Assembly (NCBI GenBank): GCA_034432055.1
Contig: DAOUCT010000023.1
Coordinates: 74,126 to 138,125, forward strand
DNA from: Dehalococcoidia bacterium
Lineage (GTDB): Bacteria; Chloroflexota; Dehalococcoidia; GIF9; UBA5629
Direction of reading: 5' to 3'
DNA: 64,000 bases
In this document: positions 1 through 64,000 of the stretch, piece by piece
Layout of the letters: every line of letters starts with the position of its first letter
How positions within the stretch are numbered: position 1 is the first letter of the stretch
Made by a program: the position numbers and the translations under genes
Notes under the pieces: generated by a model
Databases searched by the model: none
What the model saw: only the letters and a program-made list of their open reading frames with translations
Told to the model about the DNA's origin: nothing

Positions 1-38
1 GTACCAGGCAATACGTATTCTTTTTCTGTCAGACTCAA
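1..38 (-). CDS. porB: Partial N-terminus of 2-oxoacid:ferredoxin oxidoreductase beta subunit, running off the window edge
   Basis: The porA stop (TAA at 62..60) overlaps an AAGGAG ribosome-binding site. The downstream frame reads ...LSLTEKEYVLPG, which matches the conserved PorB N-terminus (KE-Y-LPGH-AC-GC). The start codon is ambiguous: TTG at 38 or the rare ATC at 47. Confidence 0.3.
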   Translation of the reverse strand, partial: MSLTEKEYVLPG

Positions 39-59
39 TGCGTTGATCGAAAAGCTCCT

Positions 60-1283
60 TTAGATGTAACAAATCCATTCTGGATGTTCTAGATTGAGGA
101 TGTTGGATTTGAGTGAGTCTACCGACCTTTTAACTGCTTCTGCTATTTCTCTGGCTTTAACGTCTCGCCCGCCCAGTCCAACGATAAAGTTTCTTATCGC
201 TGTGTGGGTATTATTTCCGTAAAGTGCCGATTTGATTTCTGATGAGATGATGCCTTCGTTACCGTAGCTAACGCTTTTATCGAGGATAACGGCAAGGCGG
301 GAGTTTTTGAGTGCCTTGATAACGGCGGTTTTCGGAAAAGGTCTGAAAACCCTCAGCCCGAGCACACCTGCCTTGTAACCGTCTTGGCGCAGCATTGCTG
401 CGGCCACTTTAGCTTCCATAGCCAAGCTGCCCATAGCAGTGATGACGATATCGGCATCCTCGATGTTATCTTCCCAAACTGGATTGGCATAGTCTCTGCC
501 GAATATCTCGCCGAATTTTTGTCCTACCTCCACTATTGTATGTGCTGCATTTTGCAATGATTCCTGAAGCAGATATCGCAGTTCCATGTAGCCATGGCAT
601 AGTACTCCCATGGCATTTGGTCGCGGGTCCGCAAGTGTGACCAGGTTGTAGTTTTTGGGATCTGCGGGGTCTAGAACTGTATGCGGTCTGTAAGGTGGTA
701 AGAATCTATCTGCGTCCTTTTGTGATGGGATTTCCACAGGCATTTCGGTATGGGAAAGCAGATACCCATCAAAGCAGACCATGACAGGAATGTAAACCGT
801 TTCAGCGATCTTGTATGCTTGGATGATGGAGTCTAGCACCTCCTGATTGTTTCTAGCGTATAGCTGTATCCAGCCGGTATCACGCTGTGAAAGTGAGTCC
901 TGCTGGTCGTTAAGTATATTCCATGGGGCGCCAATGGCTCGGTTGACACATGCCAAAACAACTGGGAGACGGGCTCCGGCAGTCCAGTGAAGCATTTCGT
1001 GCATATAAGCGAGCCCGTGCGAGCTAGTAGCAGTGAAAACCCTGGCACCAGCCATGGAGGCAGAAGCACAAACAGCCAGTGCGCTATGCTCACTCTCTAC
1101 AGCAATGTACTCTGCCTTTAGCTCTCCGCTTTCGACAAACTCGGAAAGGCGCTCTGTAAGTGGTGTCTGAGGAGTGATTGGGTAAGCAGCTATAACCTGG
1201 ACGCGGCATAATTTTGCTCCTTCGGCAGCAGTGTAATTTCCATCCAGTAGCCTTACGTTGGTTTCGCTATTCTGTGTTGTCAC
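60..1283 (-). CDS. porA: Pyruvate/2-oxoacid:ferredoxin oxidoreductase alpha subunit
   Basis: 407 aa. The N-terminus (NYTAAEGAKLCRVQVIAAYPITPQTP) and overall length are typical of PorA/VorA. It lies in the gamma-delta-alpha-beta gene order. Confidence 0.65.
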   Translation of the reverse strand: MTTQNSETNVRLLDGNYTAAEGAKLCRVQVIAAYPITPQTPLTERLSEFVESGELKAEYIAVESEHSALAVCASASMAGARVFTATSSHGLAYMHEMLHWTAGARLPVVLACVNRAIGAPWNILNDQQDSLSQRDTGWIQLYARNNQEVLDSIIQAYKIAETVYIPVMVCFDGYLLSHTEMPVEIPSQKDADRFLPPYRPHTVLDPADPKNYNLVTLADPRPNAMGVLCHGYMELRYLLQESLQNAAHTIVEVGQKFGEIFGRDYANPVWEDNIEDADIVITAMGSLAMEAKVAAAMLRQDGYKAGVLGLRVFRPFPKTAVIKALKNSRLAVILDKSVSYGNEGIISSEIKSALYGNNTHTAIRNFIVGLGGRDVKAREIAEAVKRSVDSLKSNILNLEHPEWICYI

Positions 1284-1310
1284 TAGTCTGCTCCTTTTGT
1301 CCTGTAATAG

Positions 1311-1613
1311 TCATGTCATGGTTATGGCTTGTGTTGGGCATACTTGTGCGCATATACCGCATCCTTTGCAGTATTCCAGGTTTATTTCAATCGGGACCGA
1401 CTTTTTAATAACTGCTTCCGGGCAGTACAGCCAGCAAATAAAGCAGGATGCTTTGCTGCGCTTTGATGGGATGCATTTATTGTGGTCGATGGATGGAGTT
1501 TCGGTGCGCCATTCACCTGTTTTCCCAGCTTCGCCGATAGCAGGCGATGATTCTCCACAAAGATGACCACAATTTCTAGTCTGCATAGCTGATATTGTGT
1601 TCCGTCTTAGCAT
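1311..1613 (-). CDS. porD: Pyruvate:ferredoxin oxidoreductase delta subunit (2x[4Fe-4S] ferredoxin)
   Basis: 100 aa with two Cys clusters (CKGCGICAQVCP and a second C-rich segment). It overlaps porG by 7 nt. Confidence 0.6.
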   Translation of the reverse strand: MLRRNTISAMQTRNCGHLCGESSPAIGEAGKTGEWRTETPSIDHNKCIPSKRSKASCFICWLYCPEAVIKKSVPIEINLEYCKGCGICAQVCPTQAITMT

Positions 1614-2251
1614 TTTGTAAATGTGACTGTGGACTGATAGGTCTTAATAAGGGCTGAGATGTTAAGCTCTGAGGTATCGTTTGCAAATTTTTCTCTAATT
1701 GCCTTTTCCAAGCTTTGCAGACTCACTATTCGGGTAGCATGAGCGAGCGCTCCGACAATAGCGGTGTTGACAATAGGAATCCCGCTGACAACCAAACCCA
1801 ATTCCTTAGATATTCCTGTGGCATCCACGGTTGCCACATTATAGCTGCTTGGCAGATTCAATTCAGCTGGATGTCGTATCGAATTTACTATGACCCAACT
1901 TTTCTCTCTCAGCCCGCTGAGAACCTCATTATATTTGAGGAGAGTCTGGTCCAAGATTACCACAGTGTCCGGGGACTCTACTTGGGATACGATAAGTACA
2001 GGCTCAAACGAAATCCTGGTCAGAGCACTTACTGGAATGCCTCGCCTTTCGGCACCAAAGAATGGTGCTGATGTCACACCTCTATATCCGTCCAGAAAAG
2101 CTGCATAAGCTACAATTTTTGCTGCTGTGACGACGCCTTGCCCACCGCGACCGTGCCATCTGATTTCGTAAATGTTGTTGTTGATGCTCACATTCGTTTC
2201 CTGCGGCAGTTGATTGTGCCCCAATGTGCGCAGTAAAAATTTGTGCTGCAA
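1607..2251 (-). CDS. porG: Pyruvate:ferredoxin oxidoreductase gamma subunit
   Basis: 214 aa. It is first in a porGDAB-like order and has the gamma-subunit-like motif GRGGQGVVTAAKI. Confidence 0.6.
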   Translation of the reverse strand: MQHKFLLRTLGHNQLPQETNVSINNNIYEIRWHGRGGQGVVTAAKIVAYAAFLDGYRGVTSAPFFGAERRGIPVSALTRISFEPVLIVSQVESPDTVVILDQTLLKYNEVLSGLREKSWVIVNSIRHPAELNLPSSYNVATVDATGISKELGLVVSGIPIVNTAIVGALAHATRIVSLQSLEKAIREKFANDTSELNISALIKTYQSTVTFTKC

Positions 2252-2331
2252 GCATAAATGTTAGCTCCAACAGGAAACCAAGTCAAATATATCCATGATG
2301 GTTCAGTGTGACTATTTCTGGCGTGGTCAGA

Positions 2332-2360
2332 TTGACTGAGCTGCTGGCTCTGTGTAGAAT
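2332..2360 (+). promoter_or_regulatory. Sigma-70-like promoter for ffh: TTGACT, 17 nt spacer, TAGAAT
   Basis: The -35 is at 2332-2337 and the -10 at 2355-2360. The ffh ATG at 2375 is only about 8 nt downstream of the predicted transcription start, so the leader is very short. Confidence 0.4.
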
Positions 2361-2374
2361 CGTAGTGATTTGCC

Positions 2375-3703
2375 ATGTTTGATTTTCTGACCCAAAAGTT
2401 TTTTCAGGTCTTTAAGAGCCTTGGCAGTAAAGGAAAGCTGAGCGAGAAGGATATAGACGAGGCGCTGAGGCAAATACGTCTGGCTCTATTGGAAGCAGAT
2501 GTTAACTTCAGAGTGGTCAAAGACTTTTTGTCAAAGGTCAGAGAACGAGCCCTGGGTGTTAATGTACTGGACAGTTTAACCCCGGTTCAACAAATTGTGA
2601 AGATTGTTAATGAGGAGCTTACTAATATTTTAGGAGGGGCACCCAGTCATCTGGTAGCGAGCAGGCGACCGCCTTCTATAATAATGCTTGTGGGGTTGCA
2701 GGGATGTGGAAAGACTACCACGGCAGCCAAAATAGCCTTGCACCTTAAGAACTCCGGGCAACGTCCTCTTCTAGTGGCTGCAGATATCCGCCGTCCTGCT
2801 GCTATCGAACAATTATTGCTGCTCGGTAGGCAACTTGGCATCCCGGTTCATGCTGATAATAGTCAAGCGGCGGTTCCAGCTATATGTAAGCAAGCACTAA
2901 GATCGGCTGAGCAGATAGGTGCTAACTGGGTGGTCATTGATACTCAAGGACGTCTTCACATTGATGATGTTATGATGTTGGAATTAGTCCAGCTCAAGGC
3001 GGAGCTTCAACCTTCGGAGGTCTTATTGGTGGTTGATGCTATGAGTGGTCAGGACGCGCTCAATATTGCTGAGGAGTTCAATAGACGGCTGGGACTAACT
3101 GGACTGGTACTAACAAAAATGGACGGTGATGCTCGTGGTGGCGCAGCGCTTTCCATCAAGTTCATTACCGGGTTGCCAATTAAATTCATAGGTACCGGTG
3201 AGAGAGCCGACGCCATAGAGATATTTCACCCCGACCGTCTGGCGTCCCGTATCTTGGGCATGGGTGACGTACTAACTCTGATTGAAAAAGCTGAGAAATT
3301 GCTTGCCGGCGAGCAATTGCGGCAGGCAGAAAAAAAGCTACGGGCTGCAAAATTCGATCTCGAGGATTTGCTCTGGCAACTACGCCAGCTGAAAAAGATG
3401 GGGACGATAGCACAGATTGCCGAGTTGTTACCCGGTTTCTCAAATATATCCTCCAAAGTCCTTCGAGGCGACGAAGAGGACCAGATGCGAAGATTCGAAG
3501 CCATTATTCTTTCAATGACACCCGAGGAACGACGTAATCCAGATATAATAAACGGCAGTAGACGTCGCCGTATTGCCCAAGGCAGCGGGACAACTCCTCG
3601 CGATGTCAATCAACTCCTTAATCAGTACTATCAGGCGCGGAAGTTGACCATGATGGCAGCAAAAGGCAAAATGCCTTACGGGACCCTCGGCATTCCGAAG
3701 TAG
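2375..3703 (+). CDS. ffh: Signal recognition particle protein Ffh
   Basis: 442 aa. It has the SRP54 N domain, the GTPase P-loop GLQGCGKTTT, and the methionine-rich M domain at the C-terminus. Confidence 0.9.
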   Translation: MFDFLTQKFFQVFKSLGSKGKLSEKDIDEALRQIRLALLEADVNFRVVKDFLSKVRERALGVNVLDSLTPVQQIVKIVNEELTNILGGAPSHLVASRRPPSIIMLVGLQGCGKTTTAAKIALHLKNSGQRPLLVAADIRRPAAIEQLLLLGRQLGIPVHADNSQAAVPAICKQALRSAEQIGANWVVIDTQGRLHIDDVMMLELVQLKAELQPSEVLLVVDAMSGQDALNIAEEFNRRLGLTGLVLTKMDGDARGGAALSIKFITGLPIKFIGTGERADAIEIFHPDRLASRILGMGDVLTLIEKAEKLLAGEQLRQAEKKLRAAKFDLEDLLWQLRQLKKMGTIAQIAELLPGFSNISSKVLRGDEEDQMRRFEAIILSMTPEERRNPDIINGSRRRRIAQGSGTTPRDVNQLLNQYYQARKLTMMAAKGKMPYGTLGIPK

Positions 3704-3715
3704 TAAAGTAGCTAG

Positions 3716-4339
3716 TTACTTAACGGTCTTGGTCAATCCTGTTATGGTTATTTGACGGTTTTTGATCTCGACACTGGTTACCGTCAGTGGTAAGTCAGCT
3801 AGCTTAATATCGACTACGAAGTTCAATAGTTGTTCTATTGTATTGTTTAATGACTCAGGCAACGGGAGTTTACCGAGGTCTAGGTCGCTAACCACTACTC
3901 TGGGTTTATCATTTACTATTGCTACTCGTCCGATCAAGCCTGTTTTAGCGTTAATCCCCGGTACTTCCAGCTCGGCATAAATAAGGAATTCGCCATCATT
4001 ACTGTTACGCAGGTTGACTATCATCTTTTCGATGAGTGGTTTGCCTGTTGATTTAGCTTTAGCTAGCTCTTTGCTTATCTTCGCGTTTATCTCCTTTTCT
4101 GTGACCTGTAGGTTAACTTCTTTCTTTTGCCCGGCGCTGACCGCATCCTCAATTTCAATCTCGAAGGAAGCGATTTTCTCTTCGAAGCTTAATGCTGCCT
4201 TTTCGTCCGGGAGGATGGGTGTTACTTTTGTCTGGATCTGCGGTGTCAGCGAGTAGAGATAGTACCCAGCCAGTAAGATAATGAGGACAAGTATCCCGAT
4301 TAAACCTAAAGCTACGACTAAACCTCTTAATAAGCTCAT
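3716..4339 (-). CDS. Hypothetical membrane-anchored protein: N-terminal transmembrane helix followed by a charged, coiled-coil-like region
   Basis: 207 aa. The N-terminus LLRGLVVALGLIGILVLIILLAGYY is a single transmembrane helix. I recognise no family. It is convergent with ffh across a 12-nt gap. Confidence 0.45.
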   Translation of the reverse strand: MSLLRGLVVALGLIGILVLIILLAGYYLYSLTPQIQTKVTPILPDEKAALSFEEKIASFEIEIEDAVSAGQKKEVNLQVTEKEINAKISKELAKAKSTGKPLIEKMIVNLRNSNDGEFLIYAELEVPGINAKTGLIGRVAIVNDKPRVVVSDLDLGKLPLPESLNNTIEQLLNFVVDIKLADLPLTVTSVEIKNRQITITGLTKTVK

Positions 4340-4368
4340 ATCGTGTCTCCCTGAAAAATTAAGCTAGT

Positions 4369-5931
4369 TTACTCTAGATAATCCTTCAGCCTACGGCTGC
4401 GCGTGGGATGGCGCAATTTACGCAAAGCCTTTGCCTCTATCTGACGGATTCGTTCACGGGTGACATTGAATTCTTTGCCCACCTCTTCCAGAGTTCGAGC
4501 GCGCCCGTCCTCGAGCCCGAATCTCAGGGCGATAACCCTTCTTTCCCTTTCAGTAAGCTCAGAGAGGATCTTATTCAGTTGTGCTTTTAACAGTTCTTGT
4601 GATGCAGCATCGGCTGGTGGTAAGGTAGCACGATCCTCGATGAAGTCGCCGAGGTGACTGTCTTCATCCTCACCTATCGGCATTTCCAGAGATATCGGCA
4701 TTTGGGACAACTTCATAATCTCTCTTACTCTTTCCGAAGATATTTCCATTCCCTTACCGATTTCTTCGTAGCTGGGCTCGCGCCCAAATTCCTGAGCAAG
4801 GCGCCTGTTTACTTTTAGCAGCCTGTTTATCGTTTCCACCATGTGAACCGGGATACGGATGGTTCGTGCCTGGTCGGCTATGGCGCGTGTGATAGCCTGT
4901 CTGATCCACCAGGTAGCATAGGTACTGAATTTATAGCCTTTTCTATATTCGAATTTTTCCACAGCCCTGACCAGTCCTATATTCCCCTCCTGTATCAGAT
5001 CCAGGAGAGGCATTCCATGACCGACATATTTCTTCGCCACACTGACCACGAGACGCAGGTTTGCTTCGGTGAGGTGTCTTTCTGCCCTTCTTGCTTCCCT
5101 TTTAGTACGGTCAAAGTGATGTTTAAGTTCATAATTCAAGGACTGAAGGTTAGAGTAGAATTCGGTGTCAACAGGTTCTGCGACCAAAGCCTTCAGTTGC
5201 CCCCAAGAGGTCTTATTAGCCAGAAGTTCCAGCACCTGCGGAGGCAGGAGCCTGCTATCTATTGAAAAATCTATAAGGCTTTGTTCAACTTCTGCTTTAT
5301 CTTTGCTGAGCTTTGTGGCAATGCTTTCAACAATGACCGGGTCTATCACTCCATCAATAGCTGCTCGGAGCTTTGGGTCGGTAAGGCTCTTTGCGAAGCT
5401 GTCGTGACGCTTTATGCCCAGCTGTTTAGCCAGTGCATTTACTACTGGCTGCGCTGCCAGTAAGTGGCGTAACAGATAGATTACCATATCAGCAGGCGAA
5501 GGATATTCCTGGTGCTGTTGAAGATAAAGCTGCTCAATTTTTTCTAGATATTTAGCCTCCTCAATTTTGCTGGCTAGCACCTTTTCATCTTCTGCAGTGA
5601 GCAAGGCAACCTTGCCGATTTCATGCAGGTACATTCGGACCGGGTCATCGATTGCTTCGTGCTCGACATGTTCTACTTCGGTATCTAAAAGGGTCTTATC
5701 TTCCTTTTCCAGTCTAGCTATCCACTCGCTATCGGGCTCTTCATTAACCTCTTCTGCTCCCCACGGGATCTGCGTTGCAGAATCGACTCTGCTTACAAGA
5801 TCCTGTTCGTTGTTGTCCAACTCAGGAGCCCTGTCTGTGGTGGGTTTTCGGGTGCTGGCAGAATTTTCGTCTCTATTGCCCCTGGAGGGGAAGAACGATA
5901 GTAGTTCTTCTTCGCGGCTCAACTTTGTCAT
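4369..5931 (-). CDS. rpoD: RNA polymerase primary sigma factor
   Basis: 520 aa. Region 2 ([32 protein letters not shown]) and region 4 are conserved. It overlaps the dnaG stop by 4 nt. Confidence 0.9.
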
Positions 5932-7784
5932 ACACTGCTCCTTCCGGTCAGTTGCTGTCGTAAGTAGCTTTGTCTCTTGAAGATTTCTTTTAGTTGTTTG
6001 CTAATTTCTACCCCTTGCTCTTCGAGTCTCGTTAGTTGTGCGGTTATGCCACCGGTCTCAGCCTCTGCAGCCAGCAGCTCCTGTTTTTTTATCTCCAGGT
6101 TTCTTAGTCTTTTTTCGTGAAGGCGGATGATGCAGTCTTGGAGAACGCTACGCCGTAGGGCTTCGCTCTGATGGATGATGTCTGGTATCTCCTTGGACAG
6201 AAGACCTTCCATATATTCTCGAAGGGGAGCGTCAAGTTCTTTTTTGAGGTCGGCAAGCTCAGTGCCTCGTTGCCATCTAAGGAAAAGCTCTCTGTTTTCA
6301 CTTTGTTCGAAGCATTCAGGTGAAAGCTCAGTGGTTTCTGTTTGGAGTTCGGGATATTGGAATAGCAACGCTAAGCAGTACTGCTCGACAGGGCTGGAAA
6401 GAGGCGGGACTACAGCTATCTGCCCTGTTGCTGCCGCTTTAGTTGGTGCCTTTCGTAGTGTTCTTGTTTTTCTTATCGTGTCTTCCAGGACACGTGGGTC
6501 GATTTTCAAATGGTGAGCAAGCCTTTCTACGTAGTGAGCGTGCCTTACGGGGTCTTTTATTTCCAAGAGTAACGGCGTGAGTTTTTCCACCGCCAGTGAC
6601 TTTTCTGTGGCACTTTCAAGGTTGACTTTGGTAACGATAGCGTCAATGATGAATTCAATGATTGGTCTCGCGCTTTCTATCAGCTGATGCCATAGGTCTG
6701 GGTCTTCTTTTATCACCTCGTCAGGGTCTTTGTCTTGGGGAAGCAGCATAGCTTTCACTTCTGCTTTGTATGCGTCTTCATACTTGACCCAGCCATAAAT
6801 TGATGGCAAGAAGGGAATTACTTTGTCCACCAGTTCCCCGCCTCTAAAGATAGCTTCTGTTCCGGCTGTATCTGCATCTAGGGCGAAGACCAGGTTTCGA
6901 GTCAGGTTTTTGAGTGTGAGTAGTTGTTTCTCGGTAATAGAGGTACCCATAGAGGCGACTACGTTTTGCCATCCATACTGGTGGGCTATTATTACATCCA
7001 TGTAGCCTTCTACAATGATGGCTTGATCGCTGTGGCGGATTGCATTCTTTGCTTGATCGATGCCATAAAGAATGCTACTTTTGTCAAAGACTGCGGTTTG
7101 TGGCGAATTGAGATATTTAGGTGGGGAATCATCCAATGCTCTGGCGCCAAAGCCAACTAACTTACCACCGGCATCCCGTATCGGGAAAATGAGACGGTTG
7201 CGGAATCTGTCATAAGTGTGTTTGTTTTCTTGTTCGACAAGTAAACCTGCGAGCAGCAGGTCGGTTTCATTGTAGCCTGTTTCTATCAGGTGATTTTTTA
7301 ATGTTTCCCACCCTTCGGGGGCAAAGCCTAGCTGGAAGTTTTTGATGCTCTCGATCGACAGCCCCCTTTGTGTAAGGTAGCGTCTCGCTGTTTCTCCTGC
7401 ACCGGTATTCAATAGCAGGTTGTGGTAATAATTAGCGGCAGCTTCGTTGATCTTGAGGATTTTTTCCTCTTCTCTTACGTCTTGCCTGCTGTAGCTGGAT
7501 GGCACAGTCAGGTTGATGCCTGCTTTATCAGCAAGGAGCTTAAGTGCCTGGCTAAAATCGACCCCTTCTCTCCTCATTATGAAAGAGAAGATATCGCCAC
7601 CTGTATTACAGCTTCCGAAGCAGTGCCAGCTCTGTCTGTCCGGGAATACGAAGAAAGAAGGGTTTTTTTCAGTGTGGAAGGGACATAGCGCACGATAGTT
7701 CCTCCCTGATTTCTGCAAAGCTACATATGCAGATACAATCTGGACAATATCTAGTCTTTGTTTTATTTCGTCAATAACACTCAT
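5928..7784 (-). CDS. dnaG: DNA primase
   Basis: 618 aa with an N-terminal zinc ribbon ([11 protein letters not shown]...CFGC) and a TOPRIM domain. Confidence 0.85.
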
Positions 7785-7827
7785 ACCCTAGTCCTAGGAA
7801 CTATTTTACATAATATCCACAATAAAT

Positions 7828-8868
7828 TCAACAGCTGGAGATTGCTTCTGCGATATGGAGAGCGTATTGGTCTGTCATGCCGGCGATGTAGTCAGTCACT
7901 CTTCTCTCGGCAGGGTCGCCCTGCATTTTATATTCTTTTGGTAGCTGGTTCTCGTGTTTTAGAAAATAGGAAAACAGGAGCTGGATAGTCCTGCGTGCTC
8001 TTTTTGCCTCCTCGTCGGAGATGGTTGAGTTATAGACTCTTTCGAAGAGGAATTCGCGAAGGCAATTGGTCACTTCGAGGATAGTGGTGGACATACCGAT
8101 GCTCGGCTTTTGGATTCCGGGTTGGGTCATTTTGGTTAACGAATAGCTAATGATATCGGTGACCAGGGTGTTAATGCGTTGGGAGAGGGTTTCGCCCAAC
8201 ACTTTTATTACGGACGGAGGAAGGTCGCTTTCGGTGATGACCCCTGCCCGGATAGCGTCGGTGATGTCGTGGTTGACATAAGCAACCACATCTGCGATTT
8301 TTACTACCTGGCCCTCGAGGGTGCCCACCTCTGTCCATCCTTCCCCAAGTATCTCAATATTACCTTTTGAGTGGTTCAGGATCCCGTCTCGTACTTCCCA
8401 AGTCAGATTCAATCCTTGTCCGTCTCTCTCCAGGAGATCGACTACTCTCAAGCTTTGCTCGTTGTGCTTGAAGCCGAACGGGCAAAGTTCGTTCAGTACT
8501 TGTTCGCCGATATGGCCGAAGGGGGTGTGTCCCAGATCGTGTCCCAGGGCAATGGCTTCTGTCAAGTCCTCGTTAAGGTTCAAGGCTCTGGCGATGGTGC
8601 GGGCGATCTGGGAGACCTCTAAGGTATGTGTCAGGCGTGTAACATAATGGTCGCCTAAAGGCATGATGAATACCTGGGTCTTATGTTTAAGGCGTCGGAA
8701 TGCATTGGAGTATATAATACGGTCGCGGTCTCGCTGAAAAGCCGTCCTTATGGGGCATGGTTCTTCCCACCTGAGTCTACCGCGGCTAAATCTACTTTGT
8801 GTTGCAAAGGGGGAGAGATGCCTCTCGGACTCTTCTATTTGCTGCCGAATATTTAACTCTGTCATCAA
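7828..8868 (-). CDS. dgt: dGTP triphosphohydrolase-like HD-domain phosphohydrolase
   Basis: 346 aa. It has an HD motif (HTLEVSQIAR...GHDLGHTPFGH) typical of the dGTPase family. Confidence 0.7.
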   Translation of the reverse strand: MMTELNIRQQIEESERHLSPFATQSRFSRGRLRWEEPCPIRTAFQRDRDRIIYSNAFRRLKHKTQVFIMPLGDHYVTRLTHTLEVSQIARTIARALNLNEDLTEAIALGHDLGHTPFGHIGEQVLNELCPFGFKHNEQSLRVVDLLERDGQGLNLTWEVRDGILNHSKGNIEILGEGWTEVGTLEGQVVKIADVVAYVNHDITDAIRAGVITESDLPPSVIKVLGETLSQRINTLVTDIISYSLTKMTQPGIQKPSIGMSTTILEVTNCLREFLFERVYNSTISDEEAKRARRTIQLLFSYFLKHENQLPKEYKMQGDPAERRVTDYIAGMTDQYALHIAEAISSC

Positions 8869-8901
8869 TTCCGGTCTTTTTTGTTGTCCCGAGTAACGCT
8901 A

Positions 8902-11172
8902 TCAGGAGTGGTCCAGTTTTGCCTCAGCAGCTGCGATTATGCGCCTTGTCTCTTCGATCATGTCCGGGCTCACTGAGACTGAGGTTATCCCCCATTTTAC
9001 CAGTTTCTGCGTAAGCTCGGGGTATACAGAGGGTGCCTGTCCACAGATAGATGAGGTGACCCCTCTGCTGGAGGTTGCTTTGATGACCTTTTCTAAGGCG
9101 ATAAGCACTGCCTCATTTCTTTCATCGAATTCCGGTGCTAGCTTGGGATTATCTCTATCTATGCCCAGAATAAGCTGAGTCAAATCGTTCGAGCCGATGG
9201 AGATGCCGTCTATCCCGACATCTATGAACTGGTCTATCAGGAATACATTTGAAGGGACCTCGACCATCATCCAAAGTTTGAAATTGGGAAACTGGTACAG
9301 CCCCTCGGCTGCAAGAAATCTTCTTATCCGTGCCATCTCATCCACGAAGCGGACAAATGGGATCATGACGTACAGGTTATCGTAGCTCTGGCAAACCTTC
9401 TTAATTGCTTCCACTTCGAGCCTGAAGACTTCGATTTCATGTGTATATCTAGAACAGCCGCGGTAACCTAGCATAGGGTTTTCTTCAAATTCCTCATATT
9501 TTTCTCCTCCACGGAGGTTTCTATACTCGTTAGTTTTAAAGTCTGTAGTTCTATATACTACAGGTCGGGGGTGAAATGCTTTTGTGAAGGCTGTTATACC
9601 CCTGGCTAGCATTTCGGTGAATTGTTCACCTTTGCCTTCGTGTAACATATACCTGGGATGTGCGCCTATCTGAGCGATCATGAATTCAGCCCTGAGCAGC
9701 CCCACACCGTCCACATTCCGTCTGGCGACCGATTCGGCTAGTTCAGGCTCGGCGAGATTTACATAGACTTTGGTTCGAGTTATTACATGTTCTTGCGTGA
9801 TTACAGATGGCGCTGCTATTGGCTCGATTACTTTGCCGGCAAAGACCTTACCTTCGTAACCATCGACCGTAATTTCCTGCCCATCGATAAGGGTCTTGGT
9901 CGCTGTTTCGGTGCCAACCACGCAGGGTATTCCGAGTTCACGGCTCACTATAGCAGCATGTGCGGTTCTGCCTCCGCGATCGGTAACTATCGCTGCAGCG
10001 CGTTTCATTGCCGGTACAAAATCAGGTGTCGTCATTTCGGCTACCAGGATATCTCCGTGTTGGACCCTGTCTATCTGTGAAGCATCTGGGACAATTCTTG
10101 CCGGACCAACGGCTATGCCAGGGCTGGCTGACAAGCCGGTCAATATTGGTTTGGCTTCGATTGTGGGTCTTGCTGCTTCCTTCCGTGGTTTCAGCGTGGT
10201 TATGGGGCGTGTCTGGAGAATGAACAGGTGTCCATCCTCTTTTGCCCACTCGATGTCTTGCGGGAGCTTGTAATGATCCTCGATAGTCTTGCCTATTTTA
10301 GCCAGGGTGATGATTTCGTCATCGGACAATTTCTGCTTGTTTTGTTTGGGTGCAGGTACTGGAACTTTAACAGTAAACTCAAGCTGCTCGGGTGACGTTG
10401 GTGGTGTTTGAGTGTTTCTTACCAGCTGCCATTCTTGACGCTTTACTTTTTTGTCAACGATTTCCCACCTGTTTTTGTCCACCAAGTAAAGGTCAGGAGT
10501 GACATCTCCCGAGACAATAGCTTCTCCTAGTCCATAAATCGCTTCTATAAGGATTTTTGTGTCGTCATTGGCTACCGGTTCTGTAGTAAACATAACACCT
10601 GAGGTTTCAGATTGCACCATCTTTTGTACCGGGACTGCTATACCCACTTTGAAATGGTTGAAGCCTTGCTGCTCTCTGTAAAATATAGCCCTGGATTCGA
10701 ATAGAGAACCCCAGCAACCCAGTACTGCAGTTACCACTGCATCCTCGCCTTTTACATTCAGGAAGGTACGTTGTTGCCCGGCGAATGAAGCTTCGGGCAG
10801 ATCCTCAGCCGTTGCTGAGGAACGGACCGCTACCAATCCTCCTCCCAGTTTCCGGTAGGCCTCTTTGATCTGGCTGACTAGGTCAGCTGGCATAGACTGC
10901 GCAGCAAATTTGCTTTTGATAAGGTTGGAGACCTCTTGCAACTTCTTGCTATCATTCACATCAAGATTTCTGAGGAGTTGCTCAATGTCTGCTGCTAACC
11001 TGCTTGTCTTCAAGAATTTAAAGTAGGCTTCAGATGTAACTATAAAACCCGGAGGCACCGGAATTTGGGCATGTGTCATTTCTCCTAGATTTGCCCCTTT
11101 GCCCCCTACAAGGGGGATATCATTTTTGTCTACTTCATCAAACCAAACAATGTATTTTGCGTCCTGCTTCAT
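8902..11172 (-). CDS. ppsA: Phosphoenolpyruvate synthase (pyruvate, water dikinase)
   Basis: 756 aa. It has the N-terminal ATP-grasp-like region (GGKGANLGEM), a central phosphohistidine domain and a C-terminal PEP-utilising domain. Confidence 0.85.
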   Translation of the reverse strand: MKQDAKYIVWFDEVDKNDIPLVGGKGANLGEMTHAQIPVPPGFIVTSEAYFKFLKTSRLAADIEQLLRNLDVNDSKKLQEVSNLIKSKFAAQSMPADLVSQIKEAYRKLGGGLVAVRSSATAEDLPEASFAGQQRTFLNVKGEDAVVTAVLGCWGSLFESRAIFYREQQGFNHFKVGIAVPVQKMVQSETSGVMFTTEPVANDDTKILIEAIYGLGEAIVSGDVTPDLYLVDKNRWEIVDKKVKRQEWQLVRNTQTPPTSPEQLEFTVKVPVPAPKQNKQKLSDDEIITLAKIGKTIEDHYKLPQDIEWAKEDGHLFILQTRPITTLKPRKEAARPTIEAKPILTGLSASPGIAVGPARIVPDASQIDRVQHGDILVAEMTTPDFVPAMKRAAAIVTDRGGRTAHAAIVSRELGIPCVVGTETATKTLIDGQEITVDGYEGKVFAGKVIEPIAAPSVITQEHVITRTKVYVNLAEPELAESVARRNVDGVGLLRAEFMIAQIGAHPRYMLHEGKGEQFTEMLARGITAFTKAFHPRPVVYRTTDFKTNEYRNLRGGEKYEEFEENPMLGYRGCSRYTHEIEVFRLEVEAIKKVCQSYDNLYVMIPFVRFVDEMARIRRFLAAEGLYQFPNFKLWMMVEVPSNVFLIDQFIDVGIDGISIGSNDLTQLILGIDRDNPKLAPEFDERNEAVLIALEKVIKATSSRGVTSSICGQAPSVYPELTQKLVKWGITSVSVSPDMIEETRRIIAAAEAKLDHS

Positions 11173-11290
11173 TGCACTCCTTCACGGAAAATCTGTGGTG
11201 ATTTCTTATTATACCATCCGTGTTCAGTCAGGTGAAGAGCTAATTGGGTGGCACATTAGAGAAACATGCTTCTTCATGGGTGCATTGTCT

Positions 11291-11318
11291 TTACAGTAAG
11301 CCTAGCTCGGGATATAAT
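11291..11318 (+). promoter_or_regulatory. Promoter TTACAG, 16 nt spacer, TATAAT, giving a leaderless or near-leaderless cca transcript
   Basis: The -10 ends at 11318 and the cca ATG is at 11327. There is no Shine-Dalgarno sequence between them. Confidence 0.4.
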
Positions 11319-11326
11319 TTGTTGAC

Positions 11327-12814
11327 ATGTCTGTTGTTGGTGAAGGTCCTCTCAGTCTGTTAAAGAGCGTTTCGATCGCTGCATCACAGCGGAATTGCCC
11401 GGCGTACCTTGTTGGTGGATTTGTTCGGGACTTGCTGCTGGGAAAGGAGACTACCGATATCGATGTTGGGGTTGGGTGTGACCCCCAAGATATTGCCGGC
11501 AGTGTAGCTATTGAGGTGGGTGGAAAGTCTATTTTACTGGATAGCGTCAACAGAGTGTTCAGGGTTATGGTCAAAAACGGTGAAAGACAATGGCATTTAG
11601 ATTTCACGCATTTCTCTGGTAATATCGAAGGTGACCTAGCAAGACGGGATTTCACCGTAAATGCTATGGCGGTAGAATTGCAGCAGTTTGTCTCGTCTGG
11701 CGTAGCGAGGATCATTGACCCTTTTTCAGGCGAGAAAGACTTGAGGGCTAAAATAATACGGGCGGTAGGACGAGATGCATTTCAAAAAGATGCCGCCCGG
11801 CTGCTTCGTGCGTTAAGGCTGGCGCGAGAACTCCAATTTGTGATTGAGCCCGATACTGAAGATTTAATTCGTCAGAACTGCGAGCTAGTCGCTTCAGTAC
11901 CGGGCGAGCGGGTCAGAGAAGAGCTGGTGCGGATGCTTGCTTTCCCTGGCAGTGCTGATTTGCTGAAGTATGCGGACGGACTCGGTCTGCTTACCCGGAT
12001 TATCCCTGAACTTGAGCGCATGAAAGGCGTAGGGCAGCCAAAGGAACATTACTGGGACGTTTTTGAACATTCAATAGAGACTGTGGCGGCAATTGAGTTT
12101 TTGCTTCGTGATAGTTCGTGGAAATACGGTAATGACGAGCTGTTGAGTGTGACACCTTGGTCGGACGAACTGAGGAAGCATTTTGATGAAGAGGTGGCTC
12201 ATGGTAGTACCCGTCGATTGCTCTTGAAACTCGGTGGGCTATTGCATGATTTGGCTAAGCCGGCAACAAAGACAATTGATGATACGGGAAGAATACGATT
12301 TTTGGGTCATGCAAAGCAGGGTGCTGCTATGGCGGTTACAGTGATGGAACGGTTGCGCTTTAGCAATCGCGAGACGCGGCTGGTGGAAAATCTGGTCTAT
12401 CATCATCTGCGCCCTGCCCAGATGACAAATGGAGATTTGCCTACAAGCCGGGCTATTTATCGCTTTTTCAGAGATACCGAAGGGGCTGGCATTGATGTTC
12501 TTTTCCTGGCTTTAGCTGATTTTTTAGCTACAAGGGGGTCCAGCATTGACATAAATGAATGGAAGCGACACAATCAATTAATCAGCTATATATTGGCTGA
12601 GCACCAGAAACAAAAAAGCGTTATCTTACCGGTTAAATTGATTGACGGGCACGATTTGATGGATATTTTTGGATTGAAGCCGGGACGTCTTATTGGTGAG
12701 CTTTTGAATGAGGTGCGTGAGGCGCAAGTAAATGGCGAAGTGATTACCAAGGAAGAAGCCATAGAGTTTGTTCGCAAACATCTAGGGACACGGCAATGTG
12801 GTGCGGCTTGTTGA
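11327..12814 (+). CDS. cca: CCA-adding tRNA nucleotidyltransferase with HD domain
   Basis: 495 aa. It has the polymerase-beta head motif GGFVRDLLLGKETTDIDVGV and a C-terminal HD phosphohydrolase region. Confidence 0.8.
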   Translation: MSVVGEGPLSLLKSVSIAASQRNCPAYLVGGFVRDLLLGKETTDIDVGVGCDPQDIAGSVAIEVGGKSILLDSVNRVFRVMVKNGERQWHLDFTHFSGNIEGDLARRDFTVNAMAVELQQFVSSGVARIIDPFSGEKDLRAKIIRAVGRDAFQKDAARLLRALRLARELQFVIEPDTEDLIRQNCELVASVPGERVREELVRMLAFPGSADLLKYADGLGLLTRIIPELERMKGVGQPKEHYWDVFEHSIETVAAIEFLLRDSSWKYGNDELLSVTPWSDELRKHFDEEVAHGSTRRLLLKLGGLLHDLAKPATKTIDDTGRIRFLGHAKQGAAMAVTVMERLRFSNRETRLVENLVYHHLRPAQMTNGDLPTSRAIYRFFRDTEGAGIDVLFLALADFLATRGSSIDINEWKRHNQLISYILAEHQKQKSVILPVKLIDGHDLMDIFGLKPGRLIGELLNEVREAQVNGEVITKEEAIEFVRKHLGTRQCGAAC

Positions 12815-12872
12815 TAGCACGCTGTGGTAAAGCTGAATATTGGCAAACCAGCAAAGTCGTTAAGGAGAAGAA

Positions 12873-14189
12873 ATGACTCGTGGCAATATCTCCGTTCTGT
12901 TATTTATTTTAGCCCTTTTTGCCTTTGGACTGTGGGTGTTATTCCCGTTGGACAGCGAAAGGCTGGGGAGGCATGGTCTGGTCCTCGGATTGGACCTCAA
13001 GGGCGGTAGCCATTTAGTCTACGAAGCTGACTTATCGCAGAAAGACCCATCGCAGAGCGATGATGATGCTATGGAAGGGGTGTTGGGCAAGATCGAAAGG
13101 CGTGTTAATGCTTACGGTGTTACCGAGCCCATAATCCAGCGTCAGGGACATAATAGGATCCTGGTGCAACTTCCCGGGGTGAAGGACGTTGATGAAGCTA
13201 TTAAACTCATTGGGCAAACAGCGCAGCTTGATTTCAGGGAAATGGAGTTAGATGCTACTGGGCGGCTGGTATTTGATGAAGAGGGGAAACCGAAATGGAC
13301 GGCGGTAGCCAAAGCTACAGGTAGCGACGGGGTTGAGAAAGAACTCACCGGCAAGTACTTGAAGCCAAATGCTAAAGTTGTGTTGAACCCACAGACCAAC
13401 GAACCGGAAGTGGCTTTTGAATGGACCGAGGAGGGTGCTATCCTTTTCGAAAAGATTACAGAGCGCAATCTTCATAAACCTCTCGGTATCTATCTCGATG
13501 GGGAACCCATCTCATGGCCCACCGTTCAGGCTGTCATAAAAGAGCGAGGTGTGATCACAGGGTTGAATATCGAAGAAGCGAGGAGATTGGCTATTCAACT
13601 CAATTCCGGTGCTTTAGACGTGCCGCTGAAGATTATTCAGGAGCAGCGTGTTGATGCCACTCTGGGTGCTGACTCTCTAAAAAAGAGCCTGATTGCCGGG
13701 ATTGCAGGCGCAATTCTTGTTGTGCTGTTTATGATTGTATACTATCGCCTACCTGGTGTCCTTGCCACCTGTGCTTTAGTAATATATATCGTTTTGCTAT
13801 TGACGGTCTTTAAACTGTTACCGGTGACGATGACTTTGCCCGGGATAGCGGCTTTTATTGTGTCGCTGGGCATGGCTGTCGATGCCAATGTGCTTATCTT
13901 TGAGCGGATGAAGGAAGAGTTAAGGGCAGGGCGGACTTTAACTGCAGCGGTGGAGACAGGTTTCAACCGTGCCTGGACTGCTATACGGGACAGCAATATT
14001 ACAACTTTTATAGCCTGTTTTATACTCTACTGGTTCGGTGGCACGCTCGGGGCTTTTATGGTAAGGGGCTTTGCCTTGGTCTTGTTTATCGGTGTTGCTC
14101 TGAGTATGTTTTCTGCGATTGTGGTTACCCGTTCATTTTTGCGCTCGGTTGCGCGCGTGATTGCCAAACCTGGTGCTTATGGAGTGTAG
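12873..14189 (+). CDS. secD: Protein translocase subunit SecD
   Basis: 438 aa. An N-terminal transmembrane helix and periplasmic domain are followed by a six-transmembrane C-terminal region. An AAGGAGA ribosome-binding site lies upstream. Confidence 0.85.
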   Translation: MTRGNISVLLFILALFAFGLWVLFPLDSERLGRHGLVLGLDLKGGSHLVYEADLSQKDPSQSDDDAMEGVLGKIERRVNAYGVTEPIIQRQGHNRILVQLPGVKDVDEAIKLIGQTAQLDFREMELDATGRLVFDEEGKPKWTAVAKATGSDGVEKELTGKYLKPNAKVVLNPQTNEPEVAFEWTEEGAILFEKITERNLHKPLGIYLDGEPISWPTVQAVIKERGVITGLNIEEARRLAIQLNSGALDVPLKIIQEQRVDATLGADSLKKSLIAGIAGAILVVLFMIVYYRLPGVLATCALVIYIVLLLTVFKLLPVTMTLPGIAAFIVSLGMAVDANVLIFERMKEELRAGRTLTAAVETGFNRAWTAIRDSNITTFIACFILYWFGGTLGAFMVRGFALVLFIGVALSMFSAIVVTRSFLRSVARVIAKPGAYGV

Positions 14190-14193
14190 AAAA

Positions 14194-15111
14194 ATGGACG
14201 TTGTAGGAAAAAGGTTTTGGTTCTTTCTTATATCGGCGCTGGTGATTATTCCTGGTATTATTTCACTAGCTGTATACGGTCTGAATTTGGGGATAGATTT
14301 CAGTAGCGGCACAACTATGACACTTCGATCTGATACCGAGGTTAGCCAGGAACAATTTCGTCAAGCTATGATGGACCTGGGTTATAGGGAGGCAGTGATA
14401 CAGCGTACCGGGGAAGGCGATTTCTTTGTCCGCATTAGGGAACTTTCAGTGGATGAACGGGAGACTTTATTATCTGGACTAAAGGACAAGTTAGGCACAG
14501 ATGTGACCTTGCGCGATGCCCATTTGGTTTCTCCGATTCTGGCTGCAGAGACCGCAAGGAATGCTGCCATCGCAGTTATTATTGCTGCCATATTCATGAT
14601 GTTTTACATTGCCTGGGCATTTCGGCGTATGCCTAAGCCGCTCCGCTGGGGGACGGTTGCTATAATCGCCCTTGTCCATGATGTACTGGTGGTCTTAGGC
14701 ATCTTTTCGATATTGGGATGGGCAGCTGGAGTCCAGGTCGATTCTTTGTTCATCACTGGCATCCTTACGGTGGTCGGTTATAGCATCAATAATATTGTCG
14801 TTGTTTTTGACCGTATAAGAGAAAATGTGAATCGCGGCATAAGCAAGGATTTCGAAGTTACCGTTAATTCTAGCATCTTAGAGACGATGGGGCGGTGCCT
14901 AAACACAAGCTTAACAACGCTGTTTGTTATCGTTGCCCTTCTTCTTTTGGGCGGTATTACCCTGCGGTATTTCGTCCTAGTGCTATTTATCGGAGTAGTT
15001 GCTGGTACGTATGATTCTATTTGTGTGGCAGGGCAGTTACTGGTGGTGTGGGACAAAGGCGAGTGGGGACGGTTCTTAGGCTGGATGAGGCCGGTTAAAA
15101 GGACCGTTTAG
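14194..15111 (+). CDS. secF: Protein translocase subunit SecF
   Basis: About 305 aa starting at ATG 14194, just after the secD stop. The ORF-track start at 14161 is a TTG inside secD. Confidence 0.8.
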   Translation: MDVVGKRFWFFLISALVIIPGIISLAVYGLNLGIDFSSGTTMTLRSDTEVSQEQFRQAMMDLGYREAVIQRTGEGDFFVRIRELSVDERETLLSGLKDKLGTDVTLRDAHLVSPILAAETARNAAIAVIIAAIFMMFYIAWAFRRMPKPLRWGTVAIIALVHDVLVVLGIFSILGWAAGVQVDSLFITGILTVVGYSINNIVVVFDRIRENVNRGISKDFEVTVNSSILETMGRCLNTSLTTLFVIVALLLLGGITLRYFVLVLFIGVVAGTYDSICVAGQLLVVWDKGEWGRFLGWMRPVKRTV

Positions 15112-15128
15112 CAATATGGCATCAGCTT

Positions 15129-16163
15129 TTAACTTATATGATGTATTTGTTTGACCATTTTAATGAAATTGTGGAATTGAGGTGGTTTTGTAGCTGTCTC
15201 AGGTTTACCCAGAGGGTCATCGAAATCCTGTGTTCCTGATAATACCGCGAGTGTAGCTCCTATTGATAGAGACAACGCCTTCAGATGGTAGCCGCCTTCT
15301 AGCGCTAGAACCAACCGACCCTCGCAGAGCATGCCAGCTAATGTTTTTATTATTTCTACAAGGCGGGCGAAGCCAGATACGCTTAATCTCATTTGTGCCA
15401 GCGGGTCAGCCCAGTGGGCATCGTATCCAGCGGACACCATCATGAGCTGAGGCTCAAAGCGGCGTGCTATTGGTGCCAGGATGTCCTCAAACACTGCCTG
15501 ATACTCATCGTCACCCCAGCCGGCGAGCAGCGGCACGTTGACGGTGAACCCCTCGCCATCTTTAGTGCCTGTCTCGTCAATGCTACCTGTTCCGGGGTAG
15601 AACGGGTACTGGTGAGTTGAAAAGTAAAGAACGTGCGGGTCGGCATAAAAAGCGTCTTGGGTGCCATTACCGTGATGGACATCGAAGTCGATGATGAGCA
15701 CTCGTTTAATATCGAAGTTAGCCAGGGTATATTTTGCAGCTATAGCTATGTTATTGAAAAGGCAAAAGCCCATGGCTTGCCAGCATGTGGCATGGTGTCC
15801 GGGGGGTCTGACCAGAGCAAAGGCATTGTCAACTTGTCTATTCAGCACCGCATCAACGGCAGTGATGGCACCTCCTGCAGCATAGATAGCTGCGTTGTAG
15901 GAGCCGGGCGATGTCACGGTGTCTGGATCTAGCCAACCACCGCCTCTTCTTGCCTGTTCTTCGATTTGGCGGATGTATTCTGGAGCATGGACTGTGGATA
16001 TCTCCTCAAGAGTAGCAGGGCGGGGTGAGAGATAGTAAAGTTTATTTTTAAAGGTCTCTTGGATATGAGTTGTGGTAACAATCAGCCGCTGCGCGTTTTC
16101 AACGTGGTCTTTTGTGTCATGCTCTAGATAAACAGGGTCGTAGACCAGACCGACTCGAATCAC
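15129..16163 (-). CDS. Histone deacetylase-family Zn-dependent deacetylase (AcuC/aphA-like)
   Basis: 344 aa with the motifs DFDVHHGNGTQ and GYDAH. Confidence 0.75.
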   Translation of the reverse strand: MIRVGLVYDPVYLEHDTKDHVENAQRLIVTTTHIQETFKNKLYYLSPRPATLEEISTVHAPEYIRQIEEQARRGGGWLDPDTVTSPGSYNAAIYAAGGAITAVDAVLNRQVDNAFALVRPPGHHATCWQAMGFCLFNNIAIAAKYTLANFDIKRVLIIDFDVHHGNGTQDAFYADPHVLYFSTHQYPFYPGTGSIDETGTKDGEGFTVNVPLLAGWGDDEYQAVFEDILAPIARRFEPQLMMVSAGYDAHWADPLAQMRLSVSGFARLVEIIKTLAGMLCEGRLVLALEGGYHLKALSLSIGATLAVLSGTQDFDDPLGKPETATKPPQFHNFIKMVKQIHHIS

Positions 16164-16330
16164 GGTTAAAGCCTTTGTTTAACGTTAGTGGTGCTGAAGC
16201 TTTTTAAATAATACCAAAGGGTAAATGGCTAAGCAACTTATGCTATTTTCGTGAGTATTTCTTTATTGTGTCAGTTGGGGGCAAGTGATAAACTTTGTCT
16301 GTTTTTAAAGAGGAACTGTGCAGATAAGCG

Positions 16331-17245
16331 ATGTCAGCATTTTCAACAGAAAAGGGTGCGTCCACTCTTCTGATTGTGGTAGTAATAGGGCTGATAGTCC
16401 TCAAAATCATAGCAGGGCTGATCAGTGGTAGCATAAGTGTATTTGCCCAGCTAACAGACAGTCTCCTCGACCTTTTTGCTGGTGTACTTTCTTTTGTTGC
16501 TGTTCGTATTGCTATCAGACCGGCTGATGAAGAACATCCTTTCGGTCATGGTAAAGTTGAAGACATTGCCGGCATGGTACAGGGGGTACTTATATTCGTT
16601 GCTGCCGGGATGATAGTTTATGCATCTGTGTTGCGTATAATCCACAAAACAGGACTGCAGCTAGCTGAAGCTGGAATTGGTGTTATGGTGGTTTCCATGA
16701 TAGCTAGCTTGGGTCTCTCCCGCTATTTACTCAGGGTATCTAATATCACTGGTTCGATAGTGCTGGAAGCTAATGCACGTAACATACAGGGCGATATATA
16801 CTCGGCTGCTGCTGTATTGGTTGGACTTCTGCTGGTGCGTGTAACTGGGGTAGTGATACTTGACCCTTTGGTAGCTATTGCTGTTGCGGTGTATCTGGTC
16901 AAGCTGGCTTATGAGACGGCAAGGAAGCCGTTTCTGGGGCTGGTGGATGCCAGTCTTCCTCGGGCTGAGCAAGCGGTTATAGAGTCATGTCTTGCAGTTT
17001 ATGGTAAGCAAGTGGTCGGTTTTCATGAGTTGCGTACTCGACGTTCCGGCAGTCAGCGGCATATAGACCTCCATTTAGTGATGTCCAAGTATGTAAGTCT
17101 GGAATATGCTCATCAGATGTGTGACTTGCTGGAGCAAGATATCAAGTCAAAACTTCCACGAAGCAACATTACTATTCACATTGAGCCATGTGATGGTAAC
17201 TGCAAAAAGTGCGCTTTGAACTCTTCAGTATGTAAGGCTGACTGA
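16331..17245 (+). CDS. Cation diffusion facilitator family metal efflux transporter
   Basis: 304 aa. It has a six-transmembrane domain with DSLLD and HPFGHGK motifs plus a C-terminal cytoplasmic domain. Confidence 0.75.
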   Translation: MSAFSTEKGASTLLIVVVIGLIVLKIIAGLISGSISVFAQLTDSLLDLFAGVLSFVAVRIAIRPADEEHPFGHGKVEDIAGMVQGVLIFVAAGMIVYASVLRIIHKTGLQLAEAGIGVMVVSMIASLGLSRYLLRVSNITGSIVLEANARNIQGDIYSAAAVLVGLLLVRVTGVVILDPLVAIAVAVYLVKLAYETARKPFLGLVDASLPRAEQAVIESCLAVYGKQVVGFHELRTRRSGSQRHIDLHLVMSKYVSLEYAHQMCDLLEQDIKSKLPRSNITIHIEPCDGNCKKCALNSSVCKAD

Positions 17246-17273
17246 TATTGAGAGCGGTATATTGGTCAAGTTT

Positions 17274-17288
17274 CCTCCGGAGGTTTTG
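17274..17288 (+). terminator. Candidate intrinsic terminator: perfect 10-nt palindrome CCTCCGGAGG followed by TTTTG
   Basis: It sits between the convergent CDF transporter and substrate-binding-protein genes. The T-tract is only on the plus strand, so it would terminate the CDF transcript. Confidence 0.35.
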
Positions 17289-17306
17289 AAAGTGGCAGTG
17301 CGGTGG

Positions 17307-18905
17307 CTATTTTTTCTCAATATATACTTCGCTCAGTAAAGGGACCCCCTGGGCGTCCACCCTATAGTTTTTGACATAAGGCTTGACCAGAATATAGTTC
17401 TCATTAAACCACAAGGGTAAGCAGGCGGCATCGTTTACAATTATCTCTTCTGCTTGCTGGTACATTGCGAGCCTTTTTTGTTCATCGGGTTCCACGGCAG
17501 CTTGATCTAAAAGTGCATCTACAGCAGGGTTGCCATATTTTCCATAATTGTACTCGGCGTTGCTATGGAACAGGATTTCCAAAAAGTTCTGTGGATCGGG
17601 ATAATCAGCTATCCAGCCGCTGAAGAACATGTTATCCAATTCGTTTTTAATCTGGTAGGGAAAGATCTCAGGTTCTAGTTGTCTCACTGTTACTTGTACG
17701 CCCAGTGTTTGTTGCCAGTCCATAACCATAGCGCCGACATATGCTGGGATATTCCCTCCGATGCCGGAGATAGTCAGCATTATGGGCGGCAAATTCCCTG
17801 GGCTACCGTACTTTGAATTGGTGATAAGTTCTTTAGCTTTATCCGGGTTATATTCCAATCCCTGAATATTTTTGTTATATCCGGGCATGTTCGGGGGTAA
17901 AATACCATCGGCTTTGATTCCCATGCCTTTCAGTATTAACCGAACAATTTTTTCCTTGTTTACAGCTTGGCAGAAAGCTTTGCGGATATTGACATCATCA
18001 AACGGTGGTCTTTTAGTGTTGAAGCCTGCGTAGAAGAGGCTGAGTTCAGGAAATACAGATAGCTGGTTGTAAAAGGGTCCGCTTTCATCTGTCACCCGTT
18101 CTATATAGTCTTCAAAAACGGGTGTCACATCAATTTCGTCCATCTCGTACAATGATATCGGCATGCCGGCTAGAAGGTGGAAAGCCACACTTTTGATGGC
18201 TGGAGCTTGCCGATAAAAACTTTCGTTCCTTTCCAATACCAATAACTCGCCCTGTCTCCATTCTTTGAGTTTGAACGGACCTGTCCCATTAGGTCTTCGC
18301 CACCATTTATCGTCCGATTTAACATTATTTTGGTCGACCACAAAAGCAGTAGGATAGGTCAATTTTGCAAGAAAGTATGCTTTTGGAGCATCAATACTTA
18401 CTTGTAAAGTATAGTCATCGATGACTTTTATGCCACTTATTGTTGTTGTCTTTCCTTCGAGAACATCTTTAGTACCGATGATATCGCCAAGGTATGTGGC
18501 TGCTGTCTGTGAGCGGGTCTTTGGATTGCATGCTCTCTCCCAGGAATATTTGAAATCGTGGGCTGTTACCTCTTTGCCATCGTGGAATTTCACTCCCTTG
18601 CGTAGGAAGAAGGTATATGTCCTGCCGTCATCGCTTTTTTGCCATCTTTCGGCGATATCCGGGGCTGGTTTTGAGTTAGCATCAAGGCGAACCAAGCCGC
18701 TGAATATCTGCATCACATAAATGTGCGAGTTCATCTCGCTAGAGAGCGCTGGGTCAAGCGTTATAGGTCCTGTATCCCAGAGATTGAGGTCTCCTTCGGT
18801 AATGGTCGGTGGTGTCTGGCTTGGCTGGCAGCCAGAAACGGGAAGCAGTGTTGCTGAGATATAAAGCAACACAGTTAGAGCAATCGGCAGCCATGACCTC
18901 TTCAT
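17307..18905 (-). CDS. ABC transporter substrate-binding lipoprotein, family 5 (oligopeptide/nickel type)
   Basis: 532 aa with a signal peptide and lipobox (LPVSGC). Its size and composition are typical of DppA/OppA-like binding proteins. No permease or ATPase gene is adjacent. Confidence 0.65.
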   Translation of the reverse strand: MKRSWLPIALTVLLYISATLLPVSGCQPSQTPPTITEGDLNLWDTGPITLDPALSSEMNSHIYVMQIFSGLVRLDANSKPAPDIAERWQKSDDGRTYTFFLRKGVKFHDGKEVTAHDFKYSWERACNPKTRSQTAATYLGDIIGTKDVLEGKTTTISGIKVIDDYTLQVSIDAPKAYFLAKLTYPTAFVVDQNNVKSDDKWWRRPNGTGPFKLKEWRQGELLVLERNESFYRQAPAIKSVAFHLLAGMPISLYEMDEIDVTPVFEDYIERVTDESGPFYNQLSVFPELSLFYAGFNTKRPPFDDVNIRKAFCQAVNKEKIVRLILKGMGIKADGILPPNMPGYNKNIQGLEYNPDKAKELITNSKYGSPGNLPPIMLTISGIGGNIPAYVGAMVMDWQQTLGVQVTVRQLEPEIFPYQIKNELDNMFFSGWIADYPDPQNFLEILFHSNAEYNYGKYGNPAVDALLDQAAVEPDEQKRLAMYQQAEEIIVNDAACLPLWFNENYILVKPYVKNYRVDAQGVPLLSEVYIEKK

Positions 18906-18918
18906 ACTTTGCTAGCCT

Positions 18919-19608
18919 TTAGAATAACCCTTTAGATTTCATGCTTAAGTAAGCTTTGTCACAAACGACGATGTGGTCTAAGACTTCTATACCTGTTATT
19001 TCACCGACCTCAAAAAGTCGTCTTGTCAGTTTGATATCGTCCTCAGACGGTGTAGGATCACCTGAAGGGTGGTTATGCACGAAGATTACCGAAGCGGCGC
19101 TCGAGGAGATAGCCTCTTTGAACACTTCTCTGGGATGTACAACGCTCGAGTCCAAGCTACCTATAGAGATCATGTGGATATTTATTAGATGGTTCCTTGT
19201 GTCGAGAGACAGAGCCAGAAAGTGTTCTCTCTTTTTGCCTTTGAGTTTGTTCTTGACTGCTTTAACAACATCTTCAGGTGACTTGATGGCAATTTTTTTA
19301 CTTTCGTTTGAGTGTTCCTCCAGACGTTTACCAAGTTCGAGAGCAGCTTTAATCTGGGTAGCTTTTGCAATACCGATCCCTTTTACCTGTGTCAGTTCCT
19401 CAATAGAAGCAGATGCCATATTTTTGAGATTGCCAAACCTGGTCAGCAGATTTTGGGCAGTTAATAGCACTGATTCGCCCTGAATTCCCCTGCCGAGGAT
19501 TAAAGCTAATAATTCTTGGGCAGACAAGGCTTCCACCCCAAGTTTTAAAAGTCTTTCCCTTGGTCGTTCTGAAATTGGCAGGTCATGTACGGTAAAGGTC
19601 TTTGTCAT
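18919..19608 (-). CDS. radC: RadC-family JAB/MPN-domain protein
   Basis: 229 aa with the JAMM motif HNHPSGDPTPSEDD and an N-terminal helix-hairpin-helix region. Confidence 0.8.
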   Translation of the reverse strand: MTKTFTVHDLPISERPRERLLKLGVEALSAQELLALILGRGIQGESVLLTAQNLLTRFGNLKNMASASIEELTQVKGIGIAKATQIKAALELGKRLEEHSNESKKIAIKSPEDVVKAVKNKLKGKKREHFLALSLDTRNHLINIHMISIGSLDSSVVHPREVFKEAISSSAASVIFVHNHPSGDPTPSEDDIKLTRRLFEVGEITGIEVLDHIVVCDKAYLSMKSKGLF

Positions 19609-20813
19609 ATTAATGCTGACCTTATGCTTGGCAATACGTCAATACTTATCAACGGTGCGCTTGATACCATCTTACAGGCAGGTGTTTCTTTAATCGAAGT
19701 ATTCTTGGAACTGGGTGTGCCCTTTGTCTTGTTTTTTATGTATTCTTGCCATAACTTGTCGAGTCCAGCCTGGTCAAAGCCGTAAATTTGTAACAAGGCT
19801 TCATCACAAGAATTACCTTCTTTCAGTAAATACAGGAGTTGTAATATTTTATCCTTGCCATAGTTCTGGATAAGAAATTCCACTAGGCTCTGGCTCTGGG
19901 CATAAGAGAGATAAGCGTCCTCTGGTTTCGCCGAGAAGGGGCTTGAAAGGCTACGCACAGAGAACAGTCTTCCTTGTGAGACGGCTTTCCTTAAGAGCGC
20001 TTCAAGGTAGGCATCACTTTCTCCTTCGGCGTACATAGCCAGACCTTCGTTTAGCCAGACAGGCAGGCTAGCACCGTAGGGACTAAAGGTCACCTGGTGT
20101 ATTACCATGTGGCCGAGTTCATGTGCTACAGCTCTTTTCCCCCAGTTCAGCTGGCTGGCGGAAACTCCGATGGCGATGGTACCGAATTCAGGGAAAGCTA
20201 CTCCGCCGGTCCACTCGCGCGGGAAAATCATCGCCGCTCTTAGGTCTTGTGCATTAGCGTAAATGAAGATGCTGACCGGTCTTTCCAGGCGTGTCCCAGT
20301 ATCTTGATAAAGTCTGTTTAACGCCTGTTCACAAGCAGTGAGAAGTCCACTGGCGAAGGACTCGCTCCCTTTGTACCAGAAGAGAGTGACCTGATCCATG
20401 GTCAATTTCTGCCAGGAATACCGCAGGTCCTGGAACTGGAATGTATTACTATTTGTGACCAATTTGTGTCCGCTCTGGTCCTCGATAGTCCACCAGTAGC
20501 GGATGGTAGCCCCTACAGGAAGGCTGGCTTTTCTCATGTCCCAGAGCCACTGAGTTTCCACCTTGGGTGATGGTACAAAATCCGGCCAGGCCTCGCTGAT
20601 TACATAGGCGTAGTTCATCCTCTCAGTCTGATAAAGGAGCCGGATTCTGGTGATGTTGCTCTGGCTCTGAACTTTCACCTTGAATACTATTGCGGAAGGA
20701 AAGAGCACCTCTGTGCTTGAGTCGAGCAAAGTTATATTTTCCTGGGCTCGAGTAACCGCAGGTATAAGGAGCGAGAGGGCAAGTATAACAGTCAGGAAAA
20801 TATATTTACTCAC
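19605..20813 (-). CDS. Secreted peptidase-MA-like zinc metalloprotease (HEXXH)
   Basis: 402 aa. It has a signal peptide and the motif AHELGHMVIHQ with a downstream NEGLAMYAE glutamate. It overlaps radC by 4 nt and prfB by 8 nt. Confidence 0.55.
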   Translation of the reverse strand: MSKYIFLTVILALSLLIPAVTRAQENITLLDSSTEVLFPSAIVFKVKVQSQSNITRIRLLYQTERMNYAYVISEAWPDFVPSPKVETQWLWDMRKASLPVGATIRYWWTIEDQSGHKLVTNSNTFQFQDLRYSWQKLTMDQVTLFWYKGSESFASGLLTACEQALNRLYQDTGTRLERPVSIFIYANAQDLRAAMIFPREWTGGVAFPEFGTIAIGVSASQLNWGKRAVAHELGHMVIHQVTFSPYGASLPVWLNEGLAMYAEGESDAYLEALLRKAVSQGRLFSVRSLSSPFSAKPEDAYLSYAQSQSLVEFLIQNYGKDKILQLLYLLKEGNSCDEALLQIYGFDQAGLDKLWQEYIKNKTKGTPSSKNTSIKETPACKMVSSAPLISIDVLPSIRSALI

Positions 20814-21913
20814 CTTTTCTTCCCAGCATATGGTGTAAGTATGCCGTAATGAATTCGTCCAATTCTCCGTTCAGCACAGAGTTGGCATCGCTGCTTTCAA
20901 AGTCGGTGCGATGGTCTTTTACCATTTTGTAAGGGTGCAAGACGTAGCTTCGGATCTGGTTGCCCCATCCAGCTTCAATCCGTCCGCCTTTCAGTTTAGC
21001 CCTTTCTGCCTCTCTTTTTGCCTGTTCAAGCTGGAAAAGACGCGCATAAAGCACTTTTAAGGCGTTTTCTTTATTCTGGAACTGGGAGCGCTCACTCTGG
21101 CAGGTGACTACTATTCCCGTAGGCAGGTGGGTTATTCTTACAGCGCTGCTTGTTTTCTGCATATGCTGCCCACCCGGTCCACTGGAGCGGAAGGTCTCGA
21201 TTTTTAGGTCATCCGGGTTGATCTTAACGTCTATTTCCCTTTCAACCATAGGCAGGACTTCAACTAGTACAAATGAGGTATGTCGCGCATGGTCGGCATC
21301 AAATGGCGAGATGCGGACAAGCCGATGGACTCCGTGTTCGGATTTGAGATAACCGTAAGCATAATCACCTTTTACTTCTATAGTGGCACTTTTTATCCCT
21401 GCTTCGTCACCTGGTGATATGTCCAATATCTCAGTCTGATAATTATGTTGCTCTGCCCATCTTGTGTACATTCGCAGTAGCATCTCCGCCCAGTCTTGCG
21501 ATTCAGTGCCACCTGCTCCTGCGTGTATACTCAGGATAGCGCTTCTCTGGTCATGTTCACCGTTAAGAAGTAGTCTTGTTTCCAGCTCTTTTAATTCGGA
21601 TGCCAGCTTCTCTGCTTCTCGTCTAATATCATCTTGTATACTAAGATCATTTTCTTCAACAGCGAGTTTTGTCATTTCAAGGAGGTCATTGTTCGTTTTT
21701 TCCATGCTACGCCAAGTATCAACTACTTCTTTGAGCGTAGCTAGCTGGCGCATGACGGACTGGGCTTTGGTTGGGTCAAGCCAAAAATCGGGCTGTGCTG
21801 CTTCGGTCTCTAATCTGGCGATTTCTTTTTCCTTACCGACTATGTCAAAGATGCACCATTATATCAGTTATTTTTTGCCGCATTGCTTCCAGTTTTTCTT
21901 TTATCTCTTGCAT
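20806..21913 (-). CDS. prfB: Peptide chain release factor 2, made by a programmed +1 ribosomal frameshift
   Basis: Frame 0 reads MQEIKEKLEAMRQKITDIMVHL and then hits TGA. The +1 frame continues as DIVGKEKEIARLETEAAQPDFW... through SPF and GGQ motifs to give about 368 aa. The shift site CTT TGA C is at 21850..21844. The ORF track reports only the long downstream frame. Confidence 0.85.
21844..21850 (-). other. prfB +1 frameshift site CTT-TGA-C
   Basis: The heptamer is identical to the canonical RF2 autoregulatory shift site. A weak Shine-Dalgarno-like GGTG lies 4 nt upstream. Confidence 0.8.
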
Positions 21914-21960
21914 GGCTAGTTTGAGTTCTCCTGACTTTAGTTAAGTGTGATGCTAAACGG

Positions 21961-22686
21961 TTAATCAAAGAGTCTCTGTTTATATCCATATTGCGATACA
22001 GGCAGGTTTTTGTTACCAGCGGCAAGATGGGCGAGCCGGGATGGTTCTGGAAGGCGGTAGTTGCGGCAGCATTTTATTGTCCATTCTATAGCTGAATGAA
22101 GATCGACTTTGTGACCTATAGATACATAGACAGGTGCAGCATCGGTCTTGGTGCGTAGAGCGACCCCGATGACCTCGCCTTTGTCTTTCAGTTCAGCATA
22201 ACTACCGGCTTGAAGAGATACCTGCCCGTGTATGCCGCAGAGACGTGATTTAGCGCAGCCGATCGCCGCTATATCGAGTAGTAGTCCTAGGTGGGAGGCA
22301 ATGCCAAAACGTCTGGGGTGAGCAATCCCCTGCCCATCTACTAACAGAAGGTCGGGAGTAACAGAGAGCTTTTGCCACGCAGCTAGTACCAGAGGCGATT
22401 CTCTGAATGACAATAGTCCAGGTATATATGGGAAAGCTGGCTTTCCTTCTGCTATTTTGGTCTCCACTATCTCAAATTCAGGGTAAGTAAGTATAACTAC
22501 GGCAGCACGGGCAAGACCGGAAGGATTTGGTGCTGAAATATCAGCACCGGCGATAAGGCGCGGGCTTGACAGCTTTCCCTCGCGGCACACCCGAGGCGCT
22601 AAGTCGAGCTGAAGTTTCTCAGCTTGCCTGGCTGTCAATTGCCAGCTATGTAGTTCACGTATTGTAGGCATGGTATCTGGTAACAC
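21961..22686 (-). CDS. nfi: Endonuclease V (deoxyinosine 3' endonuclease)
   Basis: 241 aa with the motifs AGADIS, PYIPGLLSFRE and VDGQGIAHPRRFGIASHLG. Confidence 0.8.
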   Translation of the reverse strand: MLPDTMPTIRELHSWQLTARQAEKLQLDLAPRVCREGKLSSPRLIAGADISAPNPSGLARAAVVILTYPEFEIVETKIAEGKPAFPYIPGLLSFRESPLVLAAWQKLSVTPDLLLVDGQGIAHPRRFGIASHLGLLLDIAAIGCAKSRLCGIHGQVSLQAGSYAELKDKGEVIGVALRTKTDAAPVYVSIGHKVDLHSAIEWTIKCCRNYRLPEPSRLAHLAAGNKNLPVSQYGYKQRLFD

Positions 22687-22871
22687 TGGCTGACCAACGA
22701 GTCAATATCACAATTATAAAACGGTATGTACCACTGAGGCAATATTTATGATGCTCAGCTTTCGAAGTGTTGAACACTTGAATCTGACACAGGTATTTTT
22801 GCGGATGTCTTGACATTTTTAAGACGACAAACTAGCATTGAAGCAAGGCTACAGTCTGGACGGACAGTGGG

Positions 22872-23651
22872 ATGGAAACGAAGGACATTGATTACTTGGT
22901 TGACAAGGTCGCCGCTTTGATTCACGAGGCGAGGCGTGTAGTGGTGTTTACCGGGGCTGGTATAAGTACAGAGTCAGGCATACCTGATTTTCGCAGTCCC
23001 GGTGGAATTTGGAGTCGGTTCGATCCTGATGATTTCACCATCCAGAAATTCCTCCATAGTCGCGAAGTGCGGGAGATGCAGTGGAAGCTTTTGGCTGAAG
23101 GTGGTCTTCTAAAGGATGTGCAGCCAAACCCCGCCCATTATGCCATTGCTGAGCTAGAAAAAGCGGGTAAGCTGACCTGCGTCATAACTCAAAATGTGGA
23201 CAATTTGCATCAAAAGGCAGGGAATTCTCCGGAAAAAGTGTTTGAGTTGCATGGCAACATGAGATGGGTGAAGTGTCTGAGTTGTAATGTTCGTTTTCCT
23301 GTCGAGGAAGTGTTGCAAAGAGTCAAATACGAACCTGCTCCAGATTGTATTCTGTGTCATGGTATCCTGAAGCCTGATGCTGTGTTTTTTGGTGAAGCTT
23401 TACCTCAGGCGGTTTTACAAGCTGCAATCTCTCACGCTCGCAATTGTGACCTGTTTATTGTTATCGGTTCAACTCTGATTGTTTATCCTGCAGCTTATGT
23501 GCCAATGTATGCTGTAGAGGCTGGTGCCAGGCTGGTGATTATAAACTTGACCTCGACACCTATGGATTCTTACGCTACTGTGCTCATCAGAGGTAAGGCT
23601 GGTGAAGTGATGCCAAGGGTGATAGAAAAAGTGAAGCAGAGGCTATCCTGA
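22872..23651 (+). CDS. cobB: NAD-dependent protein deacylase, Sir2 family
   Basis: 259 aa with GAGISTESGIPDFRSPGGIW and a Zn ribbon CLSC...CILC. Confidence 0.85.
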   Translation: METKDIDYLVDKVAALIHEARRVVVFTGAGISTESGIPDFRSPGGIWSRFDPDDFTIQKFLHSREVREMQWKLLAEGGLLKDVQPNPAHYAIAELEKAGKLTCVITQNVDNLHQKAGNSPEKVFELHGNMRWVKCLSCNVRFPVEEVLQRVKYEPAPDCILCHGILKPDAVFFGEALPQAVLQAAISHARNCDLFIVIGSTLIVYPAAYVPMYAVEAGARLVIINLTSTPMDSYATVLIRGKAGEVMPRVIEKVKQRLS

Positions 23652-23730
23652 CAGCTGGTCGGTTGTTTATATTTCAGTGGTTATTAGACTGAGGTTGGCA
23701 GTATTAAATGAAGAACCGGGGGAGTAAATT

Positions 23731-24834
23731 ATGAAAAAGTTGATCATCTTTGGTCTAGCAATTGCTGTGGTGAGTGTAGGTTGTGTGCCCGTTGTTGTGC
23801 CACCAGCCAATAAGCCGCCAAGTGCTATCATAGACTCGGTATCACCTACCGAAGTGGTAGTGGGTGGACGGGTGACCTTTGTTGGACATGGGACAGACGA
23901 AGACGGTAATGTGGTAGCTTATGGCTGGAAGTCGAGTATTGATGGTGAGCTAAGTAAGTCGGCAAGTTTCACCACCTCATCGTTGTCGCAGGGGACTCAT
24001 ACTGTCTGGTTTAAGGTCCAGGACGATAAAGGGGCGTGGTCAGCAGAGGTTCCGGTGGTGGTTATGGTGGTCCCGCAGGGTGTCTTTAAGCCAAGTATAG
24101 AGTCGTTCAATGCTGAACCGTCGATTATTTCCGAGGGTGGGGTCTCGACACTAATGTGGAGTGTATCAGGGGCTAAGGCGGTGAGCATTCAACCGGAGAT
24201 AGGTAATGTTGCCGCTAGCGGCTCCAGAGCGGTCACACCGAAGAAAACCACGACGTATATGCTATTGGCAAGTAACGAAGCAGGGACAGTAAGCACTACT
24301 TTGCAAGTAGTAGTAGTTTCTACTGAGCAGATACGCAAGGTGGAGCTATATTCCATCACCACTGAGGAAGGGCAGGTAAGACAGGATGGATATGTGGGGG
24401 AAGAGCCGCAGGTAGGCGATATGAAGAACGGTACATCAATGCAGGCATTCTTAAGTTTTGACATTTCGATGATCCCGCAGGGGTCCACTATCAAATCAGC
24501 ATATCTTGACCTGACTGCATCATCTGTATTTGGGGAGCCATTTAGAAACTTGGGGCTGCTGCATGTCTACGAGTATCAGTACACTGTGCTTCGTAGCAAG
24601 GACTTTGTTGTTGGACCTGCCGGGACTGCACCGCTGTACAGTTTCAAGTTTTTTACCGACGAGCCGGTCACGTCCAGTCTTCTGGTCTCGGCTATTCAGG
24701 AGCGAGTTAAAGAAGGGAGCCGGCGCTTTCAGTTACGTTTCCAGTTTGATAAGCCGTATTTCTATAACAATCAGGGTGACTATGTGACATTCTGGAAGGG
24801 CAAGACAAAGCTGATTATCGAGTACCAGGAATAA
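23731..24834 (+). CDS. Lipoprotein with a PKD/Ig-like domain, one ~80-aa 'TTTY' repeat module and a C-terminal beta-rich domain
   Basis: 367 aa with a signal peptide and a Cys at the lipobox position (VSVGC). Its repeat module matches those in the next gene. Confidence 0.5.
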   Translation: MKKLIIFGLAIAVVSVGCVPVVVPPANKPPSAIIDSVSPTEVVVGGRVTFVGHGTDEDGNVVAYGWKSSIDGELSKSASFTTSSLSQGTHTVWFKVQDDKGAWSAEVPVVVMVVPQGVFKPSIESFNAEPSIISEGGVSTLMWSVSGAKAVSIQPEIGNVAASGSRAVTPKKTTTYMLLASNEAGTVSTTLQVVVVSTEQIRKVELYSITTEEGQVRQDGYVGEEPQVGDMKNGTSMQAFLSFDISMIPQGSTIKSAYLDLTASSVFGEPFRNLGLLHVYEYQYTVLRSKDFVVGPAGTAPLYSFKFFTDEPVTSSLLVSAIQERVKEGSRRFQLRFQFDKPYFYNNQGDYVTFWKGKTKLIIEYQE

Positions 24835-24868
24835 GATGCCCCTTTAACAGGACTTTAGGAGGTGCAGC

Positions 24869-26275
24869 ATGAAAAGGTTGATGTTTGTGATCGGACTGTT
24901 GGCGGTGTTGTTTTTTGTCAGCTGCGTACCCGGTGGTCCAACTATAGTCTTGCAGCCGCCGGTGATAAACTCGTTTGATGCCAACCCGCAAAGGATATCT
25001 GCTGGCGAATCGGCGACTCTTTCTTGGGAGGTATCGGGGGCAACAAAGGTGGGTATAGAGCCTGATGTCGGGAGTGTGGCGCTAGCGGGGAGGAGGATGG
25101 TATCTCCCGCTTCGACGACTACTTATACTCTGACTGCAGTTAACGAGGCAGGTACAGTGACTGCTACTGTCCAAGTGATCGTTGTCGAAGCACCAGCCCC
25201 ACCTCCGTCACCGCCGACGCCTGCCGTGCTACCCACAATCAACCTTTTCGCAGCGAATCCGGGTAGCATTACAGCAGGCAGTACATCGACGCTGAGCTGG
25301 AGTGTGTCCAATGCTACCGGGGTGACCATAAGTGGTGTGGGTAGCGTAGGGTTATCAGGCAGCACTACAGTTTCGCCAGTGACTACGACCACTTATACTC
25401 TTACGGCGACCAATGCGGCTGGGGGCGTGACGGCAACTACTCAGGTTATAGTATCAGCAGCGCCACCACCTGCCGCCGATACAACGCCGCCATCAGTGCC
25501 AGGTCTACTATCACCAGCCTCCGGGGCGGTGTTACCCCAGAAAACAGCACCCTGGCAATTTTCTTGGTCAGCCTCGTCTGATGCGGAAAGCGGGATAAAA
25601 CAGTACCAAATCCAGGTGTATCGTGCCGGGCAGCCGCCGTTCATTGAAGACTATACCAGTGGTACCAGCTATTCTAAAGTGGTTGAAGTCGCATATGGCT
25701 ACTTGTCCAACTGGCGCTGGAGGGTTAGAGCGCAGAACAACGTCGGGCTATGGAGTGCATGGTCAGCGGAGGGGAATTTCAGTGTGCAACCCAGGGTAGC
25801 TTATGATTTCATCGAAAATGCACCGACAGCCTATTGGTGGAGTACCCCTGGTGAACAATTACCTTTTCCTGGTGCTACTAATGATAACAGGGGCTTTGCC
25901 TGCTATCGTTACGATATCAAGCTCAATGATGGGCTAACTTATACCAGGGTGCTGGAGACACACCCGGAGTGGGTTGATGATGGCTATATAACAGGTAAGT
26001 ATGCCAATGTGTATATACCGCCTGGAGCTAAGCTCAAGGTGAAGGTGGGTTTTATCAGCGATGGTACAGCCGGGAAGGTTCGTTTCAGAGCGCATAAACT
26101 TAGTGCAGCGGCTGTTTGGTCCCAGATAGTAGGTTATGCGGATGGGGTTAAAGAGGCTGAGGTTGACCTTAGCGTCTATGCTGGACAGACGATTGATTTT
26201 TGTATCGGTGTAAATGCGCAGGGAAGCTCCGGTCAGGACTGGGCAGCCTGGGTCGAAGCCAGGATAGTCTATTGA
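24869..26275 (+). CDS. Paralogous lipoprotein: two 'TTTY' Ig-like repeat modules, Pro/Thr linkers, an FN3-like domain and a C-terminal beta-rich domain
   Basis: 468 aa with signal peptide and lipobox (FVSC). The two repeats are ...ISAGESATLSWEVSGA...TTTYTLTAVNEAGTVTATVQVIV and ...ITAGSTSTLSWSVSNA...TTTYTLTATNAAGGVTATTQVIV. Confidence 0.5.
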   Translation: MKRLMFVIGLLAVLFFVSCVPGGPTIVLQPPVINSFDANPQRISAGESATLSWEVSGATKVGIEPDVGSVALAGRRMVSPASTTTYTLTAVNEAGTVTATVQVIVVEAPAPPPSPPTPAVLPTINLFAANPGSITAGSTSTLSWSVSNATGVTISGVGSVGLSGSTTVSPVTTTTYTLTATNAAGGVTATTQVIVSAAPPPAADTTPPSVPGLLSPASGAVLPQKTAPWQFSWSASSDAESGIKQYQIQVYRAGQPPFIEDYTSGTSYSKVVEVAYGYLSNWRWRVRAQNNVGLWSAWSAEGNFSVQPRVAYDFIENAPTAYWWSTPGEQLPFPGATNDNRGFACYRYDIKLNDGLTYTRVLETHPEWVDDGYITGKYANVYIPPGAKLKVKVGFISDGTAGKVRFRAHKLSAAAVWSQIVGYADGVKEAEVDLSVYAGQTIDFCIGVNAQGSSGQDWAAWVEARIVY

Positions 26276-26293
26276 TTTGCTGTAGCTAATCGG

Positions 26294-26542
26294 TTAGACC
26301 TGCTGGATATCGAATCGATAGTTTTCGATAACCGGGTTTGCCAGTAGTTTACGGCACATCTCGTCAGTTAACTGACGGGCTTTCTCAGGGTTGTCCTCTT
26401 CCAGCCTTATCTCAATGTACTTGCCGGCACGTACATCTTCCACTGTGGTGAAGCCTAAGTTGTGTAAGGCGCCTTTTATTGTCAGTCCCTGAGGGTCGTT
26501 TACTGTGGGTTTGAGCGTGATATAGACTTTAGCGAGGTACAT
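26294..26542 (-). CDS. purS: Phosphoribosylformylglycinamidine synthase PurS subunit
   Basis: 82 aa of PurS-like length and sequence. It overlaps purC by 14 nt. Confidence 0.7.
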   Translation of the reverse strand: MYLAKVYITLKPTVNDPQGLTIKGALHNLGFTTVEDVRAGKYIEIRLEEDNPEKARQLTDEMCRKLLANPVIENYRFDIQQV

Positions 26543-27440
26543 AAAGGTCCTCCCCAGTCAAGCGCTCATAGGCTTCGACATATCGTTTTGTGGTGGCTTC
26601 GATAACTTCCTTAGGCAGTATAGGAGCTGGTGGTTCCTTATTCCAGCCCGATTGGACGAGCCAATCGCGGACCGGCTGTTTATCGAAACTCGGTTGAGAG
26701 GCACCTACTTTATATCGGGCGGCGTCCCAGAACCGGCTGGAATCCGGGGTTAGCAATTCGTCAATCAGGATAAGGTTACTATCCACCTCGCCGAACTCAA
26801 ACTTGGTGTCGGCTATTATGATGCCACGCTCAAGGGCAAACTTTCTGGCGGAATCATAAATAGCCAGGCTTTTATCTTCAAGTTCCCTGGCTATCTCTTT
26901 GCCTACTAGTTCTTCTAACATTCTTCTGGTCAGCGGCTGGTCATGTCCACTTTCAGCTTTGGTGGTGGGGGTGAAAATGGGTTGAGGTAGCTGTTGACTT
27001 TCTTCGAGTCCGGATGGCAACTTGATACCACATACTCTGCCTGTCTCCTTATACTCTGCCCAGGCTGAGCCCGAGATATAGCCGCGTACAACGCACTCCA
27101 CAGGTACGCGCTTTGCCTTGGTAACCACCATCGACCGTCCCACTATATAGTGAGGGAGTGGAGTCTCTTGAGAGAAAAACCTCCTAAGTGCTTCAAGGTT
27201 GTCCACCGGCGTTATTAAATGGTTGGGCACGATATTTTGTGTCTTGCGGAACCAGAAGCAGGAAAGCTGGTTCAGTACCAGACCTTTATATGGTATGGCA
27301 CAAGGCAGCACTACATCGAAGGCTGAAATGCGGTCTGTGGAAACGATTAAGAGTTTGTCGCCCAGGTCATAAGTATCGCGGACTTTGCCCCGGCAGAACA
27401 ACGGGACCGACAAGTTTGTTTCCAATAAAGGTGTTGTCAT
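26529..27440 (-). CDS. purC: SAICAR synthetase
   Basis: 303 aa. The N-terminus [28 protein letters not shown] is diagnostic. Confidence 0.8.
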   Translation of the reverse strand: [303 protein letters not shown]

Positions 27441-27459
27441 CTAAATCTCCTATTGCTTA

Positions 27460-28806
27460 CTACAAAGCGTGTGGTGCTAATTCTTTTTTGGTGTCTATGT
27501 TTCTTCTTTTATGTTCGGTCAGTCCTAACCGCTTAAAAATGCTATCTACGTGTTTTAAGAAGTAGCTATAGTCGAATAGAGACTCAAGCTCGGCTGAGGA
27601 GAGGCGCGCTGTGATTTCAGGGTCAGCTTTAAGTAAGCCGAGGAAGCCTGTTCGCCTTTTCCAGGACTTCATCGCGTTTCGTTGTACTAGTTCGTAGGCT
27701 TGCTGACGGGTTAGTCCTTTGTCTATCAATGCCAGCAGGACCCGCTGGGAAAAAACAAGTCCTTGAGTGAGTTCCAGATTGCGACGCATATTTTCAGGGT
27801 ATACTTGCAATCCTTGCATTATTGAAGTGAAGATGTTCAATACATAATCAACCACAAGACAGGCGTCAGGGAGTATTATGCGTTCAGTGGATGAATGGCT
27901 AATATCCCGTTCGTGCCATAGTGCAATGTTTTCCAATGCGGTCAGGGCGTATCCCCTTACCAGACGGGCAAGTCCACAAATACGCTCGCAGAGTTCGGGA
28001 TTGCGTTTGTGAGGCATGGCTGATGAACCGGTCTGTCCGGTGGCGAAAGGCTCTTCGGCTTCTAGGACTTCGGTCCGCTGTAAGTGTCTTATTTCAGTGG
28101 CGAATTTCTCCAGTGAGCCGGCGATAATGGCTAAAGTGGTAACGAAGTGAGCGTGCCGGTCACGCTGAATGATCTGGCTGGACACAGTGTCTGGAGTCAG
28201 CCCGAGTTTGGCGCAGGCAATTTCCTCTACCTGGGGTGGCACAGTAGCATACGTGCCCACGGCGCCTGAGATTTTGCCCACGCTTATCATCCTTTCTGCT
28301 TCGGCTAGGCGGGCGGCGTTACGTTTCATCTCCTGTGCCCACAGGGCGAGCTTCAGACCGAAGGTTATCGGCTCGGCATGAACGCCATGTGTCCTCCCTA
28401 TCATGGGAGTTGTCTTGTACTTGATAGCCTTGTCTTCGAGTACAGTTATAAGCCGGGAAATATCTTCAGCCAGTAGCTTTGTGGCTTCTTTAAGCTGGAG
28501 ACTGAGTGCCGTGTCCATTACATCCGACGAGGTCAGACCGAAGTGGATAAAGCGTGACTCCTCGCCAAGGGTCTCGCTCACCGCTTGAAGAAAAGCGGTC
28601 ACATCGTGGTGGGTCACTTTAAGGATTTCGCCAATGCGCTCCAGTTTATAGCTTGCAGATTTTATTTTCGGGATTGTCTCCTTAGGGATAACGCCTATTT
28701 CAGCCCAAGCTTCGCACACGGCTATCTCAACTTGCAGCCACTTATCGAATTTGTTTTCTTCAGACCATATTTTCTTCATCTCCGGGCGTGAATAACGTTC
28801 GATCAT
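27460..28806 (-). CDS. purB: Adenylosuccinate lyase
   Basis: 448 aa from the fumarase/ASL family, with an N-terminus typical of PurB. Confidence 0.8.
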   Translation of the reverse strand: MIERYSRPEMKKIWSEENKFDKWLQVEIAVCEAWAEIGVIPKETIPKIKSASYKLERIGEILKVTHHDVTAFLQAVSETLGEESRFIHFGLTSSDVMDTALSLQLKEATKLLAEDISRLITVLEDKAIKYKTTPMIGRTHGVHAEPITFGLKLALWAQEMKRNAARLAEAERMISVGKISGAVGTYATVPPQVEEIACAKLGLTPDTVSSQIIQRDRHAHFVTTLAIIAGSLEKFATEIRHLQRTEVLEAEEPFATGQTGSSAMPHKRNPELCERICGLARLVRGYALTALENIALWHERDISHSSTERIILPDACLVVDYVLNIFTSIMQGLQVYPENMRRNLELTQGLVFSQRVLLALIDKGLTRQQAYELVQRNAMKSWKRRTGFLGLLKADPEITARLSSAELESLFDYSYFLKHVDSIFKRLGLTEHKRRNIDTKKELAPHAL

Positions 28807-28851
28807 AGCTTGCCTTCCATATATTTATTCGGGTATTGTTGAGTGTAGCGA

Positions 28852-29310
28852 CTACGTTTCAGAGAGTTTCCTCCTGTATTCTTCAAAGGCGGTCCTTATT
28901 TTTTCATGTTTTATTCCAAGCATCTGTGCTGCTAAGAGTGCAGCATTTCTGGCGCCGGAGGAGCCGATACCAACACAGGCTACAGGGACACCAGCAGGCA
29001 TCTGTAAAATGGAGAGAAGCGAGTCAATACCTTTGAGGTCGCTAGTTGGGAGCGGTATGCCGATGACAGGGACGGTGGTAAGGCTAGCGAGCACACCGGG
29101 TAAGTGGGCAGCGAGTCCTGCAGCAGCGATGATGACCTCTATACCGCGCTCTTTAACTTTGGAGGCATACTCGCGGACTCGTTGAGGATTGCGATGTGCC
29201 GACATGACCAGAAATTCGTATTCGATGCCCAGTTGCTGGAGCAGTTCTAGCGTTGGTTGCACCAGCGCTTCATCGTTTTTACTGCCTGCGATTACGCTGA
29301 TGAGTGGCAT
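28852..29310 (-). CDS. purE: N5-carboxyaminoimidazole ribonucleotide mutase
   Basis: 152 aa with a PurE-like N-terminal segment and the SAHR motif. Confidence 0.8.
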   Translation of the reverse strand: MPLISVIAGSKNDEALVQPTLELLQQLGIEYEFLVMSAHRNPQRVREYASKVKERGIEVIIAAAGLAAHLPGVLASLTTVPVIGIPLPTSDLKGIDSLLSILQMPAGVPVACVGIGSSGARNAALLAAQMLGIKHEKIRTAFEEYRRKLSET

Positions 29311-29314
29311 TTAA

Positions 29315-30577
29315 TCAGACCTCCCTTGCGGCTATATCCTTGCGGTAGAAGCAGCCTTCGAAACGGATGTGGGGCAAGTTGTCATATACCTTGTTTCTAG
29401 CGTCGGCAATGGTTTTACCTCTAGCAGTAACCGTAAGGACTCTACCTCCGGCAGTATATATCCTTCTATCTTCGCCGACTCTGGTTCCGGCATGGAAGAC
29501 GATAATTTCCTGGTCAACGGTATCGAGCCCGTCGATGACGAAGCCGGTCTGGTAACTACCCGGATATCCTTTGGATGCCATGACTACGCCTACACAAGCC
29601 CCGTCGTCCCATTCCGTTGTTATCTCCCCAAGCCTATTATTCACCACGGCAAGAATAATGTCCATCAGGTCTGTCTTGAGACGTGGCATGATCACCTGCG
29701 TTTCTGGGTCACCGAACCTAGCGTTAAACTCCAACACTTTAGGACCTTCAGAAGTCACTATTAAGCCAGCGTAAAGGACACCTTTGTAGGGACTACCTTC
29801 ATTTGCCATTGCCTTAATTGCCGGCTTCAGTATTGCCTTGGTGACAAGGTTTACCATGTTCGAGTCGAAAAACCCTGGTGGGCTATAACTGCCCATGCCC
29901 CCGGTATTCGGTCCCTCGTCATTGTCAAAAACCCTTTTATAATCGCAGGCGGGGACCATTGGTACCACAGTATCCCCGTCTGAAAAAGCGAGCAAACTGA
30001 CTTCTTTCCCGGTAAGAAACTCCTCGATGACAACCCTATCACCAGCATTTCCGAAGACCTTTTTCTCCATCGTGGCTGACAAAGCTGCCATGGCTTCATC
30101 TTTTGAAAAGGCTATGGTTACCCCTTTCCCAGCGGCTAGCCCATCTGCTTTGATAACTACCGGCAGGGGGTGGGAGTCCAGGTATTTTGCGGCTTCGGAA
30201 TAGTCTGAAAAAGCAGTCCCTCTAGCACAAGGTATGGAGTACTTTTGCATCAAGTGCTTGGCAAACACCTTGCTTGATTCTATGCGGGCAGCGTTTCTGG
30301 TCGGGCCGAAGATGGGGATGCCGTGTTTTTCAAATTCGTCTACGATACCGAGAGCTAAGGGAGCCTCGGGACCTACGATGGCAAGGTCTATTTTAAGTTC
30401 GTATGCGGTTTTGACCAGAGAGCTGCTGTCGCTGGAATCTATGGGTAAGTTTTGTGCAATCGCTGCAGTGCCAGCATTACCCGGCGCTACATAGATTTGC
30501 TCGATGCGGGAGCTGTGGGCTATTTTCCAGGCTAAAGCATGCTCCCTGGCGCCGGACCCGATGACCATCACCTTCAC
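29315..30577 (-). CDS. purD: Phosphoribosylamine--glycine ligase
   Basis: 420 aa ATP-grasp protein with an N-terminus typical of PurD. Confidence 0.85.
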   Translation of the reverse strand: MKVMVIGSGAREHALAWKIAHSSRIEQIYVAPGNAGTAAIAQNLPIDSSDSSSLVKTAYELKIDLAIVGPEAPLALGIVDEFEKHGIPIFGPTRNAARIESSKVFAKHLMQKYSIPCARGTAFSDYSEAAKYLDSHPLPVVIKADGLAAGKGVTIAFSKDEAMAALSATMEKKVFGNAGDRVVIEEFLTGKEVSLLAFSDGDTVVPMVPACDYKRVFDNDEGPNTGGMGSYSPPGFFDSNMVNLVTKAILKPAIKAMANEGSPYKGVLYAGLIVTSEGPKVLEFNARFGDPETQVIMPRLKTDLMDIILAVVNNRLGEITTEWDDGACVGVVMASKGYPGSYQTGFVIDGLDTVDQEIIVFHAGTRVGEDRRIYTAGGRVLTVTARGKTIADARNKVYDNLPHIRFEGCFYRKDIAAREV

Positions 30578-30628
30578 GGTATTCGTTGCCCTCCAGCTAT
30601 ATCAAGTCTGTGATTAAGAAGGTTTATT

Positions 30629-30889
30629 TTACAGCGCCTCCTTCTCAAATTTCTTTGCCTGCGTGGGGTCAAGCATTCTAATTAGTTTCGTCAGCTCGGC
30701 TACGTGCTCCTTTTCGTCATCCCGTATATGTTCCAGGACCCTTATTGCCTCTTCATCCTCAAGGGCTTCTATGTGTTCCTCATACTGGTTTATAGCTTGT
30801 AGTTCTCCGATAAGGTCTTCGCGGAGCATAGCCAAATCAAGTTCTCTACCCTCGTTCAAGGCGGGCTCTTCATCAAAAGAATAAGCCAT
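30629..30889 (-). CDS. Small acidic ferritin-like protein with EXXH di-metal motifs, resembling encapsulated ferritin (EncFtn) but with no targeting peptide
   Basis: 86 aa. QYEEHIEAL...LEHIRDDEKEHVAEL gives two E-x-x-H helices. The similarity to EncFtn-type two-helix ferritins is recalled from memory. No encapsulin shell gene is nearby. Confidence 0.4.
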   Translation of the reverse strand: MAYSFDEEPALNEGRELDLAMLREDLIGELQAINQYEEHIEALEDEEAIRVLEHIRDDEKEHVAELTKLIRMLDPTQAKKFEKEAL

Positions 30890-31103
30890 CCGAACCTCCT
30901 TTTTGCTGCAAGTCAGCTCACATTGGAATTGTGGTCTTTTTGCCCTGCCGAAGTGCGGTGTCAGCTATTTGAGTATATACAATGCAGAGTGCGAAATCAA
31001 GCGGGTATTGTGAGATGTCTGACTCCTTTGCTTTTTGGTATTTCATTATAGGTTACTGGTTGTGAGGGCGGGAAAGATGCTGGTATGCTACAATATGAAC
31101 GTT

Positions 31104-32099
31104 ATGTTGTATATTTTTTATGGCGAGGATGATTTTTCCCTCTATCGAGCCCTGGATGATTTAAAGAAGACATGGGGCGACCCTGATTCCTTAGGGACGA
31201 ACACTACAGTATTTGATGCTCAGCAGTTAAGCTTTTCTCAATTGGTAGAAGCTTGCAGTACTGTGCCTTTCATGTCGTCGGTGCGTATAGTGATTGTTGA
31301 AGGGCTGCTTGCCATTTTTGAACAGGAATCGACACAAAAACGAGGTAGGAGGGGATCGTCAAAGAAAACGGAGATTGATACTGGTGAGTGGCGGGGGCTG
31401 GCAGACTATGTAAAGCAAATGCCTGCCACTACGAGACTTATTTTTGTAGATGCCAGAGATATAAAACAAAAAAACCCTATTTTGAAATTGGTGTCACCTA
31501 TGGCAGAGGTGCGGGTTTTCCCTCGACTAAAACGGGATCAAATTAGCAGCTGGATATACTCGCAGGTGAGAGAGAACGGTGGTGCTATATCTGCAAACGC
31601 GGTCAAGTTGCTTATTGAGTTTGCAGGACATGATTTGTGGGTACTTAATGGCGAAATAGAAAAGTTGTTAGCTTTTGCTCAAGGGCGCCCTATAACTGAA
31701 GAAGATGTGCGAATTGTAGCGAGCTTTGCTCGAGAGGTTAATATCTTTCGTCTGGTCGATGCCATTCTTGAGCGAGATAAGAGGTCAGCACAAAAGATGC
31801 TCTGTCTCATATTGCGCGAGGGGGTGTCACCTTTGCATGTCCTGGCTATGATCGCCAAGCAGCTACGTTTGATAGTGCTAGCCAAGGATTTGGGGGTTGA
31901 GATTTTAACGAGAGGTAGAGTAAGCGCTATAGAAAGTGCACCGGAGTACAGCTTGAAGAAGGCGTTAGAGCAAGCTAGGCTGTATTCTCTGGAAGGGGTG
32001 AAAAAGACCTTTGAGAAGCTTCTTGAGACTGATATTGCCATCAAGACTGGAAAGTATGATGGTGATTTAGCTCTTGAACTTTTACTGACAGAGTTGTGA
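31104..32099 (+). CDS. holA: DNA polymerase III delta subunit
   Basis: The HolA-like N-terminus MLYIFYGEDDFSL begins at ATG 31104. The ORF-track start at 31035 is a TTG further upstream. Confidence 0.65.
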   Translation: MLYIFYGEDDFSLYRALDDLKKTWGDPDSLGTNTTVFDAQQLSFSQLVEACSTVPFMSSVRIVIVEGLLAIFEQESTQKRGRRGSSKKTEIDTGEWRGLADYVKQMPATTRLIFVDARDIKQKNPILKLVSPMAEVRVFPRLKRDQISSWIYSQVRENGGAISANAVKLLIEFAGHDLWVLNGEIEKLLAFAQGRPITEEDVRIVASFAREVNIFRLVDAILERDKRSAQKMLCLILREGVSPLHVLAMIAKQLRLIVLAKDLGVEILTRGRVSAIESAPEYSLKKALEQARLYSLEGVKKTFEKLLETDIAIKTGKYDGDLALELLLTEL

Positions 32100-32171
32100 G
32101 CGATGTTGCTTTCTTGTGCTTTGAATGTGAACTGCGGTTTCGGTTAGAATAGAAATTGGAGAGGATGTACA

Positions 32172-33470
32172 GTGCAGCGGGTTTTAGCTATGATTCTGGC
32201 TGGCGGTGCCAGTGAGCGGATGAGTATTCTGGCGGAAGAGAGAGCAAAGCCAGCGGTGCCGTTTGGCGGCAAGTATAGAATCATTGATTTTACCTTAAGC
32301 AACTGTGCTAACTCGGGTATCCATAATGTAGCAGTACTTACTCAATTCAATCCCCGTTCTTTAGCCCAGCACATAGGCGTGGGACGTCCCTGGGACCTGG
32401 ACAGGACGAGTGGGGGTGTTGTAATCCTGCAGCCCTTTTTGAGCCGCTTGAGTCACGACTGGTATAAGGGCACAGCCGATGCCATCTACCAGAATATCGA
32501 CTTCATACAGAGACAGAAAGTTGACGAGGTTTTAATTTTAGCTGGTGACCACGTTTACTCGATGCGGTATGACTACATGATACATGCTCATAGGGTCAGA
32601 GATGCAGAGGTTACTGTAGCTGTAACTGAAGTACCTGCGGCTGAAGTTTCCAGGTTCGGCATTGTTATCCTCGACCATAACGAGCGTGTAGTTGGCTTTA
32701 AAGAGAAGCCGAAGGAAGCTACAAGCAACTTGGCTTCCATGGGTATATATGTTTTTGATAAGGACGTCCTGGTTCAGTGCTTAGAAGAGTGTGGGGGAAA
32801 AGGGAGTCACGATTTCGGGAGCCACATTATGCCTGAGATTATCGGCAAATATAAAGTATATGGCTACAGGTTCCGAGGCTATTGGCGAGATGTGGGAACG
32901 ATAGAGGCTTACTGGCGAGCCAACATGGATTTGATAGTTGATTTGCCTGAATTAAACCTGTACGATGCCTCCGCTGAGATAAGGACGGTTTATCACGGGA
33001 GACCACCGGCGAAGATAGGTCCGAAGGCTGGTATAAGCCGCAGTCTTGTTGCGAATGGCGCTATTATCAACGGACGAGTGGAGAATTCGGTCATCTTTCC
33101 AGACGTGTTTGTTCAGGAAGACGCTGTGGTGAGGGAGTCCATCGTCTTTGAAGGTTCTACAGTAGGAAAAGGGGCTATTGTAGACCGGTGCATTATCGAT
33201 AAGCAGGTCTGGATAGGACCAGGGAGCTATATCGGCTTCGGCGATGATATGACGCCGAACAAGGATGAACCACAAAACCTTAACTGCGGCATAACACTTG
33301 TGGGTAAAGGGGCTAGGATACCAGCCGATATTAAGGTGGGGCGTAATTGCAAGATCGGTTGCTGGGTGAGTGACAGCGATTTTACTTCGAAGCTCATTCC
33401 CAGCGGGGAGAGCGTAGTTGCCAAAGCAACCAAACGCCGTGTCCCCAAAATACTGGCGGAAGAGCATTGA
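32172..33470 (+). CDS. glgC: Glucose-1-phosphate adenylyltransferase
   Basis: 432 aa with a GTG start. It has GGASERM...GGKYRIIDF and a left-handed beta-helix C-terminus. Its stop overlaps the next gene's start (ATGA). Confidence 0.85.
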   Translation: MQRVLAMILAGGASERMSILAEERAKPAVPFGGKYRIIDFTLSNCANSGIHNVAVLTQFNPRSLAQHIGVGRPWDLDRTSGGVVILQPFLSRLSHDWYKGTADAIYQNIDFIQRQKVDEVLILAGDHVYSMRYDYMIHAHRVRDAEVTVAVTEVPAAEVSRFGIVILDHNERVVGFKEKPKEATSNLASMGIYVFDKDVLVQCLEECGGKGSHDFGSHIMPEIIGKYKVYGYRFRGYWRDVGTIEAYWRANMDLIVDLPELNLYDASAEIRTVYHGRPPAKIGPKAGISRSLVANGAIINGRVENSVIFPDVFVQEDAVVRESIVFEGSTVGKGAIVDRCIIDKQVWIGPGSYIGFGDDMTPNKDEPQNLNCGITLVGKGARIPADIKVGRNCKIGCWVSDSDFTSKLIPSGESVVAKATKRRVPKILAEEH

Positions 33471-35158
33471 AGACCGGAGCCTTTACCTTAGTTTTGCACA
33501 GTCATATCCCCTATTGTCGCAATGCTGGTCGCTGGCCCCACGGTGAGGAGTGGCTTCATGAGGCTGCTTCTGATACTTATATCCCTTTGCTCGATGCTCT
33601 GTATGACTTAAAACTGCGGGGTTGCCTTTTCAGGCTAACTTTGGGGCTTACTCCGGTTTTACTGGAGCAATTAGCTGATCCCATGGTAATTTCGAACCTT
33701 GTCCAGTTTCTGGAAGAAAAGATCGATCGCGCCAGAAGCGATGTCAAGCGGTTTGAGGCTGCTGGTGAGACGCACCTTGAATATCTGGCTAAGTTTTATC
33801 TGGACCGTTACACCCGTGTCTTGAGGAGTTTTAGTGAAAGGTTTGATCGTGATATTGTCGGAGCGTTCAGAAAACTCCAGGACGAGGGTTACATAGAGAT
33901 ACTTGCAAGTGCGGCAACCCATGCTTATTTGCCGCTGCTTGAACGGGACTCTTCCATTTATGCCCAGTTGCAGGTAGGTAAGACAAGTTACCTTCGACAT
34001 TTTGGCAAAGAGCCGCGCTCTATCTGGCTTCCAGAGTGTGGCTATCGCCCATCTTACTATACTGAAAAAAGTGGGCGGAGATACATCAAGCCGGGACTGG
34101 AATCCTTTCTTGAGGAGATGGGCATAAAGTGTTTCCTTGCCGAGACACATATGATTGAGGGGGGTGAGCCTGTTGGCAAAGCGAGGGAGGAAGTGATCGG
34201 TCCCTACGCCAGCATTCCGAGACGGTATGTGGTACCGCTGGCTAGTTATGCCGAGCCCGTGCGGAAAACCACTTACTTACCTTATTGGGTACAATCCGCT
34301 AAAGTAGCTGCTATTGGTAGGAATAACCGGACCAGTATGCAGGTGTGGTCTGCAGAATGGGGATATCCTGGTGACTACCAGTATCGCGAGTTCCACAAAA
34401 GAGATGGCATTTCTGGTCTTCACTATTGGAAAGTTACTGGTGCTAATTTAGACTTAGCCTATAAAGAGTATTACGATCCTTATCAGGCACAGCAGCGTGT
34501 GGATGAACACAGTACCCATTTTGTCGAACTTGTTGAGCAATTGTTGGTCGATTTTTATCAGGAGACCGGTGAATTCGGTATTATTGCTGCTGCTTATGAT
34601 TCAGAATTGTTCGGGCACTGGTGGTTTGAGGGTGTCGACTGGCTAAAACAAGTATTATACAAGTTAGGTCAAAGCGACGTAGTCGAGCTGACCAACGTGA
34701 GCGATTATCTGGAGCAGCACCCCCCGCAGGATATACTGGTTCTACCCGAAGGCTCGTGGGGATTGGGGGGTGGTCACTTTACATGGTCAAATGTGGATAC
34801 GGAATGGATGTGGAGACTTATCCATGATGCCGAACTGAGAATGGAGCGGCTTGTGGCTATGTACCCGCAAGCCGAGGGCTCGATGAAGGAAGTGCTTAAC
34901 CAAGCAGCCAGGGAATTGCTTTTGCTGCAGTCCAGCGATTGGCAGTTTCTGGTGACTACCGGACAAGCCCGTTTGTACGCCGAGAGCCGTTTTTTGCAGC
35001 ATTTAGATAGGTTTCAGCAATTATGCGGTTCGGTTGAATCCGGCGTGGTCGATGAAACGGTTCTGCGGTTGTGTCACAGTTTATGGGAAGCCGATAAGTT
35101 ATTTCCATACGTGGATTACCATTGTTTCGCTGAGAGAGAAGGCAAGGTAATGCCATGA
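33467..35158 (+). CDS. GH57-family 1,4-alpha-glucan branching enzyme
   Basis: 563 aa. The N-terminal FTLVLHSHIPY motif is of GH57 branching-enzyme type, and both size and position between glgC and glgA fit a branching enzyme. Confidence 0.6.
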   Translation: MKTGAFTLVLHSHIPYCRNAGRWPHGEEWLHEAASDTYIPLLDALYDLKLRGCLFRLTLGLTPVLLEQLADPMVISNLVQFLEEKIDRARSDVKRFEAAGETHLEYLAKFYLDRYTRVLRSFSERFDRDIVGAFRKLQDEGYIEILASAATHAYLPLLERDSSIYAQLQVGKTSYLRHFGKEPRSIWLPECGYRPSYYTEKSGRRYIKPGLESFLEEMGIKCFLAETHMIEGGEPVGKAREEVIGPYASIPRRYVVPLASYAEPVRKTTYLPYWVQSAKVAAIGRNNRTSMQVWSAEWGYPGDYQYREFHKRDGISGLHYWKVTGANLDLAYKEYYDPYQAQQRVDEHSTHFVELVEQLLVDFYQETGEFGIIAAAYDSELFGHWWFEGVDWLKQVLYKLGQSDVVELTNVSDYLEQHPPQDILVLPEGSWGLGGGHFTWSNVDTEWMWRLIHDAELRMERLVAMYPQAEGSMKEVLNQAARELLLLQSSDWQFLVTTGQARLYAESRFLQHLDRFQQLCGSVESGVVDETVLRLCHSLWEADKLFPYVDYHCFAEREGKVMP

Positions 35159-36576
35159 GAATTCTTTTTGTTGCTGCGGAAATTGCCCCGCTGGTCAAAG
35201 TGGGCGGACTGGCTGATGTCATCGGCTCTCTACCCAAAGCACTCAATCGGCTGGGTCACGATGTGCGTGTGATGATACCAAAGTATGGAACGATTGACCT
35301 TGTGGGGTGCAAGGCAAGTCCTGTAGTTGATGAGTTCGAACTCAGTGTTGCCGGGATGGTAGAGCGGGTTTCTTTGGAAATGTTGACGCTAGAAAACGCT
35401 CTTAAGGTCTATCTGGTTGATAATGAGGACTTTAAAAAGGTGAGGGAGCCTTATGGCGAAGGAGAATTACAACGATTTTTGCTTTTCTGTACGGCGGTTG
35501 TGGGTATATTGCCTCGAATGGGTTGGCAACCTGAAATAGTGCATTGCCACGATTGGCATACAGGGCTGATACCTTTAGGGCTTAAGGTGGAGGGTGGCAG
35601 GTATGTTTCTTTCTTTACGATCCACAACTTAGCTTACCAAGGGAATTTTGATACTAGGTTTCTAGCTAACTACAGTCTTGAAAAGTGGTGGCGCTTGTCA
35701 CCCCCCGTTATTTCCGAGCCGCCGTTAAATTTTCTGGGGGCAGGTATACTATGGGCTGATGTGGTGACAACTGTTAGCGAAACATATGCTCGTGAAATAT
35801 TAACAGCTGAATATGGCGAAGGGCTTGATTATCTATTGAGATGTCGACAGGACAGGTTATTCGGCATAGTAAATGGTTTAGATTACAAAGAGTACAACCC
35901 CTCGACTGATTCTTTTCTGGTTGCTAACTATGATGTCGGTAGCCTGGATAAGAGGCTAATTAATAAACTGGCACTGCAAGAGAAGGTTGGACTTCCTAAG
36001 GATGCGGAAGTAGCTTTAATAGGTATGGTATCGCGTCTTGATGACCAAAAAGGTCTTGACATAGTGACCGAGAGTTTTGCCTCTCTGTTTCAGAGAGCAG
36101 GAGTTCAAATGGTGATTTTGGGCAAGGGAAAGGAACGTTATCATACTCTGCTTAGACAAGCAGCAATGGCTTACCCGCAATGTTTAGCTGTGGTGATAGC
36201 TTTTGACGAACCACTTGCTCGTTTGATATATGGGGGGTGCGATATGTTTCTCATGCCGTCCCGTTTTGAGCCGTGTGGTCTGGGGCAACTGATTGCCATG
36301 CGTTATGGGGCGTTGCCGATCGTTCGTCATACTGGTGGTCTGGCTGAGACTGTAGAGAATTTGGCGGATGACCTCAGCATTGGCACCGGGTTCGTATTTT
36401 ATGAGTATAGTGCCAAGGCTTTACTGGAGGCAATTGAGACGGCGGTTAATGCTTATAAAAATAAGCAGGCTTGGCGAAAGGCGATGAGCCGGGCGATGTC
36501 TCAGGACTTTTCGTGGCAGGCATCTGCACGGAAGTACGAGTCCCTCTACCGTCGAGCCTTAGAGGGTCACCTATGA
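35155..36576 (+). CDS. glgA: Glycogen synthase (ADP-glucose type, GT5)
   Basis: 473 aa. The N-terminus MRILFVAAEIAPLVKVGGLADV is diagnostic. Confidence 0.85.
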   Translation: MRILFVAAEIAPLVKVGGLADVIGSLPKALNRLGHDVRVMIPKYGTIDLVGCKASPVVDEFELSVAGMVERVSLEMLTLENALKVYLVDNEDFKKVREPYGEGELQRFLLFCTAVVGILPRMGWQPEIVHCHDWHTGLIPLGLKVEGGRYVSFFTIHNLAYQGNFDTRFLANYSLEKWWRLSPPVISEPPLNFLGAGILWADVVTTVSETYAREILTAEYGEGLDYLLRCRQDRLFGIVNGLDYKEYNPSTDSFLVANYDVGSLDKRLINKLALQEKVGLPKDAEVALIGMVSRLDDQKGLDIVTESFASLFQRAGVQMVILGKGKERYHTLLRQAAMAYPQCLAVVIAFDEPLARLIYGGCDMFLMPSRFEPCGLGQLIAMRYGALPIVRHTGGLAETVENLADDLSIGTGFVFYEYSAKALLEAIETAVNAYKNKQAWRKAMSRAMSQDFSWQASARKYESLYRRALEGHL

Positions 36577-37559
36577 GGGATGAAGCACGCCGTTTAGCTT
36601 TAGTGGTCGATCTAGGAGGCACTAAAACCATAGCTGCAGTGGTAAGTCCGGCGGGCAAGATAATATCGCAGCGTCGCTGTCTCACTCGTAGTGACAAGGG
36701 GGCAAAGGCAGTGTTAAAGCAGCTTTTGCCCCTGATGAAAGACACGGTTGTGCAGGCAGGACTTGAGAGATCCGAGCTAGAGGGGATTGCTATTGCTTGT
36801 GCTGGTATTATTGACATGAGGAAAGGGATAGTTACCATGTCACCCAATATCCCTGGTTTTGCTGGTATCAGGCTGAGGGATATCGTGGAGCGTGAATTCG
36901 GCGTGAGAAGTTATGTTTTAAACGATGCTAGTGCAGCAGCTTGGGGCGAATATTGCTTTGGGGCTGGGAAGGGGGTTAAGAACCTGGTATATCTTACAGT
37001 TAGTACCGGCGTAGGTGGTGGCATAGTAACGAACGGACAACTTTACCTGGGTGCCGATGGCTGTGCCGGTGAAATCGGTCACATGATAATAAAAAAAGAT
37101 GGTCCTCAATGTAAATGCGGGAGACATGGGTGCCTCGAGGCTTTAGTGTCTGGGTGGGCAGTGACCCGAGAAGCGATTGAGCATTTGAAACGAGGAGAAG
37201 AAAGCTCTATTATTAGACTGGCTAGTGGCAAAATTGAGAACATAACCGCAGCAACGGTATCGCTAGCAGCAAAGCAGGGCGATTTAGTGGCTCGAGAAGT
37301 TATAGTTGGTGCTGCCAGTTATCTCGGAGTTGGGCTGGCAAACTTGATTAACATTTTTAACCCCGAATTGATCATTATCGGAGGAGGATTGTCAAAAATG
37401 GGTAACATGTTGCTCGAGCCAGCACGCAAGGTGGCGGAGCAAACAGCTTTTACGTTGCCCAGTCGTACTGTTCGTATTCTGAGAGCACGCTTTATCACCC
37501 ATGCCGGGATTTTAGGTGCTGCTGCCTATGTCTTCAGTCAAGAACGAAGGGGATTGTAA
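36573..37559 (+). CDS. ROK-family glucokinase
   Basis: The ATG at 36573 overlaps the glgA stop (ATGA). It has LVVDLGGTKT and the ROK zinc motif CKCGRHGCLE. Confidence 0.7.
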   Translation: MRDEARRLALVVDLGGTKTIAAVVSPAGKIISQRRCLTRSDKGAKAVLKQLLPLMKDTVVQAGLERSELEGIAIACAGIIDMRKGIVTMSPNIPGFAGIRLRDIVEREFGVRSYVLNDASAAAWGEYCFGAGKGVKNLVYLTVSTGVGGGIVTNGQLYLGADGCAGEIGHMIIKKDGPQCKCGRHGCLEALVSGWAVTREAIEHLKRGEESSIIRLASGKIENITAATVSLAAKQGDLVAREVIVGAASYLGVGLANLINIFNPELIIIGGGLSKMGNMLLEPARKVAEQTAFTLPSRTVRILRARFITHAGILGAAAYVFSQERRGL

Positions 37560-37561
37560 GA

Positions 37562-38863
37562 ATGATCTATTGGGCACCATTGTTCCATTTCTACCAGCCA
37601 CCTACTCAGACCCCCGATGTCTTGATGAAAGTAAGTAACGAGGCTTACCGCCCTTTGCTTGAAGTGATCGGTGAGTTTCCTCATGCCAAAGCCACAATCA
37701 ATATCTGTGGTGTGCTTAGTGAAATGCTGTCCCAATGTGGTTATTCTGATGTGCTGGCTAAACTCAGGCAACTGGCTGAGAATGGTCAGGTAGAGTTTAC
37801 TGGCTCGGCAATGTACCATCCTGTACTACCTCTAATCCCTAGTGAGGAGATAGAGCGACAGATTAAGCTAAACTACATTACCAATCGTAGCCTTTTAGGC
37901 GATGTTTATGCTCCGCGCGGGTTTTTTCCGCCGGAACTCTGTTATTCAAAGGCGATAATTGGCCCCGTCATCGAATCTCGACATGAATGGATTGTTTTAA
38001 GTGGTATTGCTTGTCCTGTTGCCTGGCCCTTGGATGTTATATACCAAGCTGGACAAGAGGAAAGTAAATTGGTGGTCTTATTTCGTGACGATATTTTAAG
38101 CAACAAGATCAGTTTTAGGGCTGTAGATGGTGAAAGTTTTATTGAGCATCTCCGACGATTGCGGGGGTCCGAGGGCGATGTATACGTGATCACCGCTATG
38201 GACGCGGAGACATTTGGGCATCATATACAGCACTGGGACAAGCTTTTCTTATCGCCTGTTCTCGAGACGCTGGAACCAATGCAGAATGGTGATAAGACTC
38301 TTCATGAGCAAAAATTACTTGCTGACCACCATCGTAAGTTATTCGAGTTTGAGAGTAGAAAGGAAGATAAGCAGATAAGGATGGTCACTATCAGCCAGCT
38401 TTTGGAACTTTTCCCTCGCGGTGACTTGATCGAACCAAGACCTTCATCTTGGAGCACTTCTGCTGATGATATAAAGGCACAGAATTATTACCCTCTTTGG
38501 AACGACAGAAATAATTTGATTCATCAGTTGCAATGGGAGCATCTGGATATAACAATTAATGTTGCTCGCAAAGCTGTAGAACTGGCAGATAATGATACCA
38601 GCCGCAATTTCGCCAGGATCGCCAGGTCTTCTCTTGATGCGGCTCTTCATAGTTGTCAGTTTTGGTGGGCGAGTAAGAAACCGATGTGGGATGTAAACAT
38701 GGTATATCGTGGGTTGAATCTACAGCGAGGAGTGTTGCTTAATGCATATAAGGCAATATCTACCAGTAATTGTAACCCGTCTATTAAGAAGGAATATTAT
38801 TATAAGGTGGTGGCAGCAAGGCATATTTTTGACCAGATTACGGACAAGCTGTACACGGACTGA
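37562..38863 (+). CDS. GH57-family glycoside hydrolase, possibly an alpha-amylase or debranching enzyme
   Basis: 433 aa with an N-terminal FHFYQPP GH57 motif and a catalytic-region ETFGHH motif. Confidence 0.55.
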   Translation: MIYWAPLFHFYQPPTQTPDVLMKVSNEAYRPLLEVIGEFPHAKATINICGVLSEMLSQCGYSDVLAKLRQLAENGQVEFTGSAMYHPVLPLIPSEEIERQIKLNYITNRSLLGDVYAPRGFFPPELCYSKAIIGPVIESRHEWIVLSGIACPVAWPLDVIYQAGQEESKLVVLFRDDILSNKISFRAVDGESFIEHLRRLRGSEGDVYVITAMDAETFGHHIQHWDKLFLSPVLETLEPMQNGDKTLHEQKLLADHHRKLFEFESRKEDKQIRMVTISQLLELFPRGDLIEPRPSSWSTSADDIKAQNYYPLWNDRNNLIHQLQWEHLDITINVARKAVELADNDTSRNFARIARSSLDAALHSCQFWWASKKPMWDVNMVYRGLNLQRGVLLNAYKAISTSNCNPSIKKEYYYKVVAARHIFDQITDKLYTD

Positions 38864-38880
38864 ACGCCGAAGAGCTTGTT

Positions 38881-41115
38881 TTGCTGCTGGGAGAAGCAGC
38901 ACATAGCATTTGTAAGCTGTGGGTTGAGCATTTGGGGCGTATTTATCTAGGACTGGTTATACATAATCATCAGCCTGTTGGTAATTTCCCCTGGGTATTC
39001 GAGCAGGCTTATCAGCAGACCTATTTGCCGATGATAGAGGCTTTGGGAAGACACCCTACTATACGTTTGTCTCTTCATTATAGCGGTTGTCTCCTTGACT
39101 GGCTGGAAGAATCCCACCCGGAATTCTTGTCCTGTCTTGCCAGGCTGGTTGAGCGCCATCAAGTGGAACTTGTAGGGGGAGCGTATTATGAACCGATTTT
39201 GCCAGCGATTCCTGATGCTGACAAAATTGGGCAAATTGCTAAGATGGAAAGGTCTCTTAAACATAAGTTTGGTGTGACGCCTCGTGGTTTCTGGCTAGCA
39301 GAAAGGGTCTGGGAGCCCCATTTAGTCAAAGTGCTGGCTGATGCCGGGGTGGAGTGGGCTCTGTTGGATGATGGCGCTTTTAAGTCGCTGGGGTTAAAAG
39401 AGCGTGATTTGTTGGGCTATTATATTACAGAGGAGCAGGGGAAGCACATAAAGTTATTTCCTATAAGTAAGTTACTCCGATACTCCATTCCGTGGCGACC
39501 TGTAGAAGAGGTCATAGATTTCTTGAAGGCAGAAGCTTCAATCGGCGATGGCAAAATAGCTGTATTTGGCGACGATGGCGAGAAATTCGGTGTGTGGCCG
39601 GGAACGTATAAGCTTTGCTGGCAAGATGGCTGGGTCGAGGATTTCTTGTGCCAACTTGAAGTCAATCGCGAGTGGCTCTCCACCATACCTTTAAGTGAAT
39701 ATATAAGTAAATTCTCGCCACTGGGCAGAGTTTACTTACCCTGTGCCTCTTACGATGAGATGATGGAATGGTCGTTACCTGCTTATGATTCCTGGGAATA
39801 CGCTAACCTAAAACGCCAGATGGATACTGATGGGCAAGAAGATATAAAGAGATACATGTACTGTGGCTTCTGGCGCAATTTCCTGGTCAAGTATCCTGAG
39901 ATTAACCGAATGTACAGGAAGATGCTTTTTGTCCATCAAAAGGTGTATCAAGCTCGTGCCCTGAGTTCTGGCGATTGCGGTCTGGAAGAGTTGTGGAAAT
40001 CACAATGCAACTGCCCTTACTGGCATGGCATTTTTGGTGGTATTTACCTCGCGGATATAAGAGCTACCACTTATCAGCATCTAATACAGGCTGAGAATAA
40101 GGCTGACCGAATTATTCAGAGATGTCACCGCTGGTTGAACAAAGTACGGCGCCGAAGATGCAGATGGCTAAGATGGCGTCAAATTGACTTCGACGGCGAT
40201 GGTGCAGATGAGTTGCTGGTTGAGAGCGATGAGTTTTCTTTTTATGTGAGCCCGGCGGAGGGAGGCTCTATTTTTGAGTGGGATATCCGTTCTCACAATT
40301 TCAATATCCTAAGCACACTGGCGCGGAGACCAGAAGCTTATCACATTGCTTTAGCTAAAGCGGGTGACGATGAGCTGAGTGAACCGGAAACGAGCGTGCG
40401 CAGCATACATGACTCGGTAAGAATGAAGGACAAAGCTGTGATTAAGCACATTGTATATGACGAGTACCCCCGTTCCAGTATGCAAGACCACTTCTTTTCT
40501 CTCGGTGTCAGTATGGAAGAATTCGCTAACGGTCGCTTTGAGGAATTGGGTGATTTCATCAATCAGCAATATGATGCTGTGGCGACAACCAATGGCGACA
40601 AGATAAAACTTGAACTACGCAGGGATGGGAAGTTGCTGCTTGAAAACGAGGCTATAGCCTTTAATGTATGGAAGCAGATCTTGTACAAATATGGCGAAAA
40701 GACACTTCGGGTGTCCTATCAACTAAGGAATGCCGGTAGAGCGCCTGTTGGAGTTGTTTTTGGTAATGAATGGAATATTAACTTACTTGCTGGGGGACGT
40801 AATCGACAGGCTTATTACAAGGTTCCGGCAGTAGCTTTTAGCGATTGCCTTGATTCCTGGAATGAGCTGGAAGATATCCACAAAGTGGTGATGGGAAACA
40901 GTTATCTTGGCATAGAATTGGAACTGAAGGTATCACCAAGTGTGAGACTATGGCAGTTTCCTGTGGAGAGTATCTCCAATTCTGAAGGTGGTGTAGAAAA
41001 GCTGTACCAGGCAAGCTGTTTCGTTTTGTGTCTACCTTTATTTTTATCTCCCGGCGAGACTGCTAATCTGTGTATTGAATGGCACGTTCGTCCACCTAAT
41101 GCACCAGTTGAATAA
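38881..41115 (+). CDS. GH57-family 4-alpha-glucanotransferase / amylopullulanase-like enzyme
   Basis: 744 aa with VIHNHQPVGNF and the features of GH57 domains A and B, plus a C-terminal beta-sandwich. Confidence 0.6.
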   Translation: MLLGEAAHSICKLWVEHLGRIYLGLVIHNHQPVGNFPWVFEQAYQQTYLPMIEALGRHPTIRLSLHYSGCLLDWLEESHPEFLSCLARLVERHQVELVGGAYYEPILPAIPDADKIGQIAKMERSLKHKFGVTPRGFWLAERVWEPHLVKVLADAGVEWALLDDGAFKSLGLKERDLLGYYITEEQGKHIKLFPISKLLRYSIPWRPVEEVIDFLKAEASIGDGKIAVFGDDGEKFGVWPGTYKLCWQDGWVEDFLCQLEVNREWLSTIPLSEYISKFSPLGRVYLPCASYDEMMEWSLPAYDSWEYANLKRQMDTDGQEDIKRYMYCGFWRNFLVKYPEINRMYRKMLFVHQKVYQARALSSGDCGLEELWKSQCNCPYWHGIFGGIYLADIRATTYQHLIQAENKADRIIQRCHRWLNKVRRRRCRWLRWRQIDFDGDGADELLVESDEFSFYVSPAEGGSIFEWDIRSHNFNILSTLARRPEAYHIALAKAGDDELSEPETSVRSIHDSVRMKDKAVIKHIVYDEYPRSSMQDHFFSLGVSMEEFANGRFEELGDFINQQYDAVATTNGDKIKLELRRDGKLLLENEAIAFNVWKQILYKYGEKTLRVSYQLRNAGRAPVGVVFGNEWNINLLAGGRNRQAYYKVPAVAFSDCLDSWNELEDIHKVVMGNSYLGIELELKVSPSVRLWQFPVESISNSEGGVEKLYQASCFVLCLPLFLSPGETANLCIEWHVRPPNAPVE

Positions 41116-41142
41116 GCAGTATTTCTTTCGTCGGTAGCCCAG

Positions 41143-42210
41143 TCATTTGCGCAGTGTCTTGTTACGCCTTTTGAGCGCTTTAAACAGGGCATCCACTACT
41201 AGGGGGTCAAATTGTTTCCCCTTTTCGTTTTCAAACTCAGCTTTGATGGTTTGCAGTGAAAGTGCCTGGCGATGTGGGTGCTCTGAATGCATTGCAGCAC
41301 GAGTGTCAGCAGCGCTCGAGACCATGGCATCTTGTGAAAGCTTAGTCGCATAGGCTTCAGCTGTAGCCAGGACCATGGCTTCTTTCGAGAGTTGTGCTGC
41401 TGATAGCCCTTCGGGGTAGCCAGTGCCATCATATCTTTCATGGTGGTGTACGATTGTGTCTAGTATCTCGTCATCTTTAATAATGGGCTGCAGGATCTGT
41501 TTCCCTAGCGTGCAATGCGATTTCATATGCTCGTATTCTTCGGCTGTAAGGTTGTTTCGCTTGTTCAGGACGGACTCACTGACGCCTATTTGACCAATAT
41601 CGTGGAGAAGGGCAGCTAGCCGAATTTTTTCAATCTTTTCTTCCGGCATGCCCAACTCTTTGGCGGTAGCAACGGCTATCTCTGCTACCAGTTCTGAGTG
41701 CCCCTTAGAATAGGCATCCTTGGCTTCTAGTGCTTGGACTAGGGCGTGGATAGCACCAATAAAGGATTGTTGTATTTTATCGGTTTGTTCTTTGATTTTC
41801 TTTTCGAGATGAGAGCGGTATTCTTTATTTTCCAGGATGAGCCTTCTTCTTCCTAGCGCTCTTTCAATGCTGAGCGAAAGCATGTTGAAATCTATCGGTT
41901 TAATCAGGTAATCATAAGCGCCGTTTCTCATTGATTCGATACCCATGTCGATATCGGCTATGGCGGTTACCATTATGGTAGCAGTATCCGGGTATTTGAC
42001 CTGCAATTCCCTTAATATTTCTATGCCAGATTTGCCGGGCATCTTGATATCCAGAAGAACGAGATCGAACTGCTCAGCATCTATTTTGCTTAAGGCATCG
42101 TTACCATCGCAGGCTGTAGCGCATTCATAATCTTGACTAATTAAATACCTAGAGATGATTTCCCTCACTTGCAATTCATCGTCCACGACCAGAATTTTCG
42201 CCTTTTTCAT
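41143..42210 (-). CDS. Response regulator with REC and HD-GYP domains (putative c-di-GMP phosphodiesterase)
   Basis: 355 aa. The REC domain has VDDE...LLDIKMPGKSG and the HD-GYP domain has HHERYDGTGYPEGL. No histidine kinase gene is adjacent. Confidence 0.75.
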   Translation of the reverse strand: MKKAKILVVDDELQVREIISRYLISQDYECATACDGNDALSKIDAEQFDLVLLDIKMPGKSGIEILRELQVKYPDTATIMVTAIADIDMGIESMRNGAYDYLIKPIDFNMLSLSIERALGRRRLILENKEYRSHLEKKIKEQTDKIQQSFIGAIHALVQALEAKDAYSKGHSELVAEIAVATAKELGMPEEKIEKIRLAALLHDIGQIGVSESVLNKRNNLTAEEYEHMKSHCTLGKQILQPIIKDDEILDTIVHHHERYDGTGYPEGLSAAQLSKEAMVLATAEAYATKLSQDAMVSSAADTRAAMHSEHPHRQALSLQTIKAEFENEKGKQFDPLVVDALFKALKRRNKTLRK

Positions 42211-42349
42211 GTCCTGCCCCTATTTGTATTCTACTTCTTTATGCAAAAGTACAGGCTTGCAGTAGCGGAGTTGTCTAATCCTGTAGAATTTTATAGTATT
42301 GGTGTCTTTTGGGCAATCCCCCCTGACGGTCGGTTGCGATGGCTGTATT

Positions 42350-43468
42350 CTAAGTACCGAGTTCGCTGCGAATACTGATGAAAGCGAGAAGGCTGTCTCG
42401 GGCAATCATTCCAAGAAGGTTACCGTTTCTGATGACTGGAAGCTGGTTGATGTTATATTCAGTCAATATTCGCAGTACTGTAGCCAGGTCGTCGTGGGGT
42501 CCAACTGATTTCAGTTTGTGGACAGGGGTCATGATATCGGCAACAGTTTTAAGGGACCACTGGTCTTTAGGTGTGGATTTTATATCGTGGATTGTGACCA
42601 ACCCCACCATTTTATCGTTTTCTACCACTGGGAAGCACCGTCGTCCTGAGGTGAGTATTTGCTCATGTACCAATCTCTGGACGTCGAGTTCTGGTGGAAC
42701 AGCGGAGCATTCCTGGGTCATGATTTCGCTAACAGTGTGTCCTTTGAGCATGTCGAGGAGTGCTGTCTGGCGGTAACTTGTGGTAGCGGCATTTTCAAGG
42801 AACCACCCTATGAAAGCTAGCCACAACCCATTTATCCAGCTACCGTAAAATATCAGTCCTATGCCGATAAGAATGAACAAATAGCCCACACCACGCCCGA
42901 TATTGGAGGCGATTTTTGTGGCATTAAGTAAAGTTCCAGTACGCCACCATATTAGTGAACGGAGGACTCGTCCTCCGTCAAGGGGGAAGCCGGGTATGAG
43001 GTTGAAAGCGGCAAGAACGAGATTAATCCAGCCAAGCCAGAAGGAGACTGCTTTAACGAAGTCAGGAACACCTTTGAGATAAAACCAGATAGCTAGAAAT
43101 ATGCCACCGATGACCAGGCTTGTGAGCGGTCCGGCAAGCGCCATCCGGAATTCAACTTTAGGTTGTCTGGGCTCTTCAGTCATCTGCGAGATGCCACCAA
43201 AGATGAACAGTGTAATCGAATGTATCCTGATACCTGCTGCCTGTGCTACTAAACTGTGTGCTAGCTCATGGGCGAGGACCGAGCCGAAGAAGAGTAAGCT
43301 TGTTACCAGCCCGGCGATTACCGAGGTCATAATATTCCAATCAGGGTATGCCTGGGGGAAGTAGCCGACCGTTAGCGCCCAGGTAACGAGGGCGAAAACT
43401 ATGAACCAGGTGTAGTGCAATCTTAAAGGAATGCCAAATGCCTTACCAAGGGATATGCCGTTTGCCAT
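42350..43468 (-). CDS. M50-family (site-2-protease-like) membrane zinc metalloprotease with tandem CBS domains
   Basis: 372 aa. The HELAHSLVA HEXXH motif sits in a transmembrane helix. Multiple transmembrane segments are followed by a C-terminal CBS pair. Confidence 0.7.
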   Translation of the reverse strand: MANGISLGKAFGIPLRLHYTWFIVFALVTWALTVGYFPQAYPDWNIMTSVIAGLVTSLLFFGSVLAHELAHSLVAQAAGIRIHSITLFIFGGISQMTEEPRQPKVEFRMALAGPLTSLVIGGIFLAIWFYLKGVPDFVKAVSFWLGWINLVLAAFNLIPGFPLDGGRVLRSLIWWRTGTLLNATKIASNIGRGVGYLFILIGIGLIFYGSWINGLWLAFIGWFLENAATTSYRQTALLDMLKGHTVSEIMTQECSAVPPELDVQRLVHEQILTSGRRCFPVVENDKMVGLVTIHDIKSTPKDQWSLKTVADIMTPVHKLKSVGPHDDLATVLRILTEYNINQLPVIRNGNLLGMIARDSLLAFISIRSELGT

Positions 43469-43684
43469 AATTTATCCTCTATTGTGTCTGCTGCTACGCC
43501 TTTAAGTTTAGGGGTTTTCAAGCGTGTTTTCAAGTGAGCATGGCGCATTTTTCCATCGAGCTGAATGTATGTTGTAGAGGTAGCCTTGCCTTGAAGATGA
43601 ATTTAGCTTGATGTCACACTATCTAATTGATTTCTGCGCTGAATCAACGAAAGGTATTCAAGCTGATATTGCAAGATGTGATGG

Positions 43685-44116
43685 TTATCCCAGCCGTTTT
43701 ACGAAGACGAGCTTATCATCGCCAGGGGCATAAAAATCAGGAATCTGGCATATCAATTGGTAGCCTTGAGAGGCGTAGAGACGTTTTGCTCTGCCATATT
43801 CAGGTCTGGAAGATGTTTCAATGACGATTATCTTTCCTCTAGCCTTCTTGATTTCTTCTTCAGCGGAATTCAGCAAGGTTTTGCCGATGCCTTTTTGCTG
43901 AAAGTCAGGCGATATTACAAGCCAGTAGATATCCCAGGTTGCTTCGGTTAGTGGTGCGTGTCCAAAGCAGATGTAGCCTGCGATTGAAGAACCAACTTCT
44001 GCGACTATCACATTATAGCCTGAGCGTGTTCCGTTACGCAGATACTCATCTAGGACCTCTTCCGCTACAACTATCTCACCGGGATTAAACTCTGGAGTAT
44101 TGCGCAGTATCTGCAT
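43685..44116 (-). CDS. GNAT-family N-acetyltransferase
   Basis: It has the acetyl-CoA-binding motif QQKGIGKTLL. The start codon is uncertain (candidates at 44116, 44143 and 44179), and all of them overlap the upstream ATP-grasp gene. Confidence 0.6.
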   Translation of the reverse strand: MQILRNTPEFNPGEIVVAEEVLDEYLRNGTRSGYNVIVAEVGSSIAGYICFGHAPLTEATWDIYWLVISPDFQQKGIGKTLLNSAEEEIKKARGKIIVIETSSRPEYGRAKRLYASQGYQLICQIPDFYAPGDDKLVFVKRLG

Positions 44117-45164
44117 TATCGCTGGCTTGTCCCTCTGTTTCATAGGTCTGTTTGTTGGTTTGGCTGTCATGATTATCAAGGGCTAACTGGACTAGTTTTT
44201 GAATGAATTGCTCATATTCTATTCCTGCAGTTCTGGCTTGCAGCGCGGCACCCGAGTCAGGTGATATGTCTGGATTTGGGTTTAGTTCTAGGACTTTAAG
44301 GTTGCCTTTTGAGTCCAGGCGAAGGTCAATCCTGGCGTAGCCTCGATTGCCTAGGATCTCAAAAGCTGCGAGGGAAGTTGCGATTATGTTTTGTTGGAGC
44401 TTGTAATCTATGTTGGCTGGGCAATGTGCAGTGGTGTGTCTAAAATATAGGCTGTTCGGATCCCATTTGGCTGCGAAGGTAAGGATGGCAGGCTTTGTCT
44501 CTGGCAAGGAATATACTATTTCTGAGACGGGCAATGTTGTTGGTGGGTTTGTCCCCAGAACCATCACGTTAAACTCCCGTCCATCTAGCAGTTCCTCTAT
44601 CAGTACCTTGCCTCTGAAACGCTCGCTTGTCACCTTGACCTGCTTTTCCAGCGAAATGAGGTCATAGACAACGCTCTCTTCACAAATACCTGCACTTCCG
44701 TCCTCTGAACATGGTTTCACAATACAGGGGAAGTCTATTGCAAAGAGGTGCAGGGTATCGGGGGTCAGCACCTGGTAATTTGGTGTGTCAATACCTGCTA
44801 ATTGGAGATGTGCTTTCATTGCTGCTTTATCTAGAGCTAGGGATAGTGCTGTACTGTGACACCCGGTATACGGGATGTCTAGACATGATAGAAAGTCAGC
44901 TACGATAGCTTCAGCTTCTGGCTGGGAATCAAAGCCCTCGAAGAGGTTAAAAATTATGTCGGCTTTTATCGACCTAAGTCGTCTTAACGCTGATTGGAGT
45001 GGTGGTCTAAGGGGCAAACATGTTACTTGGTACCCAATTTTCTCGAGTGTTTGGCGCACAGCACGAGTGTCGGAAAAGATGCGAAGGGCAGCATTTTTTT
45101 CCACCTGAGTATGGCAGCGGCTCAGGTCTGGCGTGTTGTAGATTATGGTTATTTCACCACGCAT
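44085..45164 (-). CDS. ATP-grasp carboxylate-amine ligase of the D-Ala-D-Ala-ligase-like family
   Basis: 359 aa. It has an ATP-grasp core with a C-terminal LELNPNPD motif (compare E-x-N-T-x-P-G in Ddl). It overlaps the preceding gene by 16 nt. Confidence 0.6.
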   Translation of the reverse strand: MRGEITIIYNTPDLSRCHTQVEKNAALRIFSDTRAVRQTLEKIGYQVTCLPLRPPLQSALRRLRSIKADIIFNLFEGFDSQPEAEAIVADFLSCLDIPYTGCHSTALSLALDKAAMKAHLQLAGIDTPNYQVLTPDTLHLFAIDFPCIVKPCSEDGSAGICEESVVYDLISLEKQVKVTSERFRGKVLIEELLDGREFNVMVLGTNPPTTLPVSEIVYSLPETKPAILTFAAKWDPNSLYFRHTTAHCPANIDYKLQQNIIATSLAAFEILGNRGYARIDLRLDSKGNLKVLELNPNPDISPDSGAALQARTAGIEYEQFIQKLVQLALDNHDSQTNKQTYETEGQASDNADTAQYSRV

Positions 45165-46165
45165 TGAGGATACCTTTTCAATGCTGAGTTCAGGATTTCC
45201 AGAATTAGCTTCTGGTATGTCCAGCCTGACTTGATTGCCATGATGGGTAGATCACTACTTTTGGGGTTTAGTCCGGGCAGCGGGTTTATTTCTAGGAAAT
45301 ATGGGTTTCCCTCACGGTCGAGGCGGAAGTCAAGCCTGGCGAAGTCGCGGCAGCCAAGGAGTTTGAACACCTTGAGGCTGGTAGATGTGATGTGTTGTGC
45401 AATTTCTGGTGCCAGATTGGCTGGGCACTCATATTGTAGTAAGCGTTCCCAGTTTCGTTTCATTTCAAGGGAATACACGAAGTGATGACTGCCGTTTTTT
45501 GGGGCTATGCGCATGATACCCAAGACCTCGGCTGGTGAATTACCCACTATACCTACGGTGATGTCTTCACCAGCGATGAACTCTTCTACCACTGCGGGCT
45601 GTTGGTAATGTTCGAGGAGAAAAGCCGCCATTTCTGCTAGTTGTCTTGCTGTCTTAGCCACAGAGTTGGTACGGATACCTTTACTTGAACCTTCATAAGC
45701 TGGTTTAACAAAGACTGGAAAAGGAAAATCTGTCCAGTCTATATTGGTCAGTTGTGTAGTATCGGTGACCAGTGTCCATCTGGGGGTGTAAATTCCCGCC
45801 GTAGCTACCAGTTTTTTTGTCAACGGCTTGTCTAGGCATATCGATAGACATTGTGGGTCTGAACCTGAATAAGGAATGCTAAGCATTTCGAGGACAGATG
45901 GCACCTGTGCCTCTCTGCTTTTGTAGTTCCCTATCCCTTCAGCTATATTAAACACGAAGTCTACGTTGTGACGGAGAATATTATTCAGGAAATCCTTGCC
46001 GCCGCCCAGTTTAATGACCGAATGACCACTGCTTTCGATAGTTGCAACAATAGCATCTATGGTCTGAGGAGAGTCGTATTCTTCCAAGGCATCATCAAGA
46101 TAGGAAGACGAGTACAATGCCCTTTCAACATCTTCTTTAAGATCGTAAGTCAATCCTACTCTCAT
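45149..46165 (-). CDS. ATP-grasp carboxylate-amine ligase of the D-Ala-D-Ala-ligase-like family (tandem paralog)
   Basis: 338 aa with a C-terminal YFLEINPLPGL motif. Its N-terminal region is non-canonical for a true Ddl. Confidence 0.6.
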   Translation of the reverse strand: MRVGLTYDLKEDVERALYSSSYLDDALEEYDSPQTIDAIVATIESSGHSVIKLGGGKDFLNNILRHNVDFVFNIAEGIGNYKSREAQVPSVLEMLSIPYSGSDPQCLSICLDKPLTKKLVATAGIYTPRWTLVTDTTQLTNIDWTDFPFPVFVKPAYEGSSKGIRTNSVAKTARQLAEMAAFLLEHYQQPAVVEEFIAGEDITVGIVGNSPAEVLGIMRIAPKNGSHHFVYSLEMKRNWERLLQYECPANLAPEIAQHITSTSLKVFKLLGCRDFARLDFRLDREGNPYFLEINPLPGLNPKSSDLPIMAIKSGWTYQKLILEILNSALKRYPQCVVK

Positions 46166-46179
46166 TTTTAAGGTCGGAG

Positions 46180-47496
46180 TCAGCGTTTCTCCTTATTGTT
46201 TTGAACTTGAGTGCCGGTCCGGTGGTATTCAAGGAAATTCGCCTCAGTGATTGGTCTAGGGCTTGCTTCAGGATTTCGGTACCAGAAGAAACGTCCTTGA
46301 TAGTTTCTAAGTATCAATTCGCCTTCTGTTTGTGTGAGCAAATAACTGGGTTGGAGGGGGACTTTGCCACCACCATCAGGCAGGTCGATAACAAAAGTGG
46401 GTATAGCTAGCCCAGAGGTATGTCCTCGCATTTTCTCTATTATCGCAAGTCCGGTCTCAACGGGTGTACGCAGATGCTCTACCCCTTTGACCTCATCGCA
46501 CTGGAAGAGATAATAGGGGCGCACCTTTATTTTGAGGAGATTATGGCAAAGCTTCATCTGTGTTTCCACAGTGTCATTTATGCCTTTAAGTAGCACTGAT
46601 TGGTTGCTTACTGGTACCCCGGCGCGTAGTAGCCTGTCACATGCAGTTGCAGATTCTGATGTTATTTCGTTAGGATGGTTGAATTGAGTGTTGAGCCATA
46701 TAGGACCGTATTTCGACAGCATGGTGCACAGTTCATCGTCTACGCGTTGGGGCAGTACCACAGGGAACCTAGTGCCAAGGCGGATTATTTCCACGTGTCC
46801 AATCTGTCTGAGTCCAGCAATCACATTTTCAAGACGTGGTGTGGAAAGCGACAAGGGGTCACCGCCGGATATTATGACATCCCTGATTTCCCTGTGTTTT
46901 CGGATGTATTCCAGCATGGTTTTGATTTCGGCTGGTGTGCGTATCCAATTGCCGTCGTGCCATTCCCGTTTACGTGTGCAATGGCGGCAGAGAACAGGGC
47001 ATATATTGGTAAGTACCATGAGCACTCTATCCGGGTAGCGGTGAACCAGCCCTGGAGCAACAGAGTCTCGTATTTCTGCGAGGGGGTCTTCGAATCCCCT
47101 ATCGGATAGGGCTATTTCCTGAAATGATGGTATTGCCTGTTTTCTTATCGGGTCATCGGGATCACTAACATTGATGAGGGATAGGTAATGGGGGGTTATT
47201 GAAAAGGGATATCTGGAACTAACTAACTTGAGCTGAGTTTGTTCGTCCTTTGATAGCGGTATCAGGTTTGCCAGTTCTGTAACACTGGTGATTCTATGCC
47301 GGAATTGCCATTTCCAATCAGACCAATCTTTCTCAGAGACATTGCCAAAAAGTTTGTTTCTTGTGCTATCATGTGGGGCTCTAACTCCTGAACTTGGAGG
47401 TTCTTCATCCTCTACCACTACCTCATTGCTAGTAGTGGTGGTAAAGCCAGGAGGCTCCTCTTGCTCGTCTTTTACACCAATTGTGTGTCTTGCCAC
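46180..47496 (-). CDS. kamA: Radical-SAM lysine 2,3-aminomutase family protein
   Basis: 438 aa with the CxxxCxxC cluster CPVLCRHCTRKREW. The KamA-like N-terminus DWSDWKWQFRHRITSVTEL is preceded by a ~45-aa acidic extension. Confidence 0.7.
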   Translation of the reverse strand: MARHTIGVKDEQEEPPGFTTTTSNEVVVEDEEPPSSGVRAPHDSTRNKLFGNVSEKDWSDWKWQFRHRITSVTELANLIPLSKDEQTQLKLVSSRYPFSITPHYLSLINVSDPDDPIRKQAIPSFQEIALSDRGFEDPLAEIRDSVAPGLVHRYPDRVLMVLTNICPVLCRHCTRKREWHDGNWIRTPAEIKTMLEYIRKHREIRDVIISGGDPLSLSTPRLENVIAGLRQIGHVEIIRLGTRFPVVLPQRVDDELCTMLSKYGPIWLNTQFNHPNEITSESATACDRLLRAGVPVSNQSVLLKGINDTVETQMKLCHNLLKIKVRPYYLFQCDEVKGVEHLRTPVETGLAIIEKMRGHTSGLAIPTFVIDLPDGGGKVPLQPSYLLTQTEGELILRNYQGRFFWYRNPEASPRPITEANFLEYHRTGTQVQNNKEKR

Positions 47497-47655
47497 TTGT
47501 TCCTCTCCTTTCTAAATTCGCATGACTATATTTAGTGCTTTTGATGATACCGTAACACAATTTTTCCCTGCTGTCAATGCCTATGAATGTTGACAAAGAT
47601 TATATTAGGGGTTATTTTATGATAAAAAAAATTGTTGGTTAAGGAGCGCCTAACA

Positions 47656-49911
47656 ATGAAGATTGGAAAGATAGCGTTAACATTAGTGGCTTTAGTGCTG
47701 GTGGTGGCAATAGAACTGTTGCTGTCTCCAGGCTCTGTATCTGCGCAGAATTCGTGGCATGTCTCTGTCAGCGGAAGTGATGTTGAGGGTGATGGTAGCC
47801 ATGCCAAGCCGTGGCGTACTATCCAGCATGCCATAGACAGGGCTGGTTGTGGTGACACGATTGTTGTGGGTTCCGGAACATATAATGAACAGCTAAATAT
47901 CAGCAAGAGTATAGTTCTAACTTCGCCGACGGGGGATTATTTGACAAGCAGTGTTGTGCTTACTGGTGGTGGTTCAGGTTGGGCTCTCATAACTGTGGGA
48001 AATGCTGCTAGCGGCAGTGTGATTCAAGGTTTTAGGTTTGAGAAGGTTATTTCGGGTGAGGCTGTGATTTTTGGCGATGTCGGTGCTCATGACATCACTG
48101 TGAAGTCGAATAGTTTTGTAGATTGCACCGGTTCGGCGATTTTTTTATATGACACGGGCGATCATAACAGTTACAGGAGGTGGCTTGTAGCTAACAACCG
48201 GGTCGATGGGATAATTGGTACCGGTAAAGCGGGGTTGTGGCTGGGCACACTTGCTGATAGCAAGATCACGGGCAACACCATTGAGCGCACTAATGGTCCA
48301 GCGATTGTACTTCGGCACGTAGAAAATGTGACCATCTCGAGCAACCGGATTAGCAATTTTTTGGTCGCTGGTATTCTGGTCCCTGAGACTATTTCTCCTC
48401 GTTGGGGCTCGGGGCTGTTTGTTTCAGGTAATCTGATCGATGGTACTGCACAACCAAGCAGAGGACAAATAGAGACACCTGACGGGATACAAATTGTCTC
48501 TTATGTAACTAGTGTTTACATCAAGGGAAATGCTATAACCGGCAATGCGCGCGGCTGCGTGGTGTTTGGTAGTGAACCTGTGGCATCGAATATTCATGTC
48601 AACTTTAATAGCATTTATGGAAATACCGGTTATGGCGTTCAGAATCTGAGTGGTGGGCAGTTAGATGCTACTAACAACTGGTGGGGAGCAAGTGATGGCC
48701 CGAGTAATACTGGCAGGGGTTCCGGGGATGGTGTTTCCCCCGGCGTTGAGTATGAGCCCTGGCTAATGCTAAAGGTAATTGCAGAGCCTAAAAACGTGGT
48801 TATCGGAGGAGGGGCTACACTTGATGTATTTGCTGATATGACCCAAAATTCGAGGGGTGAGCATACGGCGGAGCAGGGGCATATTTTTGATGGTACGGAG
48901 ATCGTCTTTACTACAGAAAGAGGCGTTTTCGACAACAAAGATAGCAGAGTAGTCAAAACGACCGAGGATGGGAAAGGGTTAGCTGTTTTAACTTCTGGGA
49001 ATGTAAGTGGTGCTGTTGCAGTATGCGCTGAAGCACCTCACCATTCCGCAGTTCCGAGTGAACAGTATAGGCAGTGTGTGCTTGTCAACTTTGTCACCGG
49101 TGCTGCCCAATCTGTGGCTACGGCTACTGGCACAGGGAAAGCCGTTTTCGCTTCCAGTATTGGTAATATTGCCAGGCTTGCCCCTTTTTCTGAAAGTGCT
49201 GTGAGTTGCGCCAGTAGACCACCGAACATTACCTTCTTGCACGGTTTATTTTCCTTTAATGTCGTTGATATCGCTCCAGGTTCCATAGCTACTGTAAGCG
49301 TCACTTTGCCGGCACCGACGCCGAAAGGTACGCAGTTCTGGCAGTGTAAGCCCGGCAGCGGCTGGTATCAAATACCAATAGGTAGCGATGATGGTGACAA
49401 TGTGGTAACTATAAGCCTTGCAGACGGTGGGATGGGCGATCTCGACGGAATTGCTAACGGGCTTATCGTTGTGGCAGGTGGACCGGCTGTGTCAGCTCAG
49501 TTGCCTGTGTATTTGCAGGTAAAAGCGCTAGAAGTTAAGCCTGAGCGGGTATACGCTGGTCAGAGTGTGAGCATACGCGTGAAATTGGTTAACAAAAGTA
49601 ATGTAGCGGACGCTTATAATTTGGTGGTGAAAATAGACGGGCAGGAAGAACATAAGCAGACGGTAAAAGTAGATGGCGGGAGTTCTTTGTGGTATGAGTT
49701 TACGGTGACTAAAACCCAGCCTGGAACTTACAAAGTCAGCATTGATTCGAGGCAGGCTATATTTAAGGTCTTGGGTTCGAGCGAACGTCTTTATGAGCCC
49801 GCTGGTAGCTGGGTCGTCGCAGTGATAAGTATTGTGGTGGTGGTTCTAGTGGGTGGGGGACTAGCCTGGTGGTTAACTCACAGGCATCCTCAAAAGACAA
49901 CTGACCAGTGA
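47656..49911 (+). CDS. Secreted right-handed parallel beta-helix (PbH1) repeat protein with a C-terminal transmembrane anchor
   Basis: The ATG at 47656 follows AAGGAG, and a signal peptide follows. Repeated N-x-I-x-G-N beta-helix rungs and an NNWWGASDGPS motif are followed by Ig-like C-terminal domains and a terminal hydrophobic helix plus HRHPQK. Confidence 0.55.
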   Translation: MKIGKIALTLVALVLVVAIELLLSPGSVSAQNSWHVSVSGSDVEGDGSHAKPWRTIQHAIDRAGCGDTIVVGSGTYNEQLNISKSIVLTSPTGDYLTSSVVLTGGGSGWALITVGNAASGSVIQGFRFEKVISGEAVIFGDVGAHDITVKSNSFVDCTGSAIFLYDTGDHNSYRRWLVANNRVDGIIGTGKAGLWLGTLADSKITGNTIERTNGPAIVLRHVENVTISSNRISNFLVAGILVPETISPRWGSGLFVSGNLIDGTAQPSRGQIETPDGIQIVSYVTSVYIKGNAITGNARGCVVFGSEPVASNIHVNFNSIYGNTGYGVQNLSGGQLDATNNWWGASDGPSNTGRGSGDGVSPGVEYEPWLMLKVIAEPKNVVIGGGATLDVFADMTQNSRGEHTAEQGHIFDGTEIVFTTERGVFDNKDSRVVKTTEDGKGLAVLTSGNVSGAVAVCAEAPHHSAVPSEQYRQCVLVNFVTGAAQSVATATGTGKAVFASSIGNIARLAPFSESAVSCASRPPNITFLHGLFSFNVVDIAPGSIATVSVTLPAPTPKGTQFWQCKPGSGWYQIPIGSDDGDNVVTISLADGGMGDLDGIANGLIVVAGGPAVSAQLPVYLQVKALEVKPERVYAGQSVSIRVKLVNKSNVADAYNLVVKIDGQEEHKQTVKVDGGSSLWYEFTVTKTQPGTYKVSIDSRQAIFKVLGSSERLYEPAGSWVVAVISIVVVVLVGGGLAWWLTHRHPQKTTDQ

Positions 49912-50168
49912 AGCTTTGTAATGTTGGTTGTCCCGTAGCTGTTTGGCAGTCTAGGGCATTGCTCGAGGTGCAGTAAAATATCTTGTTCAGTCTCGTTTTG
50001 TTTGCTTTTTAGACTGTACTGTATTTTTGCTTACTGGACATTCGCATTTAAGCCGATTTGTGACCCGAGTGTTGCCTGTCTAGGTCGAATGTGCTAATCT
50101 TTTAGAGATTGGCGTTTATCGCTTTCGGACTCGATTGTAGGTGGCTTAGATTTTTAAGGAGGTAAAAA

Positions 50169-51257
50169 GTGAAGGTATGCATTTCTTTTTTGCTGGTGGC
50201 GTTTATTTGTGCTGCTACTTTAGGACTGGGTTCATGCGCTAAGGCAAAGCCAGTGGAGATGATAGAGTTAACTTATAGCAATTTTTTCCCTCCGACACAT
50301 TTGAATTCGCTATTAGCTGAAAAGTTTTGCCAGGAAGTAGAAAAGCGCACTAATGGCAAAGTGCGAATTACACATTACCCAGGTGGTTCACTGACACCTG
50401 CTGCTGGGGTCTATGATGGAGTGGTTAAGGGGATCTCTGATATAGGCATGTCCTGCTTGGCTTACACTGTGGGCAGATTTCCTGCATCTGAGATTGTGGA
50501 TTTACCTCATGCTTATCCCAATGGTTGGGTAGCAACTAAGGTAGCAAATGATTTTTATCACGAATTTAAGCCTAAAGAATTTGAAGATGTACAGGTTCTC
50601 TATTTTCATGCTCACGGTCCTGGGGTTTTGTTTACCACCAAGAAGCCTGTGCGTAAACTGGATGACCTTAAAGGTATGGTGATTAGGTCTACAGGGGTAG
50701 GGGCTAAGATAATGGAAGCTTTGGGGGCTAAGGGATATGGTGCCTCACAAGCTGAAGCTTACGAATTGATGTCCAAAGGGACAATCGATGGCAGCTTTAC
50801 ACCTCGTGAAGTGCTCAAGGGGTGGAAACAAGCTGAGGTCGTGAAGTATGTCACTCTTTGCTACGACGTTGGCAATACTACTGATATGTTTGTGGTCATG
50901 AACAAAAACAAATGGGTGGGTCTTCCCAGCAATGTGCAAAAGGTTTTCTTGGATGTCAGCAAGGAATGGGTAGATAAACATGGCATTGTTTGGACTTATT
51001 ACGACAGAGTGGCGATACAATATTTTCTTACTTTCCCGGATAGGGAGCTGATTGAGTTACCTGCTGATGAAATGGGGCGATGGGTAACGGCAGCCAAGCC
51101 CTTGATAGATCAATATATTCAACAAAAGACAGCGATGGGATTGCCAGCAGCAAGCTATGAGGAATATCTTATTCAGCGCGTTAGATATTGGTCAGAGAAA
51201 GCACCTAGTGAGGAATTTTGTGTTAACTGGGTGGAAAAAGAATTAGCGGTTAAATAA
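50169..51257 (+). CDS. dctP: TRAP transporter substrate-binding protein (DctP family)
   Basis: 362 aa with a GTG start after AAGGAGG. It has a lipoprotein-type signal (LGLGSC) and a DctP-like fold signature. Confidence 0.65.
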   Translation: MKVCISFLLVAFICAATLGLGSCAKAKPVEMIELTYSNFFPPTHLNSLLAEKFCQEVEKRTNGKVRITHYPGGSLTPAAGVYDGVVKGISDIGMSCLAYTVGRFPASEIVDLPHAYPNGWVATKVANDFYHEFKPKEFEDVQVLYFHAHGPGVLFTTKKPVRKLDDLKGMVIRSTGVGAKIMEALGAKGYGASQAEAYELMSKGTIDGSFTPREVLKGWKQAEVVKYVTLCYDVGNTTDMFVVMNKNKWVGLPSNVQKVFLDVSKEWVDKHGIVWTYYDRVAIQYFLTFPDRELIELPADEMGRWVTAAKPLIDQYIQQKTAMGLPAASYEEYLIQRVRYWSEKAPSEEFCVNWVEKELAVK

Positions 51258-51285
51258 CAAGTTCGCAGTTAAAGGATTCCAGGGG

Positions 51286-51822
51286 GTGCTCGATGGGTGT
51301 AGAGTTGGGCACCCCCGTAAGTGTTCTTGGAGTGTTAGCGTGGACAGATTCGAAAAGGTTGTCCTTATTCTAAGCAAATGGCTCAACTGGTTTGCTGGGG
51401 TGGCGATGGTCTTTATGCTTCTCCTTATTGTCGTTGATGTGATTGGGGCAAAAGTGTTTCACAGCCCTATTCCCGGCAGCATTGAGCTTACTGCTTTCTT
51501 GAGCGTGGTGGTCATCAGTTTTGCCGTAGCAGAAACGCAGGTTATGCGTGGGCATATTGAGGTGGAATTCCTGGTGTCACGCCTGCCCAAAGTCGTCCAG
51601 AGGGCTGTTGCTTGCATCATCTATCCGCTGGCGATATTGTTATTTGCTCTGATAGCTTGGAAGAGCTTTGATTTTGGGTATAGCCTTCAATCAAGTGGTG
51701 AGGTATCCATGACACAGCGGTTGCCATTTTACCCTCTTCTTTACGGTATAGCTTTTTCTGCTATTGTAGTTTGTCTAGTGTTGGTGGTGCAGTATATAAA
51801 GGCTTTGAATTCTGAAAGATGA
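51286..51822 (+). CDS. dctQ: TRAP transporter small permease (DctQ family)
   Basis: Four predicted transmembrane helices. The start may instead be the GTG at 51340. It overlaps dctM by 4 nt. Confidence 0.55.
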   Translation: MLDGCRVGHPRKCSWSVSVDRFEKVVLILSKWLNWFAGVAMVFMLLLIVVDVIGAKVFHSPIPGSIELTAFLSVVVISFAVAETQVMRGHIEVEFLVSRLPKVVQRAVACIIYPLAILLFALIAWKSFDFGYSLQSSGEVSMTQRLPFYPLLYGIAFSAIVVCLVLVVQYIKALNSER

Positions 51823-53126
51823 GTCCTCCAGTTATCGGGATTATCAGCATAATTGTGCTTGTTGTTGTTTTCCTTTTTCGCCTACCGGTTGGCTTTGCCA
51901 TGGCACTGGTCGGTGTTGCAGGCTTCAGTTATCTGGTGTCTGCCGAAGCAGGACTCAGCATTCTAGCCCGCGATATTTTTTACACATTTTCATCCTATTC
52001 TTTCACTGTTATTCCAATGTTCGTGCTAATGGGGTGCATCGCTTTCACTTCAGGTATGGGGAGGCGGTTGTACGATGCTAGCTATTTACTATTGGGGAAA
52101 TTGCGTGGGGGACTGGCTATGGCAGCTGTGGCTGCTTGCGCCGGTTTTGCGGCGATATGTGGTTCCACCACAGCCACGGCTGCGGCTATGGGAAAAGTAT
52201 CTGTACCTGAGATGCGAAGATATGGGTATGATGATTCTTTGGCTGCAGGCTGTGTAGCTGCTGCTGGGACATTAGGTATACTCATTCCTCCGAGTACAGT
52301 ATTTATTGTCTATGGCGTGATGACCGAACAATCGATTGGAAAACTTTTTGTTGCTGGTATCATTCCAGGTTTAATCTTGGTGGCTTTATTCATAGTCGTA
52401 GTCGCTTTGTTATGCAGGTTTAACCCTGGGCTGGCTCCGCTAGCTACGGAGTCAAAAACTGGAGGGTGGAAATCTGGTGCTTTTGCTGGGGTTATTGAAA
52501 CGTTAGTTCTGTTTACTTTTGTGATCACAGGACTTTTTCTGGGCTGGTTTAGTCCCACACAAGCTGGCGGTATGGGGGCTGCAGGTGTAATGGTCATCAG
52601 CCTGCTCACCCGGCAGTTTACATGGAAAGGGTTTTTGGAAGCAGTCAAGGATTCGTTGAGGATAACATGCATGGTGCTGGTCATAGTTGCCGGGGCAACT
52701 GTCTTCGGGCATTTCCTAGCAGTTACTAAGATACCCCTTCTTTTGTCCCAGCAGGTGGTGCATTTATCATTGTCTCCTTTGGCTGTTGTAGGGGTTATAA
52801 TGGTCATCTATTTGATAGGGGGATGTTTCATGGATGCTCTAGCTCTGGTTGTTCTAACCATTCCTATTTTCTATCCTGTAGTAACTGCTCTAGGCTTTGA
52901 CCCTATCTGGTTTGGCGTGATGGTTGTACTGGCTACAGGCATGGGTGTTATTACACCGCCGGTGGGAGTGAATGTGTATGTTGTAAAAGGTATAGTGCCT
53001 GATGTGGCATTGGAGACTGTTTTTAAAGGAGCCTTGCCTTTTCTTGGTGCGCAACTTGCTGTGGTGGTCATATTGATGGCATTCCCTGCGATTGCCACTT
53101 TCTTGCCCGGTCTGGTAGCATACTGA
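51819..53126 (+). CDS. dctM: TRAP transporter large permease (DctM family)
   Basis: 435 aa, polytopic, of DctM-like length and hydrophobic pattern. Confidence 0.7.
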   Translation: MSPPVIGIISIIVLVVVFLFRLPVGFAMALVGVAGFSYLVSAEAGLSILARDIFYTFSSYSFTVIPMFVLMGCIAFTSGMGRRLYDASYLLLGKLRGGLAMAAVAACAGFAAICGSTTATAAAMGKVSVPEMRRYGYDDSLAAGCVAAAGTLGILIPPSTVFIVYGVMTEQSIGKLFVAGIIPGLILVALFIVVVALLCRFNPGLAPLATESKTGGWKSGAFAGVIETLVLFTFVITGLFLGWFSPTQAGGMGAAGVMVISLLTRQFTWKGFLEAVKDSLRITCMVLVIVAGATVFGHFLAVTKIPLLLSQQVVHLSLSPLAVVGVIMVIYLIGGCFMDALALVVLTIPIFYPVVTALGFDPIWFGVMVVLATGMGVITPPVGVNVYVVKGIVPDVALETVFKGALPFLGAQLAVVVILMAFPAIATFLPGLVAY

Positions 53127-53140
53127 AATGGAGTCAGGCT

Positions 53141-54721
53141 GTGAAAGAGGTGGAAGTGAGCAACATTTGTGATATGTTAGCTGAAAATGCCAGGCTTTAT
53201 CCTGGCGAGATTGCTTTGGTGGAATTGAAGCCTAGCAAGGGGTTCAGGAGGGAGATTTCATGGCAGGAATTTGATAGAAGATCGAACAAAATAGCAAATG
53301 CACTTTTGGGGCGTGGAATTCGAAAAGGTGACAGGGTGTTACATTGGATGATAAACTCTATCGAGTGGCTTGTGGTTTACTTCGGTATTATCAAAACAGG
53401 TGCATGGGTGGTTCCTCTCAATTTCCGGTTCACCCCCCGTGATTTTAGGTACTGTGCAGAAATATCGGAAGCCAGAATGATAGTCATGGGGGGTGAATTT
53501 GTTGACAAAGTTCAATCGGTGCGGGCACAGTTAAGCACAGTGCAGGACTGTATAGTAGCTGGCAGCGATTCTCCTGAGGTAGAGGGGATGGAATCCTTAG
53601 ACGAGGTTGTTGCTGAATCGTCCGATAGTCCGGTGAGTATCAAGCTAAATAGCGAGGACGAGTGTGGGCTTTATTTCACGTCGGGAACTACAGGGCAGCC
53701 CAAGCCGATACTTTTGACTCATGGCAATATGGTCTGTGCAGCTATAACTGAGCAAGCGCACCATTATCAGACGCGCGAGGATAATTTTGTTCTCCTCCCG
53801 CCTCTTTATCACACCGGGGCGAAAATGCATTGGTTTGGCAGCCTGATGGTAGGCGGCAAGGCTACTATCCTGACTGAGATTAATCCTAGAAACATATTTG
53901 AGACTGTGGATAGAGAAAGAGGGACCATCGTATGGCTTCTAGTACCGTGGGTTCACGATATATTGGTAGCACTGGACAGTGGTGAACTGAAAAAGGAGGA
54001 TTATGACTTGAGTTGCTGGCGTTTGATGCATATAGGAGCTCAGCCAGTGCCTCCAAAGTTAGTCCAGCGGTGGAAGGAGTATTTCCCCAATATGCAATAT
54101 GATACCAATTATGGTTTGAGCGAAGCTACAGGTCCGGGTTGTGTCCATCTAGGCATAGAAAATGAAAGGAAGGTAGGCTCTATCGGTAAGGCTGGATATA
54201 ATTGGCAGGTCAGGATTGTAGATGACAAAGGTCGGGACGTGGTTCCAGGGCAGGTCGGTGAGCTTATAGTGAAGGGTGGTGGTGTTATGAAAGGTTATTA
54301 CAAGAATTCCGAGAAAACGGCAGAAACTGTAAGGAACGGCTGGTTATATACTGGTGACTTAGCCCGAATAGATGGGGAAGGATTTATTTACCTCGTCGAT
54401 AGAAAAAAGGATGTCATCATAACAGGCGGGGAAAATATATACCCGGCTGAGGTGGAGGAGATTCTTCACGGGCATCCCAAGATTTATGATGTGGCAATTG
54501 TTGGAGTCCCGGATGAAAGACTGGGGGAGATAGCAGTGGCAGTTATTGAGCCTAAACCAAGGCAAGAACTCACTGAAGCTGAGGTACAGGAGTTTTGTGA
54601 GCAGAATCTGGCTAGGCATCTCCGACCAAGGCGGATTATATTTGATAAAGTACCAAGAAACCCTACCGGGAAGATAGAAAAGCCGAGATTGAGAGAAAAA
54701 TTGTGCAAATTTCTAATTTAA
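53141..54721 (+). CDS. AMP-dependent acyl-CoA synthetase/ligase
   Basis: 526 aa with the adenylation motif YFTSGTTGQPKP and the C-terminal motif GWLYTGDLARIDGEGF. Confidence 0.8.
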   Translation: MKEVEVSNICDMLAENARLYPGEIALVELKPSKGFRREISWQEFDRRSNKIANALLGRGIRKGDRVLHWMINSIEWLVVYFGIIKTGAWVVPLNFRFTPRDFRYCAEISEARMIVMGGEFVDKVQSVRAQLSTVQDCIVAGSDSPEVEGMESLDEVVAESSDSPVSIKLNSEDECGLYFTSGTTGQPKPILLTHGNMVCAAITEQAHHYQTREDNFVLLPPLYHTGAKMHWFGSLMVGGKATILTEINPRNIFETVDRERGTIVWLLVPWVHDILVALDSGELKKEDYDLSCWRLMHIGAQPVPPKLVQRWKEYFPNMQYDTNYGLSEATGPGCVHLGIENERKVGSIGKAGYNWQVRIVDDKGRDVVPGQVGELIVKGGGVMKGYYKNSEKTAETVRNGWLYTGDLARIDGEGFIYLVDRKKDVIITGGENIYPAEVEEILHGHPKIYDVAIVGVPDERLGEIAVAVIEPKPRQELTEAEVQEFCEQNLARHLRPRRIIFDKVPRNPTGKIEKPRLREKLCKFLI

Positions 54722-54745
54722 GTCATTGTGCCTGTTTGTGCTATC

Positions 54746-54774
54746 TTGACAAAGTATGATTTCGGTGTTATACT
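54746..54774 (+). promoter_or_regulatory. Consensus sigma-70 promoter TTGACA, 17 nt spacer, TATACT upstream of rpoB
   Basis: The -35 is at 54746-54751 and the -10 at 54769-54774. The predicted leader to the rpoB TTG at 54953 is about 170 nt. Confidence 0.5.
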
Positions 54775-54952
54775 AGTTTTTTGCCTATAGAATATGACGT
54801 CTGAGTTATTTACTTAACCTTCCCCGCAATCCGTTGTTGCTAGCTCCGTACTGTTTTCTGAACCCAGGTGCTATAAGACGGTTTTATTGTATTGTTTTAC
54901 TAGGAGAATCACTTTTTAAGAAGAGATAAGGTGGTCAAAAAGGAGTACTGTC

Positions 54953-57900
54953 TTGATACATCGAAAATCTTTTGCCAAGCTGCCTGAAGTTTTGCAAATT
55001 CCTAACCTTATTAAGGTCCAACTGGACTCATTCCGCTGGTTCCAAGAGCAGGGGCTGAAAGAGCTTCTGGATGAGGTATCGCCTATTCTCGACTTTACCG
55101 GAAATAGACTGGAGTTACACTTTATAAGCTATGAGTTTCGTCCATCTGTATACTCGGTGGATGAATGTCGTGAACGGGACATGACATATGCTGCTCCTCT
55201 TTATGTGAGAAGCAGGCTGATTGTGAAGGAAACCGGTGAGATCAAGGAACAGGATATCTTCTTCGGCGACATTCCTCTTATGACAGATAAAGGCACATTT
55301 GTTATCAGCGGCGCAGAGCGGGTGGTCGTTAACCAGCTTGTGAGATCCCCCGGGATCTATTTCAGTTTACAGGAAGACCCTGCTACTGGGCGGGAACTTT
55401 GTGTGGCGAAATTGATTCCGGAACATGGTGCTTGGCTGGAGTTTGAAACTTTAGGTAGAAGTATAATTTATGTGAAGGTGGACGGCAAAAGAAAGATACC
55501 CGTTGTTGTCCTGCTGCGCGCTATCGGCTGTATGGACGATAGTGAACTGCATGATATTTTCTATGATGTCGAGATGCTGTCGGGGCATAGCGGCGTCCAG
55601 TCCGGGATAGAAAAGGATTTTGGAATCAAAACTCAAGAAGAGGCGCTGTTAGATGTTTACAGGCGCTTGCGTCCGGGAGAGTTACCTACTGTTGAGAATG
55701 CGCAGACACTTTTGAATAATCTTTTCTTTAACCCTCGGCGCTATGATCTCGGGAGGGTAGGGCGCTACAAGCTTAATAGCAGATTGGGGCTGAGTATCGA
55801 TGAGAATCAACGGTGCTTAACAAAAGAGGACTTTGTCGAAATTGTCCGTCAAATTGTGAGGATCAATAATGGATTTGAGGAACCAGACGATATCGACCAT
55901 CTGCGCAATCGTCGTGTGCGTACAGTGGGGCATCTTGTGCAAAACCAGTTTCGTATCGGTTTGCTGCGTTTAGAAAGGACGATTAAGGAGCGGATGAGTA
56001 TTGTCGGCCCCGAGGCTGCTACTCCAGCCAATCTTATCAACAACCGCCCTATAGTTGCTGCCATGCGGGAGTTTTTCGGTGGCTCACAGCTGTCGCAGTT
56101 TATGGATCAGACTAACCCACTGGCTGAGCTTACACACAGACGCCGTCTTTCAGCGATGGGGCCTGGAGGACTCAGCCGGGAGCGTGCTGGTTTTGATGTG
56201 CGAGATGTGCATCATTCTCACTACGGTAAAATCTGCCCTATAGAAACACCGGAAGGTCCAAACATCGGGCTGATCGGCTCCCTTGCGACTTATGCATCCA
56301 TTAATGATTATGGGTTTATTCAGACTCCTTATCGGAAAGTGCTTTGTGAAGTCCTTAACACCGCGGAAGAATTGAAGGGGAGGACTCTTGCTGAGGATGT
56401 GTTGGGGGCAGGTGGGCAGTTGATCGCATCAAAGGGTACTTTAGTTACGAAAGGGATCGCTCAAAAACTTCAAGCGTTATCACCCCGCAAAATCAAGGTA
56501 GTCCCCTTTGTGTCTGGTGAAATTGTTTACCTGACCGCTGAAGACGAAGAACGTTACACGATCGCGCAGGCCAATGCACGGCTCAATGAACGGAATGAGT
56601 TTGTTGAAGAGAGAGTTGGAGTAATGAGAGGTGGAAAGTATCTTAAGGAGCCAGCCGAGAAAGTGGACTTGATGGATGTTTCACCAAAGCAGGTATTTAG
56701 TGTTACTACCTCACTTATACCATTCCTTGAGCACGATGATGCTAACCGAGCTTTGATGGGGTCGAATATGCAGCGCCAGGCGGTCCCATTGATTTGCCCT
56801 GAAGCTCCGATCATTGGGACAGGGATGGAAAAAGAAGTGGCCAAATATAGTGGTCAAGTGGTGTTTGCTCGCGGAGATGGAAAGGTCGTGTCTGTTAGCG
56901 GAGACAGGATTGTTGTCCGCGAGGATGATGGCGAAACGCGAGTCTACCCGCTGATTAAATTTTCCCGTACCAATCAGGGTACATGTATCAATCAGAGACC
57001 CGTGGTTTCTAAAGGTGACACGGTTAAGAAAGGGCAGGTTATAGCTGACGGTTCAGCTACGGATCAAGGAGAACTTGCCTTGGGGCAGAATATACTTTGT
57101 GCGTTTATGAGCTGGCGCGGTTATAACTTTGAGGATGCGGTTATTATAAGTGACAGGTTAGTCAAGGATGACAGGTTCACCTCCATACATATTGAGAGGT
57201 ATGAGATCGAAGCCCGTGAAACTAAGCTTGGTCCGGAAGAAATCACAAGGGATATACCTAATGTCGGAGAGGAGAGTCTACGTGACTTAGATGAGTTCGG
57301 TATTATTCGTGTCGGTGCTGAGGTCGGGCCTGGTTCTATATTGGTAGGCAAGATCACTCCTAAGGGAGAGACTGAACTTACTGCTGAGGAGAGGTTATTA
57401 CGTGCTATATTTGGTGAAAAAGCGCGCGAGGTCAAGGATAGCTCTTTGAGGGTACCACATGGTGAGTGGGGTAAGGTGATCGATGTGAAGGTATTTTCCA
57501 GAGATAACCATAGTGATTTACCAGCCGGCGTGCATAAACTTGTACGCGTGTGGGTGGCACAAAGGAGAAAGATTTCTGTCGGCGATAAGATGGCAGGCAG
57601 GCACGGTAATAAAGGTGTCATATCTTGCATTGTACCAGAGGAAGACATGCCAATCTTACCCGATGGAAGATCAGTTGACATAATTCTTAATCCTATAGGT
57701 GTGCCATCTCGTATGAACATAGGTCAAATCCTTGAGGCGCATTTAGGCTGGGCTGCTGAGGCTCTTGGCTTTAAAGTGCTCAATCCTATTTTCGATGGGG
57801 CAAGCGATACGGCTATAGAAGATGCTTTGGCAAGGGCTTGGATAGTTGAGCAATCTGGCGCTATTGACCGCGCTTGTGCTGACAGGCATAGGAAGATTGA

Positions 57901-58582
57901 TATTGAGAAAGCAAAATCATGGCTTGCGGATAATGGTTATAACCCTGATAAAGTCTTTGATGACCAGTACTCAGGGGTGGCGAGGGATGTTTGTCTTCGT
58001 TTATGGCTGGAAAGTTTAGGTGTAAAAGCCTATAAGCTCAGCGACCAAGAGGTGGAGGAAATGGTAGACAAGGTCTATATGGAACATAGGCTGTCGCCTC
58101 CTATATTTGGCAAGATGAATCTGCGCGATGGGCGGACTGGGGAGGCGTTTGATCAGCCAGTAACAGTCGGTGTCCTTTACATTATGAAGCTTATCCACCT
58201 GGTAGAAGACAAAGTGCATGCTCGTTCAACAGGTCCTTATTCTTTGATTACCCAGCAGCCGCTTGGAGGGAAGGCACAGTTTGGTGGTCAGCGTTTTGGC
58301 GAGATGGAGGTGTGGGCACTGGAAGCATATGGTGCTAGCTATACGCTTCAGGAGATGCTCACTATCAAATCAGACGATGTGACTGGCAGAGCCAAAGCTT
58401 ATGAAGCTCTAGTTAAAGGTGAGGATGTGTTTCAGCCCGGGGTTCCAGAGTCTTTTAAAGTTCTATTTATGGAATTGCGCAGTTTAGGTCTCGCTGTGGA
58501 ATTGCTTAATGAAGAGGAGGAGGTGGTGGGATTTCTTGAGGAGAGGAAGCGGATAGGGAGCAAGGCTAGGACTTCGAGTTAA
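54953..58582 (+). CDS. rpoB: DNA-directed RNA polymerase beta subunit
   Basis: 1209 aa with a TTG start preceded by AAAGGAG. Conserved beta-subunit blocks are present throughout. Confidence 0.95.
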
Positions 58583-58594
58583 GGGAGAGGCAAG

Positions 58595-61500
58595 ATGATA
58601 GAAGTAAATGATTTCAATGCTGTTCGAATCTCCTTGGCTTCGCCAGAGCAGATTCGAAGCTGGTCTTATGGTGAAGTAACTGAACCAGAGACGATAAACT
58701 ATCGCACTTTGAAACCGGAAAAGGATGGGCTTTTTTGCGAAAGAATTTTTGGACCGACAAAGAACTACGAATGCTATTGTGGAAAATATAAAAAGATACG
58801 GTATCGGGGTGTGACTTGTGATAGGTGTGGCGTTACAGTAGAGCACTCCCGCGTACGTAGAATACGCATGGGTCATATTGAACTAGCTGCGCCGGTGGCT
58901 CATGTCTGGTTTGCCAAGGGGATACCCAGCAGATTGGCATTGCTCTTGGATATTTCCCCCCGTAACCTCGAGCGGGTTCTGTATTTTGCGCAGTATATTG
59001 TCACCTCGGTTGATACTCAGGCGCGTGACGAAGTAGTTAAAAGACTGAAAGAAAGCCTTAGACAGCGGGTTTCGAAAAGGGAGGCAGCACTGGAGAAACG
59101 CATCTCTCATGAGCAAGCTAAAGAACAGCCTGCCTCAAATCTGGAGACAATCACGAAAATAAACGAGTTGCGGCGTGAGTTTGAAGAGGAGAAAGCGGAA
59201 CTTCAGGACATATTGCAAGAAAGGATATCAATCCTTGAAAACCTGCAGCCATTGGTGCTCCTCACTGAAAATCAGTACCAGGAGTTGAAGGGGGATTATG
59301 GCGATTTCTTTAAAGCTGCTATGGGGGCGGAGGCAATCCTTGACATTTTGAGGGATATGGATCTGGAGAAGTTGCGACAGGAACTCTGGGAAGAGGTTCG
59401 TTCTAGTTCTGGGCAGCGCCGCAAGAAGGCGATAAAGAGGTTGCGGGTGGTAGAGGCTTTTTGGCGCAGTGGTAATAAGCCGGAGTGGATGATATTGACT
59501 GTTCTCCCGGTGTTACCTCCAGATCTTCGTCCCATAGTGCAACTTGATGGGGGGCGGTTTGCTACCAGTGATCTTAATGACCTTTACCGCCGGGTGATTA
59601 ATCGTAACAACCGTCTTAAGCGGTTGATAGACTTGGGTGCCCCTGAGATCATCATTCGTAACGAGAAAAGAATGCTTCAAGAGGCTGTTGATGCGCTTGT
59701 TGATAGTGGGCGCAGGGGACGTGCGGCTGCAGTGAGCGGAACTCACAGGTTGAAGTCTCTATCGGATATGCTTCGAGGGAAGCAGGGGCGTTTCCGCCAG
59801 AACTTGTTGGGCAAGCGGGTGGACTACAGCGGTCGTTCAGTTATTGTTGTTGGACCTGAATTGAAGTTACATCAGTGTGGTTTACCTAAACATATGGCCC
59901 TGGAGTTATTTAAGCCTTTTGTAATGAGGCGCCTTATCGATCAGGGCTATGCTCACAACATTAAGAGCGCCCGCAGGCAGGTAGAAAGAGCAAGACCTGA
60001 GGTATGGGATATTCTGGCTGAAGTGGTTAAAGAACGTCCAGTTTTGCTTAATAGAGCTCCTACTTTGCACCGCTTGAGCATTCAGGCTTTCGAGCCGGTT
60101 CTTATCGAAGGCAGTGCGATTCAGATCCACCCGTTAGTTTGTGCTGCCTTCAATGCGGATTTCGATGGCGATCAAATGGCGGTTCATGTGCCGCTCTCTC
60201 GGGCAGCAGTTAGGGAAGCGAAGGAACATATACTTAGTATTCATAATATGCTACTACCAAGCTGCGGTGAACCTGTGATGACACCTACGCTAGATATGGT
60301 ACTAGGCTGTTATTATCTTACTATCACCCGTCCGGGGGCTAGGGGGGAAGGGATGGTCTTTGGTAGTTTTGATGAGGCTAAGCTGGCTTATGAGACGGGT
60401 GCTGTAGAACTACATGCTGAGATAGAGGTGAGGCTTGAATCGGGAGGGGCAAGGCTGAAAACCAGTGTAGGGCGGATTTTGTTCAATGAAGTGCTGCCGC
60501 CCGAGTTCCGCTTCTGTAATCAGGTGATGGACAAAGCCTCACTTAAACGCTTGGTATTGGACTGTTATCGTGTATTAGGAAGCGCTCCCACAGTGACAGT
60601 GCTCGATAACCTTAAACGCTTAGGGTTTGAGTTTGCTACCAAATCAGGGGTCACCATTGCTGCCAAGGACATCGAGGTGCCGAAGAACAAAGCGAAGATT
60701 TTGGAAGAAGGTGAGGAAAAGATAGCTGTTATTGAAAGTCAATACGATAGAGGATTGATCACAGAAGACGAGAGATATAGCAGTGCGATCCAGGTGTGGT
60801 CAGAGACCACAGATAAGATTACAGATACTGTTGCCCAATCGCTTGATCGTTATGGTGGGCTTTATATGATGGCAACATCGGGTGCTAAAGGTAATATCTC
60901 GCAGATTAGACAGATGGCCGGGATGCGCGGTCTTATGACCGACCCTTCTGGTAGGATAATAGACTTTCCTATCCGCTCCAGCTTTCGTGAGGGACTCGAT
61001 GTGATAGAGTATTTTATTTCAACTCATGGAGCCCGCAAAGGTCTAGCTGATACTGCGCTGAGGACTTCTGATGCTGGTTATCTTACACGCCGACTTATAG
61101 ATGTAGCTCAAGATTTGATTATTCTGGAAAAAGACTGTGGTACCGAGGAGGGTGTCTGGCTGTTTGACAAGCCTGACAAGGGGTTATTGCCACCTTTGAG
61201 TGAGCGAGTCTTGGGACGTTTGGCGGCTGCTGACGTTATTGATCCTGCGACCGGTGAAGTTATTGTTCGCAGAAATGAAGAAATCAGTGAGGATAGGGCG
61301 AAACGAATTATTGATGCAGGTATTACGCAAGTTTATGTCAGATCACCTTTGAGTTGTCGTTCAAGACGAGGTATCTGCCAGCATTGCTATGGGCGGGATC
61401 TAGCTAGACGGGGATTGGTAGCTATTGGCACTGCTGTGGGTATCATTGCTGCTCAAAGTATCGGTGAACCCGGCACACAGCTAACTTTGCGGACTTTCCA

Positions 61501-62482
61501 TACAGGGGGTGTGGTCGGTGCCGATATCACTACAGGTTTGCCGAGAGTCGAAGAATTGTTTGAGGCAAGGGTCCCGAAAGGTGTGGCTGTTGTTTCTGAG
61601 ATCGATGGTGTTGTGGATGATGTGATCGAGACTCAGGATATTCGGAAGGTCAAGGTTATCAGTTCTGAATACTACCAGGACGAGTATTCTTTGCCCTCAG
61701 GAGCTACCTTGCTGGTGGCTGATGGGCAGTGGGTCGAGGCTGGAACCAGACTAGCTTCCATAGCCTCTCGGTCTCCAGAGGAAATGGCTGAGCAGCGTCT
61801 GGCAGTTGCCGATGACTCCCTTATTATAGCCAGGGTTTCTGGCACTGTGACCATCCGCAACAGACAAATCTTTATCGGGTATGAGGAAGTTGAGGAACGT
61901 GAATATGTAATTCCTTCTGGAAGTCGCATCCGGGTCAGGCCAGGAGATAGAGTGAAAGCCGGGGAACAACTGACAGACGGGGTGATCGACCCACAAGATA
62001 TTTTGCGTATAATGGGCAGGGACGCCGTACAGCAATACTTGGTCGAGGAAGTGCAAAAGGTCTATCGCTCGCAGGGTGTCAATATCAATGATAAGCACAT
62101 TGAAATTATCATCCGCCAGATGCTGAGGCGTGTACGAATTGAGTCTCCTGGCGATACCGACCTTTTACCTGGTGACCTGGTTGATCGATTTGAGTATGAG
62201 AGCATAAACGCTAAAGTACTGGCGGAAGGTGGCGAGCCAGCTACAGCCCAGACTGTTCTTTTGGGTATCACTCGTGCCTCTTTGAATACTGACAGCTGGC
62301 TATCTGCTGCTTCGTTCCAGGAGACTACTAGAGTTTTGACGGAAGCGGCGATTTGGGGGAAGACAGACCGTTTGCTTGGTCTCAAGGAGAATGTAATCAT
62401 AGGCAAGCTTATTCCGGCTCGGGCTTTATCTTCAGAAGAGGAAGCCGTCCCTGCTGATCGAGATATGTTACCTGCGCTCTAG
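58595..62482 (+). CDS. rpoC: DNA-directed RNA polymerase beta' subunit
   Basis: 1295 aa. It has the Zn ribbon CYCGKYKK...CDRCG and the catalytic motif [12 protein letters not shown]. Confidence 0.95.
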
Positions 62483-62772
62483 AGAAATTGGTCTCTTGGT
62501 GGGGATAGGGTTGAAAATACATCCGAACTTAAAAGTTTCGAATGTGGTGGGAAGGGTTGGTTCTGGTTTGTTTGCCTGTTTTTCCACGACTTCTGGAATT
62601 TAGCTGTTTTTTCTGCAGCATTAGGTTTGGTGTCAACCAGTTGTTTTGTTGTGTATCGCTAGAGCTTTTGCAGGCGACTGGATTAGTTACAGCAACGGAG
62701 TAGGGAAATGTGCAGATATAATGCTATAATGTGGTGCAGTGACGGCTAATTACGAAGTTATGCAGCGGTAAA

Positions 62773-63813
62773 ATGAAGGAGAAAGAAACAAGGACACGGA
62801 TAATTTCAGCCAAGCCAAACGCAGACGATGTATCGCTGGATACTAGGCTTCGCCCTCGACGTTTGGAAGAATTTATTGGTCAAGACAAAGTTAAAGCAAA
62901 TTTAGAAATAGCGATTGCTGCAGCTAAGAAAAGGGGCGAACCTCTAGATCACATTTTGCTTTATGGACCACCTGGCTTGGGCAAGACTACTTTGGCTTAT
63001 ATTATTGCTGCTGAGATGGGGGTTAATATCAAGGTCACGTCAGGACCAGCGATAGAGCGTCCTGGTGACTTAGCAGCTATCTTGACTAACCTGCAGAAGA
63101 ACGACGGCTTTTTTATTGATGAGATTCACCGGCTTAGCCATCCTGTGGAAGAAGTCCTTTATCCAGCGATGGAGGAATTTGTTATAGATATAGTGATTGG
63201 TAAAGGACCGGGGGCACGAAGCCTCCGTTTAAGCTTGCCACCATTCACCTTGATTGGAGCTACGACTCGCTATGCTTTGATGAGTCCACCTTTAAGGGAT
63301 AGGTTTGGTGCTGTGTACCGCCTCGATTTTTATGACGATATGTCAATCAGAAAGATCCTCAGACGGTCTGCAGACCTGCTGCATATCGAGATAGATGAGG
63401 GGGGGCTAAGTCAAATTGCTTGCCGGGCTCGAGGAACCCCCAGGGTTGCCAATCGTCTTCTCAAAAGAGTGCGCGATTATGCTCAAGTGGTAGCTGATGG
63501 TGTGATTACCGAGTCAGTGGCGATTGAGGCACTCCTAAGACTGGAAATAGATTCTCTGGGGCTAGATGAGGTTGACCATAAAATATTGCATACTATTATT
63601 GAGAAATTTAACGGTGGGCCGGTTGGCTTGGAGACCATAGCTGCATCTATCAGTGAAGAGGCCGATACAATAATGGATGTATACGAGCCTTATTTACTTC
63701 AGTTAGGGTTTATAGAGCGTACTCCCAGAGGCAGAGCCGCTACAAAGCTTGCCTATGAGCACCTTGGACTTGTTTACCGGAAAGGTCATTCCGCACAGCA
63801 AGGTCTGTGGTAG
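62773..63813 (+). CDS. ruvB: Holliday junction branch migration helicase RuvB
   Basis: 346 aa, an AAA+ protein with Walker [10 protein letters not shown] and a RuvB-type winged-helix C-terminus. Confidence 0.9.
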
Positions 63814-64000
63814 AAGGTTGATAATCTTCAGAATTTTGCTGGCATCTTCTTAGTGTATGTCTTTTACCTCGTCTGCCCTATTTCACAATTTATTGCTGTT
63901 CGAACAGCTGGCGAGATTGAATGAGATTGAGAAATTTAACAAGTGCTATGCCTTTGGTTCAATGGAGTAACTCGGTTGCTTTAGCACTGGTTGTTTTTTT

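Follow-up and report, generated by a model that had tools for sequence, protein, structure and literature searches.

Dehalococcoidia, a mostly uncultured group, abound in sediments, aquifers and deep lakes. Their envelope is of an unusual, wall-less kind, and its surface proteins are, to our knowledge, almost entirely uncharacterised. In a 64,000-nucleotide stretch of DNA from a Dehalococcoidia bacterium (the window), two adjacent genes, here called A and B, encode putative lipoproteins. The first-pass annotation read them as a small inserted surface-protein cassette of two paralogues with a common Ig-like module and related C-terminal domains. This raises the question of whether the pair is a recent arrival or a resident of its locus, and of what its products may do at the cell surface.

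Gene layout and lipoprotein signals

Both ORFs were found exactly where the annotation had placed them, side by side on the plus strand (to which all coordinates below refer), and the flanks are housekeeping genes as proposed: a SIR2-family gene on one side and purS on the other. Gene A (23731..24834) encodes a protein of 367 amino acids and gene B (24869..26275) one of 468. In the domain HMM map, protein A has a signal with lipobox, a PKD domain, one Ig-like module with a characteristic 'TTTY' motif and a DNRLRE/CBM96-like head; protein B has a signal with lipobox, two such modules, an FN3-like domain and an NPCBM/CBM51-like head.

Sequence inspection identified a Shine-Dalgarno-like GGGGGAG (23718..23724) six nucleotides upstream of the start codon of gene A, and a Shine-Dalgarno sequence AGGAGG (24857..24862) at the same distance from the start codon of gene B, within the 34-nucleotide spacer between the two genes. 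No plus-strand terminator-like site was found in this spacer, and the short, terminator-free spacer together with the strong Shine-Dalgarno sequence suggests that A and B are co-transcribed. Promoter and terminator scans gave counts not above those of shuffled sequence, and scanning the window for Rfam families and tRNA genes gave no matches.

Lipoproteins were recognised by a K/R-containing n-region and a hydrophobic h-region with the lipobox [LVI][ASTVI][GAS]-C at its end, and both proteins have all of these: the K/R-rich n-region leads into the h-region and then to the lipobox cysteine in protein A (MKKLIIFGLAIAVVSVGC, 23731..23784, ending in VSVGC18, with Cys18 the predicted lipidation site) as well as in protein B (MKRLMFVIGLLAVLFFVSC, 24869..24925, ending in FFVSC19). 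The cysteine is invariant in 71 orthologues of A and in 56 orthologues of B, and 67 and 53 of these, respectively, have a PROSITE-style lipobox pattern. The annotation of both products as lipoproteins is thus well founded, and it is likely that A and B are lipidated and exposed at the surface.

Modules, PKD domain and linkers

Pairwise alignment, BLASTP and profile-profile comparison all recover the three proposed module copies, one in protein A (aa 119-197, 24085..24321) and two in protein B (aa 29-107, 24953..25189, and aa 119-197, 25223..25459). The module is about 79 amino acids long, and any two copies are identical in 38-48 of 79-80 alignment columns (about 49-60%). Profile-profile comparisons with hhalign gave E-values of about 5e-35 to 5e-41 (4.6e-41 for the module of A against the first module of B), and BLASTP matched the modules of A and B with an E-value of 5e-23. 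The consensus pattern given in the first-pass annotation is essentially correct, except that copy 3 departs from it: it has L-F-A in place of S-F-[DN] and its 'I-x-P' lacks the proline. At the DNA level the copies are only about 55% identical, and all orthologues share the order of the modules; the duplication of the module is therefore ancient.

As the annotation had stated, the module belongs to no named family: neither Pfam nor NCBIfam has a dedicated model. The closest likeness is to the immunoglobulin I-set (PF07679), to whose F-G strand motif the last ~25 residues of the module (TTTYxLxAxNxxGxxxxxxxVxV) can be aligned; the same residues align weakly with titin Ig domains in the PDB. However, a single module reaches only 22.0 bits (cutoff 23.7), the alignment is limited to the C-terminal third of the module and to profile positions 64-90, and proteins with many copies exceed the I-set cutoff only through summed partial matches. 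A search of PDB chain sequences with the module profile gave nothing significant. The F-G motif, the period of about 80 amino acids and the occurrence in long tandem arrays, as also formed by Big, PKD and CARDB repeats, are indirect evidence that the module adopts an Ig-like fold. A relationship to PKD was considered and rejected: the module of A and the second module of B match the PKD profile with hhalign probabilities of 0.4-0.6% (0.6% for the comparison with the PKD domain of protein A itself), and the 98.6% obtained for the first module of B is an artefact, as one of the aligned sequences (P0018) has a PKD domain in that slot.

Searches of protein sequences recovered the module (E <= 1e-3) from the representatives of at least 21,772 clusters; a single protein may have as many as 47 copies, and the fusion partners are as varied as CAP, CARDB, PKD, zinc ribbons and TIR. 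The clusters of multi-copy proteins are named only 'hypothetical protein', and no paper on the motif TTYTLTA was found in the literature. The module is thus a ubiquitous, generic and probably Ig-like repeat.

The remainder of the stalks is made of other small domains. The suspected PKD domain is present in protein A (aa 37-111, 23839..24063), where it matches Pfam PF00801 above the gathering threshold (E 7.2e-7, 29.5 bits, cutoff 23.5). The proposed Pro/Thr-rich linkers correspond to Pro/Thr/Ala-rich stretches in protein B, at residues 108-118 (APAPPPSPPTP in the translation, 25190..25222) and 198-212. Alignment of B orthologues delimits a further domain of about 100 amino acids (aa 206-305, 25484..25783), for which an FN3-like or Ig-like fold is plausible: Pfam gives no fn3 (PF00041) match at E <= 1 and only a sub-threshold match to Ig_Rha78A_N (14.3 bits), and a comparison with PDB sequences gave no match. 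In distant B orthologues this slot is occupied by a third module or by a CARDB domain.

The two C-terminal heads

The heads of A (aa 198-367, 24322..24831) and B (aa 306-468, 25784..26272) are both beta-rich, as expected from the first reading of the sequence, and about 165 amino acids long; AlphaFold2 models have pLDDT values of 94.9 and 96.7, respectively. They are, however, not related to each other, contrary to what had been proposed: their Smith-Waterman score is 23, with a mean of 28.7 for shuffled sequences (z = -1.2), the hhalign probability is 0.3%, BLASTP likewise speaks against kinship, and the best structural matches differ too. With a generic module and unrelated C-termini, most of what the first-pass annotation had named as counting against its reading was found; its reading is partly rescued by the neighbourhood of gene A, which is specifically conserved, and by a second pairing of the two head types on another scaffold (see below).

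The model of the A head has the same fold as the solved members of the DNRLRE/CBM96 group (PDB 7vbo, 8wab; 14-18% identity). Of these, 8wab is a chondroitin-sulfate-binding DNRLRE CBM, and 7vbo is, we assume, the alginate-binding founder of CBM96. At the sequence level, the core 'AFLSFDIS..IP..A.I.SA.L.L' of the A head matches positions 21-55 of the DNRLRE profile NF033679, but the score is below the curated cutoff (22.5 bits, cutoff 34) and the alignment spans just 35 residues; the match to the CBM96 model PF24517 is weaker (12.2 bits, cutoff 26; E 0.16). All 17 heads of the A type match NF033679 (best E 1.1e-8), and searches of PDB sequences with the single sequence and the family profile gave nothing significant. 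Residues F43, D47, I48 and S49 are invariant in heads of this type. Judged by its model, the A head is a divergent member of the DNRLRE/CBM96 type. The first descriptions of DNRLRE domains came from archaeal S-layer proteins and disaggregatase, and the domains are also present in polysaccharide lyases (PMC9971899); the A head differs in that it is carried by a lipoprotein stalk and is not joined to a lyase or other enzyme.

The B head, a predicted jelly-roll, is modelled with the fold of solved CBM51/NPCBM members (PDB 2vmi, 2vng, 2ygl, 7js4, 7jrm, 8pvs; 11-15% identity). Its sequence similarity to the CBM51/NPCBM (NEW2) family is weak, covers the C-terminal half (positions 63-136 of 137 in the profile PF08305) and remains below the gathering score (13.2 bits, cutoff 23.9); in its family, 13/36 members match PF08305 (best E 1.2e-4). 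Neither the single sequence nor the family profile found anything significant among PDB sequences, and no CBM51 chain, and a Foldseek search of viral structures returned only generic jelly-roll matches with low TM scores in tail fibres. We regard the B head, on the basis of its model, as a divergent NPCBM/CBM51-type module, set apart from CBM51 by strongly conserved motifs of its own (T-H-P-x-W, G-x-I-x-G-x-Y and Q-D-W-A-A-W), in which T59, H60, P61, W63, D152, W153 and W156 are invariant. At least 44 species genomes in GTDB, archaeal ones among them, encode domains with THPxW and QDWAAW. A further difference lies in the carriers. CBM51 modules are appended to glycoside hydrolases and bind galactose or blood-group glycans, but here the carriers are never glycoside hydrolases: they are lipoproteins, or proteins of 1000-1700 amino acids with CARDB and Peptidase_C25 domains in archaea, Caldisericota and Dehalococcoidia, with the B-type head at the N-terminus. 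No glycoside hydrolase domain was found in A, B and the six large carrier proteins scanned.

The link to Peptidase_C25 could mean that A and B are adhesins for proteins or peptides, or else recognition modules associated with a protease; the heads would then bind proteins and not glycans, in the manner of the gingipain 'cleaved adhesin' domain, the MAM domain or the TGF-beta prodomain. We consider this improbable: for both heads, the best structural matches and the sole sequence-level matches are carbohydrate-binding families, and no protease gene lies beside A or B.

The locus and possible functions of the pair

The gene order SIR2-A-B-purS-purC-purB, with B standing for the second gene, is found at L001, L004-L008, L010, L011 and L050-L052, in divergent Dehalococcoidia, with A orthologues down to 48-57% identity; full-length orthologues of A number about 80 among metagenomic proteins of Dehalococcoidia and Chloroflexi. 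Compared with L007, A and B have diverged slightly faster (67-70% identity) than their housekeeping neighbours (76-84%). Conserved synteny across divergent Dehalococcoidia contradicts an inserted cassette, and synteny and a divergence comparable to that of the neighbours rule out recent insertion or horizontal transfer. A recently inserted adhesin cassette of two paralogues with related C-terminal domains would fit the adjacent, co-oriented genes with their common module and signal type, and also the slightly raised G+C content in the linker-rich stretch of gene B (0.57 at 25000-25499), but it is hardly credible given synteny kept down to 48% identity, the ancient module duplication and the unrelated heads.

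Gene A is stable at the locus, whereas the second gene is variable: it is an accessory slot, and from one lineage to the next its head and middle domain have been replaced, duplicated or lost. L001 and L004 have other heads, L050 retains a remnant and in L052 the gene is absent. A-type and B-type heads are paired again at L029, a locus of another Chloroflexota genome, there on a transmembrane scaffold and beside phage-tail-like baseplate genes. It is conceivable, if rather speculative, that the SIR2...purS locus is a diversifying, head-swapping lipoprotein array, in which a constant leader and Ig-like stalk carry exchangeable heads (DNRLRE-like, the new CBM51-like family, a third head type, CARDB) and in which the DNRLRE-type and NPCBM-like heads act as a functional pair, bound either to one another or to two epitopes on a single target. 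Such an array would diversify surface recognition, and the B-type head would be a new family of binding modules common to bacteria and archaea.

For the pair in the window, we give about even chances to A and B being non-catalytic surface lipoproteins with glycan-binding heads held on Ig-like stalks; a surface or binding role, as proposed in the first-pass annotation, is plausible. Pfam and further domain searches found no catalytic domain in A or B. Each protein would be exported and anchored to lipid through its N-terminal lipobox cysteine; beta-sandwich spacers of about 80-100 amino acids (PKD, 'TTTY' module, FN3-like) with Pro-rich linkers would keep the jelly-roll head of about 165 amino acids off the membrane. 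By analogy with the DNRLRE/CBM96 and NPCBM/CBM51 families the heads may bind glycans, either of the cell's own envelope or S-layer or of external polysaccharides, and thus serve adhesion or substrate capture; gene A is the fixed resident of the locus and the second gene its accessory. Several observations count against glycan binding: both heads are below the curated family thresholds, their profiles match no PDB sequences, the genes adjacent to the pair are housekeeping genes and encode no glycoside hydrolase, lyase or sugar transporter, and the B-type head is carried in other lineages by CARDB/peptidase C25 proteins instead of CAZymes. SusE and SusF of Bacteroidota are alike in design, with a lipid anchor, one or more Ig-like spacers, non-catalytic CBM-like beta-sandwiches and surface exposure; we know of no detectable sequence homology to A or B. 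Unlike SusE/SusF, A and B belong to another phylum with another envelope and are located among housekeeping genes, away from any SusC/SusD transporter or genes for polysaccharide utilisation.

Cultured Dehalococcoidia have an S-layer and no peptidoglycan, and A and B could instead be structural parts of the envelope that span the distance from the membrane to the proteinaceous S-layer of a wall-less cell, their heads docking on S-layer proteins or glycans; they would then tether or space the S-layer and not bind substrates from outside. The lipid anchor and the stalk-plus-head build would suit this role, as would the retention of gene A throughout the clade at one and the same housekeeping locus and the first discovery of DNRLRE domains in archaeal S-layer proteins (PMC9971899). 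A dispensable gene B with an interchangeable head (L050, L052, L001, L004) would however be unusual for a fixed structural tether and no S-layer gene lies nearby, which makes this role unlikely. A literature search on Dehalococcoidia, lipoproteins, S-layer and PKD found nothing relevant.

A and B are thus a fairly ordinary but uncharacterised pair, with common Ig-like spacers and two unrelated CBM-like heads, and general concepts are unchanged by this result. What is gained is a testable model for two 'hypothetical proteins', as lipid-anchored stalks with two distinct CBM-like heads, and the definition of two sequence families that Pfam and NCBIfam thresholds miss: the CBM51-like THPxW/QDWAAW domain and a divergent DNRLRE branch. 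If the heads do not bind glycans, the gain is better annotation only; if they do, the heads would indicate the means by which these organisms adhere to polysaccharide matrices or sense them.

Gene layout and conservation of the locus

The lipoprotein genes A (23731..24834, 367 aa) and B (24869..26275, 468 aa) are adjacent, co-oriented ORFs on the plus strand, exactly where the first-pass annotation had placed them, and each has a good Shine-Dalgarno sequence 6 nt before its ATG (plus-strand GGGGGAG at 23718-23724 for A and AGGAGG at 24857-24862 for B). The spacer between the genes is 34 nt and contains no plus-strand terminator-like site; judged from this spacing, A and B are likely co-transcribed. 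Both proteins start with a lipoprotein-type signal (..AVVSVGC18 in A, ..LFFVSC19 in B), as had been claimed: the lipobox cysteine never varies across 71 aligned orthologues of A and 56 of B, and 67 and 53 of these, respectively, match a PROSITE-style lipobox pattern.

Upstream of A lies a SIR2-family gene (22872..23651) and downstream of B, on the opposite strand, lie purS, purC and purB (Pfam labels from orthologous loci). The gene pair had been suspected to be an inserted cassette, but the order SIR2 - A - second gene - purS - purC - purB is retained in divergent relatives, even where the A orthologue is only 48-57% identical; at locus L007 of one relative, A and B share 67-70% identity with their counterparts in the window, and the adjoining housekeeping genes 76-84%. 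Thus, the locus is resident and not recently inserted. Full-length orthologues of A and B were found only in Dehalococcoidia/Chloroflexi metagenome assemblies, named, where at all, 'hypothetical protein' or 'PKD domain-containing protein'; the closest GTDB species-representative genome is a Dehalococcoidia MAG (88% identity for B). In several relatives, the gap that separates SIR2 from the A orthologue has a called ORF of 46 aa (L001 5787-5927, L002 799-939, L004 5785-5925, L051 6783-6923); in the window, this gap is only 80 nt (23652-23730) and the ORF is therefore absent.

Elsewhere in the window, the minus-strand release factor 2 ORF (20806..21753, 315 aa) looks N-terminally short, and a CTTTGAC motif lies upstream of it on the same strand (21844-21850, region 21753-21919), an arrangement that would fit the classical programmed +1 frameshift of prfB. 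Scans of the whole 64-kb window (1-64000) detected neither tRNA genes nor any Rfam family that reached its gathering score.

A common Ig-like module and other spacer domains

A and B share three homologous copies of the ~79-aa 'TTTY' module (A 119-197, B 29-107 and B 119-197), as first described: any two copies are identical at 38-48 of 79-80 columns, all three agree at 34, and the similarity is significant both by BLASTP (A versus B, E 5e-23) and in profile-profile comparisons (E 5e-35 to 5e-41). At the DNA level, the copies are only 53-56% identical, and the module order is identical in all orthologues, which dates the duplication as ancient.

The first reading had not assigned the module to a named family, and indeed no Pfam or NCBIfam model names it: its similarity to the I-set Ig domain (22.0 bits, just short of the cutoff of 23.7) is confined to the last ~25 residues, which match the F-G strand motif, and among PDB sequences its profile finds only weak titin Ig matches. 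When a profile of the three copies was searched against 1.84 billion representative proteins, 21,772 matched at E <= 1e-3, of which 10,443 reached E <= 1e-10; the highest copy number was 47, in a protein of 4,314 aa. Partners in sampled proteins are unrelated (e.g. CAP, PKD, zinc ribbons), and homology searches with A and B also returned module-bearing CARDB proteins and a TIR protein. The module is thus a generic spacer repeat, unnamed but very common, with a putative Ig-like fold.

The PKD-like domain noted earlier is a PKD domain in A (37-111, above the Pfam threshold). B has an unassigned ~100-aa domain of putative FN3/Ig-like character (206-305); more distant orthologues have a CARDB domain in its place, or a third copy of the module. 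One protein match (P0018, 468 aa) is a hybrid that joins a PKD domain like that of A to a module, an FN3-like domain and an NPCBM-like head like that of B, suggesting that domains have been shuffled between A and B; the hhalign comparison of the first B module with PKD is contaminated by this protein.

Two unrelated C-terminal heads

The C-terminal ~165-aa domains, the heads, had been thought related. They are not: Smith-Waterman alignment gives z = -1.2 against shuffles and hhalign a probability of 0.3%. Together with the conserved synteny, this refutes the initial idea of an inserted cassette with related C-terminal domains. AF2 models built from orthologue alignments have high confidence (A 198-367, pLDDT 96.7; B 306-468, pLDDT 94.9). 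All A-type heads (17/17) match NF033679 DNRLRE_dom (best E 1.1e-8), the A head of the window with only 22.5 bits (cutoff 34), and its match to CBM96 (PF24517) is weak. The first DNRLRE domains to be noted were those of disaggregatase and S-layer proteins of archaea; polysaccharide lyases also contain them (PMC9971899).

B-type heads have their own sharply conserved motifs (THPxW, G.I.G.Y, QDWAAW); their commonest weak Pfam match is NPCBM (PF08305; 13/36 family members, best E 1.2e-4; window B head, E 0.094), presumably the Pfam entry that corresponds to CBM51. Both heads are too divergent for curated family thresholds, and sequence searches of PDB chains with a profile of each head family found no match.

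Head swapping in the second slot and heads outside the clade

Domain HMMs were mapped onto all retrieved loci. Gene A is constant (PKD, module, DNRLRE-like head) and the second slot, between A and purS, is variable: it has an NPCBM-like head in the window, L006-L008, L010, L011 and L014, CARDB with a DNRLRE-like head in L001, an apparently frameshifted A-like paralogue in L051 and no gene in L052. In L004 (7230-8915) and L005 (5407-7092), the second-slot lipoprotein has an FN3-like domain and ends in a third head of ~170 aa (residues ~392-562), with no Pfam family and no match to either head HMM. L010 has four such lipoprotein genes consecutively. In L050 (JGI Ga0209721_1000002; A orthologue 72% identical), gene B is a decayed ~400-bp remnant (8131-8538) between A and purS, still reading '..QPPVANSFDAAP*'; it encodes '..KQPPVANSFDAAP' and then a stop, indicating recent loss of the second gene.

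Outside the clade, the B-type head follows directly on the signal peptide in 1000-1700-aa proteins of Thermoproteota/Nitrososphaerota archaea (L022, L023), Caldisericota (L030, L042) and other Dehalococcoidia (L024, L026, L027, L031, L036, L038, L041); Pfam scans of six (L022, L023, L024, L026, L030, L042) found CARDB repeats and/or a C-terminal Peptidase_C25. The family of this head (THPxW/QDWAAW) thus spans bacteria and archaea, without a Pfam model. Both head types recur in adjacent paralogues of Chloroflexota MAG180 (L029, JBFMCB010000051.1; 4984-6507 and 6783-8252, region 2423-8252), whose N-terminal Ig-like regions are nearly identical; both also have a hydrophobic segment, probably a transmembrane helix, and a Pro/Thr linker, and they end in a B-type (NPCBM-like) head on one and an A-type (DNRLRE-like) head on the other. 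The pair is directly downstream of Baseplate_J and Tail_P2_I genes and this may therefore be a phage-tail-like or contractile-injection locus, in which the heads would serve as modules for distal binding.

In the model with the best support, A and B are surface proteins without catalytic function: a lipid anchor would hold them at the surface and the Ig-like stalk would present the CBM-like head. The heads may bind glycans, as their folds match those of CBM96/DNRLRE and CBM51 and their sequences do so weakly. That they are instead protein-binding adhesins is a live alternative, as the jelly-roll fold is also used for protein binding and the B-type head is associated with C25 peptidases; a second rival is that A and B are structural S-layer tethers. 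Lipoproteins with an Ig-like stalk and a CBM-like head, as in our preferred model, are a familiar design and the parts of A and B are known kinds of domain; most interesting are the head swapping in the second slot and the fact that both head types are found paired more than once.

Follow-up and report, generated by a model that had tools for sequence, protein, structure and literature searches.

A conserved gene cluster joining a lysine aminomutase, two Ddl-fold ligases and an acetyltransferase: a candidate beta-lysine pathway in anaerobic bacteria

What does a bacterium make with a lysine aminomutase, two tandem ATP-grasp ligases and an N-acetyltransferase encoded side by side? The question is raised by four co-directional genes on the minus strand of a 64-kb stretch of Dehalococcoidia DNA, referred to here as the window, for which open reading frame (ORF) calls give a KamA-type aminomutase, two paralogous ligases of the D-alanine–D-alanine ligase (Ddl) fold, and a GNAT acetyltransferase. 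A sequence-only reading had assigned them to one operon. The operon is real: the four ORFs are present, Pfam and NCBIfam searches confirm the domains of all four proteins, and an independent gene caller gives products of 438, 338, 359 and 152 residues on a JGI metagenome 3300022548 contig that encodes an identical ligase 1. The features are these:

47502..47508, minus strand: Shine-Dalgarno sequence GGAGAGG, 5 nt upstream of the aminomutase GTG start, read from the sequence
46180..47496, minus strand: KamA-family radical-SAM/PLP aminomutase, 438 aa (Pfam, NCBIfam, PDB 2a5h, invariant residues)
47446..47460, minus strand: motif copy 1, E-E-P-P-G, residues 13-17, nucleotides GAGGAGCCUCCUGGC
47392..47406, minus strand: motif copy 2, E-E-P-P-S, residues 31-35, nucleotides GAAGAACCUCCAAGU
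45149..46165, minus strand: ligase 1 (G1), predicted Ddl-fold ATP-grasp amide ligase, 338 aa (Pfam Dala_Dala_lig_C, AlphaFold model)
44085..45164, minus strand: ligase 2 (G2), second predicted Ddl-fold ATP-grasp amide ligase, a paralogue of G1, 359 aa (Pfam)
43685..44170, minus strand: GNAT N-acetyltransferase of the 2r7h family, 161 aa from ATG 44170 (Pfam, PDB 2r7h)

The 16-nt overlap of the two ligase genes is as first read; the aminomutase and ligase 1 genes do not overlap, and are separated by 14 nt. The start of the GNAT gene, previously put near 44116 with an overlap of about 30 nt, has to be moved. In the longest ORF, similarity to orthologues and to PDB 2r7h starts at residue 11, and so the translation start is ATG 44170 or ATG 44143, and the overlap with ligase 2 is 59–86 nt. 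The N-terminus is fixed by orthologue alignment; alternatives to 44170 are TTG 44179 and ATG 44143, the latter being the gene caller's choice.

The aminomutase comprises the Pfam domains Radical_SAM and LAM_C, and matches PDB 2a5h at E 1e-129. Its top NCBIfam model is AblA lysine 2,3-aminomutase, which it matches at 481 bits, under the cut-off of 525.4; against the KamA subfamily model it scores 326 bits (cut-off 199), and against the EpmB model 241 bits (cut-off 369). Across 64 aminomutase sequences there is no variation in the CxxxCxxC motif or in the equivalents of R134, D293, D330 and K337, and both aspartates that contact lysine's epsilon-ammonium group are present and invariant; every lysine-specific residue is kept. 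That this KamA-type enzyme would convert L-lysine to beta-lysine is well supported by sequence, and the score below the AblA equivalog cut-off leaves room for a related basic substrate. The tail of the protein is acidic and Thr-rich.

The two ligases carry public annotations as D-alanine–D-alanine ligases, and their nearest solved structures are Ddl and VanA. They resemble each other (32% identity, 138 bits) more than they resemble any solved Ddl (at most 103 bits), and in NCBIfam they reach 181 and 148 bits against the Ddl subfamily cut-off of 243, and lie below every Ddl, VanA and D-Ala-D-Ser cut-off. Equivalents of K97, K144, S150, K215, R255, D257, E270 and N272 are kept in both, and so is the omega-loop segment that contains the K215 equivalent. 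The D-Ala site differs from that of Ddl: in ligase 1, H63 is replaced by E, Y216 by N or D, and L282 by D; in ligase 2, Y216 is replaced by W, and G276 by D. With all curated thresholds missed and these residues replaced, authentic D-Ala-D-Ala ligase was rejected as an identity for either protein. The acidic residues that both have gained at D-Ala-site positions would fit a diamino (cationic) substrate. An AlphaFold model of ligase 1 (pLDDT 83.5) predicts a complete three-domain Ddl fold, with TM-scores of 0.67–0.86 to Ddl structures at 19–26% identity. The fourth protein, the GNAT, matches Pfam Acetyltransf_1, 7 and 10 and PDB 2r7h (E 2.7e-29). Its best curated NCBIfam model is RimI, at a score under the RimI cut-off; it has no match to TIGR03827 (AblB) at E <=0.01, and is therefore not AblB.

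Hundreds of anaerobic species from many bacterial phyla share the conserved cluster. Loci were recruited via ligase 1, whose universal presence among them thus holds by construction. Of 68 fully flanked loci, 52 have the order KamA–G1–G2–GNAT, in lineages ranging from Dehalococcoidia to cultured Desulfovibrio, so the linkage does extend to relatives; the KamA gene lies directly upstream of ligase 1 in 68 of 73, a second ligase follows in 70 of 77, and a GNAT is present in 59 of 74. A full-text literature search found no description of the arrangement or its product, in keeping with the original impression that it was undescribed. In Omnitrophota and Margulisiibacteriota an ATP-grasp of RimK/LysX type takes the place of the second ligase, and two ligations therefore appear to be a conserved requirement. 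The GNAT is absent from the versions in these two phyla and in Planctomycetota and WOR-3, and so the core chemistry does not depend on acetylation. A neighbouring M50-CBS gene is linked to the cluster only in the closest relatives.

We lean, with slightly better than even confidence, towards a cytoplasmic small-molecule pathway acting on beta-lysine, the product of which is most likely a small acetylated peptide-like molecule and, under this explanation, is not a cell-wall precursor. The radical-SAM/PLP aminomutase would turn L-lysine into beta-lysine. Judging from fold and residues, each ligase would spend ATP on turning a carboxylate into an acyl phosphate, and then join it to an amine; with one ATP-driven joining for each ligase, the product would contain two ATP-dependent amide bonds. 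Ligase 1, the gene of which adjoins that of the aminomutase, most likely handles beta-lysine directly; ligase 2 would form the second bond, and the GNAT would acetylate a free amine still left. One would then expect either a beta-lysine-containing pseudo-di- or tripeptide that bears an N-acetyl group, or a beta-lysyl amide conjugate.

Parts of this scheme have precedents. AblA/AblB of methanogens and some bacteria (kamA-yodP in Bacillus) makes N-epsilon-acetyl-beta-lysine, and is inducible in known cases. There, too, a LAM-type aminomutase precedes a GNAT in one operon, and AblA is the best model for the aminomutase here; the present cluster differs in the two ligases between them, in a GNAT of the 2r7h family rather than AblB, and in an aminomutase that has an N-terminal extension (described below) and falls short of the AblA equivalog cut-off. 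The pathway also works like PylB/PylC, in which rearrangement of lysine by a radical-SAM enzyme is followed by ligation, a Ddl-like ATP-grasp coupling the carboxylate of the product to an amine. PylB, however, is not a KamA-family aminomutase, the 60 top-ranked PDB matches for each ligase profile do not include PylC, and our cluster has two ligases and a GNAT but no PylD. N-acetylglutaminylglutamine amide (NAGGN), a small N-acetylated peptide osmolyte, is made by Ngg/AsnO, likewise with GNAT and ATP-grasp activities. Ngg fuses the two in one protein, belongs to another ATP-grasp subfamily, and uses glutamine, with no aminomutase or beta-amino acid. Microviridin/graspetide operons (MdnB, MdnC, MdnD) combine two ATP-grasp ligases with a GNAT as well, and the aminomutase tail superficially resembles their core peptide. 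Their ligases are RimK-like and bind leader peptides, rather than having the full Ddl fold; no separate precursor peptide gene is conserved with our cluster, and a lysine aminomutase has no role in graspetides.

Accessory genes at other loci point to an inducible small molecule that carries an acetylated amine. In approximately 16 Dehalococcoidales loci and in D. mangrovi, the cluster is followed by a gene for a protein of 580–585 residues whose N-terminus is GNAT-like, the versions of the two phyla being 60% identical; its C-terminal domain best matches acetylpolyamine amidohydrolases (E 1e-66). This arrangement recalls polyamine acetylation, in which SpeG/SSAT GNATs act alongside acetylpolyamine amidohydrolase, and it suggests reversible acetylation of a primary alkylamine. 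Here, in contrast, the acetylated molecule would be the cluster-made beta-lysine derivative, and the cluster in the window lacks the deacetylase, which elsewhere is fused to a GNAT-like domain of its own. Where present, the deacetylase would manage acetylation state, and MarC or MFS proteins, the genes for which adjoin clusters in Dehalococcoidales loci, would manage location. A divergent MarR-like gene occurs at 17 loci, and Desulfovibrio clusters have a sigma-54 activator, with a TGGCA-N7-TTGC sigma-54 promoter in D. mangrovi; these dedicated regulators imply inducible expression.

The leading rival, in our view unlikely, is that the cluster makes a secreted antimetabolite or 'Trojan-horse' peptide, the ligases placing carrier amino acids on a beta-lysine-derived warhead, the GNAT (or, elsewhere, an S66 peptidase) giving self-resistance, and MFS or MarC proteins exporting the product. 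Ddl-like and other ATP-grasp L-amino-acid ligases (BacD/YwfE, RizA/RizB, TabS; BL00235) serve bacilysin, rhizocticin and tabtoxin-type pathways, making di- and tripeptides without ribosomes, sometimes with two ligases per cluster and with GNATs able to confer self-resistance. RimI-type enzymes and MccF-type S66 peptidases detoxify aminoacyl-nucleotide antibiotics, and RimI is the best curated match of the GNAT; an S66 peptidase and an MFS gene follow KamA–G1 in Margulisiibacteriota, and an S66 peptidase with no MFS match is found in Omnitrophota. Both ligases are far nearer to Ddl (E 1e-34 to 1e-38), however, than to 3vot, a solved L-amino-acid ligase (E 8e-8 and 8e-19). No warhead-forming tailoring genes are present, and transporters are linked only sporadically: of approximately 80 loci, clustering finds MFS in 8 and MarC in 9, while tblastn finds MarC in 12. 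In these small genomes the cluster lies among housekeeping genes of the core chromosome, and it is kept across a whole class and many phyla, which is unusual for an antibiotic cluster, and the acetylpolyamine-amidohydrolase-like partner would reverse resistance acetylation.

A second rival draws on the N-terminus of the aminomutase. The sequence-only reading noted an unusual acidic extension of about 45 residues. The extension is real (approximately 41–45 residues): the GTG start at 47496 is backed by its Shine-Dalgarno sequence, orthologues share the extension, and they have AAGGAG or AGGAGG at the matching position. Its hallmark is not a generic acidic make-up, but a conserved, duplicated EEPP(G/S) motif, under strong synonymous-codon constraint (CCU-CC). 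The motif is some 260-fold enriched in KamA N-termini, the first proline codon is CCU in 85% of instances, and P33 and P34 of the second copy are invariant in a 32-sequence multi-phylum alignment. This motif, with its RNA-level constraint, is a finding new to the present analysis; the codon constraint suggests that the coding sequence contains a cis-regulatory element, and the conserved Pro-Pro hints at a link to translation that the beta-lysine pathway model does not need.

Much as PylC couples methylornithine to lysine through the epsilon-amine, an ATP-grasp enzyme here might place beta-lysine on a lysine side chain of a protein, for example as a new route to beta-lysylated EF-P; the Pro-Pro motifs near the kamA start would then let expression of the operon respond to EF-P activity. 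In gamma-proteobacteria the EF-P modifier is beta-lysine from the KamA-family enzyme EpmB (PMC2821294). Two tripeptides head the EF-P-dependence scores in Salmonella, PPG among them, and of the tripeptides taken singly PPG gives the largest wild-type/efp-mutant reporter ratio, 10.4 (PMC3638311). The two Pro-Pro sites near the aminomutase start are of this EF-P-requiring kind, and the constraint on their codons suggests a regulatory role. We nevertheless consider protein modification very improbable. No efp gene occurs in the window or in approximately 90 related loci, and Pfam recognises no LysRS-type domain or EpmA-like gene among all window ORFs of >=200 aa. LAM_C and a sub-threshold EpmB score place the aminomutase with the AblA/LAM type, whereas EpmB proteins lack the LAM_C domain (PMC2821294); the joining enzymes are ATP-grasp ligases, and the predicted complete Ddl fold of ligase 1 and the omega-loop kept in both are typical of enzymes that enclose small substrates. 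Inducible regulators would be unexpected for constitutive modification of a translation factor, and the deacetylase partner is acetylpolyamine-amidohydrolase-like.

Equally doubtful is a storage or polycationic polymer, in which the ligases would iterate, like cyanophycin synthetase, to give a polyamide containing oligo- or poly-(beta-lysine), capped or neutralised by acetylation. With its free carboxylate and distal amine, beta-lysine can polymerise, and the side chain of streptothricin is an example. Several phyla have linked peptidases (S66; the neighbouring M50-CBS), and in one Gemmataceae locus (L072) a tandem S51 (cyanophycinase/PepE family) protein directly follows ligase 2. The S51 link, however, is complete in that locus only, a second having a match to an 83-residue fragment, and M50-CBS is confined to the closest relatives. 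No Ddl-fold enzyme is known to act processively, and no equivalent of the CphA1 primer-binding or N-domain is present. Least of all, and barely credible, is that the ligases are ordinary, divergent D-Ala-D-Ala or D-Ala-D-X enzymes of peptidoglycan synthesis and chance neighbours of the aminomutase, as their annotation and nearest structures might imply: the three-domain fold and the ATP, Mg and acyl-phosphate residues are indeed those of Ddl and VanA, but the sub-threshold scores, the changed equivalents of H63, Y216, G276 and L282, and the tandem pairing with KamA and GNAT outside any mur/dcw or fts context (no Mur or Fts protein among the 43 window ORFs of >=200 aa, by Pfam) vindicate the earlier doubt about a cell-wall role.

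The beta-lysine pathway that we prefer is thus borne out in part as first proposed. The sequence-only reading had named three results that would refute it, on the ligases, the linkage and the aminomutase residues, and none of them appeared. The suggested osmolyte role gains no specific support: freshwater, peat, groundwater and termite-gut genomes have the cluster, and its presence in many non-saline habitats weakens a purely osmotic role. The acetylpolyamine-amidohydrolase-like partner would suit a cycle of acetylation and deacetylation on an alkylamine no less well than it would an osmolyte as the end product. The molecule would likely serve these anaerobes as a condition-induced solute or polyamine-like metabolite, in osmotic, nitrogen or charge balance.

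The cluster that concerns us consists of four genes on the minus strand of the window, in the order KamA, G1, G2 and GNAT. G1 and G2 (ligases 1 and 2) are ATP-grasp proteins, and KamA begins with an extension of some 41–45 residues that carries copies of a short EEPP motif.

Features of the cluster (positions in the window)
46180..47496, minus strand: KamA-like protein, 438 aa; Pfam Radical_SAM and LAM_C
47446..47460 and 47392..47406, minus strand: EEPP motif copies in the KamA extension
45149..46165, minus strand: G1 (ATP-grasp 1), 338 aa; Pfam Dala_Dala_lig_C
44085..45164, minus strand: G2 (ATP-grasp 2), 359 aa; Pfam Dala_Dala_lig_C
end at 43685, minus strand: GNAT; Pfam Acetyltransf_1/7/10

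These four ORFs had been proposed by the sequence-only reading, and both the ORF coordinates and the Pfam domains agree with it. Products of 438, 338, 359 and 152 aa are also reported by an independent gene caller for a JGI metagenome contig with an identical G1. The proposed 16-nt overlap between G1 and G2 is real. KamA and G1, which had been thought to overlap as well, are instead separated by a 14-nt gap, and the GNAT start, placed earlier at ~44116, has to be moved: orthologues and the solved protein PDB 2r7h align with the longest ORF only from its residue 11 onwards, so that the start is ATG 44170 or ATG 44143. GNAT thus overlaps G2 by 59–86 nt, according to the start chosen, and a good Shine–Dalgarno sequence is found at none of its candidate starts. 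The part of G2 that overlaps the start of the GNAT gene belongs to a C-terminal tail (44085..44180, minus strand) that is ~30 residues longer in the window and its nearest relatives (L004 and L008) than in most orthologues (329–336 aa).

The cluster is widespread, is misannotated as D-Ala–D-Ala ligase and is accessible experimentally through Desulfovibrio. G1-specific peptide patterns, applied to one genome per species, identify at least 578 confirmed loci. The best 80 of these come mostly from Dehalococcoidia, including Dehalogenimonas, and also from Thermodesulfobacteriota, Acidobacteriota, Deferrimicrobiaceae, Planctomycetota, WOR-3, Omnitrophota, Margulisiibacteriota, Krumholzibacteriia and Myxococcota. 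These loci were recruited via G1, the presence of which is therefore true by construction. In tblastn searches with the window proteins, 68 of the 73 loci with sufficient flank have KamA immediately before G1 (69 if L026, with its overlapping genes, is counted); a second Ddl-like ligase comes after G1 in 70 of 77 and GNAT next in 59 of 74, and 52 of 68 loci have all four in this order. A search begun instead with the 2r7h sequence led independently to these four genes in Desulfovibrio mangrovi and alaskensis-like contigs. The sequence-only reading had asked for a test of the neighbourhood in other genomes, and it is conserved there. Three more distant loci that lack KamA (L064, L082 and L086) have no informative domains nearby. 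The arrangement had been called undescribed, and we too found no description in the full-text literature searched; most subscription-journal papers lie outside that search, so one may exist. A paper on the sigma-54 regulome of D. vulgaris does not mention the cluster.

KamA resembles the solved lysine 2,3-aminomutase of C. subterminale (2a5h; E 1e-129) at every position that we compared, and we judged invariance in 64 sequences from several phyla. The three cysteines of the radical-SAM motif CxxxCxxC (CPVLCRHC, aa 166–173) are invariant in this set, as are K378 and R175, which align with the PLP-binding K337 and the carboxylate-binding R134 of 2a5h. Also invariant are D334 (FQCD) and D371 (FVIDLP), which align with Asp293 and Asp330, the ligands of the epsilon-ammonium group of lysine in the solved enzyme. 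Glutamate 2,3-aminomutase has Lys and Asn in place of these two residues. Since the lysine-ligand pair is invariant, we treat the formation of beta-lysine from L-lysine by KamA as a prediction that is well supported, if not proven. The best curated model for KamA is that of the AblA lysine 2,3-aminomutase (TIGR03820), with 481 bits, under the equivalog cut-off of 525.4; the glutamate (452 bits, cut-off 650) and arginine (413, cut-off 600) models are likewise missed. The subfamily model of the KamA family (TIGR00238) is passed, at 326 against a cut-off of 199.2; in keeping with these scores, the orthologues are named only ‘KamA family radical SAM protein’ at NCBI.

The closest solved proteins to the G1 and G2 family profiles are Ddl and VanA (E 1e-34 to 1e-38), and the next-best solved match is an L-amino-acid ligase (E 8e-8 and 8e-19, respectively). 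Both proteins fall under every curated Ddl, Van, D-Ala–D-Lac and D-Ala–D-Ser cut-off; for NF002378, for example, the cut-off is 243 bits, and ligase 1 scores 181.3 and ligase 2 147.7. They are closer to one another (32% identity, 138 bits) than to any solved Ddl (at best 103 bits for G1 and 76 for G2), and so appear to be an old pair of tandem paralogues. Profile alignment with E. coli DdlB finds the residues for ATP, Mg and acyl-phosphate retained in both (K97, K144, S150, K215, R255, D257, E270 and N272). The residues at the D-Ala site are changed. Y216 is replaced by N or D in G1, between the invariant residues R237 and W239, and by W234, itself invariant, in G2; an invariant Asp stands in for L282 in G1 (D305) and for G276 in G2 (D299). 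In both, H63 becomes E76, a comparison in which the first 67 DdlB residues, H63 among them, are provisional and residues 68–305 match the printed PDB alignment; the N-terminal E15 of DdlB has no reliable equivalent in either alignment. An AlphaFold model of G1 (pLDDT 83.5) can be aligned from end to end with Ddl structures (TM-scores 0.67–0.86, 19–26% identity). From residues and model, we predict that G1 and G2 can both form amide bonds, by means of a Ddl fold in which the substrate pocket has been remodelled and made more acidic; such a pocket would suit a diamino substrate. Missed cut-offs, altered D-Ala-site residues and the lack of mur/fts context place them, as suspected earlier, probably outside Ddl proper. 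The absence of mur genes nearby had been remarked upon, and a Pfam scan of the 43 ORFs of at least 200 aa in the 64-kb window indeed finds no mur or fts (dcw) genes. PylC was considered as the nearest relative, and rejected, being absent from the 60 best PDB matches of G1 and G2.

The fourth protein, GNAT, has no match to AblB (TIGR03827) at E 0.01 or below. RimI is the curated model that fits it best, at 45.8 bits under a cut-off of 86.4, and among solved proteins only 2r7h is a strong relative (E 2.7e-29, against 1e-4 for the next). Deposited as a ‘putative D-alanine N-acetyltransferase’, 2r7h is 99% identical to a protein of Oleidesulfovibrio (Desulfovibrio) alaskensis-type bacteria.

Around this core, the partners vary. 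In ~16 Dehalococcoidales loci and D. mangrovi, GNAT is followed by a gene for a protein of 580–585 aa (e.g. L018:4558-6300 and L087:8629-10386), with 60% identity between the Dehalococcoidales and D. mangrovi versions. The best matches to the C-terminal domain are acetylpolyamine amidohydrolases (E 1e-66); GNAT matches to the N-terminal part are weak, and no NCBIfam model matches the fusion. The window itself has a stand-alone gene of the HDAC/acetylpolyamine-amidohydrolase family ~28 kb from the cluster (15129..16163, minus strand; 344 aa; Hist_deacetyl E 1e-97), a possible source of the deacetylase that other genomes have as a fusion beside the cluster. Genes for MarC-family membrane proteins adjoin the cluster in 9–12 loci and MFS transporters in 8, and a divergently transcribed MarR-like regulator is present in 17. 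The gene immediately before the cluster in Desulfovibrio encodes a sigma-54 response-regulator activator (L087:2857-4293 and L088:2874-4310), and D. mangrovi has a consensus TGGCA-N7-TTGC -24/-12 promoter (TTGGCATATCTGTTGCTG) ~110 nt before kamA (start 4569 in L087); activator and promoter together imply inducible two-component control. No such promoter was found in the alaskensis-like contigs. Planctomycetota and WOR-3 clusters are without GNAT. Three loci from Omnitrophota and Margulisiibacteriota (L074, L075 and L078) have KamA and G1, followed, where G2 and GNAT would be, by a RimK/LysX-like ATP-grasp protein without Pfam match and an S66 LD-carboxypeptidase-like peptidase, with an MFS transporter after the latter in the Margulisiibacteriota locus L075 only; here the second ligase appears to have been swapped for a non-orthologous one. 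Taken together, these variable partners point to a small molecule that is inducible and contains two amide bonds made at the expense of ATP, and to a reversibly acetylated alkylamine that is sometimes transported.

At gathering thresholds, no Rfam family, riboswitches included, is found in the whole window, which excludes a lysine riboswitch at that sensitivity, and a scan for promoters and terminators yields nothing over shuffled expectation that marks the ends of the operon. The other window ORFs in the Pfam scan belong to housekeeping systems (rpoB/C, rpoD, dnaG, ffh, secDF, purine genes, a glycogen cluster and a TRAP transporter). A gene for an M50 site-2-protease-like membrane peptidase with two CBS domains (42350..43468, minus strand) lies 216 nt downstream of GNAT and has a promoter-like site of its own (43533..43505). 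Its position is kept in the closest relatives (L001 and L004–L015) and not in more distant loci, and on account of that restriction and the distance we rejected it as a fifth member of the operon. The glycogen/alpha-glucan cluster (32172..41115, plus strand) comprises three GH57-family genes, one of them of the branching-enzyme type, along with glgC and genes for glycogen synthase and a ROK kinase. It adjoins the operon neighbourhood, a synteny shared with the closest relatives only (L004–L008). Elsewhere, the release factor 2 gene, prfB (20806..21913, minus strand), has the classic programmed +1 frameshift site, CTT TGA C, at 21844..21850; a short ORF from ATG 21913 runs into this site, and the main ORF, of 315 aa, lacks the first ~28 PCRF profile positions.

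The N-terminal extension of KamA had been described as unusual and acidic. Preceded by GGAGAGG 5 nt upstream of the GTG start, it is evidently translated; its content is a conserved, duplicated EEPP(G/S) motif and not plain acidic filler. The structure model of KamA is poor (pLDDT 57.5), and residues 1–42 are modelled, at low confidence, as unstructured. Orthologues have little in common here except the motif, which usually occurs twice, as (E/D)(E/D)EPP(G/S), 8–14 residues, then (E/D)EEPP(G/S). Two copies are present in 37 orthologues and one in 13, and Desulfovibrio has the variants MEPPS and ETPPA, or AEPPS. The pattern [DE][DE]PP[GS] occurs 87 times in 63 KamA orthologues and 3 times in 257,222 residues of other ORFs from the same loci, an enrichment of ~260-fold; of 3 occurrences in the six-frame translation of the window, 2 are at the extension. 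P33 and P34 do not vary across 32 aligned sequences from several phyla. Most lineages have the first Pro-Pro at codons 13–21; one subclade has it near codon 33. Codon choice within the motif is distinctive as well.

Codon choice within the motif
First Pro codon: CCU in 85% (20% of 491 other Pro-Pro pairs in the same loci; 6–39% at 18 conserved KamA-core Pro columns)
Second Pro codon: CCA in 48% (14% of other Pro-Pro pairs)
Gly/Ser codon: RGY in 94%

CCU-CC is used even in GC-rich Desulfovibrio. The word thus conserved in the RNA, CCUCC, forms the core of the anti-Shine–Dalgarno sequence. Sequestration by CCUCC of the gene's own Shine–Dalgarno sequence is predicted by RNAalifold in the 11 closest orthologues and is inconsistent across 44 (mean pair probability 0.21, and 0.07 in the window); we do not accept it as general. 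The commonest predicted pairing partner of the Pro codons is a run of Glu codons 9–13 nt upstream. Covariation in this hairpin is weak, with one clean compensatory case (L018) and 13 instances of CCCCC without a partner, and the fold of the 5′ region in the window is not significant (z-score -1.46). One subclade (L001 and L009–L015) has, ~10–40 nt after the second motif copy, an almost perfect palindrome in the RNA, ACGGCCGUUACC-N3-GGUACGGCCGU, translated as the mirror-like peptide TAVT-x-GTAV. It suggests a conserved hairpin within the reading frame.

The motif is a real feature, for which the candidate roles are a ribosome-pause sensor, local RNA structure, a docking motif for a partner protein, or some combination. 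Polyamines modulate eIF5A-dependent pausing at PPW in eukaryotes. It is possible, if doubtful, that the first ~35 codons of kamA act in cis as a translational sensor, in which two Pro-Pro pause sites with CCU-CC codons, each preceded by Glu codons (GAG/GAA) able to pair, would set the expression of the whole beta-lysine operon through ribosome pausing. Such pausing would depend upon EF-P activity or be modulated by the cationic product; in its strongest form, the operon product would feed back on EF-P or the ribosome itself. Two tripeptides head the scores for EF-P dependence in Salmonella, PPG among them; as a single tripeptide it also showed the highest reporter ratio of wild type to efp mutant, 10.4 (PMC3638311).

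As to what the cluster makes, we lean, somewhat, towards a cytoplasmic small-molecule pathway, the product of which would be an acetylated beta-lysine pseudo-peptide or amide conjugate that serves as an inducible solute or polyamine-like metabolite. KamA would convert lysine to beta-lysine, G1 and then G2 would form two successive amide bonds, and GNAT would add an N-acetyl group. An exported antimetabolite, with GNAT conferring self-resistance, is an unlikely alternative destination for the same enzymes. We think it very improbable that the cluster modifies protein, for example by a new route of EF-P beta-lysylation: the aminomutase is of the LAM type, the ligases have the enclosed Ddl fold, the regulators are inducible, and there is no linkage to efp, for which tblastn with a provisional E. 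coli EF-P query finds no match in the window or in any of the loci. The cluster differs from EpmAB for related reasons, since KamA scores 240.6 against an EpmB cut-off of 369.3 and has a LAM_C domain, and no LysRS-like gene is present among the window ORFs scanned. Synthesis of a cyanophycin-like polymer would fit a link with an S51 peptidase, but that link is full in one locus only, so we rejected this reading as highly improbable. That G1 and G2 are ordinary peptidoglycan Ddl enzymes is scarcely credible, with KamA and GNAT beside them in related loci in place of mur/fts genes.

The cluster belongs to none of the authentic Ddl, AblB, EpmB or graspetide systems. It shares with AblA/AblB the idea of an aminomutase combined with a GNAT, but its GNAT is not AblB and it adds Ddl-fold amide ligases; its logic recalls that of PylB/PylC and of the NAGGN pathway. 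Unlike the ligases of microviridin-type graspetides, which are RimK-like and leader-binding, those of the cluster are Ddl-like over their full length. All-vs-all clustering of ORFs of at least 80 aa in ~80 loci reveals no other widely conserved gene or small ORF beyond a wHTH regulator, and no conserved graspetide precursor gene of that size.

If the small-molecule pathway is as we propose, then hundreds of anaerobic species make an undescribed beta-lysine-derived metabolite, among them most of the sampled Dehalococcoidia, of interest in the subsurface and in bioremediation, and genetically tractable Desulfovibrio. Because strains like Desulfovibrio alaskensis G20 carry the cluster, the proposal is directly testable by knockout and metabolomics. 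It would extend the chemistry of the Ddl fold beyond cell-wall precursors, give a function to the orphan structural-genomics protein PDB 2r7h, and correct a systematic misannotation as ‘D-alanine--D-alanine ligase’ that can mislead the inference of peptidoglycan in Chloroflexota. The duplicated EEPP/CCUCC element, if its role is borne out, would be a compact and testable case of regulation inside an enzyme's own reading frame.
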